The position numbers were made by a program, and so were the translations under genes. Source: an uncultured Bacilli bacterium (GTDB lineage Bacteria; Bacillota_I; Bacilli_A; RF39; UBA660). Taken from it: a stretch of 64,000 nucleotides of DNA. The stretch covers positions 4,255 to 68,254 of the forward strand of contig CAKPPI010000001.1 of assembly GCA_934177545.1 (NCBI GenBank). Reading direction: 5' to 3'. The notes beneath the pieces are model-generated. The model ran no database searches and was not told the origin of the DNA. It worked only from the letters and a program-made list of their open reading frames with translations. This document shows, piece after piece, positions 1 through 64,000 of the stretch (positions within the stretch are counted from its first letter, which is position 1; every line of letters starts with the position of its first letter).

Positions 1-2515
1 TCTTGGTTATAAAGATGAGCAAGAAAAGAATAAAGCTTTAGAAATAACAAAGAGAGTAGTATTTCTTAAAGAGTGTTTATATAAAGAAAAAAAAGATGCT
101 AACTACTTAAAATATCTATATCTAATAAGAGATGGTAAAAGTATTTATGACGAAGTTAGTTATGACTTATTGAATAAAGAATTTATAAATGATAGGACTT
201 GTCTAGAAATAGTTAGAGAATGTAATGTTACCTTTCCTAAAGCTTCCTTACTACTACCTATCTATGATTGTCCTAATAACTTGGATGCTGATACTTATCT
301 AAGAGAATTAGCTATTAAAGGACTTACTAGAAGATTAAAAGGTAATGTTTTAAAAAATTATTCCGATAGATTAATATATGAACTATCTATTATTAAAAAG
401 ATGGGGTTTTCTAACTATTTCCTAGTAGTTTATGACTTTATTTTATATGCTAAGAAAAATAATATTTTAGTTGGACCGGGTAGAGGAAGTGCTGCTGGTA
501 GCTTAGTGGCTTACTCCCTTGGAATTACGGAAATAGATCCTTTGAAATATGACTTACTCTTTGAAAGATTTTTAAATCCAGAACGTGTTAGTATGCCTGA
601 TATTGATACTGATTTACCTGATATATATAGAGAAGATGTAATTAATTATGTAAGGGAAAAATATGGTGATAAGAAAGTAGCTGGAATAGTAACTTTTTCT
701 ACCATGTCAGCTAAACAAGTATTAAGAGATGTAGCAAGAGTATTAAAGATACCAAATTATAAAATAGATAGATTAAATTCTTTTATACCACCAATGAGTA
801 AAGAGAGACTAAACTATTACTATCAGCATGATAGATTATTTAAAAGTGAAATAGATAATGATAAAGATTTAAAAGAGACTTATTTAATAGCTAGTAGACT
901 AGAAGGCTTTCCAAGACAAATTGGTACTCATGCCGCTGGTATTGTAATGTGTCAGAAAAATCTAGATGAAGTATTACCTCTTACTAAGAGTGATGATATG
1001 TATTTAACTAGTTACTCTATGAATTATCTAGAAGAGCTAGGACTTTTGAAGATGGACTTTCTAGGTATAAAAAACCTTACTTTGATTATGAATATCTTAA
1101 AAGATATAGAAGAAAACCTTCATATTAAAATACCGTTTTATGATATACCCCTTGATGATAGTAAATGTTATCAGCTTTTTACCAAAGCCTTTACTACGGG
1201 AATATTTCAGTTTGAGTCTAGTGGTATGCGAAAATTTTTAAGAGAATTAAAGCCTAATAACTTTGAAGATATAGTAGCTGCTATAGCACTATTTAGACCA
1301 GGACCTGCTGCTAATATAGATACTTATATTAAAAGAAAAGAAGATAGAGAAAAAGTTACTTATCTAGATAATAGTCTAGAACCTATCTTAAAGAAAACTT
1401 ATGGTATAATGATTTATCAAGAACAAGTAATGCAGACAGTTAGTTATTATGCAGATTATTCCTTGGGAGAAGCTGATATCTTAAGAAGGGCAATTAGTAA
1501 AAAGAAAAAAGATGTATTAATAGAAGAAGAAGAAAGATTCTTAAGAAAAGCTAAGGCTCTTGGAAAAGATGAAAATATCTCTAAAGAGTTATTTGCTCAG
1601 ATACTTAAATTTGCTGGCTATGGATTCAATAGAAGTCATGCGGTTGCTTATTCAATGGTAGCTTATAAAATGGCTTACTTAAAAGTACATTATCCTTTAT
1701 ACTTTTATACCAACTTACTAAGTAACGTTATAGGAGTAGAAAGCAAACTAAATGAATATGTAAGAGAGGTTAGAAGTGTTAAAATAAAAATAGTAAAACC
1801 AGACATAAACCTTAGTACTTCAATGTTTAGAGTAGTAGATAGTAAGATACTTTTTCCTTTTTCTACTATTAAAGGAATAGGAGTTAGTGTTTGTAAGACA
1901 ATAATTAAAGCAAGAAGTGAAGAGTTTACCGATATATTCATGGCTATTAGATCGTTAGTAGTAGCGGGAATAACTAAGAAACAGTTGGAAACCTTGATAT
2001 TAGCAGATACTTTTAGAAACTTTAATTATAATAAAAGGACATTGATAACTAATCTAGATTCACTATATAATTATGGGGAACTAGTAAAAGATTTAGATCC
2101 TAGTTTAGTTTTAATACCAGATATAGAAATAGTAGATGAATATGATAACTATCTATTATTAGAACAAGAAAAAGAGTTGTTTGGTTTCTATATAAGTAAT
2201 CATCCAGCTACTTCTTATAAAACTAATACAAATGCTATTTCTTTGGAAAACTTAGATAAATACTTTGATAAACTAGTAACTACTATAGTATTAGTAGAAA
2301 ATATTAAAGAAATAACTACTAAGAAAGGTGATAAAATGGCTTTTGTTAGTTGTAGTGATGAAACAGGAAGTGTTGACTATACCTTCTTTCCAAAGATTTG
2401 GAATAATATAAATATTAAGAAAGGTAATTTATATAAGATAGTAGGAAGAGTAGAGAAAAGATATAATCAAATACAAATTATTGTAAATGGGGTAGAAGAG
2501 TTAGGTGATAATTAA
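1..2515 (+). CDS. dnaE: DNA polymerase III alpha subunit, DnaE-type; the 5' end lies outside the window (C-terminal ~835 aa present)
   Basis: The frame is open from position 2. It carries the GPGRGSAAGSLVAYSLGITEIDPL pol III alpha finger/palm motifs and a C-terminal OB-fold region. It stops with TAA at 2515. Confidence 0.9.
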   Translation, partial: LGYKDEQEKNKALEITKRVVFLKECLYKEKKDANYLKYLYLIRDGKSIYDEVSYDLLNKEFINDRTCLEIVRECNVTFPKASLLLPIYDCPNNLDADTYLRELAIKGLTRRLKGNVLKNYSDRLIYELSIIKKMGFSNYFLVVYDFILYAKKNNILVGPGRGSAAGSLVAYSLGITEIDPLKYDLLFERFLNPERVSMPDIDTDLPDIYREDVINYVREKYGDKKVAGIVTFSTMSAKQVLRDVARVLKIPNYKIDRLNSFIPPMSKERLNYYYQHDRLFKSEIDNDKDLKETYLIASRLEGFPRQIGTHAAGIVMCQKNLDEVLPLTKSDDMYLTSYSMNYLEELGLLKMDFLGIKNLTLIMNILKDIEENLHIKIPFYDIPLDDSKCYQLFTKAFTTGIFQFESSGMRKFLRELKPNNFEDIVAAIALFRPGPAANIDTYIKRKEDREKVTYLDNSLEPILKKTYGIMIYQEQVMQTVSYYADYSLGEADILRRAISKKKKDVLIEEEERFLRKAKALGKDENISKELFAQILKFAGYGFNRSHAVAYSMVAYKMAYLKVHYPLYFYTNLLSNVIGVESKLNEYVREVRSVKIKIVKPDINLSTSMFRVVDSKILFPFSTIKGIGVSVCKTIIKARSEEFTDIFMAIRSLVVAGITKKQLETLILADTFRNFNYNKRTLITNLDSLYNYGELVKDLDPSLVLIPDIEIVDEYDNYLLLEQEKELFGFYISNHPATSYKTNTNAISLENLDKYFDKLVTTIVLVENIKEITTKKGDKMAFVSCSDETGSVDYTFFPKIWNNINIKKGNLYKIVGRVEKRYNQIQIIVNGVEELGDN

Positions 2516-2985
2516 TGAAAGATAAAGTTAAATATACATTAGCAATTATTGGTTTATTTTTAATAGATAGATTATTTAAAATATTAGTAGTTAGTTATTT
2601 AAAAACTACTGTTACTTTAATACCAAATGTACTTAGTCTAACTTATGTTAAAAATATAGGAGCAGCCTTTTCACTGATGGAAGGGAAAACCCCTCTTTTA
2701 ATAATTATTTCCTTAATAGCATTCTTCTTTCTCTATAAAGAATTAATAACAAGAGGGAATAGGTCAATCATTAATCTTTCTTATATACTAATACTAGGGG
2801 GAATTTTAGGAAACTTTTATGATAGATTAGTACTTTCCTATGTAATTGATTATATTAGTGTTATAATATTTAATTATTACTTTCCAATCTTTAACTTTGC
2901 TGATATGTTAATTGTAATTGGAGTATTGATACTTATCTATGGATTATGGAAGGATGATAAAGATGAAGTTAGAAATAAAAGATGA
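2515..2985 (+). CDS. lspA: lipoprotein signal peptidase II
   Basis: 156 aa polytopic membrane protein with the NxGAAF and FNFADMLIV motifs typical of LspA. Adjacent to rluD, as in many Firmicutes. Confidence 0.85.
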   Translation: MKDKVKYTLAIIGLFLIDRLFKILVVSYLKTTVTLIPNVLSLTYVKNIGAAFSLMEGKTPLLIIISLIAFFFLYKELITRGNRSIINLSYILILGGILGNFYDRLVLSYVIDYISVIIFNYYFPIFNFADMLIVIGVLILIYGLWKDDKDEVRNKR

Positions 2986-3847
2986 ACAAGGAAGAATAGA
3001 TGTTGTTTTAAGTAAAATGTTAGATGAGTCTAGAAGTAAGATTCAAAGAAAAATAAAAGATGGTAAAGTACTAGTTAATAATAAAAAAACTAGTTGTAAC
3101 TATCAAGTAAGTATAGGAGATATAATTGATATCTTTAAAGAAGAAGTAGATAATAAATTAGAGAAAAAGGAAATACCAATTGATATTGTATTTGAAGATG
3201 AAAACTTACTAATTATTAATAAACAAAGTGGTTTAGTTGTTCATCCAGCTCCGGGGCATTTAAACGATACTTTAGTAAATGCTTTATTAGTAGATTATCC
3301 TTTAACTGATGATTTATTAAGACCAGGTATTGTTCATCGTTTAGATAAAGATACTAGTGGGTTAATGCTAGTAGCTAAGAATGAAGAGACAAAAGAAGCA
3401 TTAAGTATGATGCTTAAGAAAAAAGAAGTTAAAAGAACTTATCTTGCTTTAGTAGAAGGAGTTATTAAAGAAAGTAGAGGAACAATAGATGCTCCTATTG
3501 GAAGAGATCCTAAAGATAGACTTAAGATGAAAGTAGTAAGTGGGGGAAAAGAAGCGGTTACGCACTTTAGTGTTATTAAAAGATATCAAAATAAAACCTT
3601 AATAGAATGTGTGCTTGATACAGGAAGAACCCATCAAATAAGAGTACATCTAGCTTATATTAATCATCCGGTAGTAAATGATCCAGTCTATGGGAATAGT
3701 AAAAAGACAACTAGCTTTGGTCAAATGCTTCATAGTTATAAGATAGAATTAATAGAACCAATAACTAAAGAACATTTAGAGTTTACTAAAGATGTACCTT
3801 TAGAGTTTAAAGCTTATTTAGATGAACTTGATAGTGTTGAGAATTAA
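2939..3847 (+). CDS. rluD: 23S rRNA pseudouridine synthase, RluA/RluD family
   Basis: S4-like N-terminus and the HRLDKDTSGL catalytic Asp motif. The start is uncertain: ATGs at 2939, 2954 and 2963 all overlap the lspA 3' end. Confidence 0.85.
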   Translation: MDYGRMIKMKLEIKDEQGRIDVVLSKMLDESRSKIQRKIKDGKVLVNNKKTSCNYQVSIGDIIDIFKEEVDNKLEKKEIPIDIVFEDENLLIINKQSGLVVHPAPGHLNDTLVNALLVDYPLTDDLLRPGIVHRLDKDTSGLMLVAKNEETKEALSMMLKKKEVKRTYLALVEGVIKESRGTIDAPIGRDPKDRLKMKVVSGGKEAVTHFSVIKRYQNKTLIECVLDTGRTHQIRVHLAYINHPVVNDPVYGNSKKTTSFGQMLHSYKIELIEPITKEHLEFTKDVPLEFKAYLDELDSVEN

Positions 3848-3891
3848 GAAAAATTCGTGTATAATACTTTGATGAAGAAGGATGTGAAAAG

Positions 3892-5046
3892 ATGGAAAAT
3901 ATATTTGAAATAAATGATACTAATATGATAGCAATGAAACTACTTCATTATTTTATAACTGAAAGAAATTATACTCCCATAATTCTAAATGGAGTAGAAG
4001 ATGAAATTTGGTTAGAAAACTTAGATGAAGACTGTGAAATAGTAAGAATCGTTTTGCATCATATTCATAATGATGAACAATATAAATTTGATGTTTTTAA
4101 GACTAATCGAATTGTGAAAAAGATAAAAGCGAAAACATTTTCTTTTAAGTTAAATACACTAAGTATCTTTCTAAATCTAGGAAGTAGTGTTGATCTTAGT
4201 AAAGAATTACCAAAGAATGGAGTAGCTACTTGTGTAACTGATGAAAAAGATGTTAAAAAAGATAAGTTGTTACTAGCGACTTATCCTGACATATATAAAA
4301 ATATTTCTAGAAATAAAGAAAAAGGAGCAGATTTGTTTATTAAGATAACAGATGAGATTAATGAACATAATCATAGAGATCAAAAGCAGATGGATAAAGT
4401 ATTTAGACCGAAGAAACCGATTATCACTTATCTTTTAGTTCTTATAAATGTACTATTATTTGTAGTGCCTGCTCTACTTGGACAGACAGATAATATCTTT
4501 AGAGAACTAGCTGTCTTTGGACCATATATTAGACAAGGTGAATATTATAGATTAATAACAGGTACCTTTATTCATGCTAATATTGCTCACTTAATATTTA
4601 ATATGTATGCTTTGTGGATAATTGGTATTCAACTTGAGAGTTTTCTTGGTAAATGGAAATACTTACTCATCTATTTATTTAGTGGTTTAACAGCTTCCTT
4701 GATGTCCATAACTTTCCATAATACAACCGTAAGTGTGGGAGCCAGTGGAGCCATCTTTGGTTTACTTGGAGCTATGTTATACTTTGGCTATCACTACCGA
4801 GTTTACTTAGGAACTGTTATTAAAAGTCAGATAGTACCATTGATAGTTTTAAACTTAGGTTTAGGATTTTTAGTACCAGGAATTGATAATGCTGCTCATA
4901 TTGGCGGATTAATCGGGGGAGTATTAATGATGATGGCAACAGGAGTTGACTATAAAAGTGCTACTTTTGAAAAGGTAAATGGAGTAATAGTTTCTATTCT
5001 TTATTTAGCATTCTTAATTTATATGGGAATATTCTATATTCATTAG
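3892..5046 (+). CDS. rhomboid family intramembrane serine protease with an N-terminal cytoplasmic extension
   Basis: The C-terminal half has six transmembrane segments with the GASGAIFGLLGA motif (catalytic Ser) and the HIGGLIGG motif (catalytic His). Confidence 0.8.
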   Translation: MENIFEINDTNMIAMKLLHYFITERNYTPIILNGVEDEIWLENLDEDCEIVRIVLHHIHNDEQYKFDVFKTNRIVKKIKAKTFSFKLNTLSIFLNLGSSVDLSKELPKNGVATCVTDEKDVKKDKLLLATYPDIYKNISRNKEKGADLFIKITDEINEHNHRDQKQMDKVFRPKKPIITYLLVLINVLLFVVPALLGQTDNIFRELAVFGPYIRQGEYYRLITGTFIHANIAHLIFNMYALWIIGIQLESFLGKWKYLLIYLFSGLTASLMSITFHNTTVSVGASGAIFGLLGAMLYFGYHYRVYLGTVIKSQIVPLIVLNLGLGFLVPGIDNAAHIGGLIGGVLMMMATGVDYKSATFEKVNGVIVSILYLAFLIYMGIFYIH

Positions 5047-5060
5047 AAAGGGAAAAAATT

Positions 5061-6485
5061 ATGAAAAATGAAAAAATAACAGAAAGAGATAAAGATTTTG
5101 CTAAGTGGTATACTGATGTTGTAAAAGCTGCCCATCTTGCTACTTATTCAAGTGTTAAAGGATGTATTATTTTTGAACCTAATGGTTATGCTTTATGGGA
5201 AGAAATTCAAAAAAATTTAGATAGAATGTTTAAAGAAACTGGTCATAGAAATGTTTATATGCCTTTATTAATACCTAAGTCTTTATTAGAAAAAGAAGGA
5301 GAATTAGTAGAAGGATTTGCTCCTGAAGTAGCTTGGGTTACTAAAGGTGGGCAAAAAGAGTTAGAAGAACCATTATGTGTTAGACCTACTAGTGAGACAT
5401 TATTTAGTGATTACTATCATGAAGTGGTTAAAAGCTATCGTGATCTTCCACTTAAATATAATCAGTGGTGTAGTGTTTTTCGTTGGGAAAAGGAGACAAG
5501 ACCATTTTTAAGGAGTCGTGAGTTTTTATGGCAAGAAGGACACACTGTTCATGAAACTAGTGAAGAAGCTGAAGAAGAAACTAAAAGAATGCTTGGTATT
5601 TATGAAAAACTATTTAAAGAATATTTAGCTATTCCAGTTATTACGGGTAAGAAAACTGAAAAAGAAAAATTTGCTGGAGCAGAATATAGTTTGACAGTAG
5701 AAGCTTTAATGTATAATGGAGTAGCTCTTCAATCTGGAACTAGTCACTATTTTGGAGATAAGTTTGCTAAAGCATATGATATTACTTTTAAAGATCGAAA
5801 TAATAAAGATAGTTATTGTTATCAAACATCATGGGGTGTTACTACTAGAATGATTGGAGCTTTAATTATGGTTCATAGTGATGACTTTGGTTTAGTATTA
5901 CCACCAAAAATAGCACCAGTTAAAGTAGCAATTATTAAAATAGGTGATAGTGATAAAGTTAATACTAAGATAGATGAAATAGTAGATGCTTTAAAAGCCA
6001 AAGAAATAAGCTATATGGTAGATGATTCAGAAAAAAGTCCAGGCTTTAAGTTTGCAGAAGCGGAAGTTAATGGAATACCAGTTCGCATTGAAGTGGGTGA
6101 ACGTGATCTAAATGCTAATAAAATAGTTCTAGCAAGAAGAGATACTAGAGAAAAAATCACTTGTGAAGCAGATAGTGATATAGCCTCTACTGTTAGTGAT
6201 TTATTAGATACTATTCAAAAAGATATGTATCAAAGAGCCTTAGAACGAAGAGAAAAACTAACCTTTGAAGCTCATAATCTAGATGATGTTAGAAAGATAA
6301 TGGATACTCAACCTGGTTTTATTAAAGCTATGTGGTGTGGAGATGAAGCGTGTGAGTTGAAAATGAAAGAAATAAAAGGAACTAAGTCTCGTTGTATCTT
6401 AGAAGATGAAAAGAAAATAGATGATAAATGCGTTGTATGTGGAAAAGACGCTAAACACTTAGTAGTATGGGGTATTCAGTATTAG
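5061..6485 (+). CDS. proS: prolyl-tRNA synthetase (archaeal/eukaryote-like class II form)
   Basis: 474 aa. N-terminus MKNEKITERDKDFAKWYTDVV, class II core motifs and a C-terminal zinc-binding domain (CGDEAC...CVVCGK). Confidence 0.9.
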   Translation: MKNEKITERDKDFAKWYTDVVKAAHLATYSSVKGCIIFEPNGYALWEEIQKNLDRMFKETGHRNVYMPLLIPKSLLEKEGELVEGFAPEVAWVTKGGQKELEEPLCVRPTSETLFSDYYHEVVKSYRDLPLKYNQWCSVFRWEKETRPFLRSREFLWQEGHTVHETSEEAEEETKRMLGIYEKLFKEYLAIPVITGKKTEKEKFAGAEYSLTVEALMYNGVALQSGTSHYFGDKFAKAYDITFKDRNNKDSYCYQTSWGVTTRMIGALIMVHSDDFGLVLPPKIAPVKVAIIKIGDSDKVNTKIDEIVDALKAKEISYMVDDSEKSPGFKFAEAEVNGIPVRIEVGERDLNANKIVLARRDTREKITCEADSDIASTVSDLLDTIQKDMYQRALERREKLTFEAHNLDDVRKIMDTQPGFIKAMWCGDEACELKMKEIKGTKSRCILEDEKKIDDKCVVCGKDAKHLVVWGIQY

Positions 6486-6557
6486 ATAAATAAAGTGCAA
6501 CTAGTTTGTGCTTTTACTTTAATTAAAAATAAATTTATGATATATTAGCTTCGGGAG

Positions 6558-6761
6558 GTGTTTATGGGATATATTGTTAAAAATACAACACAAGATAATG
6601 ATACAAATAACTTGGAAATAGGTAATAATGTATATATACCAAAGACAAAAGAAAAAGGAATTATTGTCTTAAAGATTGGTAATCTTTATCAAGTTAAAAC
6701 AGAAGATGGAAAAGTAAGATCATACTTAGCAGATGAATTAGAAGGACAAATAAATGAATAA
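6558..6761 (+). CDS. small hypothetical protein (67 aa)
   Basis: ORF with RBS GGGAGGTG 7 nt upstream. Its stop overlaps the start of the next gene. No recognisable motif. Confidence 0.45.
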   Translation: MFMGYIVKNTTQDNDTNNLEIGNNVYIPKTKEKGIIVLKIGNLYQVKTEDGKVRSYLADELEGQINE

Positions 6762-7722
6762 TAAGATAATACTACCTTATAATATAGAAAAGAAAATGAG
6801 CATAGCATTAAGAAAAGAATATTATAAAGATTTAAAAAGATACTGTATTGATAATGTAGTACCTAATATTAATAATTATTCTTTTGGACAAAAAGTAGTT
6901 ACTAACTTATATATGAAAGATTTTTATAATGAAAGATTAGAGTTAGAAGGAGTAGAAAACCTTGATATGAATCAAGCAATATTCCTTTGTAATCATTCAA
7001 CTGCTCATGATATATTTTCAATGTATAATATAATGGAAAGACTAAAGAGAAAGACAACTGTAATGGTTGCCACTGACTGCTTAAATCCTTTCTCTATCGC
7101 TACCTTTAAACTAGCAGATGCTACCTTTTTAGATAGAAATAGTAAAAAGTCAGCTAATAATAGTATTTTACTAGCTTCAGCTAAAGTGTTAAATGGTAAA
7201 AATTTAGTAATATTTGGAGAAGCAACCTGGAACTTACATCCTTTTAAATTAATGCATGATATTAAAAAAGGTGGAACAATGATTTCAGCTATAACTAGTG
7301 TCCCTGTTGTTCCAACTATCTTAGAGTATATAGAAGAATCAAGGCTTTGTGATAAAGAACTTGATTTATATAAAAAAATAATAGTTAGATTTGGTAAACC
7401 ATTATCAATAAACAGTAGTGACGACATAATTATTAAGACATTAGAAATTCAAGCAGAAATGGAGAAAATGCGAAGAGAAATTTGGCAAGATAATGGAGTT
7501 AATAGAACTTCTTTATCCGATATTGATCAAGATATTTATCTAAATCATACTTATCAAAAGAAATATAAAGCCTTTGGCTTCACATATGACTCTTTAAAAG
7601 AAGAGAAATTCTTAAGAAGTAATGATGGTAGTAAAATAGAAAATGAATATTGTTTAGATGAAAATAATAAACTAGTACCAGGTATTACTCCTAAGAAAAA
7701 AATATTAAAACTAAGTAACTAA
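6754..7722 (+). CDS. lysophospholipid acyltransferase (PlsC/LPLAT family)
   Basis: The H(X4)D acyltransferase motif (NHSTAHD) and a downstream FGEATW-type motif. 322 aa. Confidence 0.6.
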   Translation: MNNKIILPYNIEKKMSIALRKEYYKDLKRYCIDNVVPNINNYSFGQKVVTNLYMKDFYNERLELEGVENLDMNQAIFLCNHSTAHDIFSMYNIMERLKRKTTVMVATDCLNPFSIATFKLADATFLDRNSKKSANNSILLASAKVLNGKNLVIFGEATWNLHPFKLMHDIKKGGTMISAITSVPVVPTILEYIEESRLCDKELDLYKKIIVRFGKPLSINSSDDIIIKTLEIQAEMEKMRREIWQDNGVNRTSLSDIDQDIYLNHTYQKKYKAFGFTYDSLKEEKFLRSNDGSKIENEYCLDENNKLVPGITPKKKILKLSN

Positions 7723-7748
7723 CCCTATGATTAGTTGCTTTTTTTGAT
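7720..7748 (+). terminator. probable rho-independent terminator after the acyltransferase gene
   Basis: Hairpin aactaa-ccctatga-ttagtt followed by a T7 run. Confidence 0.5.
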
Positions 7749-7803
7749 TGTTACCTAAATAATTTTGTGATATACTCTTATTGTTAAGGTAGGTGGTAGA
7801 GTT

Positions 7804-9633
7804 TTGAGCAGTATGTACTTTACAATTAGTGGCTTATTTTGTATAGTGCTATTAATGATACTATTCTTTTCTAAAAGTAGAATAGATAGTAAAGAAACTA
7901 AACTATATGGTTTTATGCTACTTAGTAGTTTCTTTGATGTAATTTTAGTATTAGCAGAGCTTACAATAACTTATTATTTCCTAGATGATGTTAATATGTA
8001 TTTAGTAAAAGGATTAAATAAAATAGACTTTATTCATTATATAATGTGGCCGACATTACTTAGTCTATATACAATTTATGTTACCTATCTAGATGAAGAA
8101 AAATATAATAAAGCGAAAAAGATATTCTTAACTATAGATATAATTGCTATTCTTATCGAGTTTATGTTACCAATTAATATAATATCTAATAAAGAAGCAA
8201 TGGGAGTTACAGGTATTGGACCAACCTTTGTTTTTCTAATATCTTCTTTCTATGTAATAGTAAATATAATTATTTTAATAAAGAATTATAAGAAAATTAA
8301 GAATAAAAAAAATCTTCCATTTCTTTTCTTTCTTATCTTTATAATAATAGCTATGCTACTTAGAGTTTATAATCCAACATTAATAGTAATACCAGCTATA
8401 ATTGTTTATATTAATATGATAATGTATTTTACAATTGAAAACCCTGATGTTAAACTGATAGAAGAGATTAATATAGCTAAAGAGTCAGCTATTAAAGCTA
8501 GTAATGCTAAGACTGAATTCTTATCAAATATGTCTCATGAGATAAGAACACCACTTAATGCGATAGTTGGGTTTTCAGAAGCTTTACAAAGTGATGAGAG
8601 AATACCAGTAGAGACTAAGGAAGATATTAAGAATATAGTAATGGCTAGTGATAGTTTATTAGAAATAGTAAATGGTATATTAGATATTTCTAAGATAGAA
8701 GCTGATAAATTAGAAATTATTAATACAACTTATTCACCTAGAAAAATATTTGATGAATTAGTAGTATTAACTAGAGGAAGACTTGGATTTGAGAAACAAA
8801 TAGAATTTAGAACAAGTTTTAGTAGTGATATACCAACTACTTTGTATGGAGATTATGCAAGAGTAAAACAAATAGTTTTAAACTTATTAACTAATGCTGT
8901 TAAGTATACTAATGAAGGATATATTAGTTTTACGGTAGAATGTGTTAATATAAATAAAGATTTATGTAGATTAATTATTTCTGTTGAAGATAGTGGTATA
9001 GGAATTAAAAAAGATAAAATAGATAAATTATTTACTAAATTTGAACGCCTTGATGAAGAGAAAAATATTACTATTGAAGGTACTGGTCTTGGACTTGCTA
9101 TTACTAAAAAACTAGTTGAATTAATGCATGGGAAGATGGTAGTTCAAAGTATCTATGGTAAAGGAAGTAAGTTTACTGTATCACTTGATCAAAAGATAGT
9201 TGCTACTAAAGAAAAAGAAGAAATTAAAGAAAAAACAGTAGTAAAAGGTAACTATAAAGGAAAAAGAGTTTTAGTAGTAGACGATAATAAACTTAATCTA
9301 AAAGTAGCAGAAAGACTATTAAGAGAGTATAATTTATTTGTAGATGAAGTAGCAAGTGGATTTGATGCTATAGATAGAATTAATATGGGAGTACCTTATA
9401 ATCTAATCCTAATGGATGATATGATGCCTAAGATGAGTGGGTGTGAAACTTTAAAAGAATTAAAGAAGAATAAAGACTTTCATACTAAGATAGTGGCACT
9501 AACTGCTAATGCTATTTCTGGAATGAGAGAAAAATACTTAAGTGTTGGTTTTGATGATTATTTAGCTAAACCAATAAAAAAAGAAGAGTTAGAAGTTATT
9601 TTAGATAAATATTTAAAGGAGGATAAGAAATGA
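7804..9633 (+). CDS. hybrid sensor histidine kinase: multi-TM sensor, HisKA, HATPase_c and a C-terminal receiver domain
   Basis: An N-terminal membrane region of about 6 TM segments. H-box SHEIRTPLNAIVGF, G-box GTGLGLAI, and a receiver with VLVVDD...MDDMMPKMSG. TTG start at 7804, with an alternative ATG at 7813. Confidence 0.85.
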   Translation: MSSMYFTISGLFCIVLLMILFFSKSRIDSKETKLYGFMLLSSFFDVILVLAELTITYYFLDDVNMYLVKGLNKIDFIHYIMWPTLLSLYTIYVTYLDEEKYNKAKKIFLTIDIIAILIEFMLPINIISNKEAMGVTGIGPTFVFLISSFYVIVNIIILIKNYKKIKNKKNLPFLFFLIFIIIAMLLRVYNPTLIVIPAIIVYINMIMYFTIENPDVKLIEEINIAKESAIKASNAKTEFLSNMSHEIRTPLNAIVGFSEALQSDERIPVETKEDIKNIVMASDSLLEIVNGILDISKIEADKLEIINTTYSPRKIFDELVVLTRGRLGFEKQIEFRTSFSSDIPTTLYGDYARVKQIVLNLLTNAVKYTNEGYISFTVECVNINKDLCRLIISVEDSGIGIKKDKIDKLFTKFERLDEEKNITIEGTGLGLAITKKLVELMHGKMVVQSIYGKGSKFTVSLDQKIVATKEKEEIKEKTVVKGNYKGKRVLVVDDNKLNLKVAERLLREYNLFVDEVASGFDAIDRINMGVPYNLILMDDMMPKMSGCETLKELKKNKDFHTKIVALTANAISGMREKYLSVGFDDYLAKPIKKEELEVILDKYLKEDKK

Positions 9634-10406
9634 GAGATGTAACACTACTAACTAGTAATGGAGTAAATGTAGCTAAAAGCTTAGAATTATTTGGAGATAT
9701 GACAACTTATGATAGTACCCTAAGTGACTTTTTAGCAGATATTAATGAAAAAGAAAATAAAATTAAGGCTTATAAAGAAAGTGGTGATATGGCTAACTAT
9801 TCTATCTATGTTCATGGTCTAAAGAGTGATGCTAAATACTTTGGATTTGATGCTTTAGCAAATTATGCTTATCAACATGAAATGGCTAGTAAAGAAAATA
9901 ATCTTTACTTTGTAACAGAACACTTTGCAGAGTTAATCCTAGAACTAGATAGAATTGTACACTTAGTAAAACAATATTTAGGACTAGAAAGTGCTGGAGT
10001 ACAAACTACTATTGTAACCCCTAAAAAAGATAGAGCTTTAATAGTAGTAGATGATTCAGCAGTTATTAAAAACTTTGTTTTAAAAATATTTGATCAACAG
10101 TTTGAAGTTTTAATGGCAGGAGATGGAGAAGAAGCCTTAAAAATGATAAATAATGCAAATGGTCAAAAAATAGTAGGAATGTTGCTTGACCTTAATATGC
10201 CAAACGTTGATGGATTCCAGGTATTAGAATACTTTAAAGACAACAATTTATTTGATTCTATTCCTGTATCAATAATTACCGGAGTAGGGGACAATACTTT
10301 GGTAGCTAAAGCTTTTGAATATCCAATCGTTGATATTATTAGAAAACCATTCAATGAAAGAGACATAAAAGCAGTAGTAGAAAAAACAATTCAATATGCT
10401 CACTAA
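9630..10406 (+). CDS. HPt-receiver phosphorelay protein (N-terminal HPt domain plus C-terminal CheY-like receiver, no output domain)
   Basis: HPt signature HGLKSDAKYFG and a receiver with LIVVDDS...LLDLNMPNVDG...K. It overlaps the kinase stop by 4 nt. Confidence 0.75.
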   Translation: MRDVTLLTSNGVNVAKSLELFGDMTTYDSTLSDFLADINEKENKIKAYKESGDMANYSIYVHGLKSDAKYFGFDALANYAYQHEMASKENNLYFVTEHFAELILELDRIVHLVKQYLGLESAGVQTTIVTPKKDRALIVVDDSAVIKNFVLKIFDQQFEVLMAGDGEEALKMINNANGQKIVGMLLDLNMPNVDGFQVLEYFKDNNLFDSIPVSIITGVGDNTLVAKAFEYPIVDIIRKPFNERDIKAVVEKTIQYAH

Positions 10407-10422
10407 AAAAATTAAAAAGAAT

Positions 10423-10452
10423 TTGACATAGTTCGACAAAATGTGTTATTAT
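10423..10452 (+). promoter_or_regulatory. sigma-A-type promoter driving the rnr leader
   Basis: -35 TTGACA (10423-10428), about 17-18 nt spacer, TG-extended -10 TTATTAT. Confidence 0.5.
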
Positions 10453-10456
10453 TTTA

Positions 10457-10620
10457 TTGGGAAGTTGGTACAACGATTGAGTATAAACTTGTGCTTATCT
10501 TAAAACGATGTGGTATCCATAAATTTTATATCTAGTTGTAAACTTCCCAACACTTACGTAGTAGGTGTAAAGAGGGAAAAATAGTACTCCGATCATTTTT
10601 TCCCTCTTTGTGCCTACTAC
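10457..10620 (+). ncRNA. highly structured 5' leader segment (two long hairpins) preceding the T-box element
   Basis: ttgggaagtt (10457-66) pairs with aacttcccaa (10541-50). A 24-bp stem (10558-10581 with 10596-10620) contains three consecutive G-U wobbles, so it is perfect only as RNA. Confidence 0.45.
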
Positions 10621-10639
10621 ATTTTAATATGTTTGAGCA

Positions 10640-10831
10640 GGGGATATGATAAAATATCAAACTTATTTAGAGACTTCGTGGCTGGTGAAAACGAAGAAGA
10701 AGTATTTTATTACTACCTTTGTGAGTAGAATTATGAAAAGTAATTCCGGGTGACCGTTATTCTAAATAAAGTAAAACAGTGGATGGTACCGTGTTTATAC
10801 ACTCCTATGATTAATCATAGGAGTTTTTTGC
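10640..10831 (+). promoter_or_regulatory. T-box riboswitch leader (candidate Thr specifier) upstream of rnr-thrS
   Basis: Stem-I distal motif GGCUGGUGAAAACGAAG. T-box sequence AGUGGAUGGUACCGUG (about 10779-10793). Terminator hairpin ctcctatga/tcataggag plus T6 (10801-10831). A candidate specifier ACU-A sits in the Stem I 3' strand. Confidence 0.55.
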
Positions 10832-10849
10832 TTTGTGAGGTATATAATT

Positions 10850-13150
10850 ATGATAAAAGAAAGACTTAAAACATATTTTAAAAAGAATAAACAATCTGTT
10901 GGAATCAATGAGTTGGCTAAAATATTAAAACTAACTAAAGAAGAGAAATCTGTTCTTTCTAAAAATTTGTATGAACTTGAAAAAGAAGGAACATTAATAC
11001 TTACCGAAGACAATAAATATTTGCCAGTAGCAGATGAGTTTTATTTAAAATGCGGAGTAGTAAAACAGTCTAATAAGGGAAGACTTTATGTTGATTTGAA
11101 AAACGGTATACGTATACATCTTTCTGACAAATTTATGGATAAGGTAAAAGTAGGAGATACCGTATATGTAGAGGAGAAAGAGAAGGAAAATACTAAACAT
11201 AATAAATATCATGAAGGAAATATTGTAAGAATTGTAAAAGAAACAGAAGGAGAGAGTCCTTTATCTTTAATGAAAGGAGTGCTTGAAAGAGATTATGATA
11301 GTAATAGATTGTTTTTAAAAAAAGATAATCATAAATACTTTGTTACAACTGGAAAAACAGCTAGTGCATATCCTCTTGATGTTGTTACTATCTTAGTAAA
11401 CAATGTTACCAAAGAAGTTGAAGTTAAAGACATAATTGAAAGGAAACATAGCAAACATGTTTTTGAATGTATAGAAAATAACGGAGTTAAAAAATGGGCA
11501 CCAGTTGGTACTGAGTATTTTGAAATAGAAAAAAAACCAAGAGAAGATGATCAAGTTGGCAAAAGAGTTTTTGCAAGTTTAATAGAAATTGATGATAAAT
11601 ATACAATAAGTATAGAAAAAGAAATAAGTGCTAAGACTAAGATGGAAAAAGTAATATTTTCTTCATTGTTAGAACATGGATTTGCTACTTCTTTTTCCAA
11701 TAAAGCTATTTTAGAAGCCGAAAGAGTATCAAATAAGAAAGATGATTTTAAGAGGAGAGATTTATGTGACTTAGAGACTTTTACTATAGATTCGATTTAT
11801 GCAAAAGATTTGGATGATGCTATTTCTTTAGTGCGAGAGGAAGATAATTTTGTATTATATGTATCTATTGCTGATGTATCGTTTTATGTTAGACCAGAAA
11901 TGAGAGTGTTTGATGAGGCACTTGATAGGGCTACATCGGTTTATCCTGCTGATACAGTGTCTCCAATGATACCAACTATTTTGTCAAATAATAGTTGTTC
12001 ACTAAATCCTAATGAAGATAAATATGCACTAACTTTAAAAATAGTTTTGGACAAAATGGGAAATACTAAGGATTTTGAAATATTTCCAAGTATTATTAAA
12101 AGTGATTTGAAGATGAGTTATGAAAAGGTAGATAATTTGTTATTAGGAAAGGATAAACCATTAGAATATTTATCTCATTATAGAACATTAATAAACATGT
12201 ATCATTTAGCTAATCTTTTGTTAAATAAGAGATTAGAAAAAGGAATGCTAGGATTAGAAGGGATAGATATAAATTTTGATATAGATGATCTTGGTAATCC
12301 ATTATCTATCAATGAACGGACTAAAGGGCCAGCTGGAATGATTATTGAAAATTTTATGTTGTTAGCTAACCAAACAGTAGCAGACTATGCCTATTATTTA
12401 GGTATACCGTTTGTTTATAGAAATCATGAGGGACCAGATTTTTCTAAGAAAAAAAGCTTAGAACGAGATCTTAATAGAGTAGATAAGAGAATAAAACATA
12501 TACCTAATATAGATGATCCTGTTAAGATGCAACAATTTTTCCTGACGGTTACTAAAGGAAAAAACGAAGAAGAAGTCAAAATGCTTTCAGAAATATTTAT
12601 TAAAAATTTTCAAAGAGCATATTATAGTGATCAAAATATTGGGCACTACGGATTAGTTATACCAAGATATGCCACATTTACATCGCCGATTAGAAGAGGT
12701 AGTGATTTATTAAATCATCTTTTCTTGAATGAAGTTTTAAGATATAATGGTAATGATCAAAGTTTAACTGAGATTAAAAGTAGTTTATCAGCAATAACAG
12801 AACACTTATCAACTATGCAGGAAGAAGCAGAACAAGTTGAAAATGAGGTTAATTTCTATTTGTTAAAGAAATATAGTAAAGAATTTAGTGGAGTAGTACT
12901 TCCTGCTAGTTTAAACTTCCTGCGAGAAGATATGGCTTATTTAAAAACAGATAACTTAATACCAGGTATTATTAATAGGAGTAGTAGATATCAGATTAAT
13001 ACAATAAATGGAACACTATATGATAAGAAGATAGATAAGCTTTATCATCTCGGGGATAAGGTAGCAGTAGAAATTAAAGATAAAAAAGCAGTAAGAAATC
13101 AAATAACATTTGATTTAGTAGAAAAAGAAAAAATATTGATTAAAAGATAG
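10850..13150 (+). CDS. rnr: ribonuclease R
   Basis: N-terminal HTH/cold-shock domains, an RNB catalytic domain and a C-terminal S1 domain. Start ATG at 10850 with GTGAGG RBS. Confidence 0.9.
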   Translation: MIKERLKTYFKKNKQSVGINELAKILKLTKEEKSVLSKNLYELEKEGTLILTEDNKYLPVADEFYLKCGVVKQSNKGRLYVDLKNGIRIHLSDKFMDKVKVGDTVYVEEKEKENTKHNKYHEGNIVRIVKETEGESPLSLMKGVLERDYDSNRLFLKKDNHKYFVTTGKTASAYPLDVVTILVNNVTKEVEVKDIIERKHSKHVFECIENNGVKKWAPVGTEYFEIEKKPREDDQVGKRVFASLIEIDDKYTISIEKEISAKTKMEKVIFSSLLEHGFATSFSNKAILEAERVSNKKDDFKRRDLCDLETFTIDSIYAKDLDDAISLVREEDNFVLYVSIADVSFYVRPEMRVFDEALDRATSVYPADTVSPMIPTILSNNSCSLNPNEDKYALTLKIVLDKMGNTKDFEIFPSIIKSDLKMSYEKVDNLLLGKDKPLEYLSHYRTLINMYHLANLLLNKRLEKGMLGLEGIDINFDIDDLGNPLSINERTKGPAGMIIENFMLLANQTVADYAYYLGIPFVYRNHEGPDFSKKKSLERDLNRVDKRIKHIPNIDDPVKMQQFFLTVTKGKNEEEVKMLSEIFIKNFQRAYYSDQNIGHYGLVIPRYATFTSPIRRGSDLLNHLFLNEVLRYNGNDQSLTEIKSSLSAITEHLSTMQEEAEQVENEVNFYLLKKYSKEFSGVVLPASLNFLREDMAYLKTDNLIPGIINRSSRYQINTINGTLYDKKIDKLYHLGDKVAVEIKDKKAVRNQITFDLVEKEKILIKR

Positions 13151-13162
13151 GAGAGATAAAAA

Positions 13163-14920
13163 ATGAAAAATATAAAAGAAGATAAAATATTAATGCCGCT
13201 TAATCATAGTTGTGCACACTTATTAGCAGAAGCAGTAAAAAGTTTATATCCAAAGGCTAAGTTTTGGGTAGGACCAGTTATTGAAGAAGGATTTTATTAT
13301 GATATAGATTTAGGAGATAAGACTCTAACTGATGAAGATCTACCTAGAATAGAAAAAGAAATGAAAAAGATTGCTAAAGGTAATAAAAGAATAGTACGTC
13401 ATGAACTATCTAAAGAGGAAGCTTTAGAAATGTTTAAAGATGATCCTTATAAGATAGACCTTATTAATGAGTTTCCTGCTGATGAAGTTATTACTTGTTA
13501 TACCCAAGGGGAGTTTACTGATCTTTGTCGTGGACCACATGTTGAATCTACTAAAGAATTAAGACATTTTAAATTATTAAAGTGTAGTGGAGCCTACTAT
13601 AAGGGTGATTCTAAAAATAAAATGTTACAAAGAATCTATGGCGTATGTTACCAAAATGAAGAAGATTTAGAATCTCACTTAAAGGAACTAGAAGAAGCTA
13701 AAGAGCGAGATCATAGAAAACTAGGTAAAGACTTAGGAATATTTATGTTATCAGACTTAGTAGGTAGAGGACTACCTCTATGGTTACCTAATGGTTATAC
13801 TTTATGGAGAACAATTCAAAACTATATAACTGAAAAAGAAGTAGAGCATGGTTATAAACATGTCCATACTCCAGACCTTGGTAGTATAGAGCTATATAAG
13901 ACATCTGGACACTGGGATCATTATAAAGATGATATGTTCCCACAAATGGAGTTAGATGAAGAAGCATACGTTCTTCGTCCAATGAACTGTCCTCATCATA
14001 TGGTTATCTATGGTAATAGACTTCATTCATATCGTGATTTACCAATAAGAATAGCAGAAATAGCTAATGACTTTAGATATGAAGCAGCAGGAGCAGTAAA
14101 AGGTATTGAAAGAGCAAGATCATTTACTCAAAATGATTCACATATATTCTGTACTCCAGAACAAATAGAAGAAGAGTTTAAAGGTGTATTAGATTTAATT
14201 ATTGAAGTATATAAAGATTTCAATATAGATATAACTAAACATAAGTTTAGATTATCTTTAAGAGATAAAAATGATAAAGAAAAATACTTTGATGATGATG
14301 AGATGTGGAATAGAGCAGAAGATGCTTTAAGAAAAGTATTAACAGATTTAAAAGTAGACTTTATAGAAGCAGAAGGAGAAGCAGCATTCTATGGACCAAA
14401 ACTTGATATTTTAATTAAACCAGCTGTTGGTAATGAAGTAGCTATTCCAACTATTCAGTTAGATTTCTTACTACCAAGAAGATTTAATTTAACTTATATA
14501 AATGAACAAGGAGAAAAAGTAACTCCAGTTGTTATCCATAGAGCTATATTAGGTTCTCTTGATAGATTTATAGCCTTCTTATTAGAGGAGACTAAAGGTA
14601 ATTTACCACTATGGTTAGCACCAGTTGGGGTAGAAGTTATTCCAGTATCTAGTGAACATCATTTAGAATATGCTAAGAATGTTTATCAAGAACTTCTTAA
14701 GAATGGTATAAGAGTAGAATTAGATGACCGTAATGAAAAATTAGGATATCGCCTAAGAGAAGCTCAAACTAGAAAGATTAATTATACTTTAATATTAGGA
14801 GATAATGAAAAATTAGATAGAACAGTAAGTTATAGATTACATGGTGAAAAAGAAACTACTACTGTTAGTTTGGATGAGTTTATCAAACTATTAAATGATG
14901 AAATATCAAATAAAAGATAA
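13163..14920 (+). CDS. thrS: threonyl-tRNA synthetase (short form lacking the N-terminal TGS domain)
   Basis: The CAHLLAEA editing-domain motif, the HRDLPIR class II core and an anticodon-binding domain. 585 aa. Confidence 0.9.
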   Translation: MKNIKEDKILMPLNHSCAHLLAEAVKSLYPKAKFWVGPVIEEGFYYDIDLGDKTLTDEDLPRIEKEMKKIAKGNKRIVRHELSKEEALEMFKDDPYKIDLINEFPADEVITCYTQGEFTDLCRGPHVESTKELRHFKLLKCSGAYYKGDSKNKMLQRIYGVCYQNEEDLESHLKELEEAKERDHRKLGKDLGIFMLSDLVGRGLPLWLPNGYTLWRTIQNYITEKEVEHGYKHVHTPDLGSIELYKTSGHWDHYKDDMFPQMELDEEAYVLRPMNCPHHMVIYGNRLHSYRDLPIRIAEIANDFRYEAAGAVKGIERARSFTQNDSHIFCTPEQIEEEFKGVLDLIIEVYKDFNIDITKHKFRLSLRDKNDKEKYFDDDEMWNRAEDALRKVLTDLKVDFIEAEGEAAFYGPKLDILIKPAVGNEVAIPTIQLDFLLPRRFNLTYINEQGEKVTPVVIHRAILGSLDRFIAFLLEETKGNLPLWLAPVGVEVIPVSSEHHLEYAKNVYQELLKNGIRVELDDRNEKLGYRLREAQTRKINYTLILGDNEKLDRTVSYRLHGEKETTTVSLDEFIKLLNDEISNKR

Positions 14921-14925
14921 AAAGA

Positions 14926-14960
14926 AAACTACTAGGATTTGACTCTTAGTAGTTTTTTTC
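14926..14960. terminator. bidirectional rho-independent terminator between thrS (+) and the lipoprotein gene (-)
   Basis: Hairpin actacta...tagtagt with a T7 run on the plus strand. It lies between convergent genes. Confidence 0.55.
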
Positions 14961-15851
14961 TTAATCATTAGTACCGTGATATAACTCTTCTTTTAAAGTA
15001 TCCAAGTTTTGATTCATTAAAGTGACATAATCACTTTTATTTTTTCTTGCTTCCTCTGTTAATAAATTCATGTGTTTAAATGATGCAAAGGAAACAGTAT
15101 TAGGATATTTATTAATAATATTTTGCACATTAGCAGTTGTCTTATCTTCTTCATAGTTAAATATCTTAGTAATCTTACCTTGTTTGATTAAAGTATCAAT
15201 TTCACTTAAGTCCTTACTAGATGTATCATCATTTACTAAATATACTTTAACACCATATTTTTCTAGGAACTTATAAGCTGAATTAGAAGTAACAATTGTC
15301 TTATAAGGAGCATTTTCAACTGCTAGTCTAATGTTAGCATCTAACTCAGAAACTGTTATCTTTAATGTTTCGTAATTTTTATCAATTTCTTTTCTCAAAT
15401 AATTATTTTCTACATATTCTTTTAAACTAATTCTAACATTTTGACACATCATTAACATAAATGAGGGATCATTCCATAACTCTTCCGTATCATTATTATC
15501 TTCTAAAACATAAGAACTATCAATTATTTTTAAGTTACTATTATAATCAAGTAGTTTAACAGCTAAGTTTCTTTCTCTCTCAATTAGACCAGTATAGATA
15601 AGTAAATCTTGACTAGCTAAATCTTCTTTTCTTTTATTAGTTATTTTATAAGTTTTAGTATTAACTCCATCTGGATAGACCGATGAGATAGTAGCATGCT
15701 TTCCATATAAGCTTGATATTATATATTCATTAGGATAGTTTGTAGTGATAATCGATATATCTTCCATATTATCCCTTCTACATGCACAAGTGGTTAGGAC
15801 TAATCCTAAGCATATTATTATTTGTAAAAATAAACGTCTATTTTTTTTCAT
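14961..15851 (-). CDS. lipoprotein with a ZnuA/TroA-like (cluster 9) solute-binding fold that lacks the canonical metal-ligand histidines
   Basis: Lipobox [23 protein letters not shown] and ELWNDP resemble the ZnuA IVTSHDAFGYF and DPHxW motifs. No adjacent permease or ATPase. Confidence 0.45.
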
Positions 15852-16077
15852 TAATTACTCCTTCTTTCTTCTTTATTACTGGATCATATCCAAAGCTAGC
15901 TCCAGGGTGACATCTAAAGATTCTTTTTATTCCAAGATATAGTCCTTTAACTGTTCCATACTCATTAAGAGCATCTATCATATAATTAGAACAAGTTGGA
16001 TAAAAGTGGCAGCTAGCATGATAATATCCAGGTGTTTTTTGATATATTTTAATCAAAGCGATAATCATCCTCTTCAT
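15838..16077 (-). CDS. yidD: membrane protein insertion efficiency factor YidD
   Basis: 79 aa with the signature [21 protein letters not shown]. Confidence 0.85.
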
Positions 16078-16164
16078 AGAATCCTCACAATCTTATTGTA
16101 CTATAGATTTTTCTATTTTACAAACGAAAATGGTTGAATAACTAGCAAATATTTGTTATCATTT

Positions 16165-16960
16165 AATTAAAGATAAGGAAGAGGTGATTAACTGTGTATA
16201 TGTCAATCAATATGTCAAGTTTACAACTAGTTAACATGGGGGGGGGCAATTTAGACAGTAATAATACTCTTTTTTATCATGCATTAATAACAGGATAGGA
16301 TTGGCCTTATCTTGTTTTTTAGTGTAAATAAAATAGAAGGAGTGAAAGAAAAAATGAACAACAAAAAGCAATTAATTGTATCAATTGGACTAACCTTAGT
16401 ATTAGTTCTAATGATAGTAGGAATCAGTTATGCAGCTTTTAAGTTTGTAGGACTAGGTCAGAGGGAAAATACTATAACAACAGGAGCTATAACGATGGAG
16501 TATACTGAAAGTACTAATACTATCAGTATGACAGGAGCCTTACCAACAACTGATACAACAGGAAAGGTAAGATTAACTAAAGGAGAATACTTTGATTTTA
16601 CTATTAAAAGTAGTATTCAAGGAAATGCTAATATTAACTGGGAAATAGCAGCAGAAGATATAACACCATCATCAGCTAAAAAGATGGCTGGTAAAAATAT
16701 AAAACTTTATTTAACAAAATTAGATAGTACTGGAGCAGAAACACAGGTAATGGCACCAAAAGTATATAATGTTAGTACGTCAGCAAATACAAAGACAGGA
16801 AGACCATCAGGAGTAATGAGTCTAGCAACAGGAACAATGAGTACAAGTGAGACAACAAACTATCGTCTTAGAATGTATGTAGATGAAGACTATAATCCCC
16901 AAGGAGATGGAGGAGGTTTATCATTTAGTGTTAAGATAAATGCTTATGGAAAAGTAAAAG
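16165..16960 (+). repeat. copy 1 of a ~0.8 kb duplicated segment (promoter region plus 5' CDS) shared with 60271..61060
   Basis: Near-identical sequence from aattaaagataaggaagaggtgatta through the first ~200 codons. It carries a G9 homopolymer at 16238-16246. Confidence 0.85.
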
Positions 16961-18099
16961 AAGCCCCAACAGGTAGTAAGATAAAAGCTTATATGACACA
17001 AGCTGATTATGATAATGATAACTATCCAGAAACAGACTTTCATACTGATGCTTATAGGTCAAAAATAACTAGTATTATCACAAAAAAAGATAATATAGTA
17101 CCAGCAACAGCAGTTGAAAGTTGGGATATCTCAGAAGCAGGTGATGGTTCAGTAATGGCTTATGTAGAGAAAACTGATGAGGTATTGAAACCAGAACCAG
17201 CTAATGCAGAGATATATTCTAATAAAGGAGAAACAAAAGACATGTTAGAAACAATATACGCTACACCTCTTGAGGGAACCAATACTAATTATGCTTATAA
17301 GTTAACAATAGGTGGAAAGGGTGGAATTATTGCAAATGAAAATATGGTAGGTTATTTTTATAAGTTTAAAAGAGTAACATCAATAGATTTGTCATCCTTA
17401 GATACATCGGAAGTAACAAATATGGTTGGAATGTTTAGACACTGTATCAGTTTAACAAGTTTAGATGTAAGTAAGTTTGATACATCGCAAGTAACAGATA
17501 TGAGTAATATGTTTATTGGTTGTGAAAGTTTAACAAATCTAGATGTAAGTAGTTTTGCTACATTAGAAGTAACAGATATGAGTAATATGTTTTATGAGTG
17601 TAGCAGTTTAACAAGTTTAGATTTAAGAAACTTTGATACCTCAAAAGTGACAAATATGAGTTATATGTTTGATTACTGTATCAGTTTAACAAGTTTAGAT
17701 GTAAGTAAGTTTGATACATCTAACGTAACAGATATGAGTTGGATGTTTCGTAATTGTAGCAGTTTAACAAGTTTAGATTTAAGAAACTTTGATACCTCAA
17801 AAGTGACAAATATGAGTGAGATGTTTGGTTATTGTGAAAGTTTAACAAATCTAGATGTAAGTAGTTTTGTTACATTAGAAGTAACAGATATGAGAGGTAT
17901 GTTTAATAATTGTTGCAGTTTAACAAGTTTAGATTTAAGAAGCCTTGATACATCACAAGTAACAGATATGAGTGGTATGTTTGATATATGTAGTAACTTA
18001 ACCCAAATAACTGTTTCTAATAAATGGGTAGTAGGATCAAGTACCTTAACTGATAGAATGTTTTTTAACTGTGGAACTGATCATGTAACTACTATCTAG
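16354..18099 (+). CDS. secreted or surface protein with a conserved N-terminal domain and C-terminal DUF285-type leucine-rich repeats (Mycoplasma/BspA-like)
   Basis: Signal-anchor MNNKKQLIVSIGLTLVLVLMIVGISYAAF. Eight tandem 26-aa repeats fitting C-SLTSLD-S-FDTS-VT-MS-MF. The real start is ATG at 16354; the track ORF starts further upstream. Confidence 0.75.
   Translation: MNNKKQLIVSIGLTLVLVLMIVGISYAAFKFVGLGQRENTITTGAITMEYTESTNTISMTGALPTTDTTGKVRLTKGEYFDFTIKSSIQGNANINWEIAAEDITPSSAKKMAGKNIKLYLTKLDSTGAETQVMAPKVYNVSTSANTKTGRPSGVMSLATGTMSTSETTNYRLRMYVDEDYNPQGDGGGLSFSVKINAYGKVKEAPTGSKIKAYMTQADYDNDNYPETDFHTDAYRSKITSIITKKDNIVPATAVESWDISEAGDGSVMAYVEKTDEVLKPEPANAEIYSNKGETKDMLETIYATPLEGTNTNYAYKLTIGGKGGIIANENMVGYFYKFKRVTSIDLSSLDTSEVTNMVGMFRHCISLTSLDVSKFDTSQVTDMSNMFIGCESLTNLDVSSFATLEVTDMSNMFYECSSLTSLDLRNFDTSKVTNMSYMFDYCISLTSLDVSKFDTSNVTDMSWMFRNCSSLTSLDLRNFDTSKVTNMSEMFGYCESLTNLDVSSFVTLEVTDMRGMFNNCCSLTSLDLRSLDTSQVTDMSGMFDICSNLTQITVSNKWVVGSSTLTDRMFFNCGTDHVTTI
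17380..18010 (+). repeat. tandem array of about eight 78-bp (26-codon) DUF285-type repeats
   Basis: Long exact DNA matches between units, for example agtttaacaagtttagatttaagaaactttgatacctcaaaagtgacaaatatgagt appears twice. Confidence 0.8.
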
Positions 18100-18871
18100 T
18101 TAAAATAATAGATATTAACATAAAGAGGGCACCTATAAAGAAGAATAGACATGTCTTCTTTTTCTTTTGGTAAGAGATAGATTCTTTTAATAATTCAAAT
18201 AGGGCTATATGAATCATTAGACCAGCTATAAAAGACAGTAAGATACTCATTAGAAAATTATTCATATATTTAGCTAGAAATAAATAAGCGATTAATGATC
18301 CGATTGGTTCTGAAAAACCTGATATAAAAGTATATAGAAAAGCTTTTTTCTTGTTCTTAGTACTAAAATAAATAGGTATGGCAATACTAATTCCTTCGGG
18401 AATATTATGAAAACTAATGGCAAGAGCAAGAGAAAGACCTAACTTTTGATTAGTAGATGCTGATAGGAAAGTAGCAATACCTTCAGGAATATTATGAAGA
18501 ATAATAGCAAGCATAGATACTATTCCTAGATGAAATAGCTTGTTGTTATTATTTGGTAAGAATTTATCTATTAAGATAGAAAATATTATTCCAATAACTA
18601 AAAAAATTAATAATAATAAAAGAGCAGGAAAACCTTTAAAAATAGTGACTAGTAAATTATAACTTTCTGGTATTAAATCAATAATAGATACGGTTAACAT
18701 AACTCCACTAGCAAAGGCTAAAGACTTAAGAATTATACTACTTTCATCTTTTAAATTAAAAAGAAGGGGTAAAAAACCTAGAAGAGTAGAAAGACCTGCT
18801 AGAGTTGATAAAGTAAAAGCAAAGACTATATTAGACATGTAATCACCACTATTTTTTATGCTTAAAGACAA
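18092..18871 (-). CDS. zupT: ZIP family metal (zinc) transporter
   Basis: Eight TM segments with HNIPEGIA and HNIPEGIS motifs. Confidence 0.8.
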   Translation of the reverse strand: MSLSIKNSGDYMSNIVFAFTLSTLAGLSTLLGFLPLLFNLKDESSIILKSLAFASGVMLTVSIIDLIPESYNLLVTIFKGFPALLLLLIFLVIGIIFSILIDKFLPNNNNKLFHLGIVSMLAIILHNIPEGIATFLSASTNQKLGLSLALAISFHNIPEGISIAIPIYFSTKNKKKAFLYTFISGFSEPIGSLIAYLFLAKYMNNFLMSILLSFIAGLMIHIALFELLKESISYQKKKKTCLFFFIGALFMLISIILTR

Positions 18872-18936
18872 TTATTTATTCCTTGCTAAATATTAGAAAA
18901 AGTTGTAAAATAATACTGTTTTTTGGGGGTGTAACG

Positions 18937-19692
18937 ATGGAATATAAAAATATGAAAAAAAACTTAGATATTATCTTAGATAATATAGTGTTATTAGCAG
19001 AACAATTTGGCTTTAAGGAAGAAATAGATAAGTTTACTTTAATGGAACTTCTTATTAGTGATGGCTATTTGACAAAAGATAGGAAATTTGTAGTTAATGA
19101 AGATATACTATATAGAGATTTGTATGATGATATTATATTTGAACTTGGAGTAGTTCCTTTTACTGGTGAAGGTTGCTGTAGACATACTACTTCACTTGCT
19201 AAACTAATACTTGATAGATTTAATATAGAAAATGAAGTGTCTACTGCTCTTATTACTGATAAAGAAATAAATTCTAAAGAACTAATTGCAGTAAGTGATA
19301 TGGTCTTACAACCTTTAGACTGCAACCATGCTGTTAATATAGTAAAGATTGATGATAGATATATGGCTTTTGATGTAGACGTTAATAAACCAATATATTT
19401 ATATAGTATTAAGGAAAACAAATTGACTGGTTTTTTTCAAAAGGAAAGTTTAAACAGTAGCTATCTTATATATAATTATTCACCTTTCTTTGAAGGTAAA
19501 AGAAATTTTAATAGTATTACGCCACTTAGTATTTTAGAACAAGAAGATATTATAAGGAATCATAACAATACATTACTAGTGGCTAGAGCTAATATAGATT
19601 TGTTAGAAGAATTTTATACTAATAATAGACCATATATGGAAGAGATAGATAATAGTTATAAAAAAATACTAGTTAAAGAGAAGAGGCTATAA
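18937..19692 (+). CDS. transglutaminase-like (papain-fold Cys-His-Asp) domain protein, paralog 1
   Basis: GEGCCRHTTSLAKLILDRFNI fits the TGase core G-x-C-x-x-x-A...R. Downstream NHAVNIV...FDVDV supplies the His and Asp. No signal peptide. Start taken at MEYKNMKK with a GGGGGTG RBS. Confidence 0.5.
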   Translation: MEYKNMKKNLDIILDNIVLLAEQFGFKEEIDKFTLMELLISDGYLTKDRKFVVNEDILYRDLYDDIIFELGVVPFTGEGCCRHTTSLAKLILDRFNIENEVSTALITDKEINSKELIAVSDMVLQPLDCNHAVNIVKIDDRYMAFDVDVNKPIYLYSIKENKLTGFFQKESLNSSYLIYNYSPFFEGKRNFNSITPLSILEQEDIIRNHNNTLLVARANIDLLEEFYTNNRPYMEEIDNSYKKILVKEKRL

Positions 19693-19694
19693 TT

Positions 19695-20549
19695 ATGTCT
19701 ATAATGGAAATTATCAGATTTAAACAATATAAAAAGTATGTTGACAGTTACTTAGAACAAACCGAATATAAAAATATGGTAAAAGACTTAAATTGTATCT
19801 TTGATAGTATGATTAATTTATCTGATATATTTAATTTTACTAAAGATATTGAAAAGTTGTCTCTTGCTTATTTTCTTGTTGATGTCGGATATTTCTCATC
19901 TAGTGGTAGATACCATTATAATAATAATATAGAAGAAATAGGAATGGGTAGTAATCATGATAGAATTATCTCTCTTTCTTTAGTACCTATTATGGGAAAT
20001 GGTGGTTGTTGTAGACATACGGCTGCTTTATTAAGTCAAGCTTTGCACCACTTAGATATTAAAAATGACATTGCTATAGTTGATACTAGAAAAAGGGAAG
20101 TAGAGCTTTCTAGAATAAGACATTTTCTTAGTGAATTTCATCAAAAAATGTTATATAGCAGTCATGTTATTAATTATGTCTCTATTGATAATGATGAATT
20201 CTTTGTTGAAGGAGACTATGGTGGTTTTCCTCTTGATTTCTATTATGGAGATAATGGACTAGCTTTTCACTTTTTACAAGATAATTCAGTTATTAATCAT
20301 TACTTACTTTATAATTTTTCTATGTTATATGAAGAAAAAAAGAATTATGATAAAATTAATAAGATTCCAGTTGATAGACAATTAGAAATATTAGCTAATT
20401 ATAAAAAAACAATTAAACTTATTGATGATAATATTGATATAGTTATAGAGTCATATGAGGAAAATATGCCATATATGGTTGATATCAAAGATAATTATCA
20501 AAAAGTTTATACTAAAGAAGGGAAATTTAGAGAATGGTTGGAGAAATAA
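19695..20549 (+). CDS. transglutaminase-like (papain-fold Cys-His-Asp) domain protein, paralog 2
   Basis: GNGGCCRHTAALLSQALHHLDI, then SHVINYVSIDNDEF. Its overall architecture parallels the upstream paralog. Confidence 0.5.
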   Translation: MSIMEIIRFKQYKKYVDSYLEQTEYKNMVKDLNCIFDSMINLSDIFNFTKDIEKLSLAYFLVDVGYFSSSGRYHYNNNIEEIGMGSNHDRIISLSLVPIMGNGGCCRHTAALLSQALHHLDIKNDIAIVDTRKREVELSRIRHFLSEFHQKMLYSSHVINYVSIDNDEFFVEGDYGGFPLDFYYGDNGLAFHFLQDNSVINHYLLYNFSMLYEEKKNYDKINKIPVDRQLEILANYKKTIKLIDDNIDIVIESYEENMPYMVDIKDNYQKVYTKEGKFREWLEK

Positions 20550-21184
20550 AAGTTAATTATAATTTAGAGTGTGAAAAGATTCTTAATAGTCTTGATTTAA
20601 ATAATAAGAAGACATTATTATTGCATTCTTGTTGTGCTCCATGCTCATCTGCTGTCTTAGAAAGAATAAGTAAATACTTTAAAATTACTATTTTATTTTA
20701 TAATCCTAATATAACAGATTACTCCGAATATCTTAAAAGAAAAGAGGAATTAAAAAGATTAATTAAAGAAGTAGGCTATGACATAGAAGTAATGGATTGT
20801 GATTATGATAAAGAAAAATTTATTTCTATGGCTTTAGGATTAGAAGATAAAAAAGAAGGAGATATTCGTTGCTATAAGTGTTATAAATTAAGACTTGAAA
20901 AGACAGCTTTAATGGCAAAAGAAAATAACTTTGATTATTTTACTACTACTTTATCAATTAGTCCTTATAAGAATAGTAAGTGGTTAAATGAAATAGGAAA
21001 AGAGTTAAGTGCTAAATATAAAGTTGATTATTTGTATGCTGATTTTAAAAAGAAAAATGGTTATAAAAGAAGTATAGAACTATCTAATATATACCATTTA
21101 TATAGACAAGATTATTGTGGTTGTATTTATTCAAAAGTTGAAAGAGAATCTATTAAAGCCCTTCAAGATCAAAAGGGGGAATAA
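20534..21184 (+). CDS. queH: epoxyqueuosine reductase QueH (DUF208 family)
   Basis: LLLHSCCAPCSS and C-terminal YCGCIYS Cys motifs. Confidence 0.65.
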   Translation: MVGEIKVNYNLECEKILNSLDLNNKKTLLLHSCCAPCSSAVLERISKYFKITILFYNPNITDYSEYLKRKEELKRLIKEVGYDIEVMDCDYDKEKFISMALGLEDKKEGDIRCYKCYKLRLEKTALMAKENNFDYFTTTLSISPYKNSKWLNEIGKELSAKYKVDYLYADFKKKNGYKRSIELSNIYHLYRQDYCGCIYSKVERESIKALQDQKGE

Positions 21185-22049
21185 AAGATTCATCACTAGT
21201 ATCACCTTCTTGGATATAGGCATTTTTTACTCCTAAGTCTAGGGCATAATTAATAATATCATCATATTCTTCCTCGCTTACTTTACTATTTAGAAAAGGA
21301 AAACTAGTATTAGTAGTAACTGGGGTATATTGGTTCATGATACTAAGATAGATATTATCTTGGTATTTTTTGTATAGATAATTAATTATCTTTTTAGTAT
21401 CATCCCCTTTAGTAGGTAGGACTAAACATCTTACGATGATACCATTTGTCATTAAACCATTACTAGAAAATTTGTTTTTTGATACTTGTTTATACATCTC
21501 GTCAAGAGCAGTTGTTGCTACTTCAAAATAATTTTTAACTTTCGATAAATCTTCTCCTAACTTATCGTTAAAATATTTAAAATCAGTTAGATAAATATCT
21601 ACATAGCCATCTAATAATTTAATAGTATCAACATTTTCATAACCACTAGTATTATAGACAATAGGAATAGTAAGACCATTTTCTCTTGCTAGTTTAATAG
21701 CTTCAATAATACTTGGTACAAAGTGAGTAGGAGTTACTAGATTGATATTGTTAGCATTTTTTGACTGTAAATCTAGCATTAGTTCACTTAATCTTTCAAT
21801 AGAAATATTAATGCCAAAGTTATTAGTAGATATTTCTTTGTTTTGACAGTAACAACACTTTAAATTACAACCACTAAAGAAGATAGTACCACTACCATTA
21901 CTACCGGAAATAGATGGTTCTTCAAAATAGTGGAGGGCACTTCTTGCTACTTTAATACTACTAGTATTGTTACAAACACCGGTAGTTACATTTCTATTGA
22001 TATGACATTTTCTAGGGCATAAATTGCAAGCATTATATAACTCATTCAT
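21153..22049 (-). CDS. radical SAM protein, PflX/pyruvate-formate-lyase-activase-like family
   Basis: CNLCPRKCHINR N-terminal motif and a CxxxCxxC cluster (GCNLKCCYCQN). Confidence 0.55.
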   Translation of the reverse strand: MNELYNACNLCPRKCHINRNVTTGVCNNTSSIKVARSALHYFEEPSISGSNGSGTIFFSGCNLKCCYCQNKEISTNNFGINISIERLSELMLDLQSKNANNINLVTPTHFVPSIIEAIKLARENGLTIPIVYNTSGYENVDTIKLLDGYVDIYLTDFKYFNDKLGEDLSKVKNYFEVATTALDEMYKQVSKNKFSSNGLMTNGIIVRCLVLPTKGDDTKKIINYLYKKYQDNIYLSIMNQYTPVTTNTSFPFLNSKVSEEEYDDIINYALDLGVKNAYIQEGDTSDESFIPPFDLEGL

Positions 22050-22154
22050 CTAAATTCACCAAAAGTATCATACTATAAAGAGAAAAAAGTGTAAAGTTTG
22101 TTTAAAAAAAATTATTAATAGTATATAATAATGTATAGAAAGAAGTGATTAGTT

Positions 22155-23453
22155 ATGAAATATTATTGCATCGGAATAAAAGGGACAGGAATGGCAACTC
22201 TTGCTTCAATGCTTTATGATATGGGAAATACTGTATCAGGCTATGATGATGCTAAAGATTATAAGTTTACTGAAAAAGGATTAAAAGAGCGAGGTATAGA
22301 AATATTTTATGATTCTACTCATCCACTAGATAAAGATACAATTGTAACAGCTTCTAAAGCTTTTAGTGATGATCATAGAGAGATTAAAAGAATTAAAGAA
22401 TTAGGTCTTACTTTTAAACCTTATAATGAAGTAGTAGGAGAAATAACAGCTAAGTTTGATACCATTTCTGTTTGTGGAACTCATGGTAAGACAACTACTA
22501 CATCACTACTTAAACATTTATTTGAATCTACTATTGGCTGTAATTATTTTATTGGTGATGGACAAGGTCATATTGATTTAAAGAATAAATTGTTAGTTAT
22601 TGAGTCAGATGAGTTTAATAGACATTTCTTAGCTTATCATCCTAAAACAGCAGTTATTACTTGTGTGGAGTTAGAACATACAGAAATATATAAGGATTTA
22701 GCAGATACTATTGAAACATTTGAAAAGTTTGTTAATAAAGCAGAACTAGTAGTAGCTAATGGTGATGATAAGAATATAAGACAAATAAAGTTTAATAATA
22801 AAGTTATCTTCTATGGCGAGAGTAGTGATAATGATTATATTATTAAGAATATTAAACTTGAAAGTGATGGTTCTCATTTTGATTTATTTGAAAAAGATAA
22901 GTTGCTTTCTAATTTCTTTGTACCTTTATATGGACATCATATGGTGATGAATACTGCTGCTAGTATTATAGTTGCTTTACAAAACAATTTAACTGTAGAA
23001 GAGATAAAAAAATTATTAGAAAACTTTAAGAATGCTGCTAGACGTTTTGCTATTGAAGAGGTAAACGGTACTATTATAGTAGATGATTATGCTCATCATC
23101 CAACTGAGGTTAAAGTAACATTACAAGCGATTAGACAAAAATATCCTGATAAGAGGTTAACTGTTATCTTTAGACCTAATACTTATTCAAGAACATCAGC
23201 CTTTAAGAATGAGTTTGCTAGTGCCTTAAGTGAAGCTGATAAAGTTTATTTAACCCCAATTAAGTGTGATAGAGAAAGAAAAGAAGATTATCCACCAATA
23301 TCATCAGAAGATATAATTAAATTAATTCCAAATAGTGAATTAGTTGATGAAGAGTCTATTTCTAAAGTATTAAAAGATAAAGATGGAGTAGTGGCTTTTA
23401 TGGGGTGTGCTACTGTAGCTCACTTGATTGATAACTTTAAAAAATTATTATAA
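22155..23453 (+). CDS. murC: UDP-N-acetylmuramate--L-alanine ligase (Mur ligase family)
   Basis: N-terminal IGIKGTGM Rossmann motif and the P-loop CGTHGKTTTTSLL. 432 aa. Confidence 0.65.
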   Translation: MKYYCIGIKGTGMATLASMLYDMGNTVSGYDDAKDYKFTEKGLKERGIEIFYDSTHPLDKDTIVTASKAFSDDHREIKRIKELGLTFKPYNEVVGEITAKFDTISVCGTHGKTTTTSLLKHLFESTIGCNYFIGDGQGHIDLKNKLLVIESDEFNRHFLAYHPKTAVITCVELEHTEIYKDLADTIETFEKFVNKAELVVANGDDKNIRQIKFNNKVIFYGESSDNDYIIKNIKLESDGSHFDLFEKDKLLSNFFVPLYGHHMVMNTAASIIVALQNNLTVEEIKKLLENFKNAARRFAIEEVNGTIIVDDYAHHPTEVKVTLQAIRQKYPDKRLTVIFRPNTYSRTSAFKNEFASALSEADKVYLTPIKCDRERKEDYPPISSEDIIKLIPNSELVDEESISKVLKDKDGVVAFMGCATVAHLIDNFKKLL

Positions 23454-23507
23454 AATTCGTGTTCTACGGATTTTTTCTTTACCTTTAAAAAATATTAAAA
23501 AATGTAT

Positions 23508-23540
23508 TGACGAATATATGTTCTATAGAATATAATTAAA
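23508..23540 (+). promoter_or_regulatory. promoter for addB-addA
   Basis: -35 TTGACG, then about 18 nt, then -10 TATAAT. Confidence 0.45.
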
Positions 23541-23570
23541 ACATATCAGTCAAAAGAAAGGAAATGACCA

Positions 23571-25847
23571 ATGAAGTTTAGTGATAATTTGTATTATATA
23601 GTACCTAATAATTTAAAAGAAGTGATGCTTAAGAAGTTGTCTTTAGAAGATAAAATTTATGATATTCACTTTGATACAATGGAAAACTTTATAGAAAAGT
23701 ATATTTGTAAGATTGATAAGAAAGCAGTAGAGTTTCTTTTAGAAGAGGGAGATAGTCTAGATATAATTAATTCATATCTTAAAGTATTACCTAGTATTGA
23801 TATTAATAAAGAATATGACTCTTTAAAGTTAAACTTTTTAAAAGAGAGAAAGAAGTTATTAATTAGTAATGACTTACTAATAGATATTAATGATTTAACT
23901 TATCTAAAAGATAAAGAAGTAATAGTAATGGGTTATCCTTTTATCGATAAATATCTTGAAGAAGTACTAACTAAGATTAATGCTACTATAATGATAGGAA
24001 TAGATAAGTGTCCTATTAAAGAAATATATGAGTATAAGAGTAAGAAAGAAGAAATAGTAGCTCTTGCTAGAAGAATAAGAAGTTTGAATGAGAAAGGTAT
24101 TTCTTACTCAAAAATATTTATAGCTGGAAAAGATGATGATAGTAATTTCTTAATAAATGATATATTTAAAGACTTTGATATTCCTTATAATGATGATGGG
24201 GTAAGCTTTTTAGCAACTATTATAGGTAGAAAGTATCTAGAAACCAAGGACTTAAGTCTTATTAAAGATAATGATTTATTAAAAAAGATAATAAGAGTCC
24301 TAGAAGAAATGTTAGTATTTAAAGATAGTAAGTATTATGACTTATTATTAGAAGATAAATTAAGTAAGATAAAGATGCCTAATAAGAAAGAGATAGATGC
24401 TGTAACATTTCTAGAAGATGTTTTTGAAGTACCTTATTTACTTAGTGATGATGATTATTTATTTGTTATTTCCTTAGTGCAGAATAAATATCCAAAGATA
24501 TACAAAGATGATGATTACTTATCAGATAAACAAAAGAATAGTCTTAAATTAATAAATAGTATGGAAAAGAATAAGAATAGTAAACTGGCATTTCTACATT
24601 CCTTAGGGACTATTAAAAATGTTACTTATAGTTATGCTTTATCAACATTACAAGATGAATGGTTACCTTCTTCCCTTCTTTCTGAATATAATGTTTTAGT
24701 TAAGACTGATAATTTATATAAAGTAGAATATAGTGATAAATATAATAAAAAATATCTAGGGGAGTTATTAGATAACTATTATATGTATGGAGAAAAAGGA
24801 AAAGATTTAGATTTGTTATTTCCTTATTATCATTTCTTTGACTATGAAAGTTATAACCATGATTTTTCTTCCTTTGCTATTCCTAAAGAAGAATTAATCT
24901 TATCATATTCTAGTATAGATGATTATGCTTTATGTCCATTTAAATATTACTTAAAGTATGTTTTAAAACTTGACCAGTTTGAAGAAAGTTTTAGTCAGAA
25001 ACTAGGAACTTTGTATCATGCTGTTTTAGCATCATCCTATAAAGATAACTTTGATTTTGAAAGTAGTTTTAATTATCAAAAAAGTAAGTTAGACTGGGAT
25101 AGTAAAGATGAGTACTTTTTAAATAGATTAAGGGAAGAGTTAAAGTTAATTATCACTTGGAATAAGAAAATGGAAGCTCACTCCTTCCTAACTACACCAT
25201 TACTTGAAAAAAGACTAGAATTATCTTTAGGTGATGATATTAAGATAAAGGGATTCATTGATAAAATACTGTTGAGAGAAAAAAATGGTAAGACTTATTA
25301 TGCTATTTTTGATTATAAGACAGGAAAGATTTCTTTTAATCTTGATTATTTAGATTATGGACTACATCTACAGTTACCAATCTATGCTTATTTATTAGAG
25401 AAGAGTAATAAAGATAAAGATATGGAGCTAGCAGGATTGTTTTATCAAATGTTATTAGTAAAAAATAATGATTTAGAAGAACGAAAGAAAAGCTTGAAAG
25501 TGTTTGGAATAGTAGCAGATGATATTACTACTTTAGAATTATTAGATGATGAATATGAAAATAGTAATTGGGTTAAAAACTTAGCAGTTACTAAAGCTGG
25601 AACTTTATCAAGATACTTAAAAACTATTACTAAGGAAGAAAAAGAAGAATTATTAAATAAGATAGAAGAGTTAATTTTATCTTTTGCTAAAGGTATTAGA
25701 AATTGTGACTATAGTATTAGTCCAAAGATAGAAAATAAAGTTAATGTAAGTTGTATGTATTGTCCATTTAAAACGGTTTGTTATCATGAGAAGAAAGATG
25801 AAATAATCATTGAGAAAAAGGAAAAGGAGGTAGAGATGGATGCCTAA
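23571..25847 (+). CDS. addB: ATP-dependent helicase/deoxyribonuclease subunit B (AddB/RexB-type, short form)
   Basis: C-terminal PD-(D/E)xK nuclease with DYKTGK, an iron-sulfur Cys cluster (CPFKYY...CMYCPFKTVC), and position upstream of addA. Confidence 0.7.
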   Translation: MKFSDNLYYIVPNNLKEVMLKKLSLEDKIYDIHFDTMENFIEKYICKIDKKAVEFLLEEGDSLDIINSYLKVLPSIDINKEYDSLKLNFLKERKKLLISNDLLIDINDLTYLKDKEVIVMGYPFIDKYLEEVLTKINATIMIGIDKCPIKEIYEYKSKKEEIVALARRIRSLNEKGISYSKIFIAGKDDDSNFLINDIFKDFDIPYNDDGVSFLATIIGRKYLETKDLSLIKDNDLLKKIIRVLEEMLVFKDSKYYDLLLEDKLSKIKMPNKKEIDAVTFLEDVFEVPYLLSDDDYLFVISLVQNKYPKIYKDDDYLSDKQKNSLKLINSMEKNKNSKLAFLHSLGTIKNVTYSYALSTLQDEWLPSSLLSEYNVLVKTDNLYKVEYSDKYNKKYLGELLDNYYMYGEKGKDLDLLFPYYHFFDYESYNHDFSSFAIPKEELILSYSSIDDYALCPFKYYLKYVLKLDQFEESFSQKLGTLYHAVLASSYKDNFDFESSFNYQKSKLDWDSKDEYFLNRLREELKLIITWNKKMEAHSFLTTPLLEKRLELSLGDDIKIKGFIDKILLREKNGKTYYAIFDYKTGKISFNLDYLDYGLHLQLPIYAYLLEKSNKDKDMELAGLFYQMLLVKNNDLEERKKSLKVFGIVADDITTLELLDDEYENSNWVKNLAVTKAGTLSRYLKTITKEEKEELLNKIEELILSFAKGIRNCDYSISPKIENKVNVSCMYCPFKTVCYHEKKDEIIIEKKEKEVEMDA

Positions 25848-28800
25848 ATTCACAGAAGAACAACAAAGAGCAATTGACTTAGAAGGTGAAAATATCTTAG
25901 TAAGTGCTGGAGCAGGTAGTGGAAAAACAGCTGTTTTATCAGAACGTGTTTTAAGAAAAGTAATGGGAGGTGTTCCTGTTAATCAACTACTAATATTAAC
26001 ATTTACTAAGAAAGCAGCTAGTGAGATGAAAGAACGAATTAGAAAGAAACTTAGAAAAGCTAATTTGACTCATCAATTAGAACTGTTAGATAGTAGTTTT
26101 ATCACTACCTTTGATGCTTATTCAATGGCTATTGTAAAAAAATATGCAGATAATTTAAATATTTCTAGTAATCTAGAAGTAATGGATGACGTTATTCTCT
26201 CTTTAAAAGAAGATGAGATAATAGATGAAATATTTAAGGAATACTATGATAAGAAAGATATAAATTTTTATAAGTTTTTAGATGCTTTTACTTTTAAAGA
26301 TGATAAGGAAATAAAGACTAAAATAAAGAAAATGTCAGCATCTCTTGATTTGGTTCTTGATTTAGATGATTATTTAGATTCTTATCTAGATAACTACTAT
26401 CAAGAAGAAAATCTTAATGGGTATCTTAAAGAATATTTAAAACTTGTTATGGAAAAAGATAATTACTTAAAGAAACTAATTAATGACTTTTTAGGAATGA
26501 TAGATGACAAGTACTATAATAAAGTAATAGATATTACTAGTAATTATCTAGCTAGTACTGATTATAGTGAAATAAGGGAAGGCTTAAACTTTAAAATACC
26601 AAACCTACCAAAAGGTAGTGAAGAAGATGTTAAAAATCTAAAGAAAGAAATAAATAATAAACAAGCTGAATTACTAGACTTGATGGTTTATCCAAAAGAA
26701 GCAGATTATATTACCTCACTAAAAAACACTTATCCATATGTTTCTATGCTTTTAGAAATAATTAAAAAATTAAGAGCTAGAATATGGGAATATAAAACAA
26801 AAGAAAATGCTTACACTTTCCTAGATATTGAAAAATTAGCTATTAAATTAGTTAAAGAGTTTGAAGAAGTACGAGAAGAGTTAAAGAATAGTTATCAAGA
26901 AATACTAATAGATGAGTATCAAGATACTAATGATATACAAGAAACTTTTATTTCCTATATAGCTAAAAACAATGTCTATATGGTTGGGGATATAAAACAG
27001 TCAATTTATCGTTTTAGAAATGCTAACCCAATGTTATTTCAAGAAAAGTATGATAACTATAAAGTTCATAATGGTGGAACAGTAATAGACCTATCTAAAA
27101 ACTTTAGAAGTAGAAGGGAAGTTATTAATACCATTAATGATTTATTCTGTCATATAATGGACCAAGAAATAGGAGGGGCTAATTACCTTGACGGTCATGC
27201 TATGATATTTGGTAATTTAACTTATGAAAATAAAGCTTATGTAGAAGATAATTGTGATATGGAAATATTAACTTATAGTACGGAAGATAAAGAATATGAA
27301 ACAAGAGAAAAAGAAGCTTTTCTAATAGCTAGTGATATTAAAAAACAAATTGTTTCTAAAAGATTAGTATTTGATAAAGATAAGGAGATACTAAGAGAGG
27401 TAGATTATCAAGATATCGCAATATTACTAGATAGATCAACAGACTTTACTCTATATAAACAGATTTTTGAATATCTAGGAATACCAATTACTCTTTGGCA
27501 AAGTGAAAATGCTAAAGCTGCTTATGACTTAGAAATAGTTAAGAATTTATTCTTGTTAGGCAAAAAGATTTATTTACATGAGTTTGATACTACCTTTAAA
27601 TTAGTTTATACTTCACTTGCTAGAAGCTTCTTATATAGCATGAAAGATGCTTTAATTTATCATGATTTAATAGATAATAAGTATCAAGAAAGCAAGTTAT
27701 ATCAAGACTTTAAAGAATTAGTTAGTGACTATGAGACACTATCACCAATAACATACTTTAATAAGATATTAGAAATAACTGATTATACTAATAAATTAAC
27801 AAAGATAGGAACTGTGGCTACTTATAGAGCTAGAATTGAATATTTTTATAAGATGATTAGTAATTTAGAAAAGAAGAATAAAACTTTATTAGAAGTAACT
27901 GATTATTTAGAAAGTTTATGTGATACCGATTTAGAGGTTAAGCTATCTTTATCAAAGAGTGATAGTAATAGTGTTAAAGTAATGACTATTCATACCTCTA
28001 AAGGACTTGAATATCCCCTATGCTACTTTGCTGGTTTTTCTAAGAAATTTAATGATTCAGATAATAAAGAGACAGTTTTCTTTGATAGAAATTATGGTAT
28101 TGTTATACCTGATATAGAAAAAGACTGTGATTTAATTACTAAGAAACTAGTAGTAGCTAAAAATAGACAGGAAGATATCAGTGAAAAAATAAGACTATTT
28201 TATGTAGCACTAACAAGAGCAAGAGAAAAAATAATAATTGTTATGCCAGAACAAGAAGAAGTAAAAGAAGTAGAAGATATTGTAGCTAAAGAAGAAAGAT
28301 TAAACTATCATTCTTTTATGGATATGATGAAGAGTGTATTATTAAAATTTAGTAATAATATTACAAATATTAAAGAAATAGAAAATATAAGTAAGGACTA
28401 TTTAAATCGTAAAGAAATAGTTAAAGAAGCTAAAGGCGAGATGAAACCACTTTCATTTATTAATTCAAATTATAGTTTAGAAGAAGAAGAGACACTTCAC
28501 TTTTCTAAAGAAACAGTAGAAGAAAAAACTATTAAAGAAATAGAGCTTATGGAATATGGAAGTCATATTCATGAACTGTTAGAAAGATGCGATATAGAAA
28601 ATAAAATATTACCAACTAATATTACTTTAAAAGAAGAAAAACTACTTAATGACTTTTTAAATCAAGAGTTCTTTAAAACACATAATAATATGAAAATCTA
28701 TAAAGAGTATGAATTTTTTGATTATGAAAATAATACTAGGTTACATGGTAAGATAGACTTATTATTAGTAGGTAATGATAATGCCATAATTGTTGATTAC

Positions 28801-28938
28801 AAGCTACAAAATACGCAGGATAGGGCTTATTTAAAACAATTAAATGGCTACAAAAAAGTTATTGAGAAAAAGTTAAGTATTCCTGTTACTTGCTATTTAT
28901 ACTCAATTATTGACGAAAAATTTATTAAAATTATATGA
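25840..28938 (+). CDS. addA: ATP-dependent helicase/nuclease subunit A (UvrD-like helicase with a C-terminal RecB nuclease)
   Basis: Walker A AGAGSGKT, UvrD motifs and the C-terminal nuclease motif IVDYKL. Confidence 0.85.
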   Translation: MPKFTEEQQRAIDLEGENILVSAGAGSGKTAVLSERVLRKVMGGVPVNQLLILTFTKKAASEMKERIRKKLRKANLTHQLELLDSSFITTFDAYSMAIVKKYADNLNISSNLEVMDDVILSLKEDEIIDEIFKEYYDKKDINFYKFLDAFTFKDDKEIKTKIKKMSASLDLVLDLDDYLDSYLDNYYQEENLNGYLKEYLKLVMEKDNYLKKLINDFLGMIDDKYYNKVIDITSNYLASTDYSEIREGLNFKIPNLPKGSEEDVKNLKKEINNKQAELLDLMVYPKEADYITSLKNTYPYVSMLLEIIKKLRARIWEYKTKENAYTFLDIEKLAIKLVKEFEEVREELKNSYQEILIDEYQDTNDIQETFISYIAKNNVYMVGDIKQSIYRFRNANPMLFQEKYDNYKVHNGGTVIDLSKNFRSRREVINTINDLFCHIMDQEIGGANYLDGHAMIFGNLTYENKAYVEDNCDMEILTYSTEDKEYETREKEAFLIASDIKKQIVSKRLVFDKDKEILREVDYQDIAILLDRSTDFTLYKQIFEYLGIPITLWQSENAKAAYDLEIVKNLFLLGKKIYLHEFDTTFKLVYTSLARSFLYSMKDALIYHDLIDNKYQESKLYQDFKELVSDYETLSPITYFNKILEITDYTNKLTKIGTVATYRARIEYFYKMISNLEKKNKTLLEVTDYLESLCDTDLEVKLSLSKSDSNSVKVMTIHTSKGLEYPLCYFAGFSKKFNDSDNKETVFFDRNYGIVIPDIEKDCDLITKKLVVAKNRQEDISEKIRLFYVALTRAREKIIIVMPEQEEVKEVEDIVAKEERLNYHSFMDMMKSVLLKFSNNITNIKEIENISKDYLNRKEIVKEAKGEMKPLSFINSNYSLEEEETLHFSKETVEEKTIKEIELMEYGSHIHELLERCDIENKILPTNITLKEEKLLNDFLNQEFFKTHNNMKIYKEYEFFDYENNTRLHGKIDLLLVGNDNAIIVDYKLQNTQDRAYLKQLNGYKKVIEKKLSIPVTCYLYSIIDEKFIKII

Positions 28939-29009
28939 TTTAAATAAAAAAAATACATATACTAAGTGTATAGTAATAGTTAAATTTACCCATCCTTGTT
29001 CGATAATGT

Positions 29010-29040
29010 TTGACAAATTGAGTACTTTGTAGTATAATAT
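29010..29040 (+). promoter_or_regulatory. consensus sigma-A promoter
   Basis: TTGACA, then a 17-nt spacer, then TATAAT upstream of the 29084 ORF. Confidence 0.55.
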
Positions 29041-29083
29041 TAGCAACTTCAGAGGATAGGGGTTAACGAAGGGGGTTACGGCT

Positions 29084-29503
29084 ATGGAGAAGTCATTTAT
29101 ATTTGAATATTTAGATGAAAATAACTTTAAGAAAAGAGAACGTTCTGTTAGAAAGTATAATATGTTAGCATATAAAAAGTTAACATTTGAATACTATCCA
29201 ACTATTCGTTCTGGAAAGTTTTTAGGTAAGAAAATTAGTGAAGATAAAACTGCTAAGACAGAAAGTTATGAACTTAAATTACCAACAGATGAATCTTTTG
29301 CTAAAGTACATGGAGAAATAATTGTTCATTATACTGTATATCTTGATAAGAAAGTAGTATTATTAACAAATATTACTCCAGAAGGTATTTTAGATGAAGG
29401 ACATCGTGCTGAACTTTCTACTTATAAAGGTGTTATGATATCTAAGACAGATCCCGAAAGAGATATGTTTAAAATTAATCTTCTAAATATGTTAAATAAA
29501 TAA
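29084..29503 (+). CDS. hypothetical protein (139 aa); the C-terminal half is weakly RelE/ParE-toxin-like
   Basis: ORF with RBS GAAGGGGG. The motif VHGEIIVHYTVYLDKKVVLLTNITPEG resembles the RelE/ParE core. No antitoxin partner is seen. Confidence 0.4.
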   Translation: MEKSFIFEYLDENNFKKRERSVRKYNMLAYKKLTFEYYPTIRSGKFLGKKISEDKTAKTESYELKLPTDESFAKVHGEIIVHYTVYLDKKVVLLTNITPEGILDEGHRAELSTYKGVMISKTDPERDMFKINLLNMLNK

Positions 29504-29596
29504 TTGTTCTCACTGTAAAGTGGGAATTTTTATTTTTATTTAATTGCACCCTTAAATTTCCTGTGCTATACTTTTGCTAGAGAGGATAGAAGTGAT

Positions 29597-30343
29597 ATGG
29601 AAAAAAAAGAATATCTAAGCGAGGAAAGATACCAAAAGAATAAGAAACACATAATAGCAGGAGCAATAATAGTACTAATAATAGGATTGTTGTTAGGTGG
29701 CAGTTTAATAGCTATAGGACTTTCTAAACAGAGCAAGGTTAATGCCAATTATTCAGAAGCTAATAAAGAATCTTTATCAAAAAAATTAGAGATAGAAAAA
29801 CAAAGCCTTATTAGTAGTAAGGAAAAAATAGAAGAAGAGATTAAACCAGTAGAAGATGAAATTAAAAGTCTAGAAAGAGAAAAATTTACGGGCTTTGATG
29901 ATGCTTATTATCAAAGACAAGATAAAATAGAAGAACTAGAAAAAAGTATAAATGAATCAAAGAAAAATATAAGTGCTATTGAAACAGCTTTAGGTGATAG
30001 TATGTCAGCTTGTGCTTTTGATACAACTGCTAATAATTCTTATACTAAAGAATACTGTTCAATTAAAAATAGTTTAGAAGCTGCAAGCAGTTCTTTTAAT
30101 AAAGAATTTGATTCACATAACAGTATTCCATACTATATGTTTGGTGGCTTTATTATTGCTGCAAGTCTTATGATTTCAGTATCAATTTACACTTTTGCTA
30201 AAAGAAGAGAAATACTAGCTTTCTCTGCTCAACAAGTAATGCCAGTAGCAAAAGAGGGAATAGAGAAGATGACACCAACGGTTTCTAAAAGTGTAGAAGA
30301 AATTACAAGAAGTGTTAAAAAAGGCTTAAAAGACGATAAATAA
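29597..30343 (+). CDS. membrane-anchored coiled-coil protein, hypothetical
   Basis: An N-terminal TM helix, a long coiled-coil region and a second TM helix near the C-terminus. Confidence 0.5.
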   Translation: MEKKEYLSEERYQKNKKHIIAGAIIVLIIGLLLGGSLIAIGLSKQSKVNANYSEANKESLSKKLEIEKQSLISSKEKIEEEIKPVEDEIKSLEREKFTGFDDAYYQRQDKIEELEKSINESKKNISAIETALGDSMSACAFDTTANNSYTKEYCSIKNSLEAASSSFNKEFDSHNSIPYYMFGGFIIAASLMISVSIYTFAKRREILAFSAQQVMPVAKEGIEKMTPTVSKSVEEITRSVKKGLKDDK

Positions 30344-30426
30344 TATAAAAATTGCAAAAAGTTTTAGAAAATTGTTAAAATCTCTTGCCAAAATATCAAG
30401 TTTATTATATATTAATAGTGTTGTAT

Positions 30427-30503
30427 GTCTCAGTAGCTCAGCTGGATAGAGCATCGCCCTTCTAAGGCGAGTGTCATGGGTTCGAATCCCCTCTGGGACA
30501 CCA
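30427..30503 (+). tRNA. tRNA-Arg (anticodon TCT) with an encoded CCA end
   Basis: Cloverleaf with acceptor stem gtctcag/ctgggac, D-arm tagctcagctggatagagc, anticodon loop CTTCTAA, T-arm gggttcgaatccc. A terminator hairpin follows at 30516-30543. Confidence 0.9.
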
Positions 30504-30515
30504 TTATTGATAATT

Positions 30516-30543
30516 AACTAGAATGATATTTCTAGTTTTTTTG
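30516..30543 (+). terminator. rho-independent terminator after tRNA-Arg
   Basis: aactagaa-tgata-ttctagtt followed by T7. Confidence 0.7.
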
Positions 30544-30698
30544 TTAGCTAGAATTTGATGAATAATAAGCAAATATTAAATAAAATTAAAAACTTATCTA
30601 CTAATTTATAAAAAATTATTAATCATTTATTAAAAAATACTTTTTATTCTTTTAAAACATATAAATGTGCTATATAATAGTTATACAGGGAGGGTTAT

Positions 30699-31295
30699 AT
30701 GAGTGATTTAAAAAGAAAGTATGAAGAACTAGAAAATCAAAGAGAAAAAACTATAGAAGAGTTGAACCAACTTGAGGAAGATGACAGGGTAAAAAGATAC
30801 GTTGAATTACAAAGTAAAAATGAAGCTTTATATAATAAACAAATTGCTCTGTATCAAGAATTAAAAAAGGAAGAATATAGTTCTTGTAATCATATATTAG
30901 TATACTCAGAGATAGATTATGATAGATATGAAGGACGTTCACATAAAAGCTGTGGGTGTATAAAATGTGGCTTAGACGGAAGTGTTTCTAGTCAAAGTAG
31001 AGAATATCTTCCATTTTCTCAAAAAATAATGTATGATTATCTTCGTAAAAATTATCTTAGAGGTAAGGAGACAAACATTACTTGTGATTTAGATCTAGCA
31101 CATGCAATATATTCTAAAGTAAAAGAAGTGCATCCTGATATAGATGATGATACAGCTATTGGATATTTTGAAATAGCTCTAAATAATATAAGAAACACTA
31201 AAGTAAGTGAAGAAAGAAAAACTAATAGAGCAAAAAGATTATCACTAGGTCCTAAATTTAAAAATTGGAATGCTAGTGACGTACACCATGGATAA
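30699..31295 (+). CDS. hypothetical protein with an N-terminal coiled coil and Cys/His zinc-ribbon-like motifs
   Basis: 198 aa with CNH...HKSCGCIKCG. No family recognised. Confidence 0.45.
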   Translation: MSDLKRKYEELENQREKTIEELNQLEEDDRVKRYVELQSKNEALYNKQIALYQELKKEEYSSCNHILVYSEIDYDRYEGRSHKSCGCIKCGLDGSVSSQSREYLPFSQKIMYDYLRKNYLRGKETNITCDLDLAHAIYSKVKEVHPDIDDDTAIGYFEIALNNIRNTKVSEERKTNRAKRLSLGPKFKNWNASDVHHG

Positions 31296-31382
31296 AAATG
31301 ATTGTAATCTAAAAGTCTTGAACTATCAGGACTTTTTAGTTTAACAAAAAGTTGCTTGATTTGTTAGAAATTGAGTAATAAA

Positions 31383-32468
31383 TCATTTATCTTTTGCAAT
31401 ACTTAACAATATTCCAATGGATGCTGTACTGATTAATAAACTACTACCGCCATAAGAAAGAAAGGGTAAAGTGACTCCAGTTACAGGAATCAGTCCAACA
31501 ACCACTGCTAGATTCATTGAAGCTTGAAATAACATTTGAAAAGCTATACCAAATGACAAATATTTAGCAAATAGATTTTTAGCATTTAAAGAAATCTTTA
31601 AGGAAAAATAGAATAGAAGAAAAAATAGAGTACAGACAAATATACAACCAACAACCCCAAACTCTTCGCAAACAATAGAAAAGATAAAGTCTGTTTGTGG
31701 TTCAGGTAGATAAAAGTGCTTTTGTCTAGAATTTAAAAATCCTTGTCCAAGAAGTCCACCAGGGCCAATGGCATACATTGATTGAATCATTTGAAAACCA
31801 GTTCCTAATGGATCTTTCCAGGGATTAATAAAAGAAGTTATTCTATTCATTCGATAAGGGGCAATAGCAATTAAAAGACAAGTACCAATAACACCTAAAA
31901 CAAAAGCTCCATAGAAAAATTTCATATCAAGACCAGCAATAAATAAAAGTGCAATAATACTAACCATTAGGACAAGACCAGTACCAAGGTCTGGTTGTAA
32001 CATAATAAGACCAAAGGCTAGAAAAGTAACACCAAGAATTGGTAATATACCTTTCTTTAAATCCTTTAAATACTTATCCGAATTATTTAAATATTTACTA
32101 GTAAAAATAATAAGACCAAGTTTAGCTGCTTCACTAGGTTGTATACCAAAAGGACCAATTCCAAACCAACTTCTACTACCATTTCTAACACTTCCAATAA
32201 AAGGTACTAAAACTAAAATTAATAATAAAAAGCAAATACCTAAAATGATATTTGCCTTTTTGTAATAGATTTTATAATCTATCTTAGAAATAAAATTCAT
32301 TAGTATAAGTCCTGCTACTGTAAATAATGCTTGTTGTTTCACATAGTGGAAACTATCATGAAACTTATATTCTGCCCAAATATTACTAGCAGAATAAATC
32401 ATTACGAGTCCAAATATTAGTAAGAGTATTACGGTGATTAGTAAAGGCAAATCAAACCGTTTTTTCAA
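31383..32468 (-). CDS. ftsW: SEDS-family peptidoglycan glycosyltransferase (FtsW/RodA)
   Basis: Ten TM segments, SASNIW and PEPQTDFIF motifs. Immediately downstream of mraY. Confidence 0.8.
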   Translation of the reverse strand: MKKRFDLPLLITVILLLIFGLVMIYSASNIWAEYKFHDSFHYVKQQALFTVAGLILMNFISKIDYKIYYKKANIILGICFLLLILVLVPFIGSVRNGSRSWFGIGPFGIQPSEAAKLGLIIFTSKYLNNSDKYLKDLKKGILPILGVTFLAFGLIMLQPDLGTGLVLMVSIIALLFIAGLDMKFFYGAFVLGVIGTCLLIAIAPYRMNRITSFINPWKDPLGTGFQMIQSMYAIGPGGLLGQGFLNSRQKHFYLPEPQTDFIFSIVCEEFGVVGCIFVCTLFFLLFYFSLKISLNAKNLFAKYLSFGIAFQMLFQASMNLAVVVGLIPVTGVTLPFLSYGGSSLLISTASIGILLSIAKDK

Positions 32469-32486
32469 AAGAAAATTATCTCCTTT

Positions 32487-33467
32487 CTATAACCAAACTC
32501 CAAATAAGATACCTAACATAGCAAGAATAAGACCAAATGTACAGAATAACTTAACTATATCTGTTTCACTCCAACCAAGTTTTTCAAAATGGTGATGAAG
32601 TGGCGTCATTAAAAATAACTTATGATGAAATAATTTTACCCAAATAACTTGTAAAATAACTGATAATGTTTCAATTACAAATACTAAAGCTACGACAAGT
32701 AAAGTTAATTCTCTATGCGTTAAAATAGCAACTGCTCCCATAACTCCACCTAAAGCTAAGCTTCCGGTGTCTCCCATAAATATTTTGGCAGGATGGGTAT
32801 TGTAGACTAAAAAACCAATAAGCGAACCAACTAGTACTAAACAAAATATTCCAATATCTTCAAAGCCAACCATGAATGAAATTAAAGCAAAAGCTATAAA
32901 AGCAATAGCTGATAAGCTACCAGCTAGTCCATCTAATCCATCCGTTAAATTAACGGCATTACTAGAACCAATTAAGATTAAAAGAATAAATAGACCATAG
33001 AGCCATTTCATTTCAATATCAATATGAAGTGTACCTACTACCCATGATGTCTGTCCTCCATTTTTCATATAGATATAGAAAAAAATAGTAGAAATAATAA
33101 TTTGTCCAAATAGCTTTTGATAAGTTGTTAATCCTTCATTATTATGTTTTCTAAGTGATAAAAAGTCATCTAAGAAACCAATAATAGCAAAGCCACAAAA
33201 TACTAATAAAACAATAGCTAAGTTATCGGTATAGGAGACCTTTCCTAAAAATAATAAAGCTAGCATAATAAGAACTGTTGGTAAGATGAAAATAATTCCA
33301 CCCATCGTTGGAGTACCAGCTTTCTTTCTATGACTTTCTCCAACATAAACACTAATTGTTTGGCCTACATGTAGCTTTTTTAGAATAGGTACTAAAATAA
33401 GACCTAGACAGACGCTAAATAAAAAGCCAATCATGACAGCAAAGACTGCCTTTGTTAATAATAACAC
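32487..33467 (-). CDS. mraY: phospho-N-acetylmuramoyl-pentapeptide transferase
   Basis: DDFLSL, NAVNLTDGLDGLA and HHHFE motifs. Confidence 0.9.
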   Translation of the reverse strand: MLLLTKAVFAVMIGFLFSVCLGLILVPILKKLHVGQTISVYVGESHRKKAGTPTMGGIIFILPTVLIMLALLFLGKVSYTDNLAIVLLVFCGFAIIGFLDDFLSLRKHNNEGLTTYQKLFGQIIISTIFFYIYMKNGGQTSWVVGTLHIDIEMKWLYGLFILLILIGSSNAVNLTDGLDGLAGSLSAIAFIAFALISFMVGFEDIGIFCLVLVGSLIGFLVYNTHPAKIFMGDTGSLALGGVMGAVAILTHRELTLLVVALVFVIETLSVILQVIWVKLFHHKLFLMTPLHHHFEKLGWSETDIVKLFCTFGLILAMLGILFGVWL

Positions 33468-33648
33468 TTTTTTATCACTCTCCCGTTTCTTCCTTTGTAT
33501 TATAACATACTAGATATATTCTTTTAAGCTTTTTTTCTAAATTTACTTATCCCTTGACATATTACTTTTCATTTAAGTCTATGAAAAACTTAAAAAAACT
33601 TTCCATTTAATTAGAAATAACTTATAATAATTAGCTAAGAGGTAGACC

Positions 33649-34803
33649 ATGATAAAATTAAATGATAATTATAGAAGTATATATACTAAGATAGAAGAAT
33701 TAGAAAATCATTTTATTGATTGCAAAAAACCACTAGATAGTGAAGCATATGTTAAAATGTATGAAACTCTTCTAATGATATATATGGGATTAGATAAAGA
33801 ATATAGTCCAAATACAAAACTATATAGAAATAAATTTGTTCATTTTTCATCAGTAGATAAAGATAATTCTATTCAGAAGAAAAGTATGGAAGAGTTAATC
33901 AATAATAAAGACAGTCATAGTAAATTAATACTTGATTTTATTGATGATATTAATGAGATAATAAATGAATACTTGATATTACATAATGATGAATTAGATA
34001 GTAAAGGACTTTCCTATATAAGTCCAAAAGAGCAGGAAGAAATATTAGAAGCTTATTTTGATAGTGAAGGTATGGAACTTAAAGATTTATTTGTTGAGTG
34101 TCAAAGAAATGGTTCTATATATAAGATGCCTGATTCTTTTTTAAGTATGATAATGTCAATTGGAGCTACAATTTATAATCCATTAGGAAATGAAAAATTA
34201 GTGTTTTTAGCAGAAACAGAAAATAAAATAGGGGAACTTAGTACAATAGTTCATGAGTTTGGTCATGTTTTAGATCTTTCTACTTATAACAGTACTCATT
34301 CTAATAGTATGACTAGTCTTTATTTTCAAACATCACCTTATATTGAGGTTAATTCTACTTATCAAGAATATAAGTTTTATGAGTATTTATTAAAGAACAA
34401 TATTTATAAAGATGATACTAAGGCTTTCTTGGCAGATAGTGTTGTAACTTATTTAGAAGGCTTATCAGTATTAGCACTAGTAGGATTTATTGATTCTAAA
34501 CTATTAAGAAAACATAAAGGAGTTTTATCTAGTAAAGAAATAACTGATTCTGTTAGACAAGAGACAGGGGTATCTTTAGATATGTCTTTATGCAATAATT
34601 TCATTGATATGAGGTCAGCTCTTGAGTATAGTTATGGTATGATGATTGCATTTTCTATGTTAGATGATAAAACACTATATGATAAGTTTCAAATGATAAG
34701 AGCCCCATATTTTGATAAAGGCAAATTAGATAGTATTGGACTTGACGATGATAAAATATCTAAAGTAATGGTTAAAAAGATGACAAATTATTTCAAAAAA
34801 TAA
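33649..34803 (+). CDS. M3B (PepF-like) zinc metallopeptidase, short form
   Basis: HEFGH, then about 25 aa downstream EVNSTYQEYKFYEYLL, which resembles the PepF third-ligand EIASTFNE motif. Confidence 0.45.
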   Translation: MIKLNDNYRSIYTKIEELENHFIDCKKPLDSEAYVKMYETLLMIYMGLDKEYSPNTKLYRNKFVHFSSVDKDNSIQKKSMEELINNKDSHSKLILDFIDDINEIINEYLILHNDELDSKGLSYISPKEQEEILEAYFDSEGMELKDLFVECQRNGSIYKMPDSFLSMIMSIGATIYNPLGNEKLVFLAETENKIGELSTIVHEFGHVLDLSTYNSTHSNSMTSLYFQTSPYIEVNSTYQEYKFYEYLLKNNIYKDDTKAFLADSVVTYLEGLSVLALVGFIDSKLLRKHKGVLSSKEITDSVRQETGVSLDMSLCNNFIDMRSALEYSYGMMIAFSMLDDKTLYDKFQMIRAPYFDKGKLDSIGLDDDKISKVMVKKMTNYFKK

Positions 34804-34804
34804 A

Positions 34805-34833
34805 TTGCTAATTATAATTAAATGTTATATAAT
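34805..34833 (+). promoter_or_regulatory. promoter of the hisS-aspS leader
   Basis: -35 TTGCTA, then a 17-nt spacer, then -10 TATAAT (34828-34833). Confidence 0.5.
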
Positions 34834-34859
34834 AAGCTTATCTTCTTTGGAAAGAGTAT

Positions 34860-35035
34860 ATTTTTAATTCTATTTAGAGAAAGTATGGCTGGTGAAAATA
34901 CTTATAGAAAAGAAAATAGAAGACATCCATTTAAAAAAAGAAGCGTTAAACCACGATATGGTTATTTAGAGTATAAACTAAGGTGGCACCACAGGAAAAC
35001 CTGTCCTTAATAAGTGTCATCTTTTTATTTTAAGG
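34860..35035 (+). promoter_or_regulatory. T-box leader upstream of hisS-aspS
   Basis: Stem-I distal motif GGCUGGUGAAAAUAC (about 34883-34900). T-box sequence AAACUAAGGUGGCACCACAGG (34975-34995). Only a weak hairpin follows (acagg-aaaa-cctgt) with no immediate U-tract. The 62-aa ORF at 34822-35010 lies inside this leader and is probably not coding. Confidence 0.5.
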
Positions 35036-35044
35036 AGGAATATT

Positions 35045-36391
35045 ATGATACAAAGACCAAAAGGAACTAATGATATTTATGGAAGGGAAGCTAAGATTTG
35101 GAAATGTGTAGAAGCAGTAATTGATCAAGTTATGGAAAAGTATAACTATAACTATATAAGAACACCTATCTTTGAATCTAGTGAATTATTTCATAGAGGA
35201 ATAGGAGAAACTACTGATATTGTTACCAAAGAAACCTATGACTTTGTAGATAGAGGAGATAGACATCTTTCTTTAAGACCAGAAGGTACAGCTGGAGTTT
35301 GTAGAAGTTATATTGAAAACAAAATGTATGGAGATGCCAATCAACCAGTTAAAGTTTATTATAATGGAACCATGTATCGTTATGAAAGACCACAATCTGG
35401 AAGAGATAGAGAATTAACTCAGTTTGGTATGGAGATCCTTGGAAGTGATGATCCACTAAGTGATGCAGAAATAATATCAGCAGCTGTAAATATCTACAAA
35501 CTATTAGGATTAAAAGAAATAAAAGTTAATATTAATAGTTTAGGAGATACTGCTTCTCGTAATACTTATCGTGAAGCTTTAGTTGAATACTTTAGACCAC
35601 ATATTGATGAGTTTTGTGATGACTGTAAGGAAAGATTTTTAAAAAATCCTCTTAGAATATTAGATTGTAAAGTAGATGCTGATAATGAAATATTAAAGAA
35701 TGCTCCTAAGACAATTGATTATTTAAATGAAGAATCAAAAGAAAGATTTGAAAAAGTAAAAGACTATCTTGATATTATGCAAATAGATTATGAAGTTAAT
35801 CCAAGTATTGTTAGAGGACTTGATTATTACAATCATACAGTCTTTGAAATAGAAGCAAAAGTAAAAGGCTTTGGAGCTAATAATGTTATAGGAGCAGGGG
35901 GAAGATATAATGGTCTAGTTAAAGAATTAGGTGGACCAGAAACACCATGTATTGGTTTTGCTTCAGGTATTGGTCGTTTAGTAATGGCTCTAGAGCTTGA
36001 ACAAGCTAAATTACCAATTGTAGATAGTATTGACTTATTCTTAATGTATGTTAATGAAGATGAGAAAAAGTATGCTGTTTATCTAGCACAAGAATTAAGA
36101 ATGGCTGGCTTTATCGTTGAGACTGAATACACTGGAAGAAGTTTGAAAGGACAATTTAAGCAAGCTGATAGATTAAATAGTAAATTCTTAGTAATACTTA
36201 ATAGTGAAGATTTAAATAATAATGAAGTAAAAGTTAAAAATAATAAGACTAAAGAAGAAGAAATAATTAGTTTAGATGCTTTAATTTACTATTTAGATGA
36301 AAAATTAACTATTGATAGTGATGATTGTGACTGTGATCATGAATGCAACGGTGAATGTGGTCATGATGGATGTCACTGTAAGGATGAATAG
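35045..36391 (+). CDS. hisS: histidyl-tRNA synthetase with a C-terminal Cys/His-rich tail
   Basis: Class II HisRS motifs including RYERPQSGR and an anticodon-binding domain. There is an extra C-terminal DCDCDHECNGECGHDGCHCKDE. Confidence 0.9.
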   Translation: MIQRPKGTNDIYGREAKIWKCVEAVIDQVMEKYNYNYIRTPIFESSELFHRGIGETTDIVTKETYDFVDRGDRHLSLRPEGTAGVCRSYIENKMYGDANQPVKVYYNGTMYRYERPQSGRDRELTQFGMEILGSDDPLSDAEIISAAVNIYKLLGLKEIKVNINSLGDTASRNTYREALVEYFRPHIDEFCDDCKERFLKNPLRILDCKVDADNEILKNAPKTIDYLNEESKERFEKVKDYLDIMQIDYEVNPSIVRGLDYYNHTVFEIEAKVKGFGANNVIGAGGRYNGLVKELGGPETPCIGFASGIGRLVMALELEQAKLPIVDSIDLFLMYVNEDEKKYAVYLAQELRMAGFIVETEYTGRSLKGQFKQADRLNSKFLVILNSEDLNNNEVKVKNNKTKEEEIISLDALIYYLDEKLTIDSDDCDCDHECNGECGHDGCHCKDE

Positions 36392-36403
36392 GAAGTGTTA
36401 AAT

Positions 36404-38149
36404 ATGAAAACAATAGAAAATAATAGTTTAAGATTAACTGATAAAGATAAAGAAGTAACTCTATATGGTTGGGTACAAAAGAAACGTGACTTAGGAGGAG
36501 TATGCTTTATTGATCTTCGTGATAGAAGTGGTATAGTTCAATTAGTAGCTCGTGAAGGAGATACTTATACTCTTGCTAGTAATCTAAAGAATGAATCTGT
36601 CTTAAAAGTAGAAGGTATTGTTAAAGAAAGAGAATCTAAAAACAAAAATATAGCTACTGGAGATGTTGAAGTTGAATTAACTAATATTGAACTACTAAAT
36701 TCTTCAAGAGATTTACCTTTTGAAATAGCAAATGATACCACTGCCTTAGAAGATACTAGACTAAAGTATCGTTATCTTGATCTTAGAAGAAGTAACTTAA
36801 AAGACAATTTAATAACTCGTCATAAGATTACGCTTGCTATTAGAAACTTCTTAGATAGTAAAGGCTTTATTGAAGTAGAAACTCCAGTACTTTGTAAATC
36901 AACTCCAGAAGGAGCAAGAGACTATTTAGTACCTAGTAGAGTAAATAAAGGAAAGTTTTATGCTCTTCCTCAATCACCTCAATTATTTAAACAATTATTA
37001 ATGGTAGGTGGTATGGAAAAATACTTTCAAATAGCAAAGTGTTTTCGTGATGAAGACTTAAGAAGTGATAGACAACCAGAGTTTACGCAAGTCGATATGG
37101 AAATGAGTTTCGTTAATGAAGAAGATGTAATGAGTATGACTGAAAAGTTAATTGCTCATGTCTTTAAAGAAATTAAAGGAATAGAAATTGAATTACCACT
37201 TAAGAGAATGGAATATGATGATGCTATGAAGTATTATGGCTCTGATAAACCAGACTTAAGATTTGATATGAAAATAACTGATGTTAAAGATATATTTAAA
37301 GATAGTGAATTTAAAGTATTTTCAAATGCACTTGATGAGAAAAGTACTATCGCTTGTATAAAAGTAGATGATAATGCAACGTATTTTTCTAGAAAGAAAA
37401 CTGATGAGTTAACTGAATTTGTAAAAATTTATAAAGCAAAAGGTCTTCCATTTGTAAAATATGAAAATAAAGAGTTTACTGGTGGTATTAGTAAATTCTT
37501 AAGTGATAAAGAAAAAGAAGAGTTAGTTAAAAAACTAGAACTTAAAGATAATGATATCTTATTCTTTGGAGCTGATAACAAAATGATAGTTTATCAGACA
37601 TTAGGTGCTTTAAGATGTAAATTAGCTCGTGACTTAGACCTTATCAAAAAAGGTGATTACAAATTATTATGGGTTACTAAATTTCCATCATTTGAGTGGA
37701 GTGAAGAAGAAAATAGATTTGTTGCTTGTCATCATCCATTTACAGCACCACTTGACAGTGATGTAGATAAACTTTTAACTGATAAAGCACATTGCTACTC
37801 TAAAGCTTATGATATTGTTATTAATGGCTATGAAGCGGGTGGTGGATCTATTCGTATCCATAATGAAGAAGTTCAAGAGAAAATGTTTGAAGCTTTAGAA
37901 TTAACTAAAGAAGATATTGATGAGAAGTTTGGTTTCTTTGTTGAAGCTTTGAAATATGGAACACCACCTCATGGTGGACTTGCTATTGGACTAGATCGTC
38001 TTACTATGTTATTAACTGAAACTGATAACATTCGTGATGTAATAGCTTTTCCGAAGACTGCTAGTGCTAGTTGTTTGATGAGTGAAGCTCCTAATAAGGT
38101 TGCTAAAAAACAACTTGAAGATTTAGGTGTAAAATTAGAAAAAGAATAA
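36404..38149 (+). CDS. aspS: aspartyl-tRNA synthetase (bacterial type with GAD insertion), copy 1
   Basis: An OB-fold N-terminus, [20 protein letters not shown] and GGGSIRIH motifs. 582 aa from ATG 36404. Confidence 0.9.
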
Positions 38150-38233
38150 TAACTATCAAGAAAGTTTCAGAAGTTAGGCTTTCTTTTTCTTTGGTATTTT
38201 GTTATAATCTTATTTAGAAAAGAGGTATTAATT

Positions 38234-39055
38234 ATGAATCATATTATTGCAGCCGTTATATTAGGCATAGTTCAAGGTATAGCTGAGTTCTTACCAATTT
38301 CTTCAAGTGCACATTTAATTATTTTTAGGGATGTGTTTGGTATTGGAAAAGGTATGGGTAGTGAACTTGCGTTATGTTTTGATCTTGCTCTTCATCTTGG
38401 AACTTTACTTGCTATTGCTGTATTTTTCTTTAAAGACTTTTTAAATATGGTAGTAAAAGGTTTTACTAAAGGCGTAAAAGATAAGGAAGGAAAACTTTTC
38501 TTTGAGATAATTGTAGCAACTATTCCGGCTGCTATTGCTGGAGTATTATTTGAAGATGTTATAGAAAACGCTATTAGAACTAATTACTACTTAATAGCCA
38601 TTGCTTTAATTGTTATGGGAATAATTATTTATTTAGTTGATAAGAATTCTAAACAAGTTAAAAAGGTGGGTGATTTATCATTTAAAGATGCATTTTTAAT
38701 TGGTTGTAGTCAAGTATTTGCTTTAATTCCAGGATTTAGTAGAAGCGGCACTACTATTGCTTGTGCTAGAGCTTTAAAAGTAAATAGAGAAGATGCTGCT
38801 AAGTTTTCTTTCTACTTATCAGCACCAGTTGTTCTAGGAGCTTGTCTATTACAATTTCTAAAAGGAGAAGCTGTTACTTTAATTGCTAGTAATTTAGCTA
38901 TATTCTTAGTAGGAATAGTTATAGCTTTTATAACGGGAATTATCTGTATTAAGTTTTTATTACAATACTTAAAAAAACATGACTTTAAAGCTTTTATGAT
39001 CTATCGTATCTTATTAGCACTTATCGTTATCTTATTAGTAACATTTAGGGGGTAG
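38234..39055 (+). CDS. uppP: undecaprenyl-diphosphate phosphatase
   Basis: GFSRSGTTI and SSSAHL motifs, eight TM segments. Confidence 0.85.
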   Translation: MNHIIAAVILGIVQGIAEFLPISSSAHLIIFRDVFGIGKGMGSELALCFDLALHLGTLLAIAVFFFKDFLNMVVKGFTKGVKDKEGKLFFEIIVATIPAAIAGVLFEDVIENAIRTNYYLIAIALIVMGIIIYLVDKNSKQVKKVGDLSFKDAFLIGCSQVFALIPGFSRSGTTIACARALKVNREDAAKFSFYLSAPVVLGACLLQFLKGEAVTLIASNLAIFLVGIVIAFITGIICIKFLLQYLKKHDFKAFMIYRILLALIVILLVTFRG

Positions 39056-39060
39056 ATATA

Positions 39061-39810
39061 ATGAGTAATACACTTTCATTATTTATTACTTTTCTATTAG
39101 GATTATTCTTAGTAGTTGGAATAATCTTTTCTTTCTTTCTAAAAAAGAAAAGAAAAGTTCTAGACTATATATTTTCACTAGCTTTTTCACTATTAATCAT
39201 GTTAATGCTGTTTGATCTTTTAAAGGAAGCATTAGAAGTATTTGGCTTTGGAAAACTTTATCTATTTATAATCTTTTCTTTAATAGGTTTCTTAATATTT
39301 AAAGTACTTGATCACTTTATTCCAGATCATCATGATCATTTAAAAACTAATAAAGAAGTTAGAGAAAATATTCATCATATTGGTCTACTTTCTATAATAG
39401 TATTAATTATTCATAATATAATAGAAGGAATGGCTATTTATTTTGTAACACTTTCTAATATGTCTTTAGGAGTGATGATGAGTATTGGTGTTGGTATTCA
39501 TAATCTTCCTTTAGGAGTGATGATAGGTAGTGTGTATTATCAAAGTGATGCCAAAAAATCACTTCGCCTTCCCATGTTTCTTTTAAGTATTTCAACATTC
39601 CTAGGAGGCTTAATTCCTTATATGTTTGGTCTAACTAGTGCTAGTAATACTTTTATGGGAATACTACTTTCTCTAGTACTTGGTATGTTATTTTACTTAG
39701 TATTCTTTGAATTACTACCTAAAGTTAAAGATACTAAGAATAAAAATATGACTATCTATGGTTTAATAAGTGGAGTATTAATATTTTTACTTACCTTATT
39801 GTTTGATTAG
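39061..39810 (+). CDS. ZIP-family metal transporter (second copy)
   Basis: IHNIIEGMAIYF and GIHNLPLG motifs, plus an HHDH His-rich loop. Confidence 0.65.
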   Translation: MSNTLSLFITFLLGLFLVVGIIFSFFLKKKRKVLDYIFSLAFSLLIMLMLFDLLKEALEVFGFGKLYLFIIFSLIGFLIFKVLDHFIPDHHDHLKTNKEVRENIHHIGLLSIIVLIIHNIIEGMAIYFVTLSNMSLGVMMSIGVGIHNLPLGVMIGSVYYQSDAKKSLRLPMFLLSISTFLGGLIPYMFGLTSASNTFMGILLSLVLGMLFYLVFFELLPKVKDTKNKNMTIYGLISGVLIFLLTLLFD

Positions 39811-39820
39811 GAGGTTTTAG

Positions 39821-40552
39821 ATGTATAAAATATGTTATTGGTTTTTCTTTTTTATGATATATTCTTTTATTGGCTACTTAACCGAGATTACTTCTTGTTC
39901 TATAAATAATAAAAAGTTAATAGTAAATAGAGGATTTTGTCTAGGACCATACTTACCAATTTACGGATCTAGTAGTGTTATAATGAATATCTTTCTAGCT
40001 AAGTATAGTAAAGATATAATTACTTTATTTGTTATGTCTGCTTTTGTTTGTACTTTAATGGAATATATGACTAGTTTAATTTTAGAAAAAATATTTCATG
40101 CTAGATGGTGGGATTATACTGAGAAGAAATTTAATTTATCAGGTAGAGTATGTTTAGAAAACTCTTGCTTATTTGGTTTAGGAGGAGTATTTATTGTAAG
40201 TATCCTCCATCCTTTTCTAGATGGATTAGTATCAATGATCCCACATAATGTTTTAATAATATTATCTATCGTTTTATTTGTTATTTTTATGATTGATGTA
40301 ATTATTACAGTAACTACTATGTGTCAAGTTAAAATAGCTACTACCAAGTTTACAGCAAAGGATGCTACAGAAGAGATAAGTAGAAAAGTAAGAAATGAAA
40401 TTATTAAGAATAAAGGCTTAATGCTTCATATGTTAAATGCCTTTCCAAAGATAAAATTATCTAATCATGATCCATTAGGTAGAATAAAGAAGTATTTAGC
40501 AAAACAAAGAGAAGAGTATAAAAAGCTAAAAGAAAAAAGCAAGAGAAAGTAA
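39821..40552 (+). CDS. polytopic membrane protein of unknown function (WWDY motif; possibly CmpB-like)
   Basis: Six TM segments and a basic C-terminal tail. The family assignment is tentative. Confidence 0.4.
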   Translation: MYKICYWFFFFMIYSFIGYLTEITSCSINNKKLIVNRGFCLGPYLPIYGSSSVIMNIFLAKYSKDIITLFVMSAFVCTLMEYMTSLILEKIFHARWWDYTEKKFNLSGRVCLENSCLFGLGGVFIVSILHPFLDGLVSMIPHNVLIILSIVLFVIFMIDVIITVTTMCQVKIATTKFTAKDATEEISRKVRNEIIKNKGLMLHMLNAFPKIKLSNHDPLGRIKKYLAKQREEYKKLKEKSKRK

Positions 40553-41638
40553 TTAATCTTTTGCTTTTTCTATTAGTAATTTATTACTTTTTAGTCTTTC
40601 ATTATCAGGTGATATTTCTAAAGCTTTATTAATATAGTCTAAAGATTCTTGATATTTTCCTTGATAAAAACAACTGATTGATAACAAATCATAGATAGTA
40701 TGATCAAAACTAAATGGTTCATTTATATAAGTCTTTTGATGAGTTGTTATCTTTAAGGCTTCCAAACAATTTTTTTCTACTTCTTGATAGTTTTCTAGAT
40801 TATATTCTAAAAGAGCAAGTTCTACAAAAGCATCCCTTAAATAAGGTGCTTCTTTTATAGCTTCTTTATACCACATTTTAGCTTCCTTATACCTTTCTAG
40901 ATTAGTATAACATCTAGCAATAAAACGCATAGAAGCAGCTCGCTCATCACGCCAAGTAGCAGATTTTAACGATAGATGTTTAATTAGTGTATCAATCGCT
41001 TTATTAAAGTAACCATGATACATATATTCTCTTCCAAGATAATGCATATTTCTATCATCTGTTGGATCTTCCTTGATTGATAATTCAAGGAGGGGAAGAT
41101 AACTACTTCTACTTTTAGTTTTATCAGGGTAATGATTTAGAGTGATTAAGTCAGTAGTAAGTTTAATCTCTTTCTTATCACCTATATAGGAAAGAACTTC
41201 ATGAACAGGATGAGTCCAAGTATAATCATTCCTAGAATGTATTTTTTCTGTATAGAAGTTTATAATAGGTTTATTATTTTTATCTAGACTCCAGTTATAG
41301 TTATAAGCAAGTCGAGTAGTGTTTTCTTGCCATACTTCTTCAAGACTACTTCGCCAACCTTTAAGAAAAACTTCATCTAAATCAGTACAAACACAAATAT
41401 CAGTATCTTTAGGAACTAAGTCTAGTGATAAATTCCTTGCTATATCAAATCTAAAAGGTTTAATTTTTTTACTTTTAACATTAACACCTAAATCTTTTAA
41501 TAATTTTACAGTCTTATCAGTACTACCAGTATCAAGAACAATAATTTCATCCGCTTCTTTCATAGATTCTACCCATCTTTTAACATGCTTTTCTTCATTT
41601 TTACTAATGGCATAGACAATAACTTTGTATTTATGCAT
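40553..41638 (-). CDS. family-2 glycosyltransferase fused to a C-terminal TPR-repeat domain
   Basis: N-terminal GT-A motif VIVYAISKNEE...DEIIVLDTGSTD. The C-terminus has about five TPR-like repeats. It starts 1 nt after the collagen-like gene's stop. Confidence 0.7.
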   Translation of the reverse strand: MHKYKVIVYAISKNEEKHVKRWVESMKEADEIIVLDTGSTDKTVKLLKDLGVNVKSKKIKPFRFDIARNLSLDLVPKDTDICVCTDLDEVFLKGWRSSLEEVWQENTTRLAYNYNWSLDKNNKPIINFYTEKIHSRNDYTWTHPVHEVLSYIGDKKEIKLTTDLITLNHYPDKTKSRSSYLPLLELSIKEDPTDDRNMHYLGREYMYHGYFNKAIDTLIKHLSLKSATWRDERAASMRFIARCYTNLERYKEAKMWYKEAIKEAPYLRDAFVELALLEYNLENYQEVEKNCLEALKITTHQKTYINEPFSFDHTIYDLLSISCFYQGKYQESLDYINKALEISPDNERLKSNKLLIEKAKD

Positions 41639-41639
41639 A

Positions 41640-42461
41640 TTATCCTAATTTAATAATACTAACCCTTGCTCCTGTATTACTATCAAGTGTTAAGGTAAGT
41701 CCTGTTGCTGAATTAGCTACAAAATCTATAACATCTCCTGTAGCTAGAGTAGTAATGATACTTCCTGTGAATAATTTATTTTCATTAGCAGGAGCATTTA
41801 AAGTAATAGAGCTGCTATCAATTTCTGTATTATTTTTTCTAACAAATACGGTTATATCTGCTTGTTGGGAACTAGAAGCATCTAATAAATAGTAGATTTG
41901 GTAAGTACCAGCATCTCCTACAGTAATAGCATTAGAAGTAGTATAAGTAGTATTTAAACTAGGACCATTTGTTTGTAAAGGAATTTGTCCATCTTGATTA
42001 GGAGTAAGCGTTACTGTTTCAGCACCTTCTGTGTATCTTTCACCGTATGCTGCTATTCCTCCAGTAGGTCCAGTAGGTCCAGTGGGTCCTGTAGGTCCAG
42101 TAGGACCAGTTGCTCCAGTTAAACCAATAGGACCAATATTACCCTGAGGTCCAGTTGGCCCTGTTGGCCCAGTAGGACCCGTAGCACCTGTAGCACCAGT
42201 TAAACCAATAGGACCAATATTACCTTGAGGCCCAGTAGGTCCAGTGGGTCCTATACTTCCTCTTGGAATAGAAAAGTCTAAGATGACATTCTCATTAGTT
42301 CCACTATTAGTAACCGAAGCATTACTACCAGCATCAGTTGTAGTAGTAGTTCCTACCGTAATAGTAGCAGCACCAGCGGGTCCAGTAGGTCCAGTGGGTC
42401 CTTGTACATAACAAAACTTACATCTTGTTTTTTCTTTATTTTCATTACAGTTATCAAACAT
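41640..42461 (-). CDS. collagen-like triple-helix repeat protein with a C-terminal globular (BclA/C1q-like) domain
   Basis: More than 40 G-X-Y triplets ([22 protein letters not shown]...). It contains an ~81-bp internal direct repeat. Local GC is elevated. Confidence 0.8.
42058..42255 (-). repeat. GXY collagen triplet repeat tract containing an ~81-bp direct duplication
   Basis: The unit ccagttaaaccaataggaccaatattacc(c/t)tgagg occurs twice about 81 bp apart. Confidence 0.7.
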
Positions 42462-42760
42462 GTTTTTTTCTCCTTTCCTTATAGTTTATGCGAGTGAAAT
42501 ATTAGTTTTTAATAAATTTGTCTTATATGCTTTAATTTGTGATGAATAAATAAAAAAAGAAGAAATTATTATTGGGACAATAATGTTATTTGGCAGTTTT
42601 AAATATTAGTGGAGATAATGATAGAGACAGAAGATTTATCTTTAAAGTATTCTACTAGCTATATTTAAATAAACTAGACATAAAAATAGTAATAAATTAA
42701 AGGAATCACTAATACTCATAATGATTCCTTTTTAATATCATTTTTATAATATACTTAGAA

Positions 42761-43657
42761 TTAGTTATGTAATAAGAAATTAATCATTTGCTTAACTTCA
42801 TCTTCAGTCAATGTTATATCTTCACCAACTAATCCAATAATAGGGTGAATCCCATCTTTTTTATGAAAGTCTGAACCGATTGTTGTCTTTAAATTGTGTT
42901 TTTTAGCAAAATCATTCCAACGGACTATATCATTATGTTTGATATCATTACGATCTATATAAATATAGTTCGTTTCTATTCCATCTGGTTGCATTTCCAT
43001 AACTAACTTTTCGATATCTTCTTCTGTTAGATTATCTTCATAACTATATGCAACAGGATGAGCTAAAATAACCTTGCCACCGGCTTTATGTATAAGAGAA
43101 GAGGCTTCTTTTGGGCTAATCGTTTCTTTTTTTACATAAGCAGGACAACCTTCATTCATAATAGTTTCGATAAATTCTCCCATTTGGGGAACATAACCAA
43201 AAACTTCCTTTAATTTAGCTTCATTTTCTTTGTTTCCTATTACATCATTGGCAATATGAGCTTTTGTTACGGCATCTATTTTGTCAAGTTCATCTACTGC
43301 TACTTTATATCCTAATTCTTCTAGCTTTTTAGCAACATTTCTCAAGTATATATGTCTAGCATTTCTTAGATTATATAATTTTTCTCTAAACTCTTTATTG
43401 TTTAAATCAAAGTTGTAACCTAAAACATGTATACCACATTTCTTGGTTTTAGTAGAGATCTCTACACCTGGTATTAACTTAATACCTTTTTCTTTAGCAT
43501 ATTCAAAAAGCTCTTCATTATAAGCCTCAATTGTATCGTGATCACATATCGCAATAGTACTTACTTTATTTGTTAAAGCCTCATCTATAACTTCTCTTGG
43601 TGTTAAAGCACCATCTGAACAGACAGTGTGAATATGTAAATCTATTAATTTTTCCAT
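42761..43657 (-). CDS. PHP-domain phosphoesterase (TrpH/YciV-like)
   Basis: The N-terminal LIDLHIHTVCSDGALTP motif, then AICDHDT and LAHP metal-binding motifs. 298 aa. Confidence 0.6.
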   Translation of the reverse strand: MEKLIDLHIHTVCSDGALTPREVIDEALTNKVSTIAICDHDTIEAYNEELFEYAKEKGIKLIPGVEISTKTKKCGIHVLGYNFDLNNKEFREKLYNLRNARHIYLRNVAKKLEELGYKVAVDELDKIDAVTKAHIANDVIGNKENEAKLKEVFGYVPQMGEFIETIMNEGCPAYVKKETISPKEASSLIHKAGGKVILAHPVAYSYEDNLTEEDIEKLVMEMQPDGIETNYIYIDRNDIKHNDIVRWNDFAKKHNLKTTIGSDFHKKDGIHPIIGLVGEDITLTEDEVKQMINFLLHN

Positions 43658-44601
43658 GAATTTATTCTCCTTTTATATAATTTTTGTAATGTTTTATTTT
43701 CAAATCTCCTTTTCACAGAATCAGGAGATACTGAATCAAGTATTTTAACGGTTTCTTTTTCTGTCAACGTAGAAGCAACTGTGCTTCTGGCATAATCAAG
43801 CTTTTGTTTTAAAGTTTCTTCAAAGTTAAATTCACTCATACTATATAAGAAATCTAGTGTGAAATTATAAGCTTCATCATCTTTTTGCCATTTTTTTCTT
43901 AGTGAATCTGGCAGTATAGGTAGATATGGTATAGTATTCGTTTTAACTGAATTAATAACTGTAAAAGGAACTTGATCTAATAGTTTACTTAATTCTGAAT
44001 ATTTTATAACATGAATATCAAGTGGTAGCATTTTTCTAGGCATTTTACCATTTTCCAAATCATTAATAGTTTCTTTAAAATCCTTAATTGTCTGAATTGG
44101 ATTTACATCCGATGTATGCATATCAAGGGAATCAAATGTTTCCTTCAATTCTTTTTTAGCATCATCTACTTTAGAATCTTCACAGACCATCCACATATCA
44201 ATATCAGGTAAGCGATTTATTATTTTTCTAGGTTTTAATCCTTTTTCTAATCTAGGACAAGGAATACAGATTTGTTTTAAATCTTCCATATAAGGACCAT
44301 TTATTGGTAGGCAACTTTCGCAAGGCCATTTTTTTAACTTTGATTTTAATATAGTATTTTTTAATTCCTCATTATAACGCAATTGTTCTTGTATAATGGG
44401 TAATTTTCCTTCAAAGTTTTTATCTAGTGTATAAAATGGATAGCCAGTTCCAAATGATCCACAATATCCTGTTGTAAACTGCATAACTTCATTAATAATA
44501 TCAATATTCTTTTTTATGTACATTTTTTTAATATTATTATCTTCAAAATTACTTCTTTCAAATTTATTGGACCCTTCTACTGCTTCTAAACAAATATTCA
44601 T
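43645..44601 (-). CDS. hypothetical protein with a Pol-beta-like nucleotidyltransferase signature and an inserted CxxC...CxxC zinc ribbon
   Basis: GYCGSFGTG (hG[GS]), RLPDIDMWMV (DhDh), LPLDIHVI (third acidic residue), CESC...CIPCPR. Start taken at the internal Met (MNICLEAV) preceded by a GAGGGGGG RBS. It overlaps the PHP gene by 13 nt. Confidence 0.45.
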   Translation of the reverse strand: MNICLEAVEGSNKFERSNFEDNNIKKMYIKKNIDIINEVMQFTTGYCGSFGTGYPFYTLDKNFEGKLPIIQEQLRYNEELKNTILKSKLKKWPCESCLPINGPYMEDLKQICIPCPRLEKGLKPRKIINRLPDIDMWMVCEDSKVDDAKKELKETFDSLDMHTSDVNPIQTIKDFKETINDLENGKMPRKMLPLDIHVIKYSELSKLLDQVPFTVINSVKTNTIPYLPILPDSLRKKWQKDDEAYNFTLDFLYSMSEFNFEETLKQKLDYARSTVASTLTEKETVKILDSVSPDSVKRRFENKTLQKLYKRRINSWKN

Positions 44602-44855
44602 ATAAATTCCCCCCTCATTTTTTAGAAAAGATAGCATGTGTAATAGCTATTTACAAAGATATCTTCTCTTTATAATTTACTACTTAATTTAATTTTGGGT
44701 ATTAATATATGTAAAAATGTGTTGATATTATATCATGAGATAATAACATAAGTCAATCTTATTTTGAGTAAAGTGACTGAATTTATGATTAACTTATGAT
44801 AATGTCTTAAGCGTTAGATATATTTCTTGTTCAATTCTAGATATAATTTTATGTT

Positions 44856-45260
44856 TTAGTTGCTGTTAGTATTTATTAAATTACTATAGTATTTGGTTTT
44901 ACCAGTTAAAACACAATCATGGAAATTTTGCTTTTTATAAATATAGTTAATACTGTCATCTATTTCTTTTTTCTTATTGTTAAGTTCCAAAAGTTTATCA
45001 TTTAATATTTCTTTTCGTCTAGGAATAGAAGTTTCACTTTCTAGACAAAGTAGCATATACTCCTTAATCTCTTTAATGCTCATTCCACATCTCTTAAGAC
45101 AAGCAAGAGTATCTAACCAGGCAAGATCTTTATCATCAAATACTCTATAGTTATTTTTATTTCTTTTAACATTAGGAACTAATCCTTCATTACACTAATA
45201 CTTTAAACTATCATAAGATAGATTTCTTATTCTACATACTTCTTTCATTGAATATAACAT
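44856..45260 (-). pseudogene. MerR-family transcriptional regulator interrupted by an in-frame TAG
   Basis: The translation MLYSMKEVCRIRNLSYDSLKY*CNEGLVP...KDLAWLDTLACLKRCGMSIKEIKEYM shows the MerR HTH with a TAG (45195-45197) where MerR proteins normally carry Tyr. Only the 75-aa C-terminal ORF remains. Confidence 0.55.
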
Positions 45261-45272
45261 TTTACCCCCCAC

Positions 45273-46115
45273 CTATTTTATTACTTTTTCTTTAACTAGC
45301 ATTGGAATAGTATGTAACATGTAAGTACATTGATCATTTAGCATACAGTAATTTTCTAATCTACTAAATGATTTGGTTATATCAGAAGATTTGTTATTAT
45401 CTTTATTTGCTGATAGTAGCTTCTTACTTAACTCTTCTTTAGAATAATCTGATTTGATCTTATTTTGTTTAAATAAATCTTCAATAGTAAGTCTTATTTG
45501 TTGCTTTGAGTCTACTTGATTAATCATCTCTTTCATTTTTAGTAGTTGTTCTTTTGTGTAATGGTACTTATTTTGAATACATCTATCAAAATAAGTTAGT
45601 AATAAATCAGTTTGACTATTGTCTAATAGTTCATAATCTAACATATATGAAACCATATCTAGTTTTTTATCAATCATATCGTATCTCTTATAAAAAGGAT
45701 CTTCATCATATTCTATTCTTGCAAAAGATCTTGCAAAAAAATCAAATATCGTATAACCAGAAGTGAATGGTTCTATGCCTAAATCAACCTTATAATTATG
45801 TAAGATGTAATCTGCTAACTCCAAGCCGAAATTTTGTGGATTAACAGCTAAATTACCAAATACAGTTTCATTTCTTTTATATATACTGTTTTCAAACGGA
45901 TCGGTATAAGTTTTTACATGATTAATATCAAAACTTTTCTCTAATAACTTAGTTTCTGATGCTAAAACAATAAGCTTCAATGATTTCAGAGCATCAACAT
46001 TAGTTCTTCTTGCTAAGTATATACCCAGCTCATTTAAATTTTCTAAATCTTTAGTAGTATCATTCAATATATGAATTCCACTTTCTACATAACAGTTCAT
46101 AATAACACCTCTCAT
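45273..46115 (-). CDS. hypothetical protein (280 aa), co-oriented upstream of the disrupted merR
   Basis: ORF only. No recognised motifs. Confidence 0.45.
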   Translation of the reverse strand: MRGVIMNCYVESGIHILNDTTKDLENLNELGIYLARRTNVDALKSLKLIVLASETKLLEKSFDINHVKTYTDPFENSIYKRNETVFGNLAVNPQNFGLELADYILHNYKVDLGIEPFTSGYTIFDFFARSFARIEYDEDPFYKRYDMIDKKLDMVSYMLDYELLDNSQTDLLLTYFDRCIQNKYHYTKEQLLKMKEMINQVDSKQQIRLTIEDLFKQNKIKSDYSKEELSKKLLSANKDNNKSSDITKSFSRLENYCMLNDQCTYMLHTIPMLVKEKVIK

Positions 46116-46339
46116 TGTTAATTATTATAGCATGGATGTTAATAAACTAAAGTTAAAACTTAATAATTCGTAAATTATGATTTTTTAACTTTGACGTATT
46201 TATGACTTTCTATATTAACATTTATAATAGTTAAAGAATTTAAGTATAAGACAAAGTATGATAGAGATTTTAAAGCAAGCGTGAATATAATGCTTGAAGG
46301 TTTAAAAATATATATACAGAACTTAATTTAAAATAAAAT

Positions 46340-46462
46340 TCAGCGAAAAATAATAGGGTAGTGACCATCCGATATTGGTCTTTTAAGAACTAATTTAGTT
46401 TGGTGAAGCAGAAATGCCTTACCGTGAGGTAAGGCTGCTGAAAATTTGTTTTCAGTTTTGTT
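46340..46462 (+). ncRNA. candidate small RNA or orphan terminator element upstream of the nitroreductase gene
   Basis: Hairpin gacca-tccgatat-tggtc, then a strong stem gcag-aaat-gccttacc-GTGA-ggtaaggc-tgctg followed by aaaatttgtttt. There is no plus-strand CDS upstream. The nitroreductase gene has its own -10 TATAAT downstream of this element. Confidence 0.35.
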
Positions 46463-46502
46463 CAAGAAATTGTTATAATAACTGTAGAAAGAAGGATAGA
46501 TA

Positions 46503-47009
46503 ATGGAATTTGATAAAGTAATAAGAAAAAGAACAGCTACTAGAAGTTTTAAAAGTGATGAGGTAAGTGATAGTAAGATAAGTAAAATATTAGAAGCAGG
46601 AAGAGTGGCACCAACTGCTAAGAATAAACAACCACAATTAGTACTTGTAGCTAAAAGCAAGGAAGCACTAGAAAAGATAGATAAACTAACTAACTTTAGA
46701 TATAATGCTCCAGTAGTTTTAGTTGTTTGTAGTGATAAAGATATAGCCTTTAAAAATAGAGAAAATACTTGCTATATAATAGATGCTACAATAGTTGCTA
46801 CTCATATGATGTTAGAAGCTACTAACCAGGGACTTGATAATATTTGGATAGAGATGTTTGATAAAGAGATGTTAAAGAAAGAATTTAATCTTAATGATAA
46901 TATAGAACCTATTTGTTTGTTACCAATTGGTTATAAAACTGATGATTACCTAGAAAGTCCTATGCATAATGTTAGAAAAGAATTAGAAGAGATGGTAAGA
47001 TACGTGTAA
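46503..47009 (+). CDS. nitroreductase family protein
   Basis: RTATRSFKSDEVSD...ILEAGRVAPTAKNKQP nitroreductase motifs. 168 aa. Confidence 0.75.
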   Translation: MEFDKVIRKRTATRSFKSDEVSDSKISKILEAGRVAPTAKNKQPQLVLVAKSKEALEKIDKLTNFRYNAPVVLVVCSDKDIAFKNRENTCYIIDATIVATHMMLEATNQGLDNIWIEMFDKEMLKKEFNLNDNIEPICLLPIGYKTDDYLESPMHNVRKELEEMVRYV

Positions 47010-47087
47010 AGTTTAATACTTCTAATAACTAATAATTGACTAATACTTAAGAAAAGACTTAAAATAAATTAAGAAAGAGGTGTTAGT

Positions 47088-47642
47088 ATGTATCAAGCAT
47101 ATTATAAAAAACAAAGGAGAAAGAGTATAATAATTATTACTTTTTTAATAGTATTTTCTCTTGTATCTACTTATCTTATATATGAAAAATTTGCAAACTC
47201 TAGAAATAAAGATTATGATACTGGGGAAATGGAAGTTGTCTTTCATGAGAAGAATGGTAATGAAATATCACTTGATAAATTTACACCTGTAACTGATGCA
47301 ATTGGTCTTTCTAGCCCTAGTTATACTTTTACTGTGAAGAATAACACCGATAAGAAAGTTAAGTATAGTATTAAATTAGTAACTAATAAAGAAAAGATAC
47401 AGCAAGATAATTGTGACAATAAGCAAATACCTAAAGAACTACTAAAATTAAGTTTTAGAAAAGATCATCAAACACCTGTTGCTTATGTTTTATCAGAATT
47501 TCCTAATGATGTTATTTATGAAGATAGTCTAAAACCTAATAGTAGTGAAGACTATTCTATTAGATTGTGGGCTATGAATAGTAATTTTACTTTAGATAAA
47601 ACAAGTCATTATCATGCATTGATAGAGGTAGTAGAAGAATGA
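47088..47642 (+). CDS. hypothetical secreted or membrane-anchored protein (184 aa)
   Basis: An N-terminal TM or signal segment IIIITFLIVFSLVSTYLIY. No family recognised. Confidence 0.45.
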   Translation: MYQAYYKKQRRKSIIIITFLIVFSLVSTYLIYEKFANSRNKDYDTGEMEVVFHEKNGNEISLDKFTPVTDAIGLSSPSYTFTVKNNTDKKVKYSIKLVTNKEKIQQDNCDNKQIPKELLKLSFRKDHQTPVAYVLSEFPNDVIYEDSLKPNSSEDYSIRLWAMNSNFTLDKTSHYHALIEVVEE

Positions 47643-47819
47643 GACTAAATCAAAAGGGATTTGCTGTTTCGACTATTTTATATGGTTTATTATTAGTTAT
47701 GAGTTTTGTTATTTTCTTACTTTTAAGTTTAACTAGTTTTGAGCAAAAAAATAATAATGACTATACTAAAACTATTATTAGTGAATTAAATGATTGCATG
47801 GACGAAGGAAGTTGTTAAC
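47640..47819 (+). CDS. small membrane protein (59 aa) with a prepilin-like N-terminus
   Basis: MRLNQKGFAVSTILYGLLLVMSFVIF. Its start overlaps the upstream stop (ATGA). Not in the ORF track because it is under 60 aa. Confidence 0.3.
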
Positions 47820-47847
47820 ACTTCTTTTTATTTTTTAGCAAAATCTA

Positions 47848-47876
47848 TTGACAAGTGCCAACTAAATGCATACAAT
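47848..47876 (+). promoter_or_regulatory. sigma-A promoter of the hrcA-grpE-dnaK operon
   Basis: -35 TTGACA (47848-53), 17-nt spacer, -10 TACAAT (47871-76). Confidence 0.65.
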
Positions 47877-47880
47877 ATTA

Positions 47881-47906
47881 TTAGCACTTAGGAAAAAGAG
47901 TGCTAA
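47881..47906 (+). promoter_or_regulatory. CIRCE operator (HrcA binding site)
   Basis: TTAGCACTT-aggaaaaa-GAGTGCTAA is a near-consensus inverted repeat immediately upstream of hrcA. Confidence 0.85.
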
Positions 47907-47920
47907 GGTGGTGCTTAATA

Positions 47921-48913
47921 ATGGATATGTTATCAAAAAGACAAGAACAATTATTAAAAATGATTGTTGAAAATTATATAAAGCAAGCAACTCCCGTTAG
48001 TAGTAAGCAACTATGTAAAAAACTAAAATGTTCTAGTGCTACTATTAGGAGTGAGATGGCAAATCTTGAAGAGGCAGGACTCTTAGAAAAAACACATACA
48101 TCCAGTGGTAGAATACCTAGTCAAAAAGGATATCGTTATTATGTAGATAACTTATTGAAACCTAGAAGAATGAATGGTGAAGATATGTTAAATCTACAGA
48201 TAATTTTACATAATCAATCATTAGAATTATCAGATTGTATTTCTAAGAGCTTGCAATTAGTTTCTGATATGACTAGTTATACAGCAGTAGTATTAGGTCA
48301 AACTTCTCATGATAACTTATTAAAAGAAGTTAATGTTGTTCCCTTGGCTGATAATCAGTTAATAATGATAGTAGTGACTGATAAAGGAAAAGTGGAACAT
48401 AAGACGGTAACGCTAGATCAAGTTAATATGAACGATGTTAAGAAAACGGTTGATTTGATTAATAAACTAATAGTTGGTACACCAATTGATGAGATTAGTA
48501 CTAAACTTGAGTTTGAAATTAAACCAATCATTGGAAACTATGTTGAGCAACATGAAAAACTATATGATGTTATTTATCACGTCTTTGATGATTTAACTCA
48601 TCCTGATATCAATGTAGTAGGAAGAACTAAATTTTTGGAACAACCAGAGTTTGGTAGCATTGATAAAGTAAAAGGGTTATTTGCTAAGTTAGATGATCAA
48701 GACTTAATAAAAGAAATTAAACAAGATAATTCTAATAATATTGAGGTTTATATCGGAAGTGAAAATAATATTGATTCTGATGTAACCGTTATAAAGACTG
48801 GCTTTAAAACGAAAAATGAGGAAGGAACAATTGCTATAATTGGACCAAAGAGAATGGAATATGAGCGAGTTATGAGTTTACTAGAATTTATTAAAGATAA
48901 TATTGAAGGGTGA
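47921..48913 (+). CDS. hrcA: heat-inducible transcription repressor HrcA
   Basis: N-terminal winged HTH MLSKRQEQLLKMIVENYIKQATPVSSKQL. Start ATG at 47921 with an AAGGTGGTG RBS. Confidence 0.9.
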   Translation: MDMLSKRQEQLLKMIVENYIKQATPVSSKQLCKKLKCSSATIRSEMANLEEAGLLEKTHTSSGRIPSQKGYRYYVDNLLKPRRMNGEDMLNLQIILHNQSLELSDCISKSLQLVSDMTSYTAVVLGQTSHDNLLKEVNVVPLADNQLIMIVVTDKGKVEHKTVTLDQVNMNDVKKTVDLINKLIVGTPIDEISTKLEFEIKPIIGNYVEQHEKLYDVIYHVFDDLTHPDINVVGRTKFLEQPEFGSIDKVKGLFAKLDDQDLIKEIKQDNSNNIEVYIGSENNIDSDVTVIKTGFKTKNEEGTIAIIGPKRMEYERVMSLLEFIKDNIEG

Positions 48914-49545
48914 TGAAAATGGAAAAAGAACATAAAAAGCATAAACATGAGCATAATAATCAAGAGAAACATGAAGAGAAGAAATGTAATTGTGAGAAAA
49001 CTTGTGCATGTCAAGATGAAAAATGTGAATGTAAGCATGATAAAGTAGAAGAAAGGCAAACAGAAGAAATTGAAAAATTAAGAAATCAATTAACAGAAAT
49101 CTTAAATGAAAAACAAAACTTGTTAGAAAAATTACAATATAGTAAAGCAGAAATGATTAATTATCGTAAACGTAAAGAAGAAGAAACTGATAATAAATTA
49201 AAGTATGCTAATCAAGATTTAATCTTAGAAATAATACCAGTACTTGATAATTTTGAGAGGGCTATTAAGTTAGATGATAATGATTTAACTGATGAGTTAT
49301 CAAAATTCTTAACTGGTTTTAAGATGATGTATGCTTCCCTTTGTGAAGTGTTAAAAAAATTTGGTGTTGAAGAAATCGACTGTGAGGGTAAAGAATTTGA
49401 TGCCAATACTATGCAAGCACTAATGACTGATAGTGATTCTAACTTTGGAGATGAGATAGTTTTAGATGTATTATTAAAAGGATATCGTTTAAAAGATAGA
49501 GTTATTAGACCAGCTAGTGTAAAAGTAAATAAGATAGAGAAATAG
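48910..49545 (+). CDS. grpE: nucleotide exchange factor GrpE with an N-terminal Cys/His-rich extension
   Basis: GrpE core (IPVLDNFERA...). The first ~45 aa are rich in His, Lys and Cys (KHKHEHNNQEKHEEKKCNCEKTCACQDEKCECKHDK). Confidence 0.85.
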   Translation: MMKMEKEHKKHKHEHNNQEKHEEKKCNCEKTCACQDEKCECKHDKVEERQTEEIEKLRNQLTEILNEKQNLLEKLQYSKAEMINYRKRKEEETDNKLKYANQDLILEIIPVLDNFERAIKLDDNDLTDELSKFLTGFKMMYASLCEVLKKFGVEEIDCEGKEFDANTMQALMTDSDSNFGDEIVLDVLLKGYRLKDRVIRPASVKVNKIEK

Positions 49546-51384
<1,839 letters not shown>

Positions 51385-51388
51385 TAAT

Positions 51389-51418
51389 CTAAAAGTTCTA
51401 GGTGACTAGAACTTTTAG
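51389..51418 (+). promoter_or_regulatory. perfect 13-bp hairpin with GTGA tetraloop, no U-tract, directly after dnaK
   Basis: ctaaaagttctag-GTGA-ctagaacttttag. It may be an attenuator or an RNA stability/processing element separating dnaK from the downstream genes. Confidence 0.5.
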
Positions 51419-51440
51419 CCTAATAATAGAAAGAGGATAT

Positions 51441-53231
51441 ATGAAACAATATAAGAATAGAGAAGAAGTAGAGGAAAAATATAAGTGGGATTTAACGGAA
51501 TACTATAAAAGTGATGATGAGTTTTTTGAAACTTACTCTAAACTAAATAAAGAGTTAGATATATTAAAAAATTATGTAGGGTGTACTACTGATTCTTTTA
51601 AACTCTATGAATATTTAGATAAAGAAATTAAATATGAAACAGAAATTGAAAGAATGTATATTTATGCTAGTGTAAGAAATGATGAATTGTTAGGACAACC
51701 TATTCCTTTAGATATGTTAAATAAAGCTAGCTTATTAATAACTAAATTAAATAATTTAACAGCTTTTTTCAATCCGGAGTTATTAAAAATAACAAGCACT
51801 TCTTATAAACAATTATTTATTACTAATAATAAATTAAATGATTATAAGCCATATTTAGATGATATCTATCGTTATAAAGAACACGTTTTAAACGAAGAAG
51901 AAGAGAAATTAGTAACTTCTTTAGTATCTGCTACTGATGACTTTAGTAATATTTCTTCTAACTTGCTTAATGGTGAACATAATTATGGTAAAGTAATAAT
52001 TAATGAACATGAGAAAGTTGAGTTAACAACAACTAATTCTCGTTTTCTTAAAACTTCTAAAGATAGAAAGGTTAGAAAACAAGCTGATACAAAGTTATTA
52101 AAGAAAGCAAGTGAATACGCCTCAACCTCAGCTAGTCTTTTGAATGGGTATGTTAAATTAAAGGATACATTAGCAGGTATTTATCACTTTAGTGATTCTT
52201 TAGAAGCAAAATTATTTTCCAATGAGTTAAATGTTAAAGTATATGATACTTTATCAAAAGTAGTTAGAGAAAATGTTTCATCATTACAAAGATATTATAA
52301 AGTAAGAAAGAAGATACTTGATCTAGATGAATTATATACTTATGATTTATTGGCAAAACTTTCTAATTCTACTAAAGAATATTCAATAGAAGAAGCACAA
52401 CAAATTGTAAGAGAAGCTTTAAAACCATTAGGAGAAGACTATTTAGCTAAGTATGATAAGATAATTAAGAACAGGTATATTGATTACTGTCAATATAAAG
52501 GTAAATGTAGTGGTGGCTATTCTATTAGTGGACATGAGAATAATTCAAGAATACTTATGAGTTATAATTATGATTTCGAATCTATTTCAACTATTGCTCA
52601 TGAAGCTGGTCATAATATTAATCATCAGTATTTAATTGAAAATAATTTTCTACCTTACCGTGAGAATGCTATAATTAATGCTGAAGTTACTTCCTTAATA
52701 AATGAGTGTTTACTTGCAAATTATATGATTAAGAATGCTAAAACTAAGGAAGAAAAGATACTTGGACTTGAAAATATTATTGGTGTTATTGAATCTAACT
52801 TATTCGGTGCTACTCGCGAATGTGATATGGAACGTTTAATGTATGAACATGTTCATAATGGTAATTGTTTAACTAAAGAATTCATGGGTAAAATAACTAA
52901 AGATTCGCTAAAATATTATTATGGTAAAGAAGTTAAACTAACTAAGTATAGTCCATATAACTGGATATATAGAAGTCATTATTATATGAATTTCTACTTA
53001 TATAGCTATGCTATTTGTATATCAGTAGCATCTCACTTAGCAAGTGACATATTAAATGGTAATAAGGAAACACTTGATAAATACTTAAAATATATTAAAA
53101 CTGGTTCAAATGTTACTCCTCTCGATACTTTTAAAATATTAGGTGTAGATTTAGAAAAAGAAGATGTTTATCTAGATGCTATTAAATATTTTGATAGTTT
53201 AGTAGATGAACTTGAAGAATTAACAAAATAG
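51441..53231 (+). CDS. pepF: oligoendopeptidase F (M3B family)
   Basis: HEAGHNINH zinc motif. The N-terminus [12 protein letters not shown] is PepF-like. Start ATG at 51441 with an AAGAGGA RBS. Confidence 0.8.
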
Positions 53232-53242
53232 GAGGTACAAGT

Positions 53243-54385
53243 ATGGCAACTAAAAGAGATTATTATGAGGTGTTAGGTGTTAGTAAAAGTGCTAGTCAAG
53301 ATGAAATAAAGAGTGCTTTTAGACGTCTTGCAAAGAAATATCATCCGGATATTAGTAAAGAAGAAAATGCTGAAGAAAAATTTAAAGAAGTACAAGAAGC
53401 ATATTCAGTTTTGTCAGATGAAACTAAAAGAAAACAATATGATCAATTTGGTCATGCAGCTTTCCAAGGCGGAGCAGCTGGTGGTAATCCTTATGGAGGT
53501 TTTTCATCAGGTGGTTTTGGCTTTGATGCTAGTGACTTAGGAGATATTTTCGAAGACTTATTTGGTGGAGGCTTTGGAGGTTTCTCTAGTGGCAGTAGTA
53601 GAACAAGTAATAGAAAACAACGTGGTAGTGATATGCTACTTAGAATGAATCTTACTTTTGAAGAAGCAGTATTTGGTTGTGAGAAGGATATAGATGTAGA
53701 TGTAATTGATGAATGTGATAATTGTCATGGTAAAGGTGGTTTTGATGAGAAAACTTGTTCAAGATGTCATGGTAGTGGAACAGTTACGGTAGAACAAAGA
53801 ACAATTTTAGGTTCATTTGTTACTAAATCAACTTGTCCTGATTGTAAAGGAAAAGGTAAGACTTTTGCCAAAACTTGTTCAGATTGTCGTGGAACAGGTA
53901 CTGTCAAGGTAAGAAAAACTATTACTGTACACGTTCCTGCTGGAATAGATAATGGAGAAAGATTAAGATTAGCAGGTAAAGGACATGCTTCCCCTAATGG
54001 TGGAGAGTCAGGCGACTTGTATTTAGAGTTTACCATCAAAGAACATGACTACTTTAAAAGAGATGGTAATGATATCTACTTAGAAGTACCAATTACTATT
54101 GTAGAAGCAACACTAGGCTGTAAAAAAGAAATACCAACTATCTATGGTAATATAACTGTATCTGTACCAGCTGGAACTGATAGTGGTACTAAACAACGAG
54201 TAAGAGGAAAGGGCATCAAAGACGATAGAAGAAGAACAGGGGATATGTATATAATCTATCGAGTACAAACTCCTAAAAAACTTTCAAGAGATCAGAAAAA
54301 ACTATTTGAGTCCCTTGCTAATACCGACTTTAAGGATATAGATATTGATAGATTTGATAAATTTACAAGAAAGAATGAATCTTAA
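53243..54385 (+). CDS. dnaJ: molecular chaperone DnaJ
   Basis: J-domain with HPD (KYHPDIS), a G/F-rich region and four CxxCxGxG zinc-finger repeats. Confidence 0.95.
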
Positions 54386-54449
54386 AGATTTGTTCTTTTT
54401 TTGACATAATTTTTATATACAATGTGCTAAATTATCATTAGGTGATAAA

Positions 54450-54941
54450 ATGAAAAAAGAAAAATGGTGGGGTACAATTCTTCTTCTATTAATAATAATG
54501 TTTAGTTTTATGACTAAGGATGATATAACAACAGATACAGTTTATGTTACTAATACAAATATGACTTTTGAAATAGAAAACTTAACTAAAAAAATTAATA
54601 TAGATGATATCTCTTATGAAGAAATTAATTCAAAAGAAAAAATACTAACCATTAATAATTCCAAAGAAATAACTTATCAACTAGCAGAATCTTATTTATC
54701 TAGTGATTTCCTAAAGAAATATCCAAACTTTATTTTTAATAATGAAAGGTATCAGATATTTACCGTTATTTATAATAAAGACATTAAAGTATTAAATAAC
54801 CATTTAGACTATATAAATGAATTGCAAGAGTTATCTAACTATTATATATTTTATGAACCGAGATTAGATGATGAAATTATATTATTAAGAGTTGTAAAAG
54901 AGAATAAAGAAATAGTATTAGGTGCTACAAAATTTAAATAA
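54450..54941 (+). CDS. hypothetical membrane-anchored protein (163 aa)
   Basis: An N-terminal TM segment WWGTILLLLIIMF. No family recognised. Confidence 0.45.
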   Translation: MKKEKWWGTILLLLIIMFSFMTKDDITTDTVYVTNTNMTFEIENLTKKINIDDISYEEINSKEKILTINNSKEITYQLAESYLSSDFLKKYPNFIFNNERYQIFTVIYNKDIKVLNNHLDYINELQELSNYYIFYEPRLDDEIILLRVVKENKEIVLGATKFK

Positions 54942-54959
54942 AATCACCAAAAATAATTG

Positions 54960-55231
54960 ACAAGTTATAAAATAGTATTGTAAACTTTACTAGAAAACGT
55001 TGATGAAGAGAAGTAGTAATACTTGACTTATAAGAGAAGCTGTGGTTGGTGAAAACAGTTAAGAAAAGTATTAACGAATAACACTTCGGAGTGCTTAAAG
55101 AATAAAGTAGACTAAGCCGGGTAGACTCCCGTTAACAAGATAAGCGATTATCATGCTTGATAATAAATTGGGTGGTACCGCGGGTAAAAGACTCGTCCCT
55201 TAACTGGGATTAGAGTCTTTTTCGTTTTCTA
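54960..55231 (+). promoter_or_regulatory. T-box leader (candidate Asn AAC specifier) upstream of gatCAB-aspS2
   Basis: Stem-I distal motif GGUUGGUGAAAACAGUU. T-box sequence AAAUUGGGUGGUACCGCGG (55166-55184). Terminator aagactc...gagtctt followed by a T-run (55187-55231). Confidence 0.65.
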
Positions 55232-55249
55232 AAGAAAGGACTGATAAAT

Positions 55250-55558
55250 GTGATAACTAAAGAAATGCTAAAAGACTATGCTAGAAAGTTAATGTTTGAC
55301 ATGGATGATAATGAGTATGAAACCTTAGAAGATGAGTTTAAAACTATTCTTAAACAAATGGAACTTATCGAAAATATTCCTAATATAAAAAAGACAGAAC
55401 CATTATTTTATCCATATGTCTCATATGAAGCGAAGCTTAGATGTGACGAGATTAATGAAATGGAGATGCTTTCTGTTAATGAGGTGTTAGAAAATACAGA
55501 ACATCAAGTAAGAGATCAAGTAAAAGTACCAAGGGTGGTGGAAGCTGATGAATTATAG
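55250..55558 (+). CDS. gatC: Asp-tRNA(Asn)/Glu-tRNA(Gln) amidotransferase subunit C
   Basis: About 100 aa and acidic, immediately upstream of gatA. GTG start at 55250; the alternative is ATG at 55265. Confidence 0.8.
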   Translation: MITKEMLKDYARKLMFDMDDNEYETLEDEFKTILKQMELIENIPNIKKTEPLFYPYVSYEAKLRCDEINEMEMLSVNEVLENTEHQVRDQVKVPRVVEADEL

Positions 55559-56996
55559 AAAATGTTTAATTAGTGATTTAAGAGAAAATTTAGATGATGG
55601 TAGTATAACTAGTGAAGAACTATTTAATGAAGCAGTTAGTCTTGCTAATAAGTATCAGGATCCTTATAACTGTTTTGTAACTATCTGTGATAAGTTTAAG
55701 ATGAAGAAAAGAACTACGCCACTAGCAGGTATACCTTATGCTTTAAAAGATAATATTTCAACTAGTAATATTTTAACAACAGCATCTAGTAACATCTTAA
55801 AAAATTATGTACCAGTCTATGATGCGACAGTTTATAAGAAATTAAAGAATGCTGGAGCAGTATTAGTTGGAAAAACCGTTTTAGATGAACTTGCTATGGG
55901 TGGAACTGGAACAACTGGACATACTGGAATAGTTAGAAATCCTTATGACAAGACAAGAGAGATTGGTGGATCAAGTGCAGGAAGTGCTGCTGCAGTTGCT
56001 CTTGGAATTGTACCTTTTGCTATTGGAAGTGATACTGGTGACTCTATTAGAAAACCAGCTGCTTTTGGCGGAGTGGTTGGCTATAAACCAACATATGGTT
56101 TAATATCTCGTTATGGTCTATTTGCTTTTGCTTCAAGCCTTGATCATGTTGGTTGCTTTGCAAGAAGTGTTAAAGATGTCGCTTTAGTTACTAATACTAT
56201 TAAAGGATATGATCCTCATGATATGACTACTTATCAAGATGATAGTGATTTACTATCTGGTATCGATGAACCGTTAGCAGGTAAAAAGTTATTTTATATC
56301 AAAGAAATAGTAGATAGAAGCTTATATAAAGAAGACGATGATGAGTTGATGCAAGTATTAGATAACTTTTATTCACTTCTTGAAAGATTAAAAACTAGGG
56401 GAGCAGAAATAACAGAAGTATCCATTGATAAAGCGTTACTAGAAGCGATATATCCTACTTATATGACTATATCTTGTGCCGAAGCGACTAGTAATAACTC
56501 TAACTTAACAGGAATAGCTTTTGGAAATAGAGTAGCTAAAGATGATGTTAATAGTCTAATAACTGCTACTAGAACAGAAGGCTTCTCAGAACTTATTAAA
56601 AGACGTTTTGTCCTAGGTAGTTATATTTTACAAAAAGAAAATCAAGAGAAACTTTATCTAAATGCCTGTCGAGTTAGAAGATTATTAGTAGATAAATTAA
56701 CAAATCTTTTCAAAGAATATGATAGCTTAATCTTACCTTGTAGTGGTGGACCTGCTCCTAAGTTTGATGATGATAGTGACAAGCTAAGTGATAAATACCT
56801 ATTATTAGAAAACCATATGGCACTAGGTAACTTCGGAGGATTCCCATCAATTACTATCCCATCAGGATTTGTAAATAACTGTCCAATTGGTATTAACCTT
56901 ACTAGTGGAATAAAAGAAGATAAGAAAGTATTAAATATTGCTAATGAGATAGAAATGCTAACCGGTCTTAAAGGACAAATAGGAGGTGAAGAGTAA
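55548..56996 (+). CDS. gatA: amidotransferase subunit A (amidase signature family)
   Basis: GGSSAGSAAAVA amidase signature. 482 aa. Confidence 0.9.
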   Translation: MNYRKCLISDLRENLDDGSITSEELFNEAVSLANKYQDPYNCFVTICDKFKMKKRTTPLAGIPYALKDNISTSNILTTASSNILKNYVPVYDATVYKKLKNAGAVLVGKTVLDELAMGGTGTTGHTGIVRNPYDKTREIGGSSAGSAAAVALGIVPFAIGSDTGDSIRKPAAFGGVVGYKPTYGLISRYGLFAFASSLDHVGCFARSVKDVALVTNTIKGYDPHDMTTYQDDSDLLSGIDEPLAGKKLFYIKEIVDRSLYKEDDDELMQVLDNFYSLLERLKTRGAEITEVSIDKALLEAIYPTYMTISCAEATSNNSNLTGIAFGNRVAKDDVNSLITATRTEGFSELIKRRFVLGSYILQKENQEKLYLNACRVRRLLVDKLTNLFKEYDSLILPCSGGPAPKFDDDSDKLSDKYLLLENHMALGNFGGFPSITIPSGFVNNCPIGINLTSGIKEDKKVLNIANEIEMLTGLKGQIGGEE

Positions 56997-58423
56997 TGTA
57001 TGATGTAGTTATTGGACTTGAAGTACACTGTGAATTAGATACGTTATCTAAAAACTTTTCAAGTAGTGAAAATAGTTATACTAAGATTCCTAATATTCAC
57101 GTTTCACCAGTTGATTTAGGACTACCGGGAATATTACCTGTTGTAAATGAAAAAGCTTGTTATAATGCTTTAAGAACAGCGATGGCTCTTCACTGTGAAA
57201 ATCCTGATGAGATAATGTTTGATCGCAAGAACTATTTTTATCCCGACCTTCCTAAAGGCTACCAAATAACTCAAGTTACTAAACCAATGGGAAGAAACGG
57301 TTACTTAGATATATTAGTAGATGGTTCTATCAAAAGAGTATTAATTCATCAGTTACATCTAGAAGAAGATACAGCTAGTCTAGAGCATGATAAGAACTAT
57401 TCCCTAATAGATTATAACCGTAGTGGTATACCACTAATGGAAATAGTAACAGAACCATGTCTTACCAGTGCTCTTGAAGCAGTAACTTTTCTAGAAGACT
57501 TAAGAGATGTCTTCTTATATCTAGGAGTTAGTGAAGCAAAGACTGATAAAGGTCAGATGAGATGTGATGTTAATATCTCTTTAAAAGAAAAAGGTAGTGA
57601 TAAGCTTGGTACTAAAGTCGAGATGAAAAACATTAACTCATTCACAAGTGTCAAAGAAGCGATAGAATATGAAATAAAAAGACAAAGTGAAGCCTTGGCT
57701 AATGGCGAGAAGATAATTCAAGAGACAAGACGAATTGATGAGACGGGAAAAACTCACTCTATGCGTGAAAAAGTAGATGCCATTGATTATAAATACTTTG
57801 TCGATGCTAACTTACCACCAGTTAAAATAACGGATGCTAAGAAAGAAGAACTAAGAAGTTCTATTCCTAAATTAAAACTAGATAGAATTTTAACTTATCA
57901 AAAAGAACTAGGACTAGATTATTATGATGCTTCTATTATTGCTAAAGAAAGAGACCTAGCAGACTACTTTGAAGAGACTGTAAAAGATGTAAGCTTAGCT
58001 GTTAACTTTATAACAACTAGTATCTTATCAACTTTAAATAAACTAGAAATTACTATTGAAGAGTTAGTAGTAACTCCTTCAATGCTAAGTAGTTTAATAA
58101 ACTTAGTAAGTAGTGATAAGTTATCACTTGATCATGCTAAGAAAATACTTTATAAAGCAATAGAATTAAAAACTGATCCTATTAAATTAATAGAGAAAGA
58201 AAATTTGTCACAAATAAACGATAAAGATGAATTAATTAAATACATAAAAATAGAGTTTGATAAATATCCTAATCAAGTAGAACAATATATAAAAGAAGAT
58301 AATTTATCAGTTATTAATTTCTTTATGGGAAAAGTTATGTCATCTACTAAAAGACAAGCTAATCCTAATATGACAAGAGAATTAATCAAAGAAGAACTAG
58401 AAAGGATGAAGAAGAATGATTAA
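56996..58423 (+). CDS. gatB: amidotransferase subunit B
   Basis: MYDVVIGLEVHCEL N-terminus and a GatB/YqeY C-terminal domain. Confidence 0.9.
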   Translation: MYDVVIGLEVHCELDTLSKNFSSSENSYTKIPNIHVSPVDLGLPGILPVVNEKACYNALRTAMALHCENPDEIMFDRKNYFYPDLPKGYQITQVTKPMGRNGYLDILVDGSIKRVLIHQLHLEEDTASLEHDKNYSLIDYNRSGIPLMEIVTEPCLTSALEAVTFLEDLRDVFLYLGVSEAKTDKGQMRCDVNISLKEKGSDKLGTKVEMKNINSFTSVKEAIEYEIKRQSEALANGEKIIQETRRIDETGKTHSMREKVDAIDYKYFVDANLPPVKITDAKKEELRSSIPKLKLDRILTYQKELGLDYYDASIIAKERDLADYFEETVKDVSLAVNFITTSILSTLNKLEITIEELVVTPSMLSSLINLVSSDKLSLDHAKKILYKAIELKTDPIKLIEKENLSQINDKDELIKYIKIEFDKYPNQVEQYIKEDNLSVINFFMGKVMSSTKRQANPNMTRELIKEELERMKKND

Positions 58424-60161
58424 AAATATATATCGTGACTGCTATGCTGGTAGTCTTAGAGAAAAAGATATTGATAAAGAAGTAAAAGTAGCTGGTTTCA
58501 TTGAAAATATAAGAGACCATGGTGGAGTAATCTTTGTTGATTTAAGAGATTACTATGGAACACTACAATTAGTTAGTAATGATGATAAGATGTTTGATGA
58601 TTTAACAAGAGAGTCATCTGTTACAGTAACAGGAAAGATTCGTAAAAGAGATAGTGATGACTATAATGATCGAATTGAAACTGGTACTATTGAATTATTA
58701 GTTAGTTCTATAAAGGTACTTGGTAAGAGTAAGAATGTTTTACCATTTGAAGTTATGACTAGTAAAGATGTATCAGAAGATGTAAGACTAAAGTATCGTT
58801 ATCTAGATTTAAGAAATCCTAAAGTTAAACAATCTATTCTATTTAGAAATAAAGTTATTCACTTTTTAAGAAACTTAATGGAAAGTGAAGACTTTGTTGA
58901 ACTACAAACTCCAATCTTAACTTCATCATCTCCTGAAGGAGCAAGAGACTTTCTAGTACCTAGTAGAAAATATAAAGGAAAGTTTTATGCCCTACCACAA
59001 GCTCCTCAACAATTTAAACAACTACTAATGTGTGCTGGTTTTGATAAATACTATCAAATAGCACCATGCTTTAGAGATGAAGATGCAAGAAGTGACCGTG
59101 TTTATGGTGAATTCTATCAATTAGACTTTGAAATGGCTTTTTCAACTGAAGAAGATGTCCTAAGAATGGGTGAGAAAGTATTTTATGAAACATTTAGGGA
59201 GTTTGCTAAAGATAAAGATATATCAGAACCACCATTTATTAGATTAACTTATAAAGAAGCGATGGAAAAGTATGGTTCTGATAAACCAGATTTAAGAAAT
59301 CCTTTAGTTATAATTGATTTAACAGAAGAGTTTGAAGAGACAGAATTTCGTCCTTTTAGAGGTGTACCAGTTAAAGGAATAAAAGTAGAAAACTTAGCTA
59401 GTAAGAGTAATTCTTGGTTTAATGAGGTAGTTGATTATGCCAAAAGTATTGGTATGCCAGGAATTGGTTATTTAAAAGTAAATGAAGATTTATCATTTGC
59501 TGGTCCTATTGATAAGTTTTTAACTGAAGATGAACGTGAAGCTTTAATAGATAAAGCTGATCTTAAGAAAGATGATGTCTTATTCTTTATAGCAGATCGT
59601 AAAAAATCGCTAGAACTAGCTGGTTCTATTAGAATGGAGTTAGGTAGAAAACTTGATTTAATGGATCCTAATAAATATGTCTTTGCTATCATTCATGACT
59701 TTCCAATGTTTGAGTGGGATGAAGAAAATGAATGCTATACTTTCATGCATAATCCATTTAGTATGCCAAAAGATGGAATGAAAGGGCTTGATCAAAAAGT
59801 AGAAGACATTCTAGCTTATCAATTTGACTTTGTTTGTAATGGTGTAGAATTATCTAGTGGAGCAGTTAGAAACCATGACTTAGAAATCATGAAGAAAGTC
59901 TTTGCAATAGCAGGTTATGAGGAAGAAGAAATCGAAAAGAGATTTAAAGCTTTATATGAAGCTTTCCAATATGGAGCACCACCTCATGCTGGTATGGCCC
60001 CTGGACTTGATCGTATTCTAATGATGCTTCTAGATGAAGACTCTATTAGAGAAACAATCGCATTCCCAATGAGTGCTTCAGGAAGTGATATCTTAATGAA
60101 TGCTCCAAGTACTGTTACAGAACAACAATTAAGAGAAGTACATATCAAAGTAAGAGATTAG
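58416..60161 (+). CDS. aspS: aspartyl-tRNA synthetase, copy 2 (likely the non-discriminating AspRS, given operon context)
   Basis: Full-length bacterial-type AspRS with FRDEDARSDR and a GAD domain. It overlaps the gatB stop. Confidence 0.85.
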   Translation: MIKNIYRDCYAGSLREKDIDKEVKVAGFIENIRDHGGVIFVDLRDYYGTLQLVSNDDKMFDDLTRESSVTVTGKIRKRDSDDYNDRIETGTIELLVSSIKVLGKSKNVLPFEVMTSKDVSEDVRLKYRYLDLRNPKVKQSILFRNKVIHFLRNLMESEDFVELQTPILTSSSPEGARDFLVPSRKYKGKFYALPQAPQQFKQLLMCAGFDKYYQIAPCFRDEDARSDRVYGEFYQLDFEMAFSTEEDVLRMGEKVFYETFREFAKDKDISEPPFIRLTYKEAMEKYGSDKPDLRNPLVIIDLTEEFEETEFRPFRGVPVKGIKVENLASKSNSWFNEVVDYAKSIGMPGIGYLKVNEDLSFAGPIDKFLTEDEREALIDKADLKKDDVLFFIADRKKSLELAGSIRMELGRKLDLMDPNKYVFAIIHDFPMFEWDEENECYTFMHNPFSMPKDGMKGLDQKVEDILAYQFDFVCNGVELSSGAVRNHDLEIMKKVFAIAGYEEEEIEKRFKALYEAFQYGAPPHAGMAPGLDRILMMLLDEDSIRETIAFPMSASGSDILMNAPSTVTEQQLREVHIKVRD

Positions 60162-60192
60162 CTATAGAACACTCTATAGTTTTTCTTTTTAT
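60162..60192 (+). terminator. rho-independent terminator after aspS2
   Basis: ctatag-aacact-ctatag followed by tttttcttttt. Confidence 0.5.
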
Positions 60193-60270
60193 AGTTTGAC
60201 ATATTAACTGTATAAAATTAGTTTAAAACTAAAAATTAATTGAAAATCACCCCCTCTTTGTGTTAGAATC

Positions 60271-61060
60271 TAATTAAAGATAAGGAAGAGGTGATTACTA
60301 TGTATTTGTCAACCATAATGTCAAGTTTACAATTAGTTAACATGGGGGGGGCAATTTATATAGATTAATCACTTCTTTTTATCATGCATTAATAACGGGA
60401 TAGGACTAGTCTTATCTTGTTTTTTAGTGTAAATAAAATAGAAGGAGTGAATAAGAAAAATGAACAACAAGAAACAACTACTATTATCAATCGGACTTGT
60501 TTTAATACTAGTTCTAATGATAGTAGGAATCAGTTATGCAGCTTTTAAGTTTACTGGAACAGGTCAAAAAGCCAATACTATAACAACAGGTGCAATTACT
60601 ATGAAGTATACAGAGTCAACTAATACAATAAGTATGAATAATGCTCTACCAACAACTGATGCTACTGGGAAAGTAAGATTAACAGCTGGAGAATACTTTG
60701 ATTTTACTTTATCAGGTACAATTAAAGGATCAGAAAACATCAACTGGGAGATAGCAGCAGAAGATGTAACAACAGCATCTAGAAAGATAGATGGTAAATA
60801 TATAAAACTATATTTAACAAGTCTAGATGACACTGGTAATGAGAAAGAGGTAATGGTACCTAAAGTATATAAAACTGAATCAACAGAAAATACATATACT
60901 GGACGTCCTGCTAATATGATGAGTCTAGCTAAAGGAACAACATCTACAAGCTTCTCTACAAAATACCGTCTTAGAATGTATGTAGATGAAAGTTATAACC
61001 CGCAGGGAGATGGAGGAAACTTAGCATTTAGTATAAAGATAAATGCTTATGGTAAAACAG
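60271..61060 (+). repeat. copy 2 of the ~0.8 kb duplicated promoter/5'-CDS segment (G8 tract at 60344-60351)
   Basis: Near-identical to 16165..16960. The homopolymer length differs by one G. Confidence 0.85.
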
Positions 61061-62373
61061 GTGAAATGATGCTTTCTACAGTAGCAGAAGCACTACAAAG
61101 CAATGGACTAGGAGCAAATGGAGTATTTGATACAAGTGACCCAGAGCAGACATTTGTTACTGGAACAGGTCCTGATAACTATATTTGGTATAGTGGAAAA
61201 CTATGGAGAGCAGTATCAATAGATTCAACTGATAACTCTGTAAAATTAGTAACACAGTGGAATATATCAGCCTTACCATATAATGAAGAAAATAATTCTG
61301 AATTTAAAGGAAGCTATATGGAGCAGTGGTTGAATGATACTTCAGTAGATGGTTTCTTAGGAAACCTAAGAGAACCAGATAAATTTATTAAAACAGATAG
61401 TGTTTGGAATGCTACTATGACTAAGGAAACTACAAAGCCAGAGAAGACTACCATGGTAACAGATACTGTAGGTTTACTAAATTTTTATGAGTATACAATG
61501 AGTTACAAAAATGCTAAAGCTGAAACTGGCTATTTAAATAATGGTTTAGAGTGGTGGACGTTGACACCTTATAGTACGTCGAACGTCCGTTACGTCGAGG
61601 GCCGCGGTTACAGCAGCAGCTATAGTCCGGCGCATTCGGATGGCTCTCGCCCATCTATAAATCTAAAATCTGCTGTAAAAATTATAGACGGTGATGGAAC
61701 CAGTAATAATCCGTACAGGCTTCAAGGCGATAATGATAATCCAACAGGAGCATTGTTATCAACAAGATATAGTGGTGAATATATAAGTTTTGGAACCGGC
61801 GAAAATGATCTGTATCGAATAGTAAGCCATGAAAATGGAACTGGTACTAAAATAACAAGTGCTATACCTATAAAATATAGTGGTAGTTATAAAGAGCTTG
61901 CTTTTGGAAGTAATACAACATTTTCTAAAGATAATACAATAGGAACGTTCTTAAATAGTGATTATTTGACAAATGGTACCTATCTAACTAGTGACCAAGT
62001 AAGTATGATAGAAGATAATACAACATGGTATTTGGGAACTGTAGGATATGCTAGTTATAAATTAGCAAAATATCAAGATGCAACAGGTAGCAATCTAACA
62101 ACATCAACTACTACTGCTCAAATAGGACTACTAAGAGTAGGTGAATTAATGGCAGGACAATTTGACAAATATAATAATAATGTTAGTTATTGGACATTAA
62201 CACCTTATAGTACCTCGTACATCCGTGGCGTCAGCTACACCGGTGTCAACGGCGGCTTTCATCCGGCGAATTCGTACGGCTCTCGCCCATCTATGAATCT
62301 AAAATCTAATGTGATAATAACTGGTGGAAAAGGTACGGCTCGGGAACCATTCACTATAAAGTTAGGTAGCTAA
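60460..62373 (+). CDS. secreted or surface protein paralog with a distinct C-terminal region that carries two GC-rich motif repeats
   Basis: The N-terminal ~200 aa are near-identical to the 16354 protein. The C-terminus contains the motifs WWTLTPYSTSNVRYVEGRGYSSSYSPAHSDGSRPSINLKS and YWTLTPYSTSYIRGVSYTGVNGGFHPANSYGSRPSMNLKS. Confidence 0.75.
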   Translation: MNNKKQLLLSIGLVLILVLMIVGISYAAFKFTGTGQKANTITTGAITMKYTESTNTISMNNALPTTDATGKVRLTAGEYFDFTLSGTIKGSENINWEIAAEDVTTASRKIDGKYIKLYLTSLDDTGNEKEVMVPKVYKTESTENTYTGRPANMMSLAKGTTSTSFSTKYRLRMYVDESYNPQGDGGNLAFSIKINAYGKTGEMMLSTVAEALQSNGLGANGVFDTSDPEQTFVTGTGPDNYIWYSGKLWRAVSIDSTDNSVKLVTQWNISALPYNEENNSEFKGSYMEQWLNDTSVDGFLGNLREPDKFIKTDSVWNATMTKETTKPEKTTMVTDTVGLLNFYEYTMSYKNAKAETGYLNNGLEWWTLTPYSTSNVRYVEGRGYSSSYSPAHSDGSRPSINLKSAVKIIDGDGTSNNPYRLQGDNDNPTGALLSTRYSGEYISFGTGENDLYRIVSHENGTGTKITSAIPIKYSGSYKELAFGSNTTFSKDNTIGTFLNSDYLTNGTYLTSDQVSMIEDNTTWYLGTVGYASYKLAKYQDATGSNLTTSTTTAQIGLLRVGELMAGQFDKYNNNVSYWTLTPYSTSYIRGVSYTGVNGGFHPANSYGSRPSMNLKSNVIITGGKGTAREPFTIKLGS

Positions 62374-62474
62374 ATAATTGATAGAGAAAAGCTTAAAAAA
62401 TTATAGCTTTTTTCTTTTGTGCTTTAAAGTTGTGTGGTATACTTATCTTATGATAGGAGGATAGGAAAAAGACA

Positions 62475-64000
62475 ATGAATATTAGAAAAATTAGTACTAA
62501 GAATTTAGTACGAATACTAGTAGTTTTAATTATTTTAATAGGTGGAATCTTTGCTAAGAAAACATTAACATCTTATGCTTTATTAGAAAGTAGTGAAGCA
62601 CCTAGTAAATTAGTTACTAGTACAGGTAATGTTATGTCTGATAGAGTAAGTCTTTTTGATGACTTAGATGGGGATGAAATTATTTCATTAGTACCTTTCT
62701 ATGGAATGGATGATAATGGTAATAAATATACTGTATATTGTCTTGAGAAAAGTAAAGACTTTGCTCCAAATCAGACAGTAACTAAAGTTAATACACCACT
62801 TGATGATGGATATACCTATATAATAAAAAATGGTTATCCTAATAAAAGCTTAACAGAAAATAATAAAAATGATAATTATTTAACGCAAATAGCAGTATGG
62901 CTCTATCAAGATAGATCAGCAGGTGTAAGTGATACTACTAATGGAGTGCTTACTGCTAATCAAAAAAGTTCAATTAAGAAAAGTAGTTATTATACTGTAA
63001 TTAATAATTTAGTAACAGGAGCGATGAATGCTAAAAACACTACTAATATTACTAATCCGACCTTTAGTGTAAGTAGTGGAACATTATCTACTGATAGTGA
63101 TAATACTTATCTAATCAGTAATGTCATGAGAATAACTTCTAATACTGATGAGTTTATTAACTATAAAGTAGTCGCTTCTAGTAGTGATATTTTAGCAAGT
63201 GATATAGAAATACTTGATGAAAATAATAATGTAATAACTACTAATAGTGCTATAGCTAAAGATAAAGGCTTTAAAATTAGAGTACCTTTAGCAAAGATAA
63301 AGAAAGCATCTAGTATAAATATTGATATTATCAATAACTATAAAGATTATAAGACCTATGGTTATGAACCACCAGAGGGTATGAAAGATACTATGCAAAA
63401 GTCATTTGTATCCTTGCTAGCTGCTAATGTAACATCTAAACAAATATCTACTAGTCTTAATATGCCAGTAGGAAGTATTACTATTAATAAAATAGATAGT
63501 ACTAATAATAACTTAGCTGGAGCTAATTTTACTATTAAGAGATTAGCAACTAATGAAATAGTAGATAGTTTTACTACAACAACTACAGCACATGTAACAT
63601 CTAACTTGTTACCAGGTAATTATGAAATTACCGAAACAGCTGCTCCTAGTGGTTATTATATAACAGATAAGACAACTAATATAACAATAACAAGTAATGC
63701 CTTAAATAAAACTAAAACAATAACTAATAGCCAAGCAGAAGTATCAATTAGAAAGATAGATAGTGTTAGTAAACAAGTAGTAAGTGGGGCAGTTTTGAAA
63801 ATAGTAAATAGTGCTAATCAAACAGTAAAAACTATTACTACTACAAATGACTATACTAAAATAACTGGTCTTTCACTTGGAACTTATAAAGTAGTAGAAG
63901 TAACTGCTCCTGATGGTTATACCGTAAATACTACGGCTAAAGAATTTACTTTAAGTAGTACTAATCCAAAGGTAACTCTAGATTATGCTGATCAACAAAA
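62475..64000 (+). CDS. thioester-domain (TED) adhesin with CnaB/SpaA-type isopeptide domains; the 3' end lies outside the window
   Basis: Signal or TM segment at the N-terminus. Cys in YCLEKSKDF plus TQIAVWLY (the TQxxxW thioester motif). Repeated prealbumin-like domains (ITINKIDSTNNNLAGANFTI...LLPGNYEITETAAPSGY). No stop before position 64000. Confidence 0.65.
   Translation, partial: MNIRKISTKNLVRILVVLIILIGGIFAKKTLTSYALLESSEAPSKLVTSTGNVMSDRVSLFDDLDGDEIISLVPFYGMDDNGNKYTVYCLEKSKDFAPNQTVTKVNTPLDDGYTYIIKNGYPNKSLTENNKNDNYLTQIAVWLYQDRSAGVSDTTNGVLTANQKSSIKKSSYYTVINNLVTGAMNAKNTTNITNPTFSVSSGTLSTDSDNTYLISNVMRITSNTDEFINYKVVASSSDILASDIEILDENNNVITTNSAIAKDKGFKIRVPLAKIKKASSINIDIINNYKDYKTYGYEPPEGMKDTMQKSFVSLLAANVTSKQISTSLNMPVGSITINKIDSTNNNLAGANFTIKRLATNEIVDSFTTTTTAHVTSNLLPGNYEITETAAPSGYYITDKTTNITITSNALNKTKTITNSQAEVSIRKIDSVSKQVVSGAVLKIVNSANQTVKTITTTNDYTKITGLSLGTYKVVEVTAPDGYTVNTTAKEFTLSSTNPKVTLDYADQQ

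Follow-up and report, generated by a model that had tools for sequence, protein, structure and literature searches.

Two genes in the same orientation lie at the locus, one for an RNB-domain 3'-5' exoribonuclease (rnr) and one for threonyl-tRNA synthetase (thrS). They are preceded by a leader with a sigma-70-type promoter, a structured 5' domain (10457-10620, ~165 nt) and a T-box (Table 1); positions refer to the window, that is, to the whole 64-kb stretch of DNA that was analysed. The start of the RNB gene (ATG at 10850) was picked from an alignment with homologues, and its Shine-Dalgarno motif, GAGG, is located at 10837-10840. The RNB domain was the only one detected in this protein in Pfam. 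The top NCBIfam match is TIGR02063 (RNase_R) with 414 bits over residues 139-758, which is under the equivalog cutoff of 598 bits, and the closest PDB match is the RNase R chain 8cdu_C (E = 3e-69). Judged from these matches, the gene product is best described as a divergent enzyme of the RNase R family. ThrRS matches TIGR00418 over its full length with 709 bits, above the cutoff of 384 bits.

Table 1. Features of the leader and of the rnr-thrS gene pair, in the order of their positions in the window.
Feature	Position	Strand	Details
Sigma-70-type promoter	10423..10452	+	-35 box TTGACA 10423-10428; 18-nt spacer; extended -10 box TGtTATTAT 10444-10452
5' domain, part 1	10457..10550	+	P1, 10457-10466 with 10541-10550 (10 bp); P2, 10469-10474 with 10535-10540
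5' domain, part 2 (24-bp hairpin)	10558..10620	+	Arms 10558-10581/10597-10620; 15-nt loop
T-box leader (Rfam RF00230)	10623..10809	+	Covariance-model match; with the terminator, the 3' half of the leader spans 10623-10830
Stem I	~10631-10727	+	AG bulge AGAGA 10669-10673; distal loop GGCUGGUGAAA 10680-10690
Specifier ACU (Thr) + A	10712..10715	+	Adjoins the lower Stem I helix on its 5' side
Stem II	10728-10746	+	RF00230 alignment
Stem IIA/B with F-box CCGUUA	10747-10759	+	CGG/CCG and CCGUUA aligned to the model; pseudoknot predicted
T-box sequence GUGGAUGGUACCGUG	10779-10793	+	Antiterminator
Antiterminator bulge UGGUACC	10784-10790	+	7 nt, agrees with UGGNACC
Intrinsic terminator	10801..10830	+	Stem 10801-10824 (10 bp, 4-nt loop); U6 10825-10830; terminator scan
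RNB-domain 3'-5' exoribonuclease gene (rnr)	10850..13150	+	766 aa; Pfam RNB, E = 1e-85
thrS, threonyl-tRNA synthetase	13163..14920	+	585 aa; TIGR00418 and Pfam domains

The two genes are separated by 12 nt in the window and overlap in five related loci (L008, L010, L012, L013, L142). The pair is kept in nine loci (L002, L005, L008, L010, L012, L013, L137, L139, L142), and the pairing holds down to 37% protein identity. The scan for terminators found no terminator-like site between the RNB gene and thrS, and promoter-like sites were not enriched (22 observed vs. 30.7 expected). Because the gene pair is conserved, the gap is short, and the genes overlap in distant relatives, it is very likely that the two genes are co-transcribed and co-regulated, as had been proposed in a first-pass annotation of this DNA. 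The same annotation placed the rnr-thrS transcript under the control of the T-box. This arrangement is present in the window, but it is not universal for the nuclease gene: in L136, the T-box is located after the RNB gene, and in L142, no T-box lies directly upstream. Since the position of the T-box relative to the RNB gene varies among relatives, control of the nuclease by the T-box looks like a by-product of the operon. In several uncultured gut Bacilli lineages, a 3'-5' exoribonuclease is under predicted control by tRNA-Thr charging.

The promoter matches the consensus at 11 of 12 positions, in addition to the TG of the extended -10 box, and it is the top site in a 5.7-kb scan (9500-15200). 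It is kept in all 10 of the 10 distinct orthologous leaders. Orthologues are similar from precisely the -35 box onwards, also in loci with a different upstream gene, in agreement with the earlier proposal that the leader starts with the TTGACA promoter. We infer a start of transcription at about 10458-10460 (predicted position). On the plus strand, the promoter scan found no promoter-like site from 10459 to 10640, and in distant relatives the promoter sits exactly at the position that is occupied by the hairpin in the present clade. Taken together, the conservation starting at the -35 box, the lack of a second promoter-like site in that interval, and the position of the promoter in distant relatives suggest that the leader is a single transcript of about 390 nt from the promoter at 10423.

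The minimum free energy of the whole leader has a z-score of -6.1 against shuffles. At the default gathering threshold, Rfam gave no match in the leader region; in E-value mode, the weak matches other than the T-box (PyrR, plant miRNA hairpins) fall on the terminator and on the long hairpin and were discarded as chance similarity. ARAGORN found no tRNA-like fold. Short ORFs are present, but stop codons and 1-nt indels break them in orthologues, and leader peptides or small ORFs were therefore rejected. The sequence features described in the first-pass annotation, including the 10-bp stem and the 24-bp hairpin of the 5' domain, were all found at the places where it had put them.

That annotation also recognized a T-box in the 3' half of the leader and suggested an Infernal scan with RF00230 as a check. 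At the gathering threshold, the scan was negative; in E-value mode (cmscan, 551-nt search), the full model (1-219) was matched with 59 bits and E = 2.4e-12, that is, 34 bits below the gathering score of 93 bits. The T-box is thus a sub-threshold but highly significant match. The orthologous leaders score 53.6-93.5 bits on the same model, and only one of them (L013, 93.5 bits) reaches the gathering score. The T-box recurs before the same RNB-thrS pair in seven further lineages. Within the genus, it is 87-90% identical, compared with 53-65% at fourfold-degenerate sites, which indicates strong purifying selection on this element.

The AG bulge and the distal loop of Stem I, the latter closed by CUUCGU/ACGAAG, have a high posterior probability in the model alignment and are kept in the orthologues. 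In the lower helix of Stem I, CAGGGG (10638-10643) pairs with CCUUUG (10716-10721), and the position of the specifier agrees with the rule of TBDB (PMC7778990). The GAA S-turn motif, which is usual 5' of the specifier codon, is absent here. The sequence UUACU[A/C]C is kept in every orthologous leader, including those with an RNB protein at 37-45% identity; this conservation, with thrS downstream, bears out the previous assignment of ACU-A as a threonine specifier. The F-box is invariant among orthologues. In the antiterminator, helix A2 is formed by GUGU/ACAC (10791-10794 with 10799-10802), whereas helix A1 is merely 3 bp long (GGA/UCC, 10781-10783 with 10803-10805). The 5' arm of the terminator shares 10801-10805 with these two 3' strands, ACAC and UCC, and the terminator is conserved in orthologues. 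A search of the window and of 16 related loci found no tRNA-Thr gene whose anticodon and discriminator base (A73) could be compared with ACU and UGGU. On this sequence evidence, the 3' half of the leader is a real but divergent Thr-specific T-box, which is predicted to sense threonine.

One module of the T-box is missing, a point that the first-pass annotation did not make. The linker at 10760-10778, UUCUAAAUAAAGUAAAACA, is purine-rich and unable to form a hairpin, and its purine flanks (AAG...AA) are kept. Where the model has the 17-19 positions of Stem III, a single nucleotide is present in the window, L008 and L010, and L012 and L013 have 2-3 nt there. The whole lineage lacks the Stem III hairpin, and the arrangement 5'-RRRxG-Stem III-AA-3' is not found. 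Stem III has been called indispensable for binding of the tRNA 3' end (PMC7583486), and according to a 2024 survey every T-box identified to date has it (PMC11404447). The lineage-wide loss is not ordinary, and a natural T-box without Stem III would be a useful test case for the sensing of aminoacylation. [quoted passage not shown]

It is probable, in our assessment, that the leader is a Thr-specific terminating T-box riboswitch on the RNB-thrS operon, to which a transcribed 5' extension was added in a single genus. The mode of action proposed here is taken from the established mechanism of the T-box family. Uncharged tRNA-Thr would make two contacts by base pairing, one to the ACU specifier of Stem I and one to UGGU in the bulge of the antiterminator; its binding would stabilise the antiterminator over the terminator, and RNA polymerase would then continue into the bicistronic operon for the divergent nuclease and ThrRS. 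thrS would be the logical target, and the nuclease would be co-regulated because of its position between the T-box and thrS. Transcription of the same leader would include the 5' extension, made up of the P1/P2 stem, the inner fold and the 24-bp hairpin.

Among the closest known systems are the thrS and thrZ leaders of B. subtilis, which act by Thr-specific transcription attenuation and in which a T-box with a Thr-codon specifier likewise precedes the synthetase gene (RF00230). Shared features are the AG bulge and distal loop of Stem I, Stem II, Stem IIA/B with the F-box, the UGGN antiterminator and the overlapping terminator. However, the present leader differs in that it has no Stem III hairpin, its specifier is ACU instead of the more usual ACC or ACA, and a gene of the RNase R family is inserted between the T-box and thrS. 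The thrZ leader is long, and its additional upstream structured units are T-box repeats. In contrast, the extra 5' unit here has no detectable similarity to a T-box. The core element, a Thr T-box on thrS, is ordinary, and what is out of the ordinary is the loss of Stem III, the nuclease in the operon, and the genus-specific RNA domain at the 5' end.

In this domain, P1 begins at the predicted 5' end and is stacked on P2. The two helices enclose about 60 nt, including the invariant segment UUAUCUUAAAACGAUG (10495-10510). Single-sequence folds of the inner part take one of two forms, a three-way junction or an extended rod, and RNAalifold and pair counts revealed compensatory changes in P1, but none in the inner helix. 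The hairpin that follows consists of 21 Watson-Crick and three G·U pairs without a bulge, has a predicted energy of about -33 kcal/mol, and is the best true hairpin within the window. The core of its loop, UACUCCGAUCA, is invariant. In nine sequences, the hairpin has four compensatory pairs and two invariant G·U pairs, and 99.5% of the cells are paired. Altogether, the 5' domain contains seven compensatory pairs, whereas shuffles gave 1.6 ± 1.1 (0/500) and slid controls 0-1, in a sample of about five independent lineages, all from one genus.

The 5' domain is as conserved as the T-box, with 88-92% identity between species, compared with 58-65% for the fourfold-degenerate sites in the neighbouring gene. 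Whereas the stems covary, the sequences of loops and junctions are invariant even in L007, the most divergent member. If read on the opposite strand, the invariant G·U pairs would become C·A mismatches. The compensatory changes and the invariant G·U pairs on the plus strand therefore support the first-pass view that the long stem is maintained at the RNA level, and they make a palindromic operator at the DNA level unlikely. Because its identity exceeds that at fourfold-degenerate sites, and because of the seven compensatory pairs and the invariant G·U pairs, the 5' domain can be regarded as a functional folded RNA and as a candidate new structured RNA. It is confined to one genus-level clade; distant relatives have the T-box-RNB-thrS operon without it.

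The 5' domain matched no Rfam family, and BLAST and nhmmer searches for a second copy in the window and in about 0.89 Mb of related loci retrieved orthologous leaders only; a reading as a mobile or repeat element was rejected on this result. A decayed second T-box was rejected, as no second RF00230 match was obtained even at E ≤ 10, and GGUAC at 10467-10471, a conceivable T-box remnant, is not conserved among orthologues. The best duplexes of the 5' domain with the specifier, the T-box bulge, the terminator and the Shine-Dalgarno motif were no better than those of shuffled controls. Matches of an anticodon-like UAGUA to the specifier and of AUCCAU to GUGGAU were discarded, as they are not conserved in L007.

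What the 5' domain does can be proposed tentatively: its most likely role, although we hold this with limited confidence, is that of an RNA stability or processing module. P1 would bury the 5' end, and the long duplex could act as a barrier to 5'-exonucleases or as a target of a double-strand endonuclease such as RNase III. In this way, the extension would determine how long the leader and the mRNA persist and leave tRNA sensing unchanged. The met leader of S. aureus is also a T-box leader with an unusually stable long helix, which is cleaved by RNase III, triggering decay by RNase J (PMC7913692). There, RNA decay is layered onto tRNA sensing (PMC7913692), as it would be here, where cleavage is a candidate process. 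Furthermore, the RNase III target in S. aureus is the terminator helix, and the cut parts the leader from the mRNA, whereas the long helix described here lies 5' of the whole T-box. An argument against a pure stability element is the invariance of 10495-10510 and of the hairpin loop, as this suggests a specific partner that such an element could do without.

It is possible, if unlikely, that the 5' domain represents a new class of sensing RNA, for a ligand or a protein, that gates transcription or processing before the T-box, and/or that the T-box senses charging without Stem III. The former would amount to a two-signal switch on the exoribonuclease-ThrRS operon, and the latter would run counter to the notion that no discriminator domain lacks Stem III or can do without it.

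In a more specific form, the 5' domain would sense a second signal, as a new riboswitch aptamer or as the binding site of a protein, and the long hairpin with AUUUU would be a regulated terminator or roadblock; placed in series with the T-box, it would turn the leader into an attenuator with two inputs. Covarying stems with invariant loops and junctions are indeed the usual signature of an RNA that binds a ligand or a partner. By sequence inspection, a possible competing helix was seen, in which ACACUUAC (10549-10556), the linker, would base-pair with GUAGGUGU (10561-10568) at the foot of the hairpin's 5' arm; C-to-U changes in L007 retain this pairing as G·U. The hairpin is followed by a short U-run, but this run comprises just four U preceded by A, and so long and stable a hairpin with a 15-nt loop is atypical of a switchable terminator. 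In addition, the inner fold lacks covariation support, the evidence comes from the few lineages of one genus, no Rfam family or further copy was found in the searches described above, and relatives run the same operon without the domain. Overall, we regard a two-input attenuator as rather unlikely.

The compactness of the unit, in which the 5' end is paired and AUUUUAAUAU comes after the terminal hairpin, and its insertion as a block relative to the relatives would also fit a separate small RNA gene that extends from the promoter to the hairpin (~10459-10625), with the long hairpin as its terminator and with expression of T-box-rnr-thrS by read-through only. This is doubtful to a considerable degree: no other promoter was found for the essential thrS, so that termination would need to be inefficient; the hairpin was passed over in the terminator scan on account of its 15-nt loop and short U-run; and the unit never occurs apart from the T-box in the window and the related loci.

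The first-pass annotation had suggested that the 24-bp duplex may be an RNase III site, through which the RNase R-like enzyme would control the level of its own mRNA. The model is the pnp leader of E. coli, in which autoregulation involves RNase III, which cuts a leader hairpin, plus the exonuclease PNPase. The analogy consists of a long leader hairpin upstream of a 3'-5' exoribonuclease gene; the enzyme family is different, however, and cleavage is hypothetical here. The continuous duplex of 24 bp has the length of an RNase III substrate (~20-22 bp or more), the 5' UTR of S. pyogenes pnpA is nicked by RNase III (PMC6243249), and a T-box leader in S. aureus is cleaved by it (PMC7913692). Yet the same operon occurs elsewhere without the hairpin, which argues against a general function in regulation of the nuclease, and the hairpin lies upstream of the T-box switch, so that a cut would spare both the T-box and the mRNA. 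This makes nuclease autoregulation very improbable.

That the T-box is a decaying relic without tRNA sensing, the operon being constitutive or governed by the 5' domain alone, would fit its score of 59 bits against the 93-bit gathering score and its loss of a stem reported as essential (PMC7583486), but is scarcely credible in view of the purifying selection within the genus and of the persistence of the Stem III-less form, in which specifier, bulge, F-box and terminator are all intact, in lineages at 37-45% RNB identity.

All sequences considered here come from metagenome-assembled genomes (MAGs) of uncultured gut bacteria. A scan of a genome collection returned a single near-identical MAG, and among the matches listed in a metagenome scan with the invariant 16-mer, mostly chance matches, at least three were real loci.

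The leader upstream of the RNase R-like (RNB) gene is a known kind of regulator, a T-box, that is new in three respects, namely, the absence of Stem III, an operon that includes a nuclease gene, and a novel RNA domain at the 5' end. At the gathering threshold, an Rfam scan left the leader unreported, and its one T-box hit in the window lay elsewhere, at 54991-55203. In E-value mode, however, RF00230 matched 10623-10809 over the full model (59 bits, E = 2.4e-12), so that the T-box proposed in the first-pass annotation was recovered in this mode only. The AG bulge, distal loop, F-box, UGGUACC bulge and antiterminator were confidently aligned. Nuclease homologues were followed back to their own contigs, and their leaders were then scored. 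In seven further lineages (RNB 37–84% identical to that of the window), a T-box match of 53.6–93.5 bits was found directly upstream of the RNB-thrS pair; the leader of one distant relative (L013) attained the gathering score. UUACU[A/C]C closes the specifier loop at its 3' end in all seven lineages and in the window, and the Thr codon ACU, already suspected as the specifier, falls at the position defined in TBDB (PMC7778990). A terminator lies 3' of the T-box sequence in every one of these lineages. Because the same element, Thr specifier and terminator recur upstream of RNB-thrS in relatives, sequence comparison identifies the element as a true T-box with Thr specificity that belongs to a divergent sub-type.

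Features of the leader, the operon and their surroundings (window coordinates)
Feature	Position	Strand	Remarks
Upstream neighbours			hybrid histidine kinase; Hpt/receiver protein
Promoter	-35 TTGACA 10423-10428; extended -10 TGtTATTAT 10444-10452	+	18-nt spacer; 11/12 match plus TG; best promoter-like site in 9500-15200
5' domain, closing stem	10457-10466/10541-10550		10 bp
5' domain, long hairpin	10558-10581/10597-10620		24 pairs, 3 G·U
T-box	10623-10830		Thr specifier
Terminator	10801-10824, then U6	+	sole strong terminator-like site on this strand
RNB-domain nuclease gene	10850-13150	+	best matches RNase R: TIGR02063, 414 bits; PDB chain 8cdu_C, E = 3e-69
thrS	13163-14920	+	TIGR00418, 709 bits; starts 12 nt past nuclease gene
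znuA	beyond thrS	convergent

The first-pass annotation overlooked that this Stem III-less T-box is a notable variant. The hairpin is absent in every member of the RNB-thrS T-box lineage (the window and the equivalent positions of the distant relatives L008, L010, L012 and L013). In the RF00230 alignment of the window the Stem III positions are deleted, and 10760-10778 reads UUCUAAAUAAAGUAAAACA, with the purine flanks kept. Stem III is stated to occur in all T-boxes identified so far (PMC11404447), and that of the second T-box in the window is normal.

The RNB protein scores below the TIGR02063 cutoff (598 bits). No Pfam match was found for its N-terminal ~300 aa (10850-11750, before the RNB domain), and Pfam did not detect the cold-shock and S1 domains that are typical of RNase R; nevertheless, the NCBIfam and PDB alignments reach the C-terminus. 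RNB and thrS overlap in L008, L010, L012, L013 and a further relative, L142. Given the short gap or overlap, the lack of terminator-like sites between the genes in the terminator scan, and promoter-like matches within RNB that are weak (9/12) and fewer than expected by chance, co-transcription of both genes under the T-box, as the annotation had anticipated, is very likely. Read-through would require tRNA-Thr-dependent antitermination, upon which RNB and thrS would be transcribed together. Not all lineages share this arrangement, and where the T-box stands with respect to RNB varies among them. In L136 (1-2841; RNB 45% identical), dnaI is followed directly by the nuclease gene, and the T-box lies 3' of the latter; in L142 (1-2563), RNB-thrS is present and no T-box was found in the 161 nt upstream; L012 (1437-3224) carries, 5' of the T-box, an additional RNB paralogue that is very divergent (27% identity). 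On the simplest reading, the T-box is directed at thrS, and gene order brings the nuclease under the same control. An adaptive nuclease-T-box link is possible, if speculative; in S. pyogenes, RNase R contributes to degradation of T-box leader fragments (PMC6243249).

The promoter, the terminator and the 24-pair inverted repeat, the best true hairpin of the 64-kb window, proved to be as first described, and the leader fold is far more stable than shuffled sequences (z = -6.1). Within the same genus-level clade (RNB 78–96% identical), we aligned 10 distinct orthologous leaders, the alignment running from the -35 box as far as the start codon. In the 5' domain, 98% of cells are paired (RNAalifold and pair counting), and compensatory changes occur in seven pairs, located in the closing stem and the long hairpin, versus 1.6 ± 1.1 after shuffling of columns (0/500) and 0–1 with partners slid. 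The invariance of two G·U pairs indicates a structure of the + strand RNA. These observations are evidence for selection on the domain as RNA, as had been claimed for the long stem. The inner fold displays no covariation, and its predictions are sometimes a three-way junction and sometimes a rod; UUAUCUUAAAACGAUG (10495-10510) does not vary, nor does the hairpin loop, UACUCCGAUCA. Pairing of the linker ACACUUAC with GUAGGUGU at the base of the hairpin's 5' arm (10549-10568 in all) would give a possible alternative helix, and C-to-U changes in the linker of clade member L007 preserve this pairing as G·U.

Upstream of the -35 box, similarity is lost where the neighbouring gene differs (L005 and L007); its beginning at this box argues for both the promoter and a single leader. 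In the distant relatives, the promoter lies immediately 5' of Stem I, at the place of the window's hairpin, and therefore the ~165-nt domain is, by this comparison, a clade-specific insertion between promoter and T-box. Its identity between species is 88–92%, versus 58–65% at fourfold-degenerate sites of the adjacent gene (68% versus 53% for the most divergent clade member), a further sign of selection. A second copy was found neither in the window nor in the 0.89 Mb of loci retrieved, and no Rfam family matched. The orthologous leaders contain no conserved ORF in this region, no tRNA-like fold was found, and complementarity to the T-box was not significant.

As to the role of the domain, which begins at the predicted 5' end, we tentatively favor a stability or processing module: the 5' end would be buried, and the long duplex might block a 5'-exonuclease or be cut by RNase III, for which the S. 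aureus met leader provides a precedent (PMC7913692). It is unlikely that the domain is a second sensor whose regulated terminator would be the hairpin, for which a competing helix (10549-10556 with 10561-10568) could form, and slightly less likely that it is a separate small RNA, the T-box being reached by read-through. Least probable is the autoregulation by RNase R originally proposed, because relatives with the T-box-RNB-thrS operon are without the domain. The initial observation was confirmed, and its interpretation is partly supported.

A 20-nt inverted repeat between the convergent thrS and znuA (14918-14963) is probably a bidirectional terminator closing the operon. The T-box at 54991-55203 is canonical (141 bits), with AAC (Asn) as the specifier by position, and precedes a gatC-gatA-gatB-aspS operon (55250-60161), which serves tRNA-dependent formation of Asn-tRNA; Clostridium acetobutylicum is known to have this arrangement. 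Unrelated to these findings, the window, from an uncultured gut Bacilli MAG (GC 28.7%), also holds a tRNA-Arg(UCU) gene (30427-30503) and a DUF285/BspA-type leucine-rich-repeat protein (16312-18099).

Follow-up and report, generated by a model that had tools for sequence, protein, structure and literature searches.

A variable G tract in a leader open reading frame as a possible frame-dependent gate on an intrinsic terminator ahead of surface-protein genes in an uncultured gut Bacilli bacterium

Two surface-protein genes of an uncultured Bacilli bacterium are each preceded by a long run of guanines, and the question raised by these loci is whether the length of such a run switches the gene behind it and, if so, by what route. 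The DNA analyzed here is one stretch of 64,000 nucleotides, referred to as the window. An earlier note had placed a G9 run at 16238-16246 (locus A) and a G8 run in a paralogous context at 60344-60351 (locus B), and had taken both to lie in the promoter spacers of a shared phase-variable cassette. Both runs are present as claimed, inside one duplicated block, and the gene downstream of G9 does encode a DUF285 surface protein (gene A, DUF285 / PARCEL-repeat). The reading favored here, with a probability of about 0.6, is that slipped-strand changes in the tract would shift the frame of a leader open reading frame (ORF), which would gate an intrinsic terminator and in this way switch the surface-protein genes.

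The G tracts and the duplicated leaders

The G9 of locus A and the G8 of locus B are the only runs of at least seven Gs in the whole window, the GC content of which is 28.7%. In the shuffled window, 0.23 matches would be expected; five overlapping matches were observed, a count reached in none of 100 shuffles. The leaders that carry the runs are each about 190 nt long and 89% identical between the two loci, and the genes behind them are 73% identical over their first 203 codons. No third copy of the duplicated block was found within the 64-kb window. The elements follow in the same order at both loci, namely a promoter-like site, an SD and start codon, the G tract, a terminator, a second SD and the surface-protein gene. 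The tract thereby lies about 75 nt into the predicted transcript, with the terminator between tract and gene. The features of locus A are the following.

16134..16162, + strand: promoter-like site A, TTGAAT-17-TATCAT with a TG (TGtTATCAT, extended -10), just 5' of the conserved leader
16172..16278, + strand: P1 hairpin A, dG -28.5 kcal/mol; leader z-score -5.2
16181-16187, + strand: SD of the leader ORF, GAGGTGA, within the P1 5' arm
16194..16298, + strand: leader ORF A, GTG start, 34 codons, MYMSINMSSLQLVNMGGGNLDSNNTLFYHALITG; G9 gives the long frame
16218..16237, + strand: conserved motif AGTTTACA-N3-AGTTAACAT, which holds TTTACA and TTAACA and adjoins the G tract
16238..16246, + strand: G9 homopolymer, Gly-Gly-Gly in the leader ORF; proposed slipped-strand switch
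16280..16326, + strand: intrinsic terminator A, core hairpin 16289-16316, T run 16317-16322; dG -17.8 kcal/mol
16335..16342, + strand: gene A SD, AGAAGGAG; single-stranded in the full-leader fold of minimum free energy
16354..18099, + strand: gene A, 581 aa, shared N-terminal 203-aa module and DUF285 / PARCEL-repeat C-terminal part

Those of locus B are:

60240..60269, + strand: promoter-like site B, TTGAAA-18-TAGAAT with a TG (TGtTAGAAT, extended -10)
60279..60383, + strand: P1 hairpin B, GAUAAGGAAGAGGUGAUUA / UAAUCACUUCUUUUUAUC, dG -34.5 kcal/mol; leader z-score -6.7
60300..60368, + strand: leader ORF B, 22 codons; G8 gives a short frame, with stop TAA at 60366-60368
60344..60351, + strand: G8 homopolymer
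60385..60431, + strand: intrinsic terminator B, core hairpin 60394-60421, T run to 60427
60460..62373, + strand: gene B, 637 aa, same N-terminal module and a C-terminal part containing DUF6273

In P1 of locus A, the leader-ORF SD and start codon are on the 5' arm, pyrimidines dominate the 3' arm (CUCUUUUUUAUC) and the G tract is apical. The 3' arm also codes for the variable middle of the long peptide. Since several of its pairs are G.U, P1 is best read as an RNA helix of this strand. An invertible DNA switch or inverted repeat was considered and rejected, as the G.U pairs are C-A mismatches on the other strand and the arms flank just ~65 nt. The terminator of locus A has an extended basal helix (UGCAUUAA / UUAGUGUA).

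The leader ORFs of the two loci end in different places. At locus A, the TAG stop (16296-16298) falls in the 5' arm of the terminator; at locus B, the ORF stops about 26 nt 5' of the terminator stem. One added G at locus B (G9) would take its ORF to a TAG at 60401-60403 inside the terminator arm, and the peptide would then end in ...FYHALITG, the same as at locus A. An ortholog of locus B that does have G9 (L028) has its 34-codon leader ORF annotated as a gene. Beyond the terminator, the sequence TTTAGTGTAAATAAAATAGRAGGAGTGAAAGAA (window 16323-16353), just 5' of the gene ATG, is kept even in paralogs with an unrelated, replaced leader (L011, L015).

Tract length and reading frame among related leaders

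Related leaders were collected through a genome scan with the shared N-terminal module, through exact-protein look-ups with AspRS and ZnuA, whose genes flank the loci, and through a metagenome scan for AGTTAACATGGGGGG. They originate from human-gut assemblies of uncultured Bacilli bacterium and Clostridium sp. CAG:451, and at least 12 paralogs are present in one assembly. The set used for the frame rule consists of 61 distinct leaders from gut genomes and metagenomes, with about ten unrelated terminator hairpin sequences; counts over these leaders are not independent, because the leaders are kin to one another and homogenized among paralogs. An exact-protein look-up of gene A gave zero matches, and that of gene B gave apparently nothing beyond the window's own assembly. 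Sequence searches of Pfam, NCBIfam and PDB with the shared N-terminal 203-aa module and the leader peptide returned no significant match. Rfam at its gathering threshold assigned no family to the leaders, the sole match at E <=10 being BtsR1, with 14.5 bits against a threshold of 66.

Tract length varies from 6 to 11 across paralogs and strains, which is the heterogeneity among related genomes that the earlier note had proposed to look for; the lengths were read from consensus short-read metagenome assemblies, in which some contigs have 1-5x coverage. In near-isogenic comparisons (different samples, flanks with at most three mismatches in ~120 nt), the length differed in five of eight cases and was the same in three. 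Strains with an identical AspRS protein carry G8 (the window), G9 (L028) or G10 (L029) at locus B. At least six Gs are kept at the tract position in 56 of the 61 distinct leaders, and identical lengths recur across independent samples (L040 and L041 both have G9). The idea of a shared phase-variable cassette survives in that a hypermutable homopolymer is common to the duplicated surface-protein cassettes, and falls as regards the promoter-spacer mechanism. The loci have what is characteristic of a slipped-strand contingency locus, a homopolymer of at least ~7 nt with length polymorphism between close strains, and from the shift in stop codons a 1-nt change in it is predicted to alter expression.

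The sequence GAGGTGA, followed after 6-9 nt by ATG or GTG, is found in nearly every complete tract-bearing leader (the filter demanded an SD-like motif), and the leader ORF ranges from 22 to 55 codons. A hairpin with a T run is present in all 61 leaders, in about ten sequence classes. In almost all of the 61, a single tract length of every three, or two of three in a few leaders, brings the ORF to its end inside or at the terminator hairpin, in the 5' arm, the loop or the 3' arm depending on the leader, and the other frames stop 25-43 nt upstream of the hairpin. Base composition accounts for part of the open long frame, because stop codons are scarce in every frame of the pyrimidine-rich P1 3' arm. 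The period of three can be followed within one leader class, where G6 (L098) and G9 (L140) give the long frame and G8 (L125) a short one. Leaders that carry a tract are in a short frame in 44 cases and in the long frame in 12, an excess that would fit a family with few members expressed at once. The long-frame leader peptides are annotated as hypothetical proteins, in 51 protein clusters. The layout is that of a leader-ORF attenuator, with a short ORF that has an SD and start codon downstream of a promoter, and an intrinsic terminator that lies between this ORF and the gene and is overlapped by the ORF or the ribosome footprint.

Among the leaders in which the tract is lost or interrupted, those picked up without ascertainment bias are all in the long frame: L009, L022 together with the L037 group (the locus A ortholog in seven samples), L045, and L005, the stop of which is 4 nt before the hairpin. 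The spacing from AACAGG to TTAAT is 15, 18, 15 and 21 nt, respectively, values that are multiples of 3 apart, and the genes downstream are intact (595-598 aa). This pattern supports translation of the leader ORF, as far as can be judged from sequence. Since a gene locked OFF should decay, the intact genes behind tract-less leaders also support the long frame as the permissive state. The locked-long leader P0044 is on 15 contigs, one of them 1.44 Mb, and in the places shown an uninterrupted ORF follows ~55 nt downstream, DUF285 where annotated, with some of these ORFs cut by contig ends.

Several leaders depart from the common form in other ways. In L049 (metagenome contig OJKP01004716), a C-to-T change makes a TAG before the tract in the leader ORF (CCAATAGTTAAC versus CCAACAGTTAAC), and this leader may be locked in the short state. 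The L025 variant (CAVLCG010000029, region upstream of ~4001) is without the G tract and without the terminator; its 20-codon ORF, MTNTFKLSDTLTFFYYALIM, crosses a 14-bp hairpin (CTCTAACTTTCTTT / AAAGAAAGTTAGAG) that abuts the gene SD, and its leader peptide retains the FFYxALI end. A unit of ~25 nt, GTACATTTTAATTCGCAACTATACT, occurs in one to three direct copies in or just upstream of the leader ORF. It was seen in L002, L010, L016 and L020 (upstream of or inside the leader), in L008 and L013, and in long-class metagenome leaders, and the leader ORF remains open across the copies (peptides ...YILIRNYTVHFNSQI...). Many contigs break at this unit, so that it must be repeated across the genome; it is perhaps a small mobile element or one involved in recombination.

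A putative frame-read terminator and its alternatives

Where the P1 3' arm pairs with the SD and start codon, compensatory changes are seen across the leaders. Covariation in P1 was tested by the duplex energies of own versus swapped arms, in place of a covariance model: own arms gave -22.2 and arms swapped between leaders -17.0 kcal/mol, and none of 5000 permutations, in which kinship was uncontrolled, was as good. Two compensatory pairs (130/173 and 132/171) are found in the extended base of the terminator. When the leader was folded with the long-frame stop covered by a ribosome footprint, the terminator was lost; with the footprint over the short-frame stop, it was intact. Two kinds of antiterminator helix (P1 3' arm with terminator 5' arm, and P1 5' arm with terminator 3' arm) were not adopted, being short and without covariation; for the second kind, AAGAUAAGG of the P1 5' arm is complementary to CCUUAUCUU of the terminator 3' arm in one terminator class, with no covariation. 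Pairing of the conserved GUUUACA with a downstream UGUAAAU was discarded, as the variants L001-L003 do not covary.

The tract, its length polymorphism, the geometry of the ORF and the hairpins with their covariation can be read directly from the DNA, and from these we infer translation of the leader ORF, termination at the hairpin, the ON/OFF polarity and a pausing role for P1. In the proposed sequence of events, the conserved extended -10 promoter would give rise to a leader transcript of ~190 nt ahead of each gene, and replication slippage, with one G gained or lost, would change the leader-ORF frame. A ribosome in the long frame would pass the 3' arm of P1 and stop within the terminator hairpin, which would then be unable to fold while the polymerase crosses the T run, allowing transcription to continue into the gene (ON). 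A ribosome in either of the other two frames would stop just after the tract and be released, P1 and the terminator would fold, and transcription would terminate (OFF). P1 might make the polymerase pause and so synchronize it with the ribosome, a role that pause hairpins have in the trp and his leaders. This genome would accordingly have locus A (G9) ON and locus B (G8) OFF, and in general the frame model predicts ON at tract lengths n and n±3 and OFF at n±1.

Some points weigh against this model. Because P1 sequesters the SD and start codon of the leader ORF itself, ribosomes would have to initiate while the leader is still being transcribed. The RNA polymerase of Bacillus subtilis moves ahead of the translating ribosome, and with uncoupling of the Bacillus type it would be harder for a ribosome to control a terminator located ~100 nt beyond the start codon, even though Firmicutes do have ribosome-dependent attenuators. 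Some expression may leak from short alleles, since G runs can cause transcriptional or ribosomal slippage. The motif beside the tract also counts against the frame model, which leaves it unexplained: this AGTTWAC-N-AGTTAACAT motif is conserved regardless of frame. In its fuller form, AGTT(T/A)AC(A/C)-N3/4-AGTTAACAT (16218-16237, 60324-60343), it is nearly invariant in 54 leaders, and as the leader ORF reads it in two frames across leaders, it is conserved as nucleotides. It might represent a pair of half-sites spaced by one helical turn, or else form a 6-bp GUUWAC hairpin.

Homopolymers in promoter spacers are known to act as switches in Mycoplasma hyorhinis vlp and Neisseria meningitidis porA and opc, and the earlier note had proposed the same here, with TTAACA or TTTACA as the -35 of the gene's promoter and the tract length tuning the distance to the -10. 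The two hexamers do stand just 5' of the tract and are nearly invariant there. No conserved -10 follows them at promoter distance. With TTAACA as the -35, a -10 matching at 5/6 or better at 15-19 nt is found in 5 of 53 leaders and not at locus A, which has just GACAGT, and 12 of the 53 are without any -10; TATAGT does occur 15-17 nt downstream in a minority of leaders, and TTAACA-18-TAGATT at locus B scores 9/12, but the leader is least conserved 3' of the tract. A better-conserved promoter with an extended -10 (TTGAAT/TTGAAA-17/18-TGnTAnAAT) stands at a fixed distance upstream of the whole leader in 44 of 53. A transcript from a spacer promoter would have no P1 5' arm and would meet the terminator (16289-16322 at locus A) directly, and such a promoter would predict neither the period-3 frame rule nor the in-frame tract-less alleles. 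The placement of the tract between a -35 and a -10, by which switches of the vlp, porA or opc type are recognized, was not found. A role as promoter spacer is thus highly improbable, and the tract is very probably a hypervariable element of the transcribed leader ORF.

If the tract belongs to the leader ORF, the readout might still differ from the one proposed, and the same phase-variable ORF might act mainly on translation or as a graded dial. In the former case, long-frame translation would melt a structure masking the gene SD, in the manner of ermC or cat. The RNAalifold consensus does pair an anti-SD, ACUUCU, with the gene SD, AGAAGG, at the base of the extended terminator hairpin, and L025 has an SD-proximal hairpin only and no terminator. 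The helix of anti-SD and SD, however, is of 6 bp with three G.U pairs and is absent from the minimum-free-energy fold, in which the gene SD is unpaired, and the canonical hairpin and T run are conserved across ~10 sequence classes. In the case of a dial, transcriptional slippage or ribosomal frameshifting on the G run would leave every allele partly ON and tract length would set the level, and it speaks for this that runs of 8-11 Gs are perfect slippery sites for tRNA-Gly and that long runs can cause polymerase slippage. Taken together, these two variants are judged unlikely. Somewhat more doubtful is a translation-independent RNA element with an incidental small ORF, where the tract would be the target of a C/U-rich small RNA or of a protein, as the G repeat of the Helicobacter pylori tlpB leader is for RepG, or a structural part of a ligand- or protein-responsive leader. 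The strong structure of the leaders (z-scores of -5.2 and -6.7 relative to shuffled sequence) and the conservation of the tract-side sequence as nucleotides whatever the frame would suit such an element, and with no Rfam match it could be an undescribed one. It fails to explain why one frame always ends in the terminator across unrelated hairpins, why 3n indels keep the tract-less alleles in the long frame, why an SD and start codon are always there, and why the ORF is open through the 25-nt repeat insertions. That the length differences have no function at all, reflecting neutral instability or assembly error in a leader regulated otherwise, is very hard to credit. Homopolymers are error-prone and the lengths were taken from metagenome consensus sequences, in part at 1-5x coverage, but the retention of six or more Gs in 56/61 leaders in a genome of 28.7% GC, the same lengths in independent samples (G9 in both L040 and L041), and the conservation of the out-of-frame stop codons and of the in-frame stop position all argue against it.

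Relation to known switches and the surroundings of the two loci

The frame-read terminator would combine features of several known systems. Homopolymer switches in coding regions are known from Neisseria pilC and the Campylobacter contingency genes. The loci described here resemble homopolymer contingency loci in having a run of ~7-11 nt, length polymorphism between close strains and a multigene family of surface proteins, as well as in the stochastic ON/OFF logic proposed; they differ in that the tract is in a separate upstream ORF and its frame would be read out through a terminator. In Neisseria meningitidis siaD, a poly-C frameshift leads to a premature translation stop and intracistronic Rho-dependent termination. 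As in siaD, a frameshift would uncouple translation from transcription and cause termination, but the siaD tract is in the regulated gene itself and works by ordinary polarity, whereas here a dedicated leader ORF and an intrinsic terminator would form a separate module. Variable G runs in a transcribed leader have counterparts in Helicobacter pylori tlpB, where the G repeat is targeted by the small RNA RepG, and in Moraxella catarrhalis uspA1, with a poly-G tract in its 5' region. Those two act through small-RNA pairing and an undefined transcriptional effect, respectively, in contrast to the frame logic of leader ORF and terminator suggested here.

Like the pyrBI, trp and his attenuators, the leaders have a short ORF that follows a promoter and has its own SD, an intrinsic terminator that this ORF overlaps at its end, and, 5' of the terminator, a hairpin (P1 here) that could pause the polymerase. 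The E. coli pyrBI leader ORF extends through the attenuator, where a closely following ribosome prevents the hairpin, and an attenuator of this type needs no antiterminator helix. The leaders differ from these attenuators in having no regulatory codon runs and no supported antiterminator helix, and in that a heritable frameshift would be the input in place of a metabolic cue, for example UTP level or the charging of tRNA. Clostridioides difficile cwpV is a surface ON/OFF switch decided by termination in the 5' leader. Phase variation through Rho-dependent termination in the leader has been described for the C. difficile flgB and E. coli fim switches (PMC12360218). The loci would be like cwpV, flgB and fim in that the state of a surface structure is set by termination in a 5' leader, and unlike them in that those switches are recombinase-flipped DNA segments, while here a homopolymer would be the switch and its readout would depend on the ribosome. 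In the library searched, no precedent came up for a leader-ORF homopolymer that gates a terminator, and we lean, by a modest margin, towards regarding this as a previously undescribed "phase-variable attenuator," in which the position of the ribosome stop, set by a hypermutable G run, would decide whether the terminator forms.

If this is correct, slipped-strand phase variation would be joined to leader-peptide attenuation, two classic mechanisms that have been treated apart, and contingency tracts would have a third kind of site in addition to promoters and coding regions, namely a dedicated upstream ORF read via a terminator. Such switches would be overlooked by screens for tracts in promoters or genes only, or taken for promoter tracts, as in the earlier note. 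At least 12 cassettes, each with the shared N-terminal module and a variable C-terminal domain, would allow combinatorial surface variation, and an uncultured, small-genome lineage of the human gut would have extensive programmed variation of its surface.

The regions around both loci differ among strains as well. On the ZnuA side (L037-L039 and L042-L046 versus window 16165-16400), three allele forms are found, which differ in the N-terminus: MNNKK behind a G9 leader (as in the window), MDKKK behind a leader that lacks the tract, and MEKKK behind a G5 leader; by this comparison, the leader and the 5' part of the gene are replaced allelically. Among orthologs of locus B with identical AspRS, gene B is missing in some strains, in which AspRS is then directly followed by the TED/SpaA gene (L027, L031, L032 versus L028, L029), and in L029 a second leader copy comes after gene B, followed by a further ORF cut by the contig end. 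The locus B cassette is in this way subject to presence/absence and copy-number variation among strains. In the window, a T-box leader (141 bits, 54991-55203) lies upstream of a gatC-gatA-gatB-aspS row that ends just before locus B. The large gene that starts directly downstream of gene B (62477-64000) is without a G-tract leader, and its orthologs carry TED (thioester) and SpaA domains, which make it pilin- or adhesin-like.

Follow-up and report, generated by a model that had tools for sequence, protein, structure and literature searches.

Analysis of the 64-kb window (the whole stretch of DNA studied here) revealed two adjoining genes that probably form one operon, the products of which would build a glycosylated collagen-like fibre on the endospore surface. 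The promoter-proximal gene encodes a collagen-like protein of the BclA type, and the second gene encodes an SgtA-like protein glycosyltransferase (GT) (Table 1). Runs of at least five GXY triplets were found in the window, in any frame, only in the collagen-like gene, apart from its own antisense reading; the collagen-like feature is far beyond chance. The stop codon of this gene had been placed 1 nt from the GT start codon in the initial annotation, and the junction GGA TAA T ATG confirmed a gap of exactly that length. The AGGA ribosome-binding site of the GT gene lies inside the 3' end of the collagen-like gene. The 1-nt gap and the internal ribosome-binding site indicate that the GT is translationally coupled to the collagen-like gene, and the two genes are presumably co-transcribed. 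The terminator-like hairpin parts the upstream PHP gene from the collagen/GT unit. Housekeeping genes (hisS, aspS, uppP, hrcA-grpE-dnaK, and similar genes) surround the pair. The three neighbours upstream on the minus strand (330, 75, and 280 aa) gave no match in PADLOC, Pfam, or NCBIfam and are therefore not considered to be tied to the collagen/GT pair; all three are missing from strain L002, which is 98% identical.

Table 1. Features of the collagen/GT locus, with positions counted in the window
Feature	Position	Strand	Description
Collagen-like BclA-type gene	41640..42461	-	273 aa, C-terminal globular domain
GT2 and TPR protein glycosyltransferase gene, SgtA-like	40553..41638	-	361 aa
Ribosome-binding site AGGAG of the collagen-like gene	42470..42474	-	Read from the sequence
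CATAAACTA, putative -10 box for a sporulation sigma factor of the mother cell (sigma-E or sigma-K type)	42482..42490	-	Begins 29 nt upstream of the ATG
Terminator-like hairpin following the PHP gene upstream	42699..42731	-	Stem of 13 bp with a T-rich tail
N-terminal 20 residues of the collagen-like protein	42402..42461	-	Hydrophilic; Cys5, Cys14, and Cys17 immediately precede the first triple-helix run
First collagen run, 4 GXY triplets	42366..42401	-	Residues 21-32
35-aa noncollagen module breaking the helix	42261..42365	-	Residues 33-67
Second collagen run, 23 GXY triplets	42054..42260	-	Residues 68-136; Thr at Y in 15
Tandem repeat, 81-nt period, 27-aa unit	42066..42248	-	TRF: 2.3 copies, 82% matches
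C-terminal globular domain (knob), BclA_C/C1q/TNF-like jelly-roll	41643..42053	-	Residues 137-273
GT-A catalytic domain	41114..41626	-	Residues ~5-175; LDTGSTD at 35-41, DxD motif D86-L-D88
C-terminal TPR domain, nine helices	40559..41071	-	Residues ~190-360; Pfam TPR families, AF2 helices

The C-terminal knob of the collagen-like protein had been proposed to be of the BclA type, and this proposal was supported at two levels. Its sequence matched the Pfam family BclA_C (PF18573) with 45.1 bits (cut-off, 38) and B. anthracis BclA (Protein Data Bank entry: 1WCK) with an E value of 2.6e-14. An AlphaFold (AF2) model of the knob was obtained with a pLDDT of 97.9. A Foldseek search of the PDB with this model returned B. 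anthracis BclA structures as the five best matches (2r6q, 1wck, 2z5w, 3tyj, and 3twi; TM, 0.78), at an identity of only 16 to 17% in the alignments, followed by the ExsFA/BxpB spore proteins and then by C1q/TNF proteins. The knob is therefore BclA-like in sequence and predicted fold and is not a domain unrelated to BclA or C1q. The knob family comprises 322 representatives, and the knob presumably acts as the trimerisation domain.

Analysis of the remaining part of the collagen-like protein sequence revealed no signal peptide, transmembrane segment, or LPXTG motif, which fits assembly inside the mother cell. Vegetative adhesins encoded in the same window, unlike the collagen-like protein, carry N-terminal anchors. 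The Bacillus exosporium leader is a LIGPTLPPIPP-type motif; the N terminus found here is unlike this leader, and the NCBIfam exosporium-leader models did not match the collagen-like protein. A Cys motif (CxxC, KCKPxC, CC, or CNCCC) was detected at the same N-terminal place in about 18 GT-linked collagen-like proteins, and we propose that these Cys residues might serve as a trimer staple or as a disulfide anchor. The 35-aa module that follows the first collagen run is kept in nearly all related proteins and matched no Pfam family. Comparison of this module with PDB sequences yielded only designed "Pizza" propellers, through summed weak matches (E value of each stretch, ~15), and these were judged spurious.

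The collagen region matched Pfam Collagen (PF01391) with an E value of 3.9e-10. More than 40 GXY triplets had been claimed in the initial annotation; the uninterrupted runs contain only 27 (4 plus 23). The description of the repeats as Thr-rich GPT repeats was correct, as 17 of the 27 triplets have Thr at the Y position and 12 are GPT. These Thr residues are predicted O-glycosylation sites, and the triplets present (GPT, GAT, and GLT) agree in type with the substrates of SgtA.

The product of the second gene had been described as a family-2 glycosyltransferase with a C-terminal TPR domain, in agreement with matches to PF00535 (E value, 1e-9) and PF07719 (E value, 1e-14). No variation was seen among 28 homologues (48 to 85% identity) in the LDTGSTD motif or at the DxD residues (D86 and D88). 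PDB searches with the GT sequence revealed GmaR (E value, 1e-6; residues 10 to 170), which we take to be the flagellin O-GlcNAc transferase of Listeria, and SunS (E value, 2e-5; residues 10 to 224). The full-length GT fold matched SunS/ThuS in Foldseek with an E value of 4e-15 at 16 to 19% identity. The GT shares with GmaR and SunS/ThuS a homologous GT-A domain followed by a helical repeat domain. Unlike GmaR, which modifies Ser/Thr of flagellin, and SunS/ThuS, which modify Cys of a glycocin peptide, the GT has a collagen-like protein as its genomic partner. Sequence and fold model thus suggest a protein or peptide glycosyltransferase. The TPR domain weakly matched the peptide-substrate-binding TPR domain of prolyl 4-hydroxylase (E value, 4e-4) and is proposed to be the site at which the collagen-like chain might be bound.

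The coupling of the collagen-like gene to the GT gene, as claimed initially, is conserved: the two genes adjoin in about 20 of the 23 related loci that were informative, including those in a Clostridia metagenome-assembled genome (MAG), on a Peribacillus plasmid, and on a high-GC contig. The pairing holds whether the globular end of the collagen-like protein differs or is missing. Three loci contain the GT gene without an adjoining collagen gene. The chromosomal site (aspS-uppP-ZIP-CmpB / GT-collagen) is the same in seven related genomes, with a GT identity of 78 to 99%. GT homologues with 50% identity were found in a Clostridia MAG (L019), and all plasmid-borne GT homologues occur in spore-forming Bacillaceae.

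Inspection of the region upstream of the collagen-like gene revealed a candidate -10 box that follows the pattern CATAnnnTA, which corresponds to the consensus of mother-cell sporulation sigma factors (PMC3789822). In C. difficile, the sigma-K regulon includes bclA1-3 and sgtA, and its promoters have a -10 box of this type. Among diverged loci, CATAnnnTA was present 18 to 34 nt upstream of 13 genes, of which 11 are promoter-proximal collagen genes and 2 are lone GT genes, against a background of 0.055 per 90 nt. Only 2 of the 51 genes in the window have the element within 60 nt. Upstream of CATAnnnTA, a -35 element was not clearly conserved across the diverged loci, and sigma-E and sigma-K are therefore not distinguishable. 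The element may alternatively be read as an AT-rich sigma-A -10 box; a sigma-70 promoter scan returned sites no more numerous than in shuffled sequence.

The host is a member of a gut Bacilli lineage, so far uncultured, close to "Clostridium sp. CAG:451," and we infer that it sporulates. In one relative, spoVAC/AD/AEB and a spoIIAA-sigF-like pair are located within 10 kb of the collagen/GT cluster, and SpoVAD is widespread among these gut Bacilli. Sporulation has been predicted from gene content for the uncultured orders RF39, RFN20, and ML615J-28 (PMC10868615); RFN20 MAGs were scored as nonsporulating in another study (PMC12536801). The 64-kb window contains no sporulation genes apart from an ambiguous SpoVE/FtsW homologue (spoVE, 430.7 bits; cut-off, 448.8). 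A SpoVAD query from relative L026 matched other MAGs (CALVKE01, CAYRWX01, and CAYRDW01), and none of these matches was placed in the assembly carrying the locus.

The initial annotation likened the locus to the exosporium BclA loci of Bacillus and Clostridioides. This likeness holds best for sgtA-bclA3 of C. difficile, the closest precedent; the gene order is reversed, and the Bacillus leader is absent. C. difficile SgtA has 358 aa, with a GT-A domain at residues 1 to 260 and a TPR domain at residues 262 to 358, and adds beta-O-GlcNAc to Thr of the GPT/GAT triplets in BclA3 (TGATGLIGPTGATGA-type peptides); the operon is sigma-K dependent. Both loci combine a GPT/GAT collagen-like protein with a GT-A enzyme of about 360 aa that has a C-terminal TPR domain, and a sigma-K-type promoter element, a candidate one in the present locus, precedes both. 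Thr in the Y position serves as the acceptor in C. difficile and is the predicted acceptor here. The enzyme described here (361 aa) shows the same domain order as SgtA, as judged from the published description. In contrast to sgtA-bclA3, the collagen gene comes first, its product has 273 aa instead of the 661 to 678 aa of BclA3, its N-terminal part, made up of 20 residues with three Cys and then the 35-aa module, is unrelated, and the host is an uncultured Bacilli lineage and not a Clostridium. With BclA of Bacillus anthracis and Bacillus cereus, the best structural match, the protein shares a knob of the same Pfam family, a GPT-rich triple helix with a strain-variable triplet number, and the lack of a signal peptide. 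It differs from Bacillus BclA in that the exosporium-leader/ExsFA-binding N-terminal motif is absent and the collagen region is broken by the 35-aa module.

On the basis of these comparisons, the following course of fibre formation is proposed. The operon would probably be transcribed late in sporulation in the mother cell from the sigma-E/sigma-K-type promoter. Translation of the first gene would yield a leaderless 273-aa chain, the BclA/C1q-like knob of which would trimerise and nucleate a short triple helix of ~20 nm from the 23 GXY triplets. The second gene would be translated by coupling into a cytoplasmic GT-A enzyme that might hold the collagen-like chain with its TPR domain, while the GT-A domain would transfer a sugar to the Y-position Thr of GPT/GAT/GLT triplets. 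The analogy to SgtA and GmaR makes GlcNAc from UDP-GlcNAc the most likely sugar. The glycosylated trimer might then be fixed to the outermost spore layer via its Cys-containing N terminus.

A position at the tip of an endospore appendage was also considered for the protein. L-BclA and F-BclA, two BclA paralogues that lack an exosporium leader, are located at the tips of Bacillus endospore appendages, and the N-terminal Cys-Cys motif of L-BclA is thought to couple it to Ena3A. The protein described here resembles both in being leaderless with a C1q-like knob, L-BclA in its N-terminal Cys residues, and F-BclA in the presence of a glycosyltransferase gene nearby. Given this precedent and the Cys residues (Cys5, Cys14, and Cys17, with CC or CNCCC in relatives), the protein could be a tip fibrillum that is disulfide-docked on a pilus subunit, but this is unlikely. 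The predicted helix of ~20 nm is very short, far shorter than in L-BclA or F-BclA, and the N-terminal sequences are dissimilar. No Ena-like (DUF3992/DUF4183) gene was seen beside the pair, either in the window or in those related loci that have Pfam-labelled neighbours. The Cys residues might just as well hold the trimer together or attach it to a coat layer rich in Cys. Somewhat less probable still is a vegetative cell-surface adhesin similar to Scl1/Scl2 or Lcl that is glycosylated in the cytoplasm, exported by an unrecognised route, and unrelated to sporulation. Host sporulation is itself deduced, and GmaR presumably represents a GT2-TPR enzyme serving an exported vegetative protein, flagellin. 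The NCBIfam SclA/SclB/Lcl models matched the repeat region with E values of 5e-14 to 1e-9, but the scores (37 to 52 bits) were far below the cut-offs of 325 to 500. The protein, unlike the Scl/Lcl adhesins, has no signal peptide or LPXTG motif, and a cell-wall-binding domain is likewise absent; sortases are reported to be absent from RFN20 and ML615J-28. Moreover, CATAnnnTA, which is conserved, does not correspond to a signature of vegetative promoters, and the characterised members of the BclA_C family are spore proteins.

An origin of the pair from a phage or prophage, with a tail-fibre or minor-tail protein bearing a C1q-like receptor-binding tip and a GT that glycosylates the virion, appears the most improbable of the readings considered. 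Phage collagen-like tail fibres likewise consist of GXY repeats and a C-terminal jelly-roll knob and show strong structural similarity. The knob fold matched many phage collagen-repeat proteins (TM, 0.82 to 0.88), and a C1q-like fold is equally common at phage fibre tips. PHROG tail-fibre and "collagen like minor tail" families also matched the protein (phrog_30509; residues 20 to 265; E value, 6e-21), but this score derives mostly from the GXY repeats, and a tblastn search with the knob against 50,697 phage records gave no match. The GT matched phrog_13126 (E value, 9e-112); its homologues include proteins of jumbo phages and of an Actinomycetia phage. Large serine recombinases lie near the collagen/GT cluster in two relatives. 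In contrast to phage fibre genes, the pair occupies a stable chromosomal locus, its position being the same in seven genomes, without structural, packaging, lysis, or integrase genes around it, and it has its own putative sporulation-type promoter element and an upstream terminator-like hairpin.

The reading of the pair as an operon for an endospore surface fibre, if correct, would provide sequence-level support for spore formation in abundant uncultured human-gut Bacilli, together with a view of their spore surface, and would bear on host-to-host transmission and on culture enrichment, e.g., by ethanol or heat selection. The coupling of GT2-TPR enzymes to collagen-like proteins with any globular domain extends the SgtA-BclA3 relationship to organisms other than C. 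difficile, and these loci represent many natural enzyme/substrate pairs for glycosylated bacterial collagens. Current concepts are left unchanged, as a known type of gene pair is carried to new hosts, in a lineage for which spore formation is only predicted. More speculatively, and only as a tentative extension, the pair and its mother-cell promoter element could be a genomic marker of endospores with a nap of glycosylated collagen in reduced-genome uncultured gut Bacilli (the CAG-451 group and relatives, once "Tenericutes"). The N-terminal Cys motif of ~20 residues, the short helix, and the conserved 35-aa module might then form an attachment device undescribed for BclA proteins, in place of the Bacillus leader and the C. 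difficile N-terminal domain, and the TPR domain might recognise the unfolded GXY chain as that of prolyl 4-hydroxylase does.

Elevated GC content had also been noted initially, and the values agree with this: the GC content is 38.8% in the collagen-like gene and 52 to 67% in the GXY runs, compared to 28.7% in the window. Gly/Pro/Thr codons account for this elevation. A foreign origin was rejected as an explanation because only the GXY runs show the excess; the GT gene and the flanking genes have the composition of the genome. The reported 81-bp direct duplication was recovered by TRF as an 81-nt period, but the copy is not exact. The two 27-aa units are identical at 26 of 27 positions in the protein and at only 67 of 81 positions in the DNA; the duplication is therefore imperfect and not recent. 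The expectation that the triplet number varies between strains was supported by near-identical alleles of 213, 234, 237, 273, and 276 aa, a spread to which short-read collapse may contribute, and alleles with 3, 10, 11, 23, and 24 GXY triplets were found.

Analysis of the interval flagged in the initial annotation revealed that it is filled by two minus-strand open reading frames, encoding a collagen-like protein and a family 2 glycosyltransferase (Table). The junction between them reads GGA-TAA-T-ATG, which bears out the annotated stop-to-start spacing of 1 nt, and an AGGA ribosome-binding site for the glycosyltransferase (GT) gene lies inside the 3' end of the collagen gene. The collagen-like protein consists, in order, of a hydrophilic 20-residue N terminus with three cysteines, 4 GXY triplets, a 35-residue non-collagen module, 23 GXY triplets, and a 137-residue globular end (knob). 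The triplets therefore number 27, not "more than 40" as initially annotated, and 17 of the 27 carry threonine at the Y position. TRF detected a tandem repeat with a period of 81 nt and 2.3 copies. The annotated 81-bp duplication is thus real; it is not recent, since its two 27-aa units are identical at 26 of 27 residues but at only 67 of 81 nucleotides. The raised G+C content was likewise recovered (38.8% in the collagen gene versus 28.7% in the window), with the excess located in the Gly, Pro, and Thr codons of the GXY runs. Because the glycosyltransferase gene has the composition of the genome, this increase is a coding effect. Alleles with 96 to 99% identical ends have a main run of 3, 10, 11, 23, or 24 triplets (proteins of 213, 234, 237, 273, and 276 aa). 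These differences fit the strain-variable fiber length anticipated from the repeats, and repeat collapse in short-read assemblies could contribute to them.

Coordinates of features in the window and in related loci, and gene arrangement in loci carrying the glycosyltransferase (L numbers denote related loci or contigs)
Feature	Position or loci	Strand	Length
Collagen-like ORF	41640..42461	-	273 aa
GT ORF	40553..41638	-	361 aa
Large protein: DUF285/BspA-type LRR, N-terminal hydrophobic anchor	16312-18099	+	
Large protein: DUF6273, N-terminal hydrophobic anchor	60460-62373	+	
Large protein: thioester-domain + SpaA-fold adhesin, N-terminal hydrophobic anchor	62475-64000	+	
Minus-strand block upstream of the pair	42761-46115	-	
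Sporulation cluster, L026	14161-21086		
Sporulation cluster, L031	462-3343		
Sporulation cluster, L029	1557-3343		
Collagen gene directly upstream of GT	window, L001-L006, L009-L012, L014, L017-L019, L021, L022, L026		
Collagen gene directly downstream of GT	L016, L027		
GT without adjacent collagen gene	L020, L024/25, L028		

Pfam assigned the collagen repeat family to residues 74 to 130 and BclA_C to residues 145 to 272 (45.1 bits; cut-off, 38). Among solved structures, the sequence of Bacillus anthracis BclA (1WCK) matched residues 60 to 269 with an E value of 2.6e-14. An exhaustive HMMER search with the knob only yielded 322 cluster representatives; the domain is C-terminal in nearly all of them, and the host proteins vary in length. 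The AlphaFold2 model of the knob, generated from a 66-sequence alignment, had a mean pLDDT of 97.9. Its five best matches in the PDB were BclA structures (TM 0.78; E value about 1e-8), followed by the spore proteins ExsFA/BxpB and then by C1q-like and TNF-family domains, as had been suspected for this C terminus. Collagen-like proteins of phages and giant viruses often have this fold at their tips as well (TM 0.82 to 0.88), and therefore the fold alone cannot tell a spore protein from a phage fiber. The collagen-like sequence contains no signal peptide, membrane segment, or LPXTG motif and gave no match to the Bacillus exosporium-leader model. Its N-terminal architecture differs from that of the Bacillus and Clostridioides difficile proteins.

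Pfam placed a GT2 domain at the N terminus of the glycosyltransferase and TPRs at its C terminus, in agreement with the initial annotation. The D36-T-G-S-x-D41 nucleotide-sugar motif and D86-x-D88 are invariant in 28 homologues (48 to 85% identity), and this conservation argues for an active GT-A enzyme. The solved structures matched in sequence by the catalytic domain were SunS, the sublancin S-glycosyltransferase, and GmaR, the flagellin O-GlcNAc transferase of Listeria. The AlphaFold2 model of the enzyme (pLDDT 87.5) matched SunS/ThuS over the full length (E value, 4e-15), followed by TPR proteins, O-GlcNAc transferase among them. These relatives point to a protein or peptide as the substrate. 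The last TPRs weakly resembled the TPR domain with which collagen prolyl 4-hydroxylase binds its peptide substrate (E value, 4e-4; Pfam PF23558, E value, 0.006), a hint that an extended GXY chain may be bound by the TPR groove.

In C. difficile, SgtA (358 aa; GT-A, residues 1 to 260; four TPRs, residues 262 to 358) is encoded next to bclA3 and transfers beta-O-GlcNAc from UDP-GlcNAc onto Thr of peptides such as TGATGLIGPTGATGA (PMC7157674). This published description fits the window enzyme closely; from architecture and context, we infer orthology. The pair is of the BclA3/SgtA type, in a new uncultured host lineage, and the original interpretation as a BclA-like collagen protein paired with a glycosyltransferase is supported.

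The glycosyltransferase family is abundant, with 7989 matches; identity is 68% or higher throughout the best 120. Among species-representative genomes, a scan revealed 20 loci with an enzyme homologue. Eighteen belong to uncultured gut "Bacilli," "Tenericutes," unclassified MAGs, or "Clostridium sp. CAG:451" (enzyme 97% identical to that of the window); the exceptions are a Clostridia MAG (L019) and a Paludibacter MAG (L020). Nearly every locus in which the sequence adjoining the GT gene can be read has a collagen-like gene beside it, and several contigs end exactly within GXY repeats. Within the genus, the arrangement aspS-uppP-ZIP-CmpB / GT-collagen has a fixed chromosomal position in seven genomes. 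In three loci, three tandem collagen genes precede the enzyme gene. Some partners carry a BclA_C knob and some other globular ends; those of two sister species (L005 and L006) have no globular end, and that of a Peribacillus plasmid has its globular domain at the N terminus. The GXY region is the constant part among these differing partners, which speaks for the repeats as the substrate of the enzyme.

The PHP gene upstream of the pair is followed by a hairpin resembling a terminator, and a promoter scan found no sigma-70 promoter better than chance before the collagen gene. The sequence CATAAACTA is located 29 nt upstream of the collagen ATG. The same CATAnnnTA element precedes the start codon by 18 to 34 nt in 11 promoter-proximal collagen genes and also occurs ahead of the two stand-alone enzyme genes, in surroundings that are otherwise unalignable among these loci. 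The element has a background of 0.055 occurrences per 90 nt, and only 2 of the 51 window genes have it within 60 nt; at the second of these, hrcA, a sigma-A promoter overlaps the element. CATA...TA is the -10 box shared by sigma-E and sigma-K of the mother cell, and C. difficile bclA1-3 and sgtA belong to the sigma-K regulon (PMC3789822; bioRxiv 2025.06.24.661383). No -35 element is clearly conserved, so the acting sigma factor could be either E or K.

No unambiguous sporulation gene was found in the 64-kb window, where a SpoVE/FtsW homologue scored just below the spoVE cut-off, and none was placed in the same assembly as the collagen/GT locus. The mraY, uppP, and murC-like genes of the window indicate an organism with a cell wall. 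Several lines support sporulation in the lineage. In the related locus L026 (enzyme 71% identical), a collagen-GT-collagen(BclA_C) cluster is positioned less than 10 kb from spoVAC-spoVAD-spoVAEB and a spoIIAA-sigF-like pair, and many of these gut MAGs encode SpoVAD (70 to 95% identity) within the same compact cluster. Spore formation was predicted from gene content for RF39, ML615J-28, and walled RFN20 families in a comparative study (PMC10868615). Evidence to the contrary comes from a study based on machine learning, in which RFN20 MAGs were scored as non-sporulating (PMC12536801). In L026, L031, and L029 (gut Bacilli MAGs), the order is STAS (spoIIAA-like)-sigma factor (sigF-like)-spoVAC-spoVAD-spoVAEB-RNHCP-scpA-scpB; a spoIIAB-like gene is absent between the STAS and sigma genes, in agreement with reports that RF39 has lost spoIIAB.

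A phage origin of the pair would account for its PHROG matches, the phage homologues of the enzyme, and the knob fold shared with phage collagen-like proteins, but it is highly improbable given the housekeeping neighbors, the stable synteny, the promoter element, and a knob without sequence matches in phage records. That the collagen-like protein is a vegetative adhesin is very unlikely, because it lacks any export or anchoring signal, whereas adhesins elsewhere in the window (DUF285/LRR, DUF6273, and thioester-SpaA) carry N-terminal anchors. Unlike the leaderless collagen-like protein, these three large proteins are candidates for the surface of vegetative cells. Finally, the collagen-like protein could form the tip fibrillum of an appendage, a reading that we consider unlikely.

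As a BclA3/SgtA-type system, the pair would most likely be transcribed in the mother cell, late in sporulation. The knob of the leaderless chain would trimerize and zip the chains into a short triple helix of about 20 nm (69 residues at about 0.28 nm per residue, a calibration from PMC12357932). With the chain held by the TPR domain, the GT-A domain would add a sugar, most likely GlcNAc, to Thr at Y positions. Glycosylated Thr at Y can stabilize collagen helices without hydroxyproline; if it does so here, the enzyme would have a structural role as well. The N-terminal cysteines might either act as a staple within the trimer or connect it to an appendage or a Cys-rich outer layer of the spore, with L-BclA as a precedent (PMC11362473).

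Further observations concern the neighboring genes and related loci. The minus-strand block upstream of the pair encodes a PHP phosphoesterase (RNase RNM / pAp-phosphatase-like), whose gene overlaps by 13 nt that of a 330-aa protein (GS...DxD nucleotidyltransferase-like motif, seen by eye), and also proteins of 75 and 280 aa. The 330-, 75-, and 280-aa proteins had no Pfam or PADLOC match, the sole NCBIfam match being a weak, sub-threshold one of the 75-aa protein to NmlR, and their genes are missing from strain L002 (GT 98% identical). The window carries two aspartyl-tRNA synthetase genes (36395-38149 and 58416-60161 (+)), one directly after gatC-gatA-gatB (55250-58423), which suggests that Asn-tRNA is made by transamidation. 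At 7804-10406 (+), a 609-aa hybrid histidine kinase precedes a 258-aa protein that has a receiver domain at its C terminus. Collagen paralogues in L009, L010, L012, L014, L018, and L026 share a second conserved module of ~50 aa (TSVSILGSY...GDSYLV..DLYVW...W.NVG), one or more copies of which separate collagen runs, and a distinct C-terminal domain ending in ...IIIEYLGR. In L027 (11198-13345), a 186-aa collagen-like gene without a globular end converges on a large serine recombinase gene, with 13 nt between the ends of the two; small unknown genes occupy the next 8 kb or so. The collagen-like gene might have been split by an intervening element of the skin or SPbeta kind. L021 (MT838491.1, "Bacteriophage sp.," unverified), a high-GC, 5.2-kb faecal virome contig, has a GT2-TPR gene (product 50% identical to the window enzyme) immediately preceded by a collagen-like ORF and followed by metabolic-looking genes, and may be bacterial and not phage DNA.

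Follow-up and report, generated by a model that had tools for sequence, protein, structure and literature searches.

An undescribed nucleotidyltransferase and PHP phosphoesterase gene pair of uncultured gut bacteria is a probable core nucleotide- or RNA-end-processing module

We analyzed a window of 64,000 nucleotides from an uncultured Bacilli bacterium of the RF39 lineage (contig CAKPPI010000001.1) and found two overlapping genes, A and B, that probably encode an undescribed core nucleotide- or RNA-end-processing module. Structure predictions indicate that the upstream protein, A, has a Pol-beta-type nucleotidyltransferase (NTase) fold and represents a new, unclassified family in a new pairing, and by its sequence the downstream protein, B, belongs to the TrpH/YciV/RNase AM family of PHP phosphoesterases and is intact. 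The two genes are obligately paired and evolve as slowly as the essential gene for LeuRS, which together make a core module probable.

Both genes are on the minus strand and overlap by 13 nt, as a sequence-only reading of the window had described. Gene A (43645..44601) encodes 318 amino acids, in which the NTase fold carries a Cys4 insert and is followed by a C-terminal helical domain, and gene B (42761..43657) encodes a PHP-domain phosphoesterase of 298 amino acids (COG0613). The same reading had given the pair a span of 42761-44637, in which the boundary of B and the stop of A were right and the start of A was not. The reading frame of A is open up to 44637, and we place the true start at the ATG at 44601 because a Shine-Dalgarno sequence, GAGGGGGG (44609..44616, minus strand), lies 7 nt before it, homologues all align from M13, public gene calls give 318 aa, and the ATG at 44637 is lost in relative L004. 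The GAGGGGGG element is kept in relatives L001-L004 and L007. The overlap of the A stop with the B start occupies 43645..43657 on the minus strand (ATGGAAAAATTAA), and the Shine-Dalgarno sequence of gene B, AAGGAG (43667-43672, minus strand), is situated within gene A; this arrangement implies translational coupling. An identical 13-nt overlap was found in 42 of 80 genomes and an overlap of any kind in 56, with gaps of 1-47 nt in the rest. About 125 nt upstream of gene A there is a sigma-70-type promoter-like site (44727..44756, minus strand; TTGACT-18 nt-TATAAT plus a TG extension, 11/12 matches), which is a consensus match with the top score in the region and is kept in relatives L001-L004. 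Located 30 nt past the B stop is an intrinsic-terminator-like hairpin with a T-rich tail (42699..42731, minus strand), likewise a consensus match; it was the sole terminator-like site in 42400-45400, and shuffled sequence gave a mean of 0.5. Flanked by these two matches, A and B have an operon-like structure. An Rfam search near the pair detected no riboswitch or other RNA family, and the leader upstream of A was conserved solely among relatives more than 94% identical.

Sequence searches of Pfam, NCBIfam, PADLOC, PHROGs and PDB sequences with protein A gave no match. We found 459 homologues, which their sources name only "hypothetical protein", and the family amounts to 195 clusters at 50% identity among 1.84 billion. 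Pfam searches over 66 divergent members detected no NTase family even at E<=1, the same was true of the window protein, and A remained below the thresholds of the curated NTase families (NTP_transf_2, DUF4111, KNTase, RlaP, DUF1814/AbiEii, SMODS and others). Alignment with hhalign of the A family profile to approximate AadA and KNTase sequences was not significant; the AadA alignment, with the same limit, puts the DxD of A on the SDIDLLV strand.

Among 66-72 representatives that are 17-46% identical, D133, D135, D195, P124, R125, C112 and C115 were invariant. The putative catalytic DxD, D133-I-D135 (44197..44205, minus strand), is at the start of predicted strand beta-2 (E134-140) in the segment LPDIDMWMV, and the invariant P124-R125 lies 8-9 residues upstream of it. 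The third carboxylate is part of D195-I-H197 (44011..44019, minus strand) in predicted strand beta-3 (E194-200), in the segment LPLDIHVIK, where H197 is at least 90% conserved. Three NTase hallmarks had been claimed for A from its sequence, a GS, a DxD and a third acidic residue; the two acidic elements proved to be invariant, whereas G48-S49 of the window protein is variable across the family. The family-wide glycine motif is instead G51-x-G53-[YF]-P55, in which G53 is nearly invariant and P55 invariant, and it belongs to a glycine-rich loop (GYCGSFGTGYPFY; residues 45-57, 44431..44469, minus strand) right after predicted strand beta-1 (E46-51). This GxG[YF]P loop is presumably the counterpart of the hG[GS] loop of NTases, although it precedes the DxD by about 80 residues and the superfamily pattern has hG[GS] 9-15 residues before it. 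Between the glycine loop and the DxD lies a zinc-ribbon-like Cys4 insert (W92-x-C94-x2-C97...C112-x2-C115; 44257..44328, minus strand), positioned where the earlier reading had seen a CxxC...CxxC element. In addition to the invariant C112 and C115, residues W92, C94 and C97 are at least 90% conserved. Pfam detected weak zf-Sec23_Sec24, NZF and RanBP zinc-finger matches in 11, 5 and 4 of 66 members, respectively, and PDB profile searches with A returned RanBP2/Nup153 zinc fingers alone, at E = 0.3-2. With this weak RanBP2/NZF-type signature, the Cys4 element may bind metal. Protein A also has many conserved basic and aromatic residues.

The AF2 model of A had a pLDDT of 89.9 and a pTM of 0.89, and that of P0217, a family member 22% identical to A, had a pLDDT of 95.4. 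The secondary structure of the A model (H24-41, E46-51, H71-87, E134-140, H142-158, E194-200, H201-221) has an equivalent order in P0217. This order, a1-b1-Gly loop-a2-[Zn]-b2(DxD)-a3-b3(D)-a4, is that of the minimal core of Pol-beta NTases, and A carries the three carboxylates that characterize the fold ([DE]h[DE]h on beta-2 and h[DE]h on beta-3). A Foldseek search with P0217 returned AAD(9) at E=7.5e-4 and a probability of 0.98, a second AAD(9) entry (6xz0) at 2e-3 and 0.96, and then AadA/ANT-3,9 at probabilities of 0.4-0.6. Later matches were Pol beta, TdT, Pol lambda, MntA, DncV and the Sulfolobus NTase 2rff, and the Hailong oligonucleotide synthase HalB also appeared in the Foldseek lists. 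The window protein gave the same NTases on top without significance (best E=0.22, TM 0.27); the similarity to solved NTases is therefore significant for P0217 and not for the window protein itself. CCA-adding enzymes and PAP were missing from the top matches, and a single TUTase, Cid1 (4e80), appeared at rank 29 in the search with the window protein. The predicted structures thus agree with the assignment of A to the Pol-beta-type fold in the sequence-only reading: the AAD(9) match of P0217, lists dominated by NTases, the DxD...D residues and the order of the core all point to an NTase.

The best structural matches to the A family are ANT(9)/ANT(3'')(9) enzymes (AAD(9), 6sxj/6xz0; AadA, 5g4a/5luh). 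The alignment of P0217 to AAD(9) extends over about 340 columns and both domains, and the shared elements are the N-terminal NTase core, the DxD on beta-2, the carboxylate on beta-3 and the C-terminal helical domain. In contrast, there is no detectable sequence similarity and TM-scores are just 0.26-0.37. Two features set A apart from these enzymes: a unique insert of about 80 residues, which contains the Cys4 element and separates the glycine loop from the DxD, and an additional N-terminal helix pair. Given its constant PHP partner, its chromosomal location and its slow evolution, we conclude that A is not a resistance gene.

The TrpH/YciV/RNase AM phosphoesterases are characterized by a nine-residue metal-site motif, HHDHEH[C/H]DH (as defined in PMC12926913). 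The trinuclear metal site of B consists of H8, H10, D15, H40, E66, H77, H200, D263 and H265, each at least 97% conserved in 73 sequences. Protein B matched Pfam PHP at 2e-10 and, in NCBIfam, nucleoside-bisphosphate phosphatase at 6e-42 and RNase RNM at 3e-40. Against the PDB, B matched RNase AM (7ug9) at 1.7e-24, with B residues 4-266 aligned to residues 9-258, and the other full-length matches were 9etk, Cv1693 (2yb1) and 3e0f. Its likeness to RNase AM/YciV/TrpH and Cv1693 (7ug9, 9etk, 2yb1) is therefore full-length, at E = 1e-24 to 1e-21, with all nine ligands kept, and the homology to solved members spans the insertion lobe. Matches to the PHP domains of polymerases reached only 1e-8 to 1e-9, and no PolX model was matched. 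The description of B as a TrpH/YciV-like PHP protein was accurate at the level of the family. Within it, B scored 138-144 bits against equivalog cut-offs of 375-400 for RNase RNM and 3',5'-nucleoside bisphosphate phosphatase; being far below these cut-offs and about 30% identical, B forms a separate related subfamily and is an orthologue of neither characterized enzyme. Known activities of the RNase AM family are pAp phosphatase, 5'-to-3' oligo- and diribonuclease, rRNA 5' maturation and removal of RNA 5' FAD caps (PMC11528712, PMC7261194, PMC9410882). From its sequence, B is expected to hydrolyze a 3' phosphoester on a 5'-phosphorylated nucleoside.

In a first set of genome loci, the PHP gene was directly downstream of A in 80 of 80. 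A second set of 88 loci had a complete PHP gene downstream in 75, one cut by the contig end in 5 and no room downstream in 8, and it was missing in none. The PHP gene followed A in all 160 loci that have downstream sequence, including members at about 20% identity, and the pairing held in members 19-29% identical to the window protein A; no locus that could be judged had one gene without the other. With an NTase fold predicted for A and the pair conserved across genomes, neither of the two outcomes that would have refuted the earlier reading occurred. The identities of A and of B in pairwise comparisons were correlated (0.89), and mean identities over 10 loci were 57% for A, 64% for B and 55% for LeuRS. 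Against close relatives the pair had dN/dS values of 0.07-0.35, indicating that A and B are real genes under purifying selection. Apart from a few other lineages, the pair occurs in uncultured gut Firmicutes, namely RF39-like Bacilli and CAG-type Clostridia, and it is kept in reduced genomes of 1.3-1.7 Mb. The A family is rare, with 118 matches among 185,579 species genomes using strict patterns, and such rarity would be unusual for a core function and counts against one. The pair family was absent from IMG/VR, PLSDB and INPHARED (2.9 million viral contigs, 72,556 plasmids and 50,697 phages), and PADLOC detected no defense-system match. The pair thus seems to be chromosomal and housekeeping-like rather than a mobile defense or toxin system. 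Full-text literature searches found no description of an NTase-PHP pairing of this kind, and we know of no NTase partner for the characterized RNase AM/TrpH enzymes.

The sequence-only reading had placed the pair in a small island of unannotatable genes beside a disrupted MerR gene. The MerR gene is indeed disrupted, by one in-frame TAG at 45195-45197, but the island is incidental: only relatives more than 90% identical have MerR and the hypothetical gene beside the pair, and elsewhere the neighbors are ordinary housekeeping genes, mostly aaRS, Mur/Fem, Uvr, Clp and rRNA/tRNA-modification genes. We rejected MerR as a regulator of the pair, as it is present in the closest relatives only and is a pseudogene here. 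Clustering of about 1,700 neighboring ORFs revealed no universal third gene, and no receptor, effector, HEPN, AbiEi or channel gene was found to be conserved beside the pair. Genes for LeuRS, ArgRS, TyrRS/TrpRS-type enzymes, AlaRS and PheRS adjoin it in unrelated contexts; by a rough estimate the aaRS enrichment is about two-fold and marginal, which makes a tRNA link a lead and not evidence. The class II CCA-adding motif GGxVRD was not present in the fetched DNA or the window, a sample far too small to establish absence. A Zeta_toxin-family kinase gene, present in many Clostridia, is directly upstream of the pair in 13 of 80 and 32 of 88 loci, often accompanied by a 75-aa epsilon-like ORF, and genes of the CYTH triphosphatase family are near the pair in two unrelated lineages. 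These accessory neighbors of some lineages (the CYTH and Zeta_toxin families) act on nucleotide phosphate ends, in line with the role that we favor below.

We favor, tentatively, a model in which the bicistronic, coupled operon encodes an obligate enzyme pair with a housekeeping role, acting on the same nucleotide or RNA-end substrate, with A as the transferase and B trimming or degrading. Protein A would be catalytically active and would belong to the Pol-beta superfamily as a highly divergent member, closest in architecture to the two-domain ANT(9)/AadA enzymes. It would bind two metal ions on D133, D135 and D195 and, with an NTP as donor, attach an NMP to a hydroxyl acceptor, of which the likeliest is the 3'-OH of a nucleotide, a short oligonucleotide or an RNA end. 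Protein B would bind a 5'-phosphorylated nucleoside and cleave the phosphoester bond at its 3' oxygen (pNp -> pN + Pi; pNpN... -> pN + pN...). Given this chemistry, B would trim or clean the molecule extended by A, or degrade the product of A, and the two may form a physical complex. A nucleotidyltransferase is likewise joined to a metal-dependent phosphoesterase, which readies the nucleotidylated end or undoes the modification, in the bacterial CCA-adding enzyme with an HD domain and in GlnD, which has an NTase and an HD domain. The analogy is functional only, since those systems have a class II NTase and HD whereas our pair would combine a Pol-beta/ANT-like core with PHP. The chemical link between A and B is not obvious because RNase AM-type enzymes start at the 5' end and NTases extend 3' ends. 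The RNA-end version of the model is further weakened because the nearest structural relatives, ANT(9)/AadA and MntA, modify small molecules or proteins and not RNA. A more specific proposal, that the pair is a core system of Firmicutes with reduced genomes and of some other lineages, in which a new NTase class for RNA or tRNA 3'-end addition or repair, or for a new linear nucleotide signal, forms an obligate complex with a 5'-phosphate-dependent PHP exonuclease/phosphatase, is in our judgment unlikely. If it were true, the pair would be a non-orthologous replacement of, or addition to, the CCA-adding enzyme, poly(A) polymerase or nanoRNases.

The same structural relatives could instead suggest a pair that writes and erases: A would make a linear di- or oligonucleotide or AMPylate a hydroxyl of a metabolite or protein, and B would hydrolyze the product and set its level. 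ANT(9)/AadA are small-molecule adenylyltransferases, MntA is a protein AMPylase, and DncV and HalB are also among the matches. Combinations of an NTase with a phosphohydrolase recur, as in GlnD and SpoT-like enzymes. RNase AM-type enzymes, for their part, efficiently cleave pAp and dinucleotides of the pGpG/pApA type (PMC11528712). However, no conserved receptor or effector gene accompanies the pair, a synthase co-translated with its own hydrolase and lacking a regulator looks futile, and slow evolution in a housekeeping context fits metabolism or RNA processing better than signaling, so that we regard this explanation as improbable. We give still less weight to a conflict system, whether toxin-antitoxin, abortive infection or anti-phage, in which A is a toxic NTase of the MenT/AbiEii/MNT type or a CBASS/Hailong-type synthase and B is the neutralizer or effector nuclease. 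The weak structural matches to MntA and HalB, the rare and patchy distribution of A, the Zeta_toxin-family kinases upstream and the serine recombinase genes close to the pair in three loci are consistent with it. Yet the Zeta adjacency is confined to one Clostridia super-clade, PADLOC and PHROG gave no match, the virus, plasmid and phage collections lack the pair, and reduced genomes keep it in housekeeping contexts. The pair also evolves at a LeuRS-like rate, with B more conserved than A. For membership of CBASS, Hailong, AbiE/MenT or MNT-HEPN in particular, we found no model match, partner gene or mobile or defense-island context.

The order of the genes, NTase then PHP, is the domain order of bacterial PolX, and the sequence-only reading had raised the idea of a split PolX-like module. 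In such an enzyme A would fill small DNA gaps and B would clean 3' ends like the PolX PHP domain. Pol beta, Pol lambda and TdT are among the weak Foldseek matches (E about 0.7-2.4), and UvrA and UvrB adjoin the pair in three loci. PolX proteins are fused, with conserved 8-kDa and polymerase domains (PMC12926913). Our pair, in contrast, consists of separate proteins, and nothing in the results points to a DNA substrate; A lacks the HhH, 8-kDa, fingers and thumb domains, and its Pol beta matches extend over about 155 columns at TM 0.15, reflecting the shared core only, while the best matches are of the ANT type. Protein B belongs to another PHP branch, that of RNase AM and the nucleoside-bisphosphate phosphatases, with their insertion lobe. 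The split-PolX idea is therefore not supported, and we consider such a DNA repair function extremely improbable. A different question is whether A is a transferase at all. It could be a metal-dependent nuclease, or a non-catalytic RNA-binding subunit that gives specificity to a PHP exonuclease, with the NTase core as a relic. Sequence methods tie A to none of the NTase families, members lack a conserved canonical GS, the Cys4 element and the conserved basic and aromatic residues suggest nucleic-acid binding, and B is the more conserved partner. On the other hand, the three metal-binding aspartates at NTase positions and the P-R before the DxD are invariant even in members about 20% identical, which argues for retained catalysis, and the Foldseek probability of 0.98 is to an active adenylyltransferase. 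We therefore think it very unlikely that A is not a transferase.

Taken together, protein A represents a family of the NTase superfamily that is absent from curated databases, with an unusual insert of a putative zinc-binding type in its catalytic core and an invariant active site. Strict pairing and LeuRS-like conservation point to an important step in nucleotide or RNA metabolism. The substrate of the pair, once identified, could bring a new enzyme pair to RNA-end processing or to nanoRNA/pAp turnover. Its identification would also provide hundreds of "hypothetical proteins" with a function, and the TrpH/RNase AM family, which is still little understood, with its first partner. Because the carriers are abundant uncultured bacteria of the human gut with small genomes, each gene that they have kept is informative.

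Two open reading frames, both on the minus strand, occupy positions 42761-44637: gene A (43645-44601, 318 aa), which encodes a protein with a predicted Pol-beta-type nucleotidyltransferase (NTase) fold, and gene B (42761-43657, 298 aa), which encodes a PHP phosphoesterase. The start of B precedes the stop of A by 13 nt, bearing out the overlap described in the sequence-only reading, and the stretch ATGGAAAAATTAA is common to both genes. The Shine-Dalgarno sequence of B (AAGGAG, minus strand) lies inside A. The same reading had begun the upstream frame at 44637; the frame is open from there, but we place the true start of A at ATG 44601, because a Shine-Dalgarno sequence (GAGGGGGG, minus strand) lies 7 nt 5' of it, every homologue of A starts at the methionine that it encodes, public gene calls give A as 318 aa, and ATG 44637 is missing in the close relative L004. 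The best sigma-70-like site of the region (TTGACT-18-TGATATAAT, 44756-44727, 11 of 12 matches) and its only terminator-like hairpin (42731-42699, 30 nt 3' of B) flank the two genes. From these predicted signals, the pair looks like a self-contained bicistronic unit.

A neighborhood survey for co-occurrence of NTase and PHP genes showed that the PHP gene follows A in every locus with downstream sequence. In GTDB, sampled at one genome per species, it lies directly 3' of A on the same strand in 80 of the 80 loci retrieved; the genes overlap in 56, by exactly 13 nt in 42, and the remainder have a gap of 1-47 nt with a Shine-Dalgarno sequence. In a second set of 88 loci (80 from a metagenome scan for the distant branch and eight from look-ups of individual distant members), the PHP gene was whole in 75 and truncated at the contig end in five; eight loci leave no room downstream, and in none was the gene absent. 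The pairing persists at 19-29% identity to the A of the window and in lineages of 39-52% GC. Neither set revealed a third gene universally linked to the pair.

Protein A matched nothing recognized in Pfam, NCBIfam, PADLOC or PHROGs, and sequence profiles found nothing in the PDB. Of its 459 homologues in a set of 5.8 billion proteins, not one carries a Pfam domain or any name but "hypothetical protein", and in 1.84 billion representative sequences the family amounts to only 195 clusters at 50% identity. No fusions were found among the 150 matches listed, all at most 375 aa. Across 66-72 full-length representatives (17-46% identical), P55, C112, C115, P124, R125, D133, D135 and D195 are invariant, and G53, E72, W92, C94, C97, P132, S164, D165, H197, W238 and D250 nearly so. 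The DxD motif and third acidic residue recognized in the sequence-only reading (D133, D135 and D195), as well as its CxxC...CxxC element (C94/C97 and C112/C115), thus prove genuine, as the most constrained positions of the family. The "GS" of that reading (G48-S49) is not conserved across the family; conservation falls on a different glycine motif, GxG[YF]P, which immediately follows the first strand. The Cys4 element (W-x-C-x2-C...C-x2-C) carries a weak RanBP2/NZF-like signature.

Modeling of A with AlphaFold2 on a 27-sequence alignment gave a prediction of high confidence (pLDDT 89.9, pTM 0.89). The model runs from helix 24-41 through strand 46-51, the glycine loop, helix 71-87 and the Cys4 region to strand 134-140 (DxD), helix 142-158, strand 194-200 (D195), helix 201-221 and a helical C-terminal domain. 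This predicted order matches a minimal Pol-beta NTase core that carries an insertion of about 80 residues separating beta-1 from beta-2. A Foldseek search of the PDB with this model gave no significant match; AAD(9) ranked first (E=0.22, TM 0.27), and the non-significant list was mostly of NTase fold (AAD(9), AadA, ANT-3,9, Hailong HalB, Cid1, small alarmone synthetase and MNT). Because of this result, we modeled a distant family member, P0217, which is 22% identical to A (pLDDT 95.4, pTM 0.91). Its model matched AAD(9) 6sxj (E=7.5e-4, probability 0.98) and 6xz0 (E=2e-3, probability 0.96); AadA and ANT-3,9 followed with probabilities of 0.4-0.6, their alignments of about 340 columns spanning both domains, while Pol beta, TdT, Pol lambda, MntA, DncV and a Sulfolobus NTase ranked lower. 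By its predicted fold, A belongs to the Pol-beta NTase superfamily. It passes none of the curated sequence-family tests, and the canonical GS spacing is missing.

Protein B matched the Pfam PHP domain (2e-10) and aligned end to end with E. coli RNase AM (7ug9, 1.7e-24), 9etk, Cv1693 (2yb1) and 3e0f in the PDB, which agrees with its initial assignment as TrpH/YciV-like. Nine residues (H8, H10, D15, H40, E66, H77, H200, D263 and H265), each at least 97% conserved in 73 orthologues, fit the trinuclear metal-site signature HHDHEH[C/H]DH (PMC12926913). The best NCBIfam models were 3',5'-nucleoside bisphosphate phosphatase (6e-42, 144 bits) and RNase RNM (3e-40, 138 bits), both far under their equivalog cut-offs of 400 and 375. 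By these sequence comparisons, B belongs to the TrpH/RNase AM family, in a subfamily distinct from the characterized enzymes and not their equivalog. Characterized enzymes of the RNase AM branch hydrolyze pAp and, starting at the 5' end, short oligonucleotides with a 5' phosphate (PMC11528712), mature rRNA 5' ends (PMC7261194) and take FAD caps off RNA 5' ends (PMC9410882).

The source organism is an uncultured gut Bacilli of 28% GC, and the locus is 96% identical to "Clostridium sp. CAG:451". Here the pair belongs to a short run of minus-strand genes (GT2-TPR glycosyltransferase, BclA-like collagen protein, B, A, MerR remnant and a 280-aa hypothetical protein) embedded in an otherwise plus-strand housekeeping region (hisS-aspS, uppP and hrcA-grpE-dnaK-dnaJ). 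The MerR-family gene adjoining A upstream (44856-45260, minus strand) is in frame over 134 codons save for a single TAG at codon 22 (45195-45197, ...SLKY*CNEGL...), consistent with the disruption noted previously; it is uninterrupted in L004 (134 aa). The TAG reflects either a recent pseudogene or a sequencing error. This gene lies next to the pair in the closest relatives only. The 280-aa protein (45273-46115, minus strand) had zero matches across all libraries searched, and its homologues are confined to the four closest relatives (L001-L004); in L001 a frameshift splits the gene. Directly 3' of the pair, the collagen-repeat (Collagen and BclA_C) and GT2-TPR genes (40553-42461, minus strand) resemble a cassette for an exosporium or surface glycoprotein; L082 and L097 likewise have a collagen-like gene close to the pair. 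The only Rfam matches within the window were a T-box leader (54991-55203, plus strand, 141 bits) 5' of a gatCAB-type operon and a single tRNA gene (30427-30500, plus strand).

Across loci, the neighbors are mainly housekeeping genes: aminoacyl-tRNA synthetases, MurJ-like, FemAB, MurI, UvrA/B, ClpX, RsmH, a RumA-type methyltransferase, MnmA and ribosomal protein S16. Synthetases of TyrRS/TrpRS type (1-nt gap), ArgRS, AlaRS, PheRS alpha/beta and LeuRS occur beside the pair in unrelated gene orders (L083, L085, L081, L091/L095, L096-L100, L035, L051 and the RF39-like L008-L028), at a roughly estimated two-fold or less over chance. Together with MnmA, RumA-type, RsmH and S16, they may point to a connection with translation or tRNA. 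In the RF39-like L010 and L012, the 937-aa LeuRS 5' of A carries an inserted segment with a Nudix box (GGx5Ex7REVxEETG), which the 797-aa LeuRS of sister genomes lacks.

Two further neighbors are lineage-restricted. A CYTH (triphosphate tunnel metalloenzyme) gene lies 16 nt 3' of the PHP gene in L087 (7913-8509) and L088 (3559-4155), and two genes 5' of A in L008 and L010, with a 468-aa thymidylate-synthase-like and DUF4346 protein between; A is only about 24% identical between these lineages. In many Clostridia (L041, L054, L056, L060, L068, L069, L071, L076-L078, L101-L110 and L137-L168), the gene for a P-loop kinase of the Zeta_toxin family (PF06414, 112-124 bits) sits immediately 5' of A on the same strand; the counts are 13 of the 80 loci and 32 of the 88. 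A 75-aa epsilon-like ORF usually precedes the kinase; the L101-L110 clade has no room for it between the NERD-HRDC gene and the kinase. In a neighbor-joining tree of A, the kinase neighbors fall in one Clostridia super-clade, patchily. Both families work on phosphates of nucleotides or nucleotide sugars. These neighbors may be informative on pair function; we speculate that they could provide or alter 5'- or 3'-phosphate ends for the pair.

The two genes are tightly coupled in translation, always occur together and diverge in parallel, and the active sites of both proteins are intact; these observations suggest that A and B work on one substrate, as a complex or by consecutive steps. In the ten loci also carrying LeuRS, pairwise identity averages 57% for A and 64% for B, against 55% for LeuRS, with a correlation of 0.89 between the A and B values. 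We propose that A would bind an NTP via two metals on D133, D135 and D195 and pass the NMP to a hydroxyl acceptor, seated between its core, the Cys4 insert and the C-terminal helical domain, while B would grip a 5'-phosphorylated nucleoside and cut the ester on its 3' oxygen. Our leading, still tentative, model is that the shared substrate is a nucleotide, short oligonucleotide or RNA end. A narrower version, in which RNA 3' ends are tailed or repaired and 5' ends trimmed, is more doubtful in itself and would account for only part of the general model's weight.

The main rival, considerably less probable than the shared-substrate model, is a writer-eraser pair acting on a linear oligonucleotide signal or an AMPylated metabolite or protein; the ANT/MNT-like structural neighbors of A speak for it, but an effector gene is lacking. 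A conflict system is unlikely. The family was found in none of 2.9 million viral contigs, 72,556 plasmids and 50,697 phage genomes, and dN/dS against close relatives is 0.07-0.35; the slow evolution, the absence from mobile elements and the housekeeping context do not fit a toxin-antitoxin or defense module and do fit a core cellular function in the carrier lineages. The pair is kept in chromosomes of 1.3-1.7 Mb, and the family is rare overall (118 confirmed matches to strict patterns in 185,579 species genomes). That A is non-catalytic seems just as improbable, given its intact active-site residues. The split PolX first suspected is the least credible reading, as B had zero matches to NCBIfam PolX models and matched DNA-polymerase PHP domains at only 1e-8 to 1e-9.

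Joining an NTase to a phosphohydrolase is a known theme, seen in PolX, the CCA-adding enzyme with an HD domain, and GlnD. A full-text literature search found no description of the A-B pairing, the intra-core zinc element or the pair's strict conservation. The A-B pair, for which we propose a function only tentatively, is a solid, well-delimited candidate for experiments.
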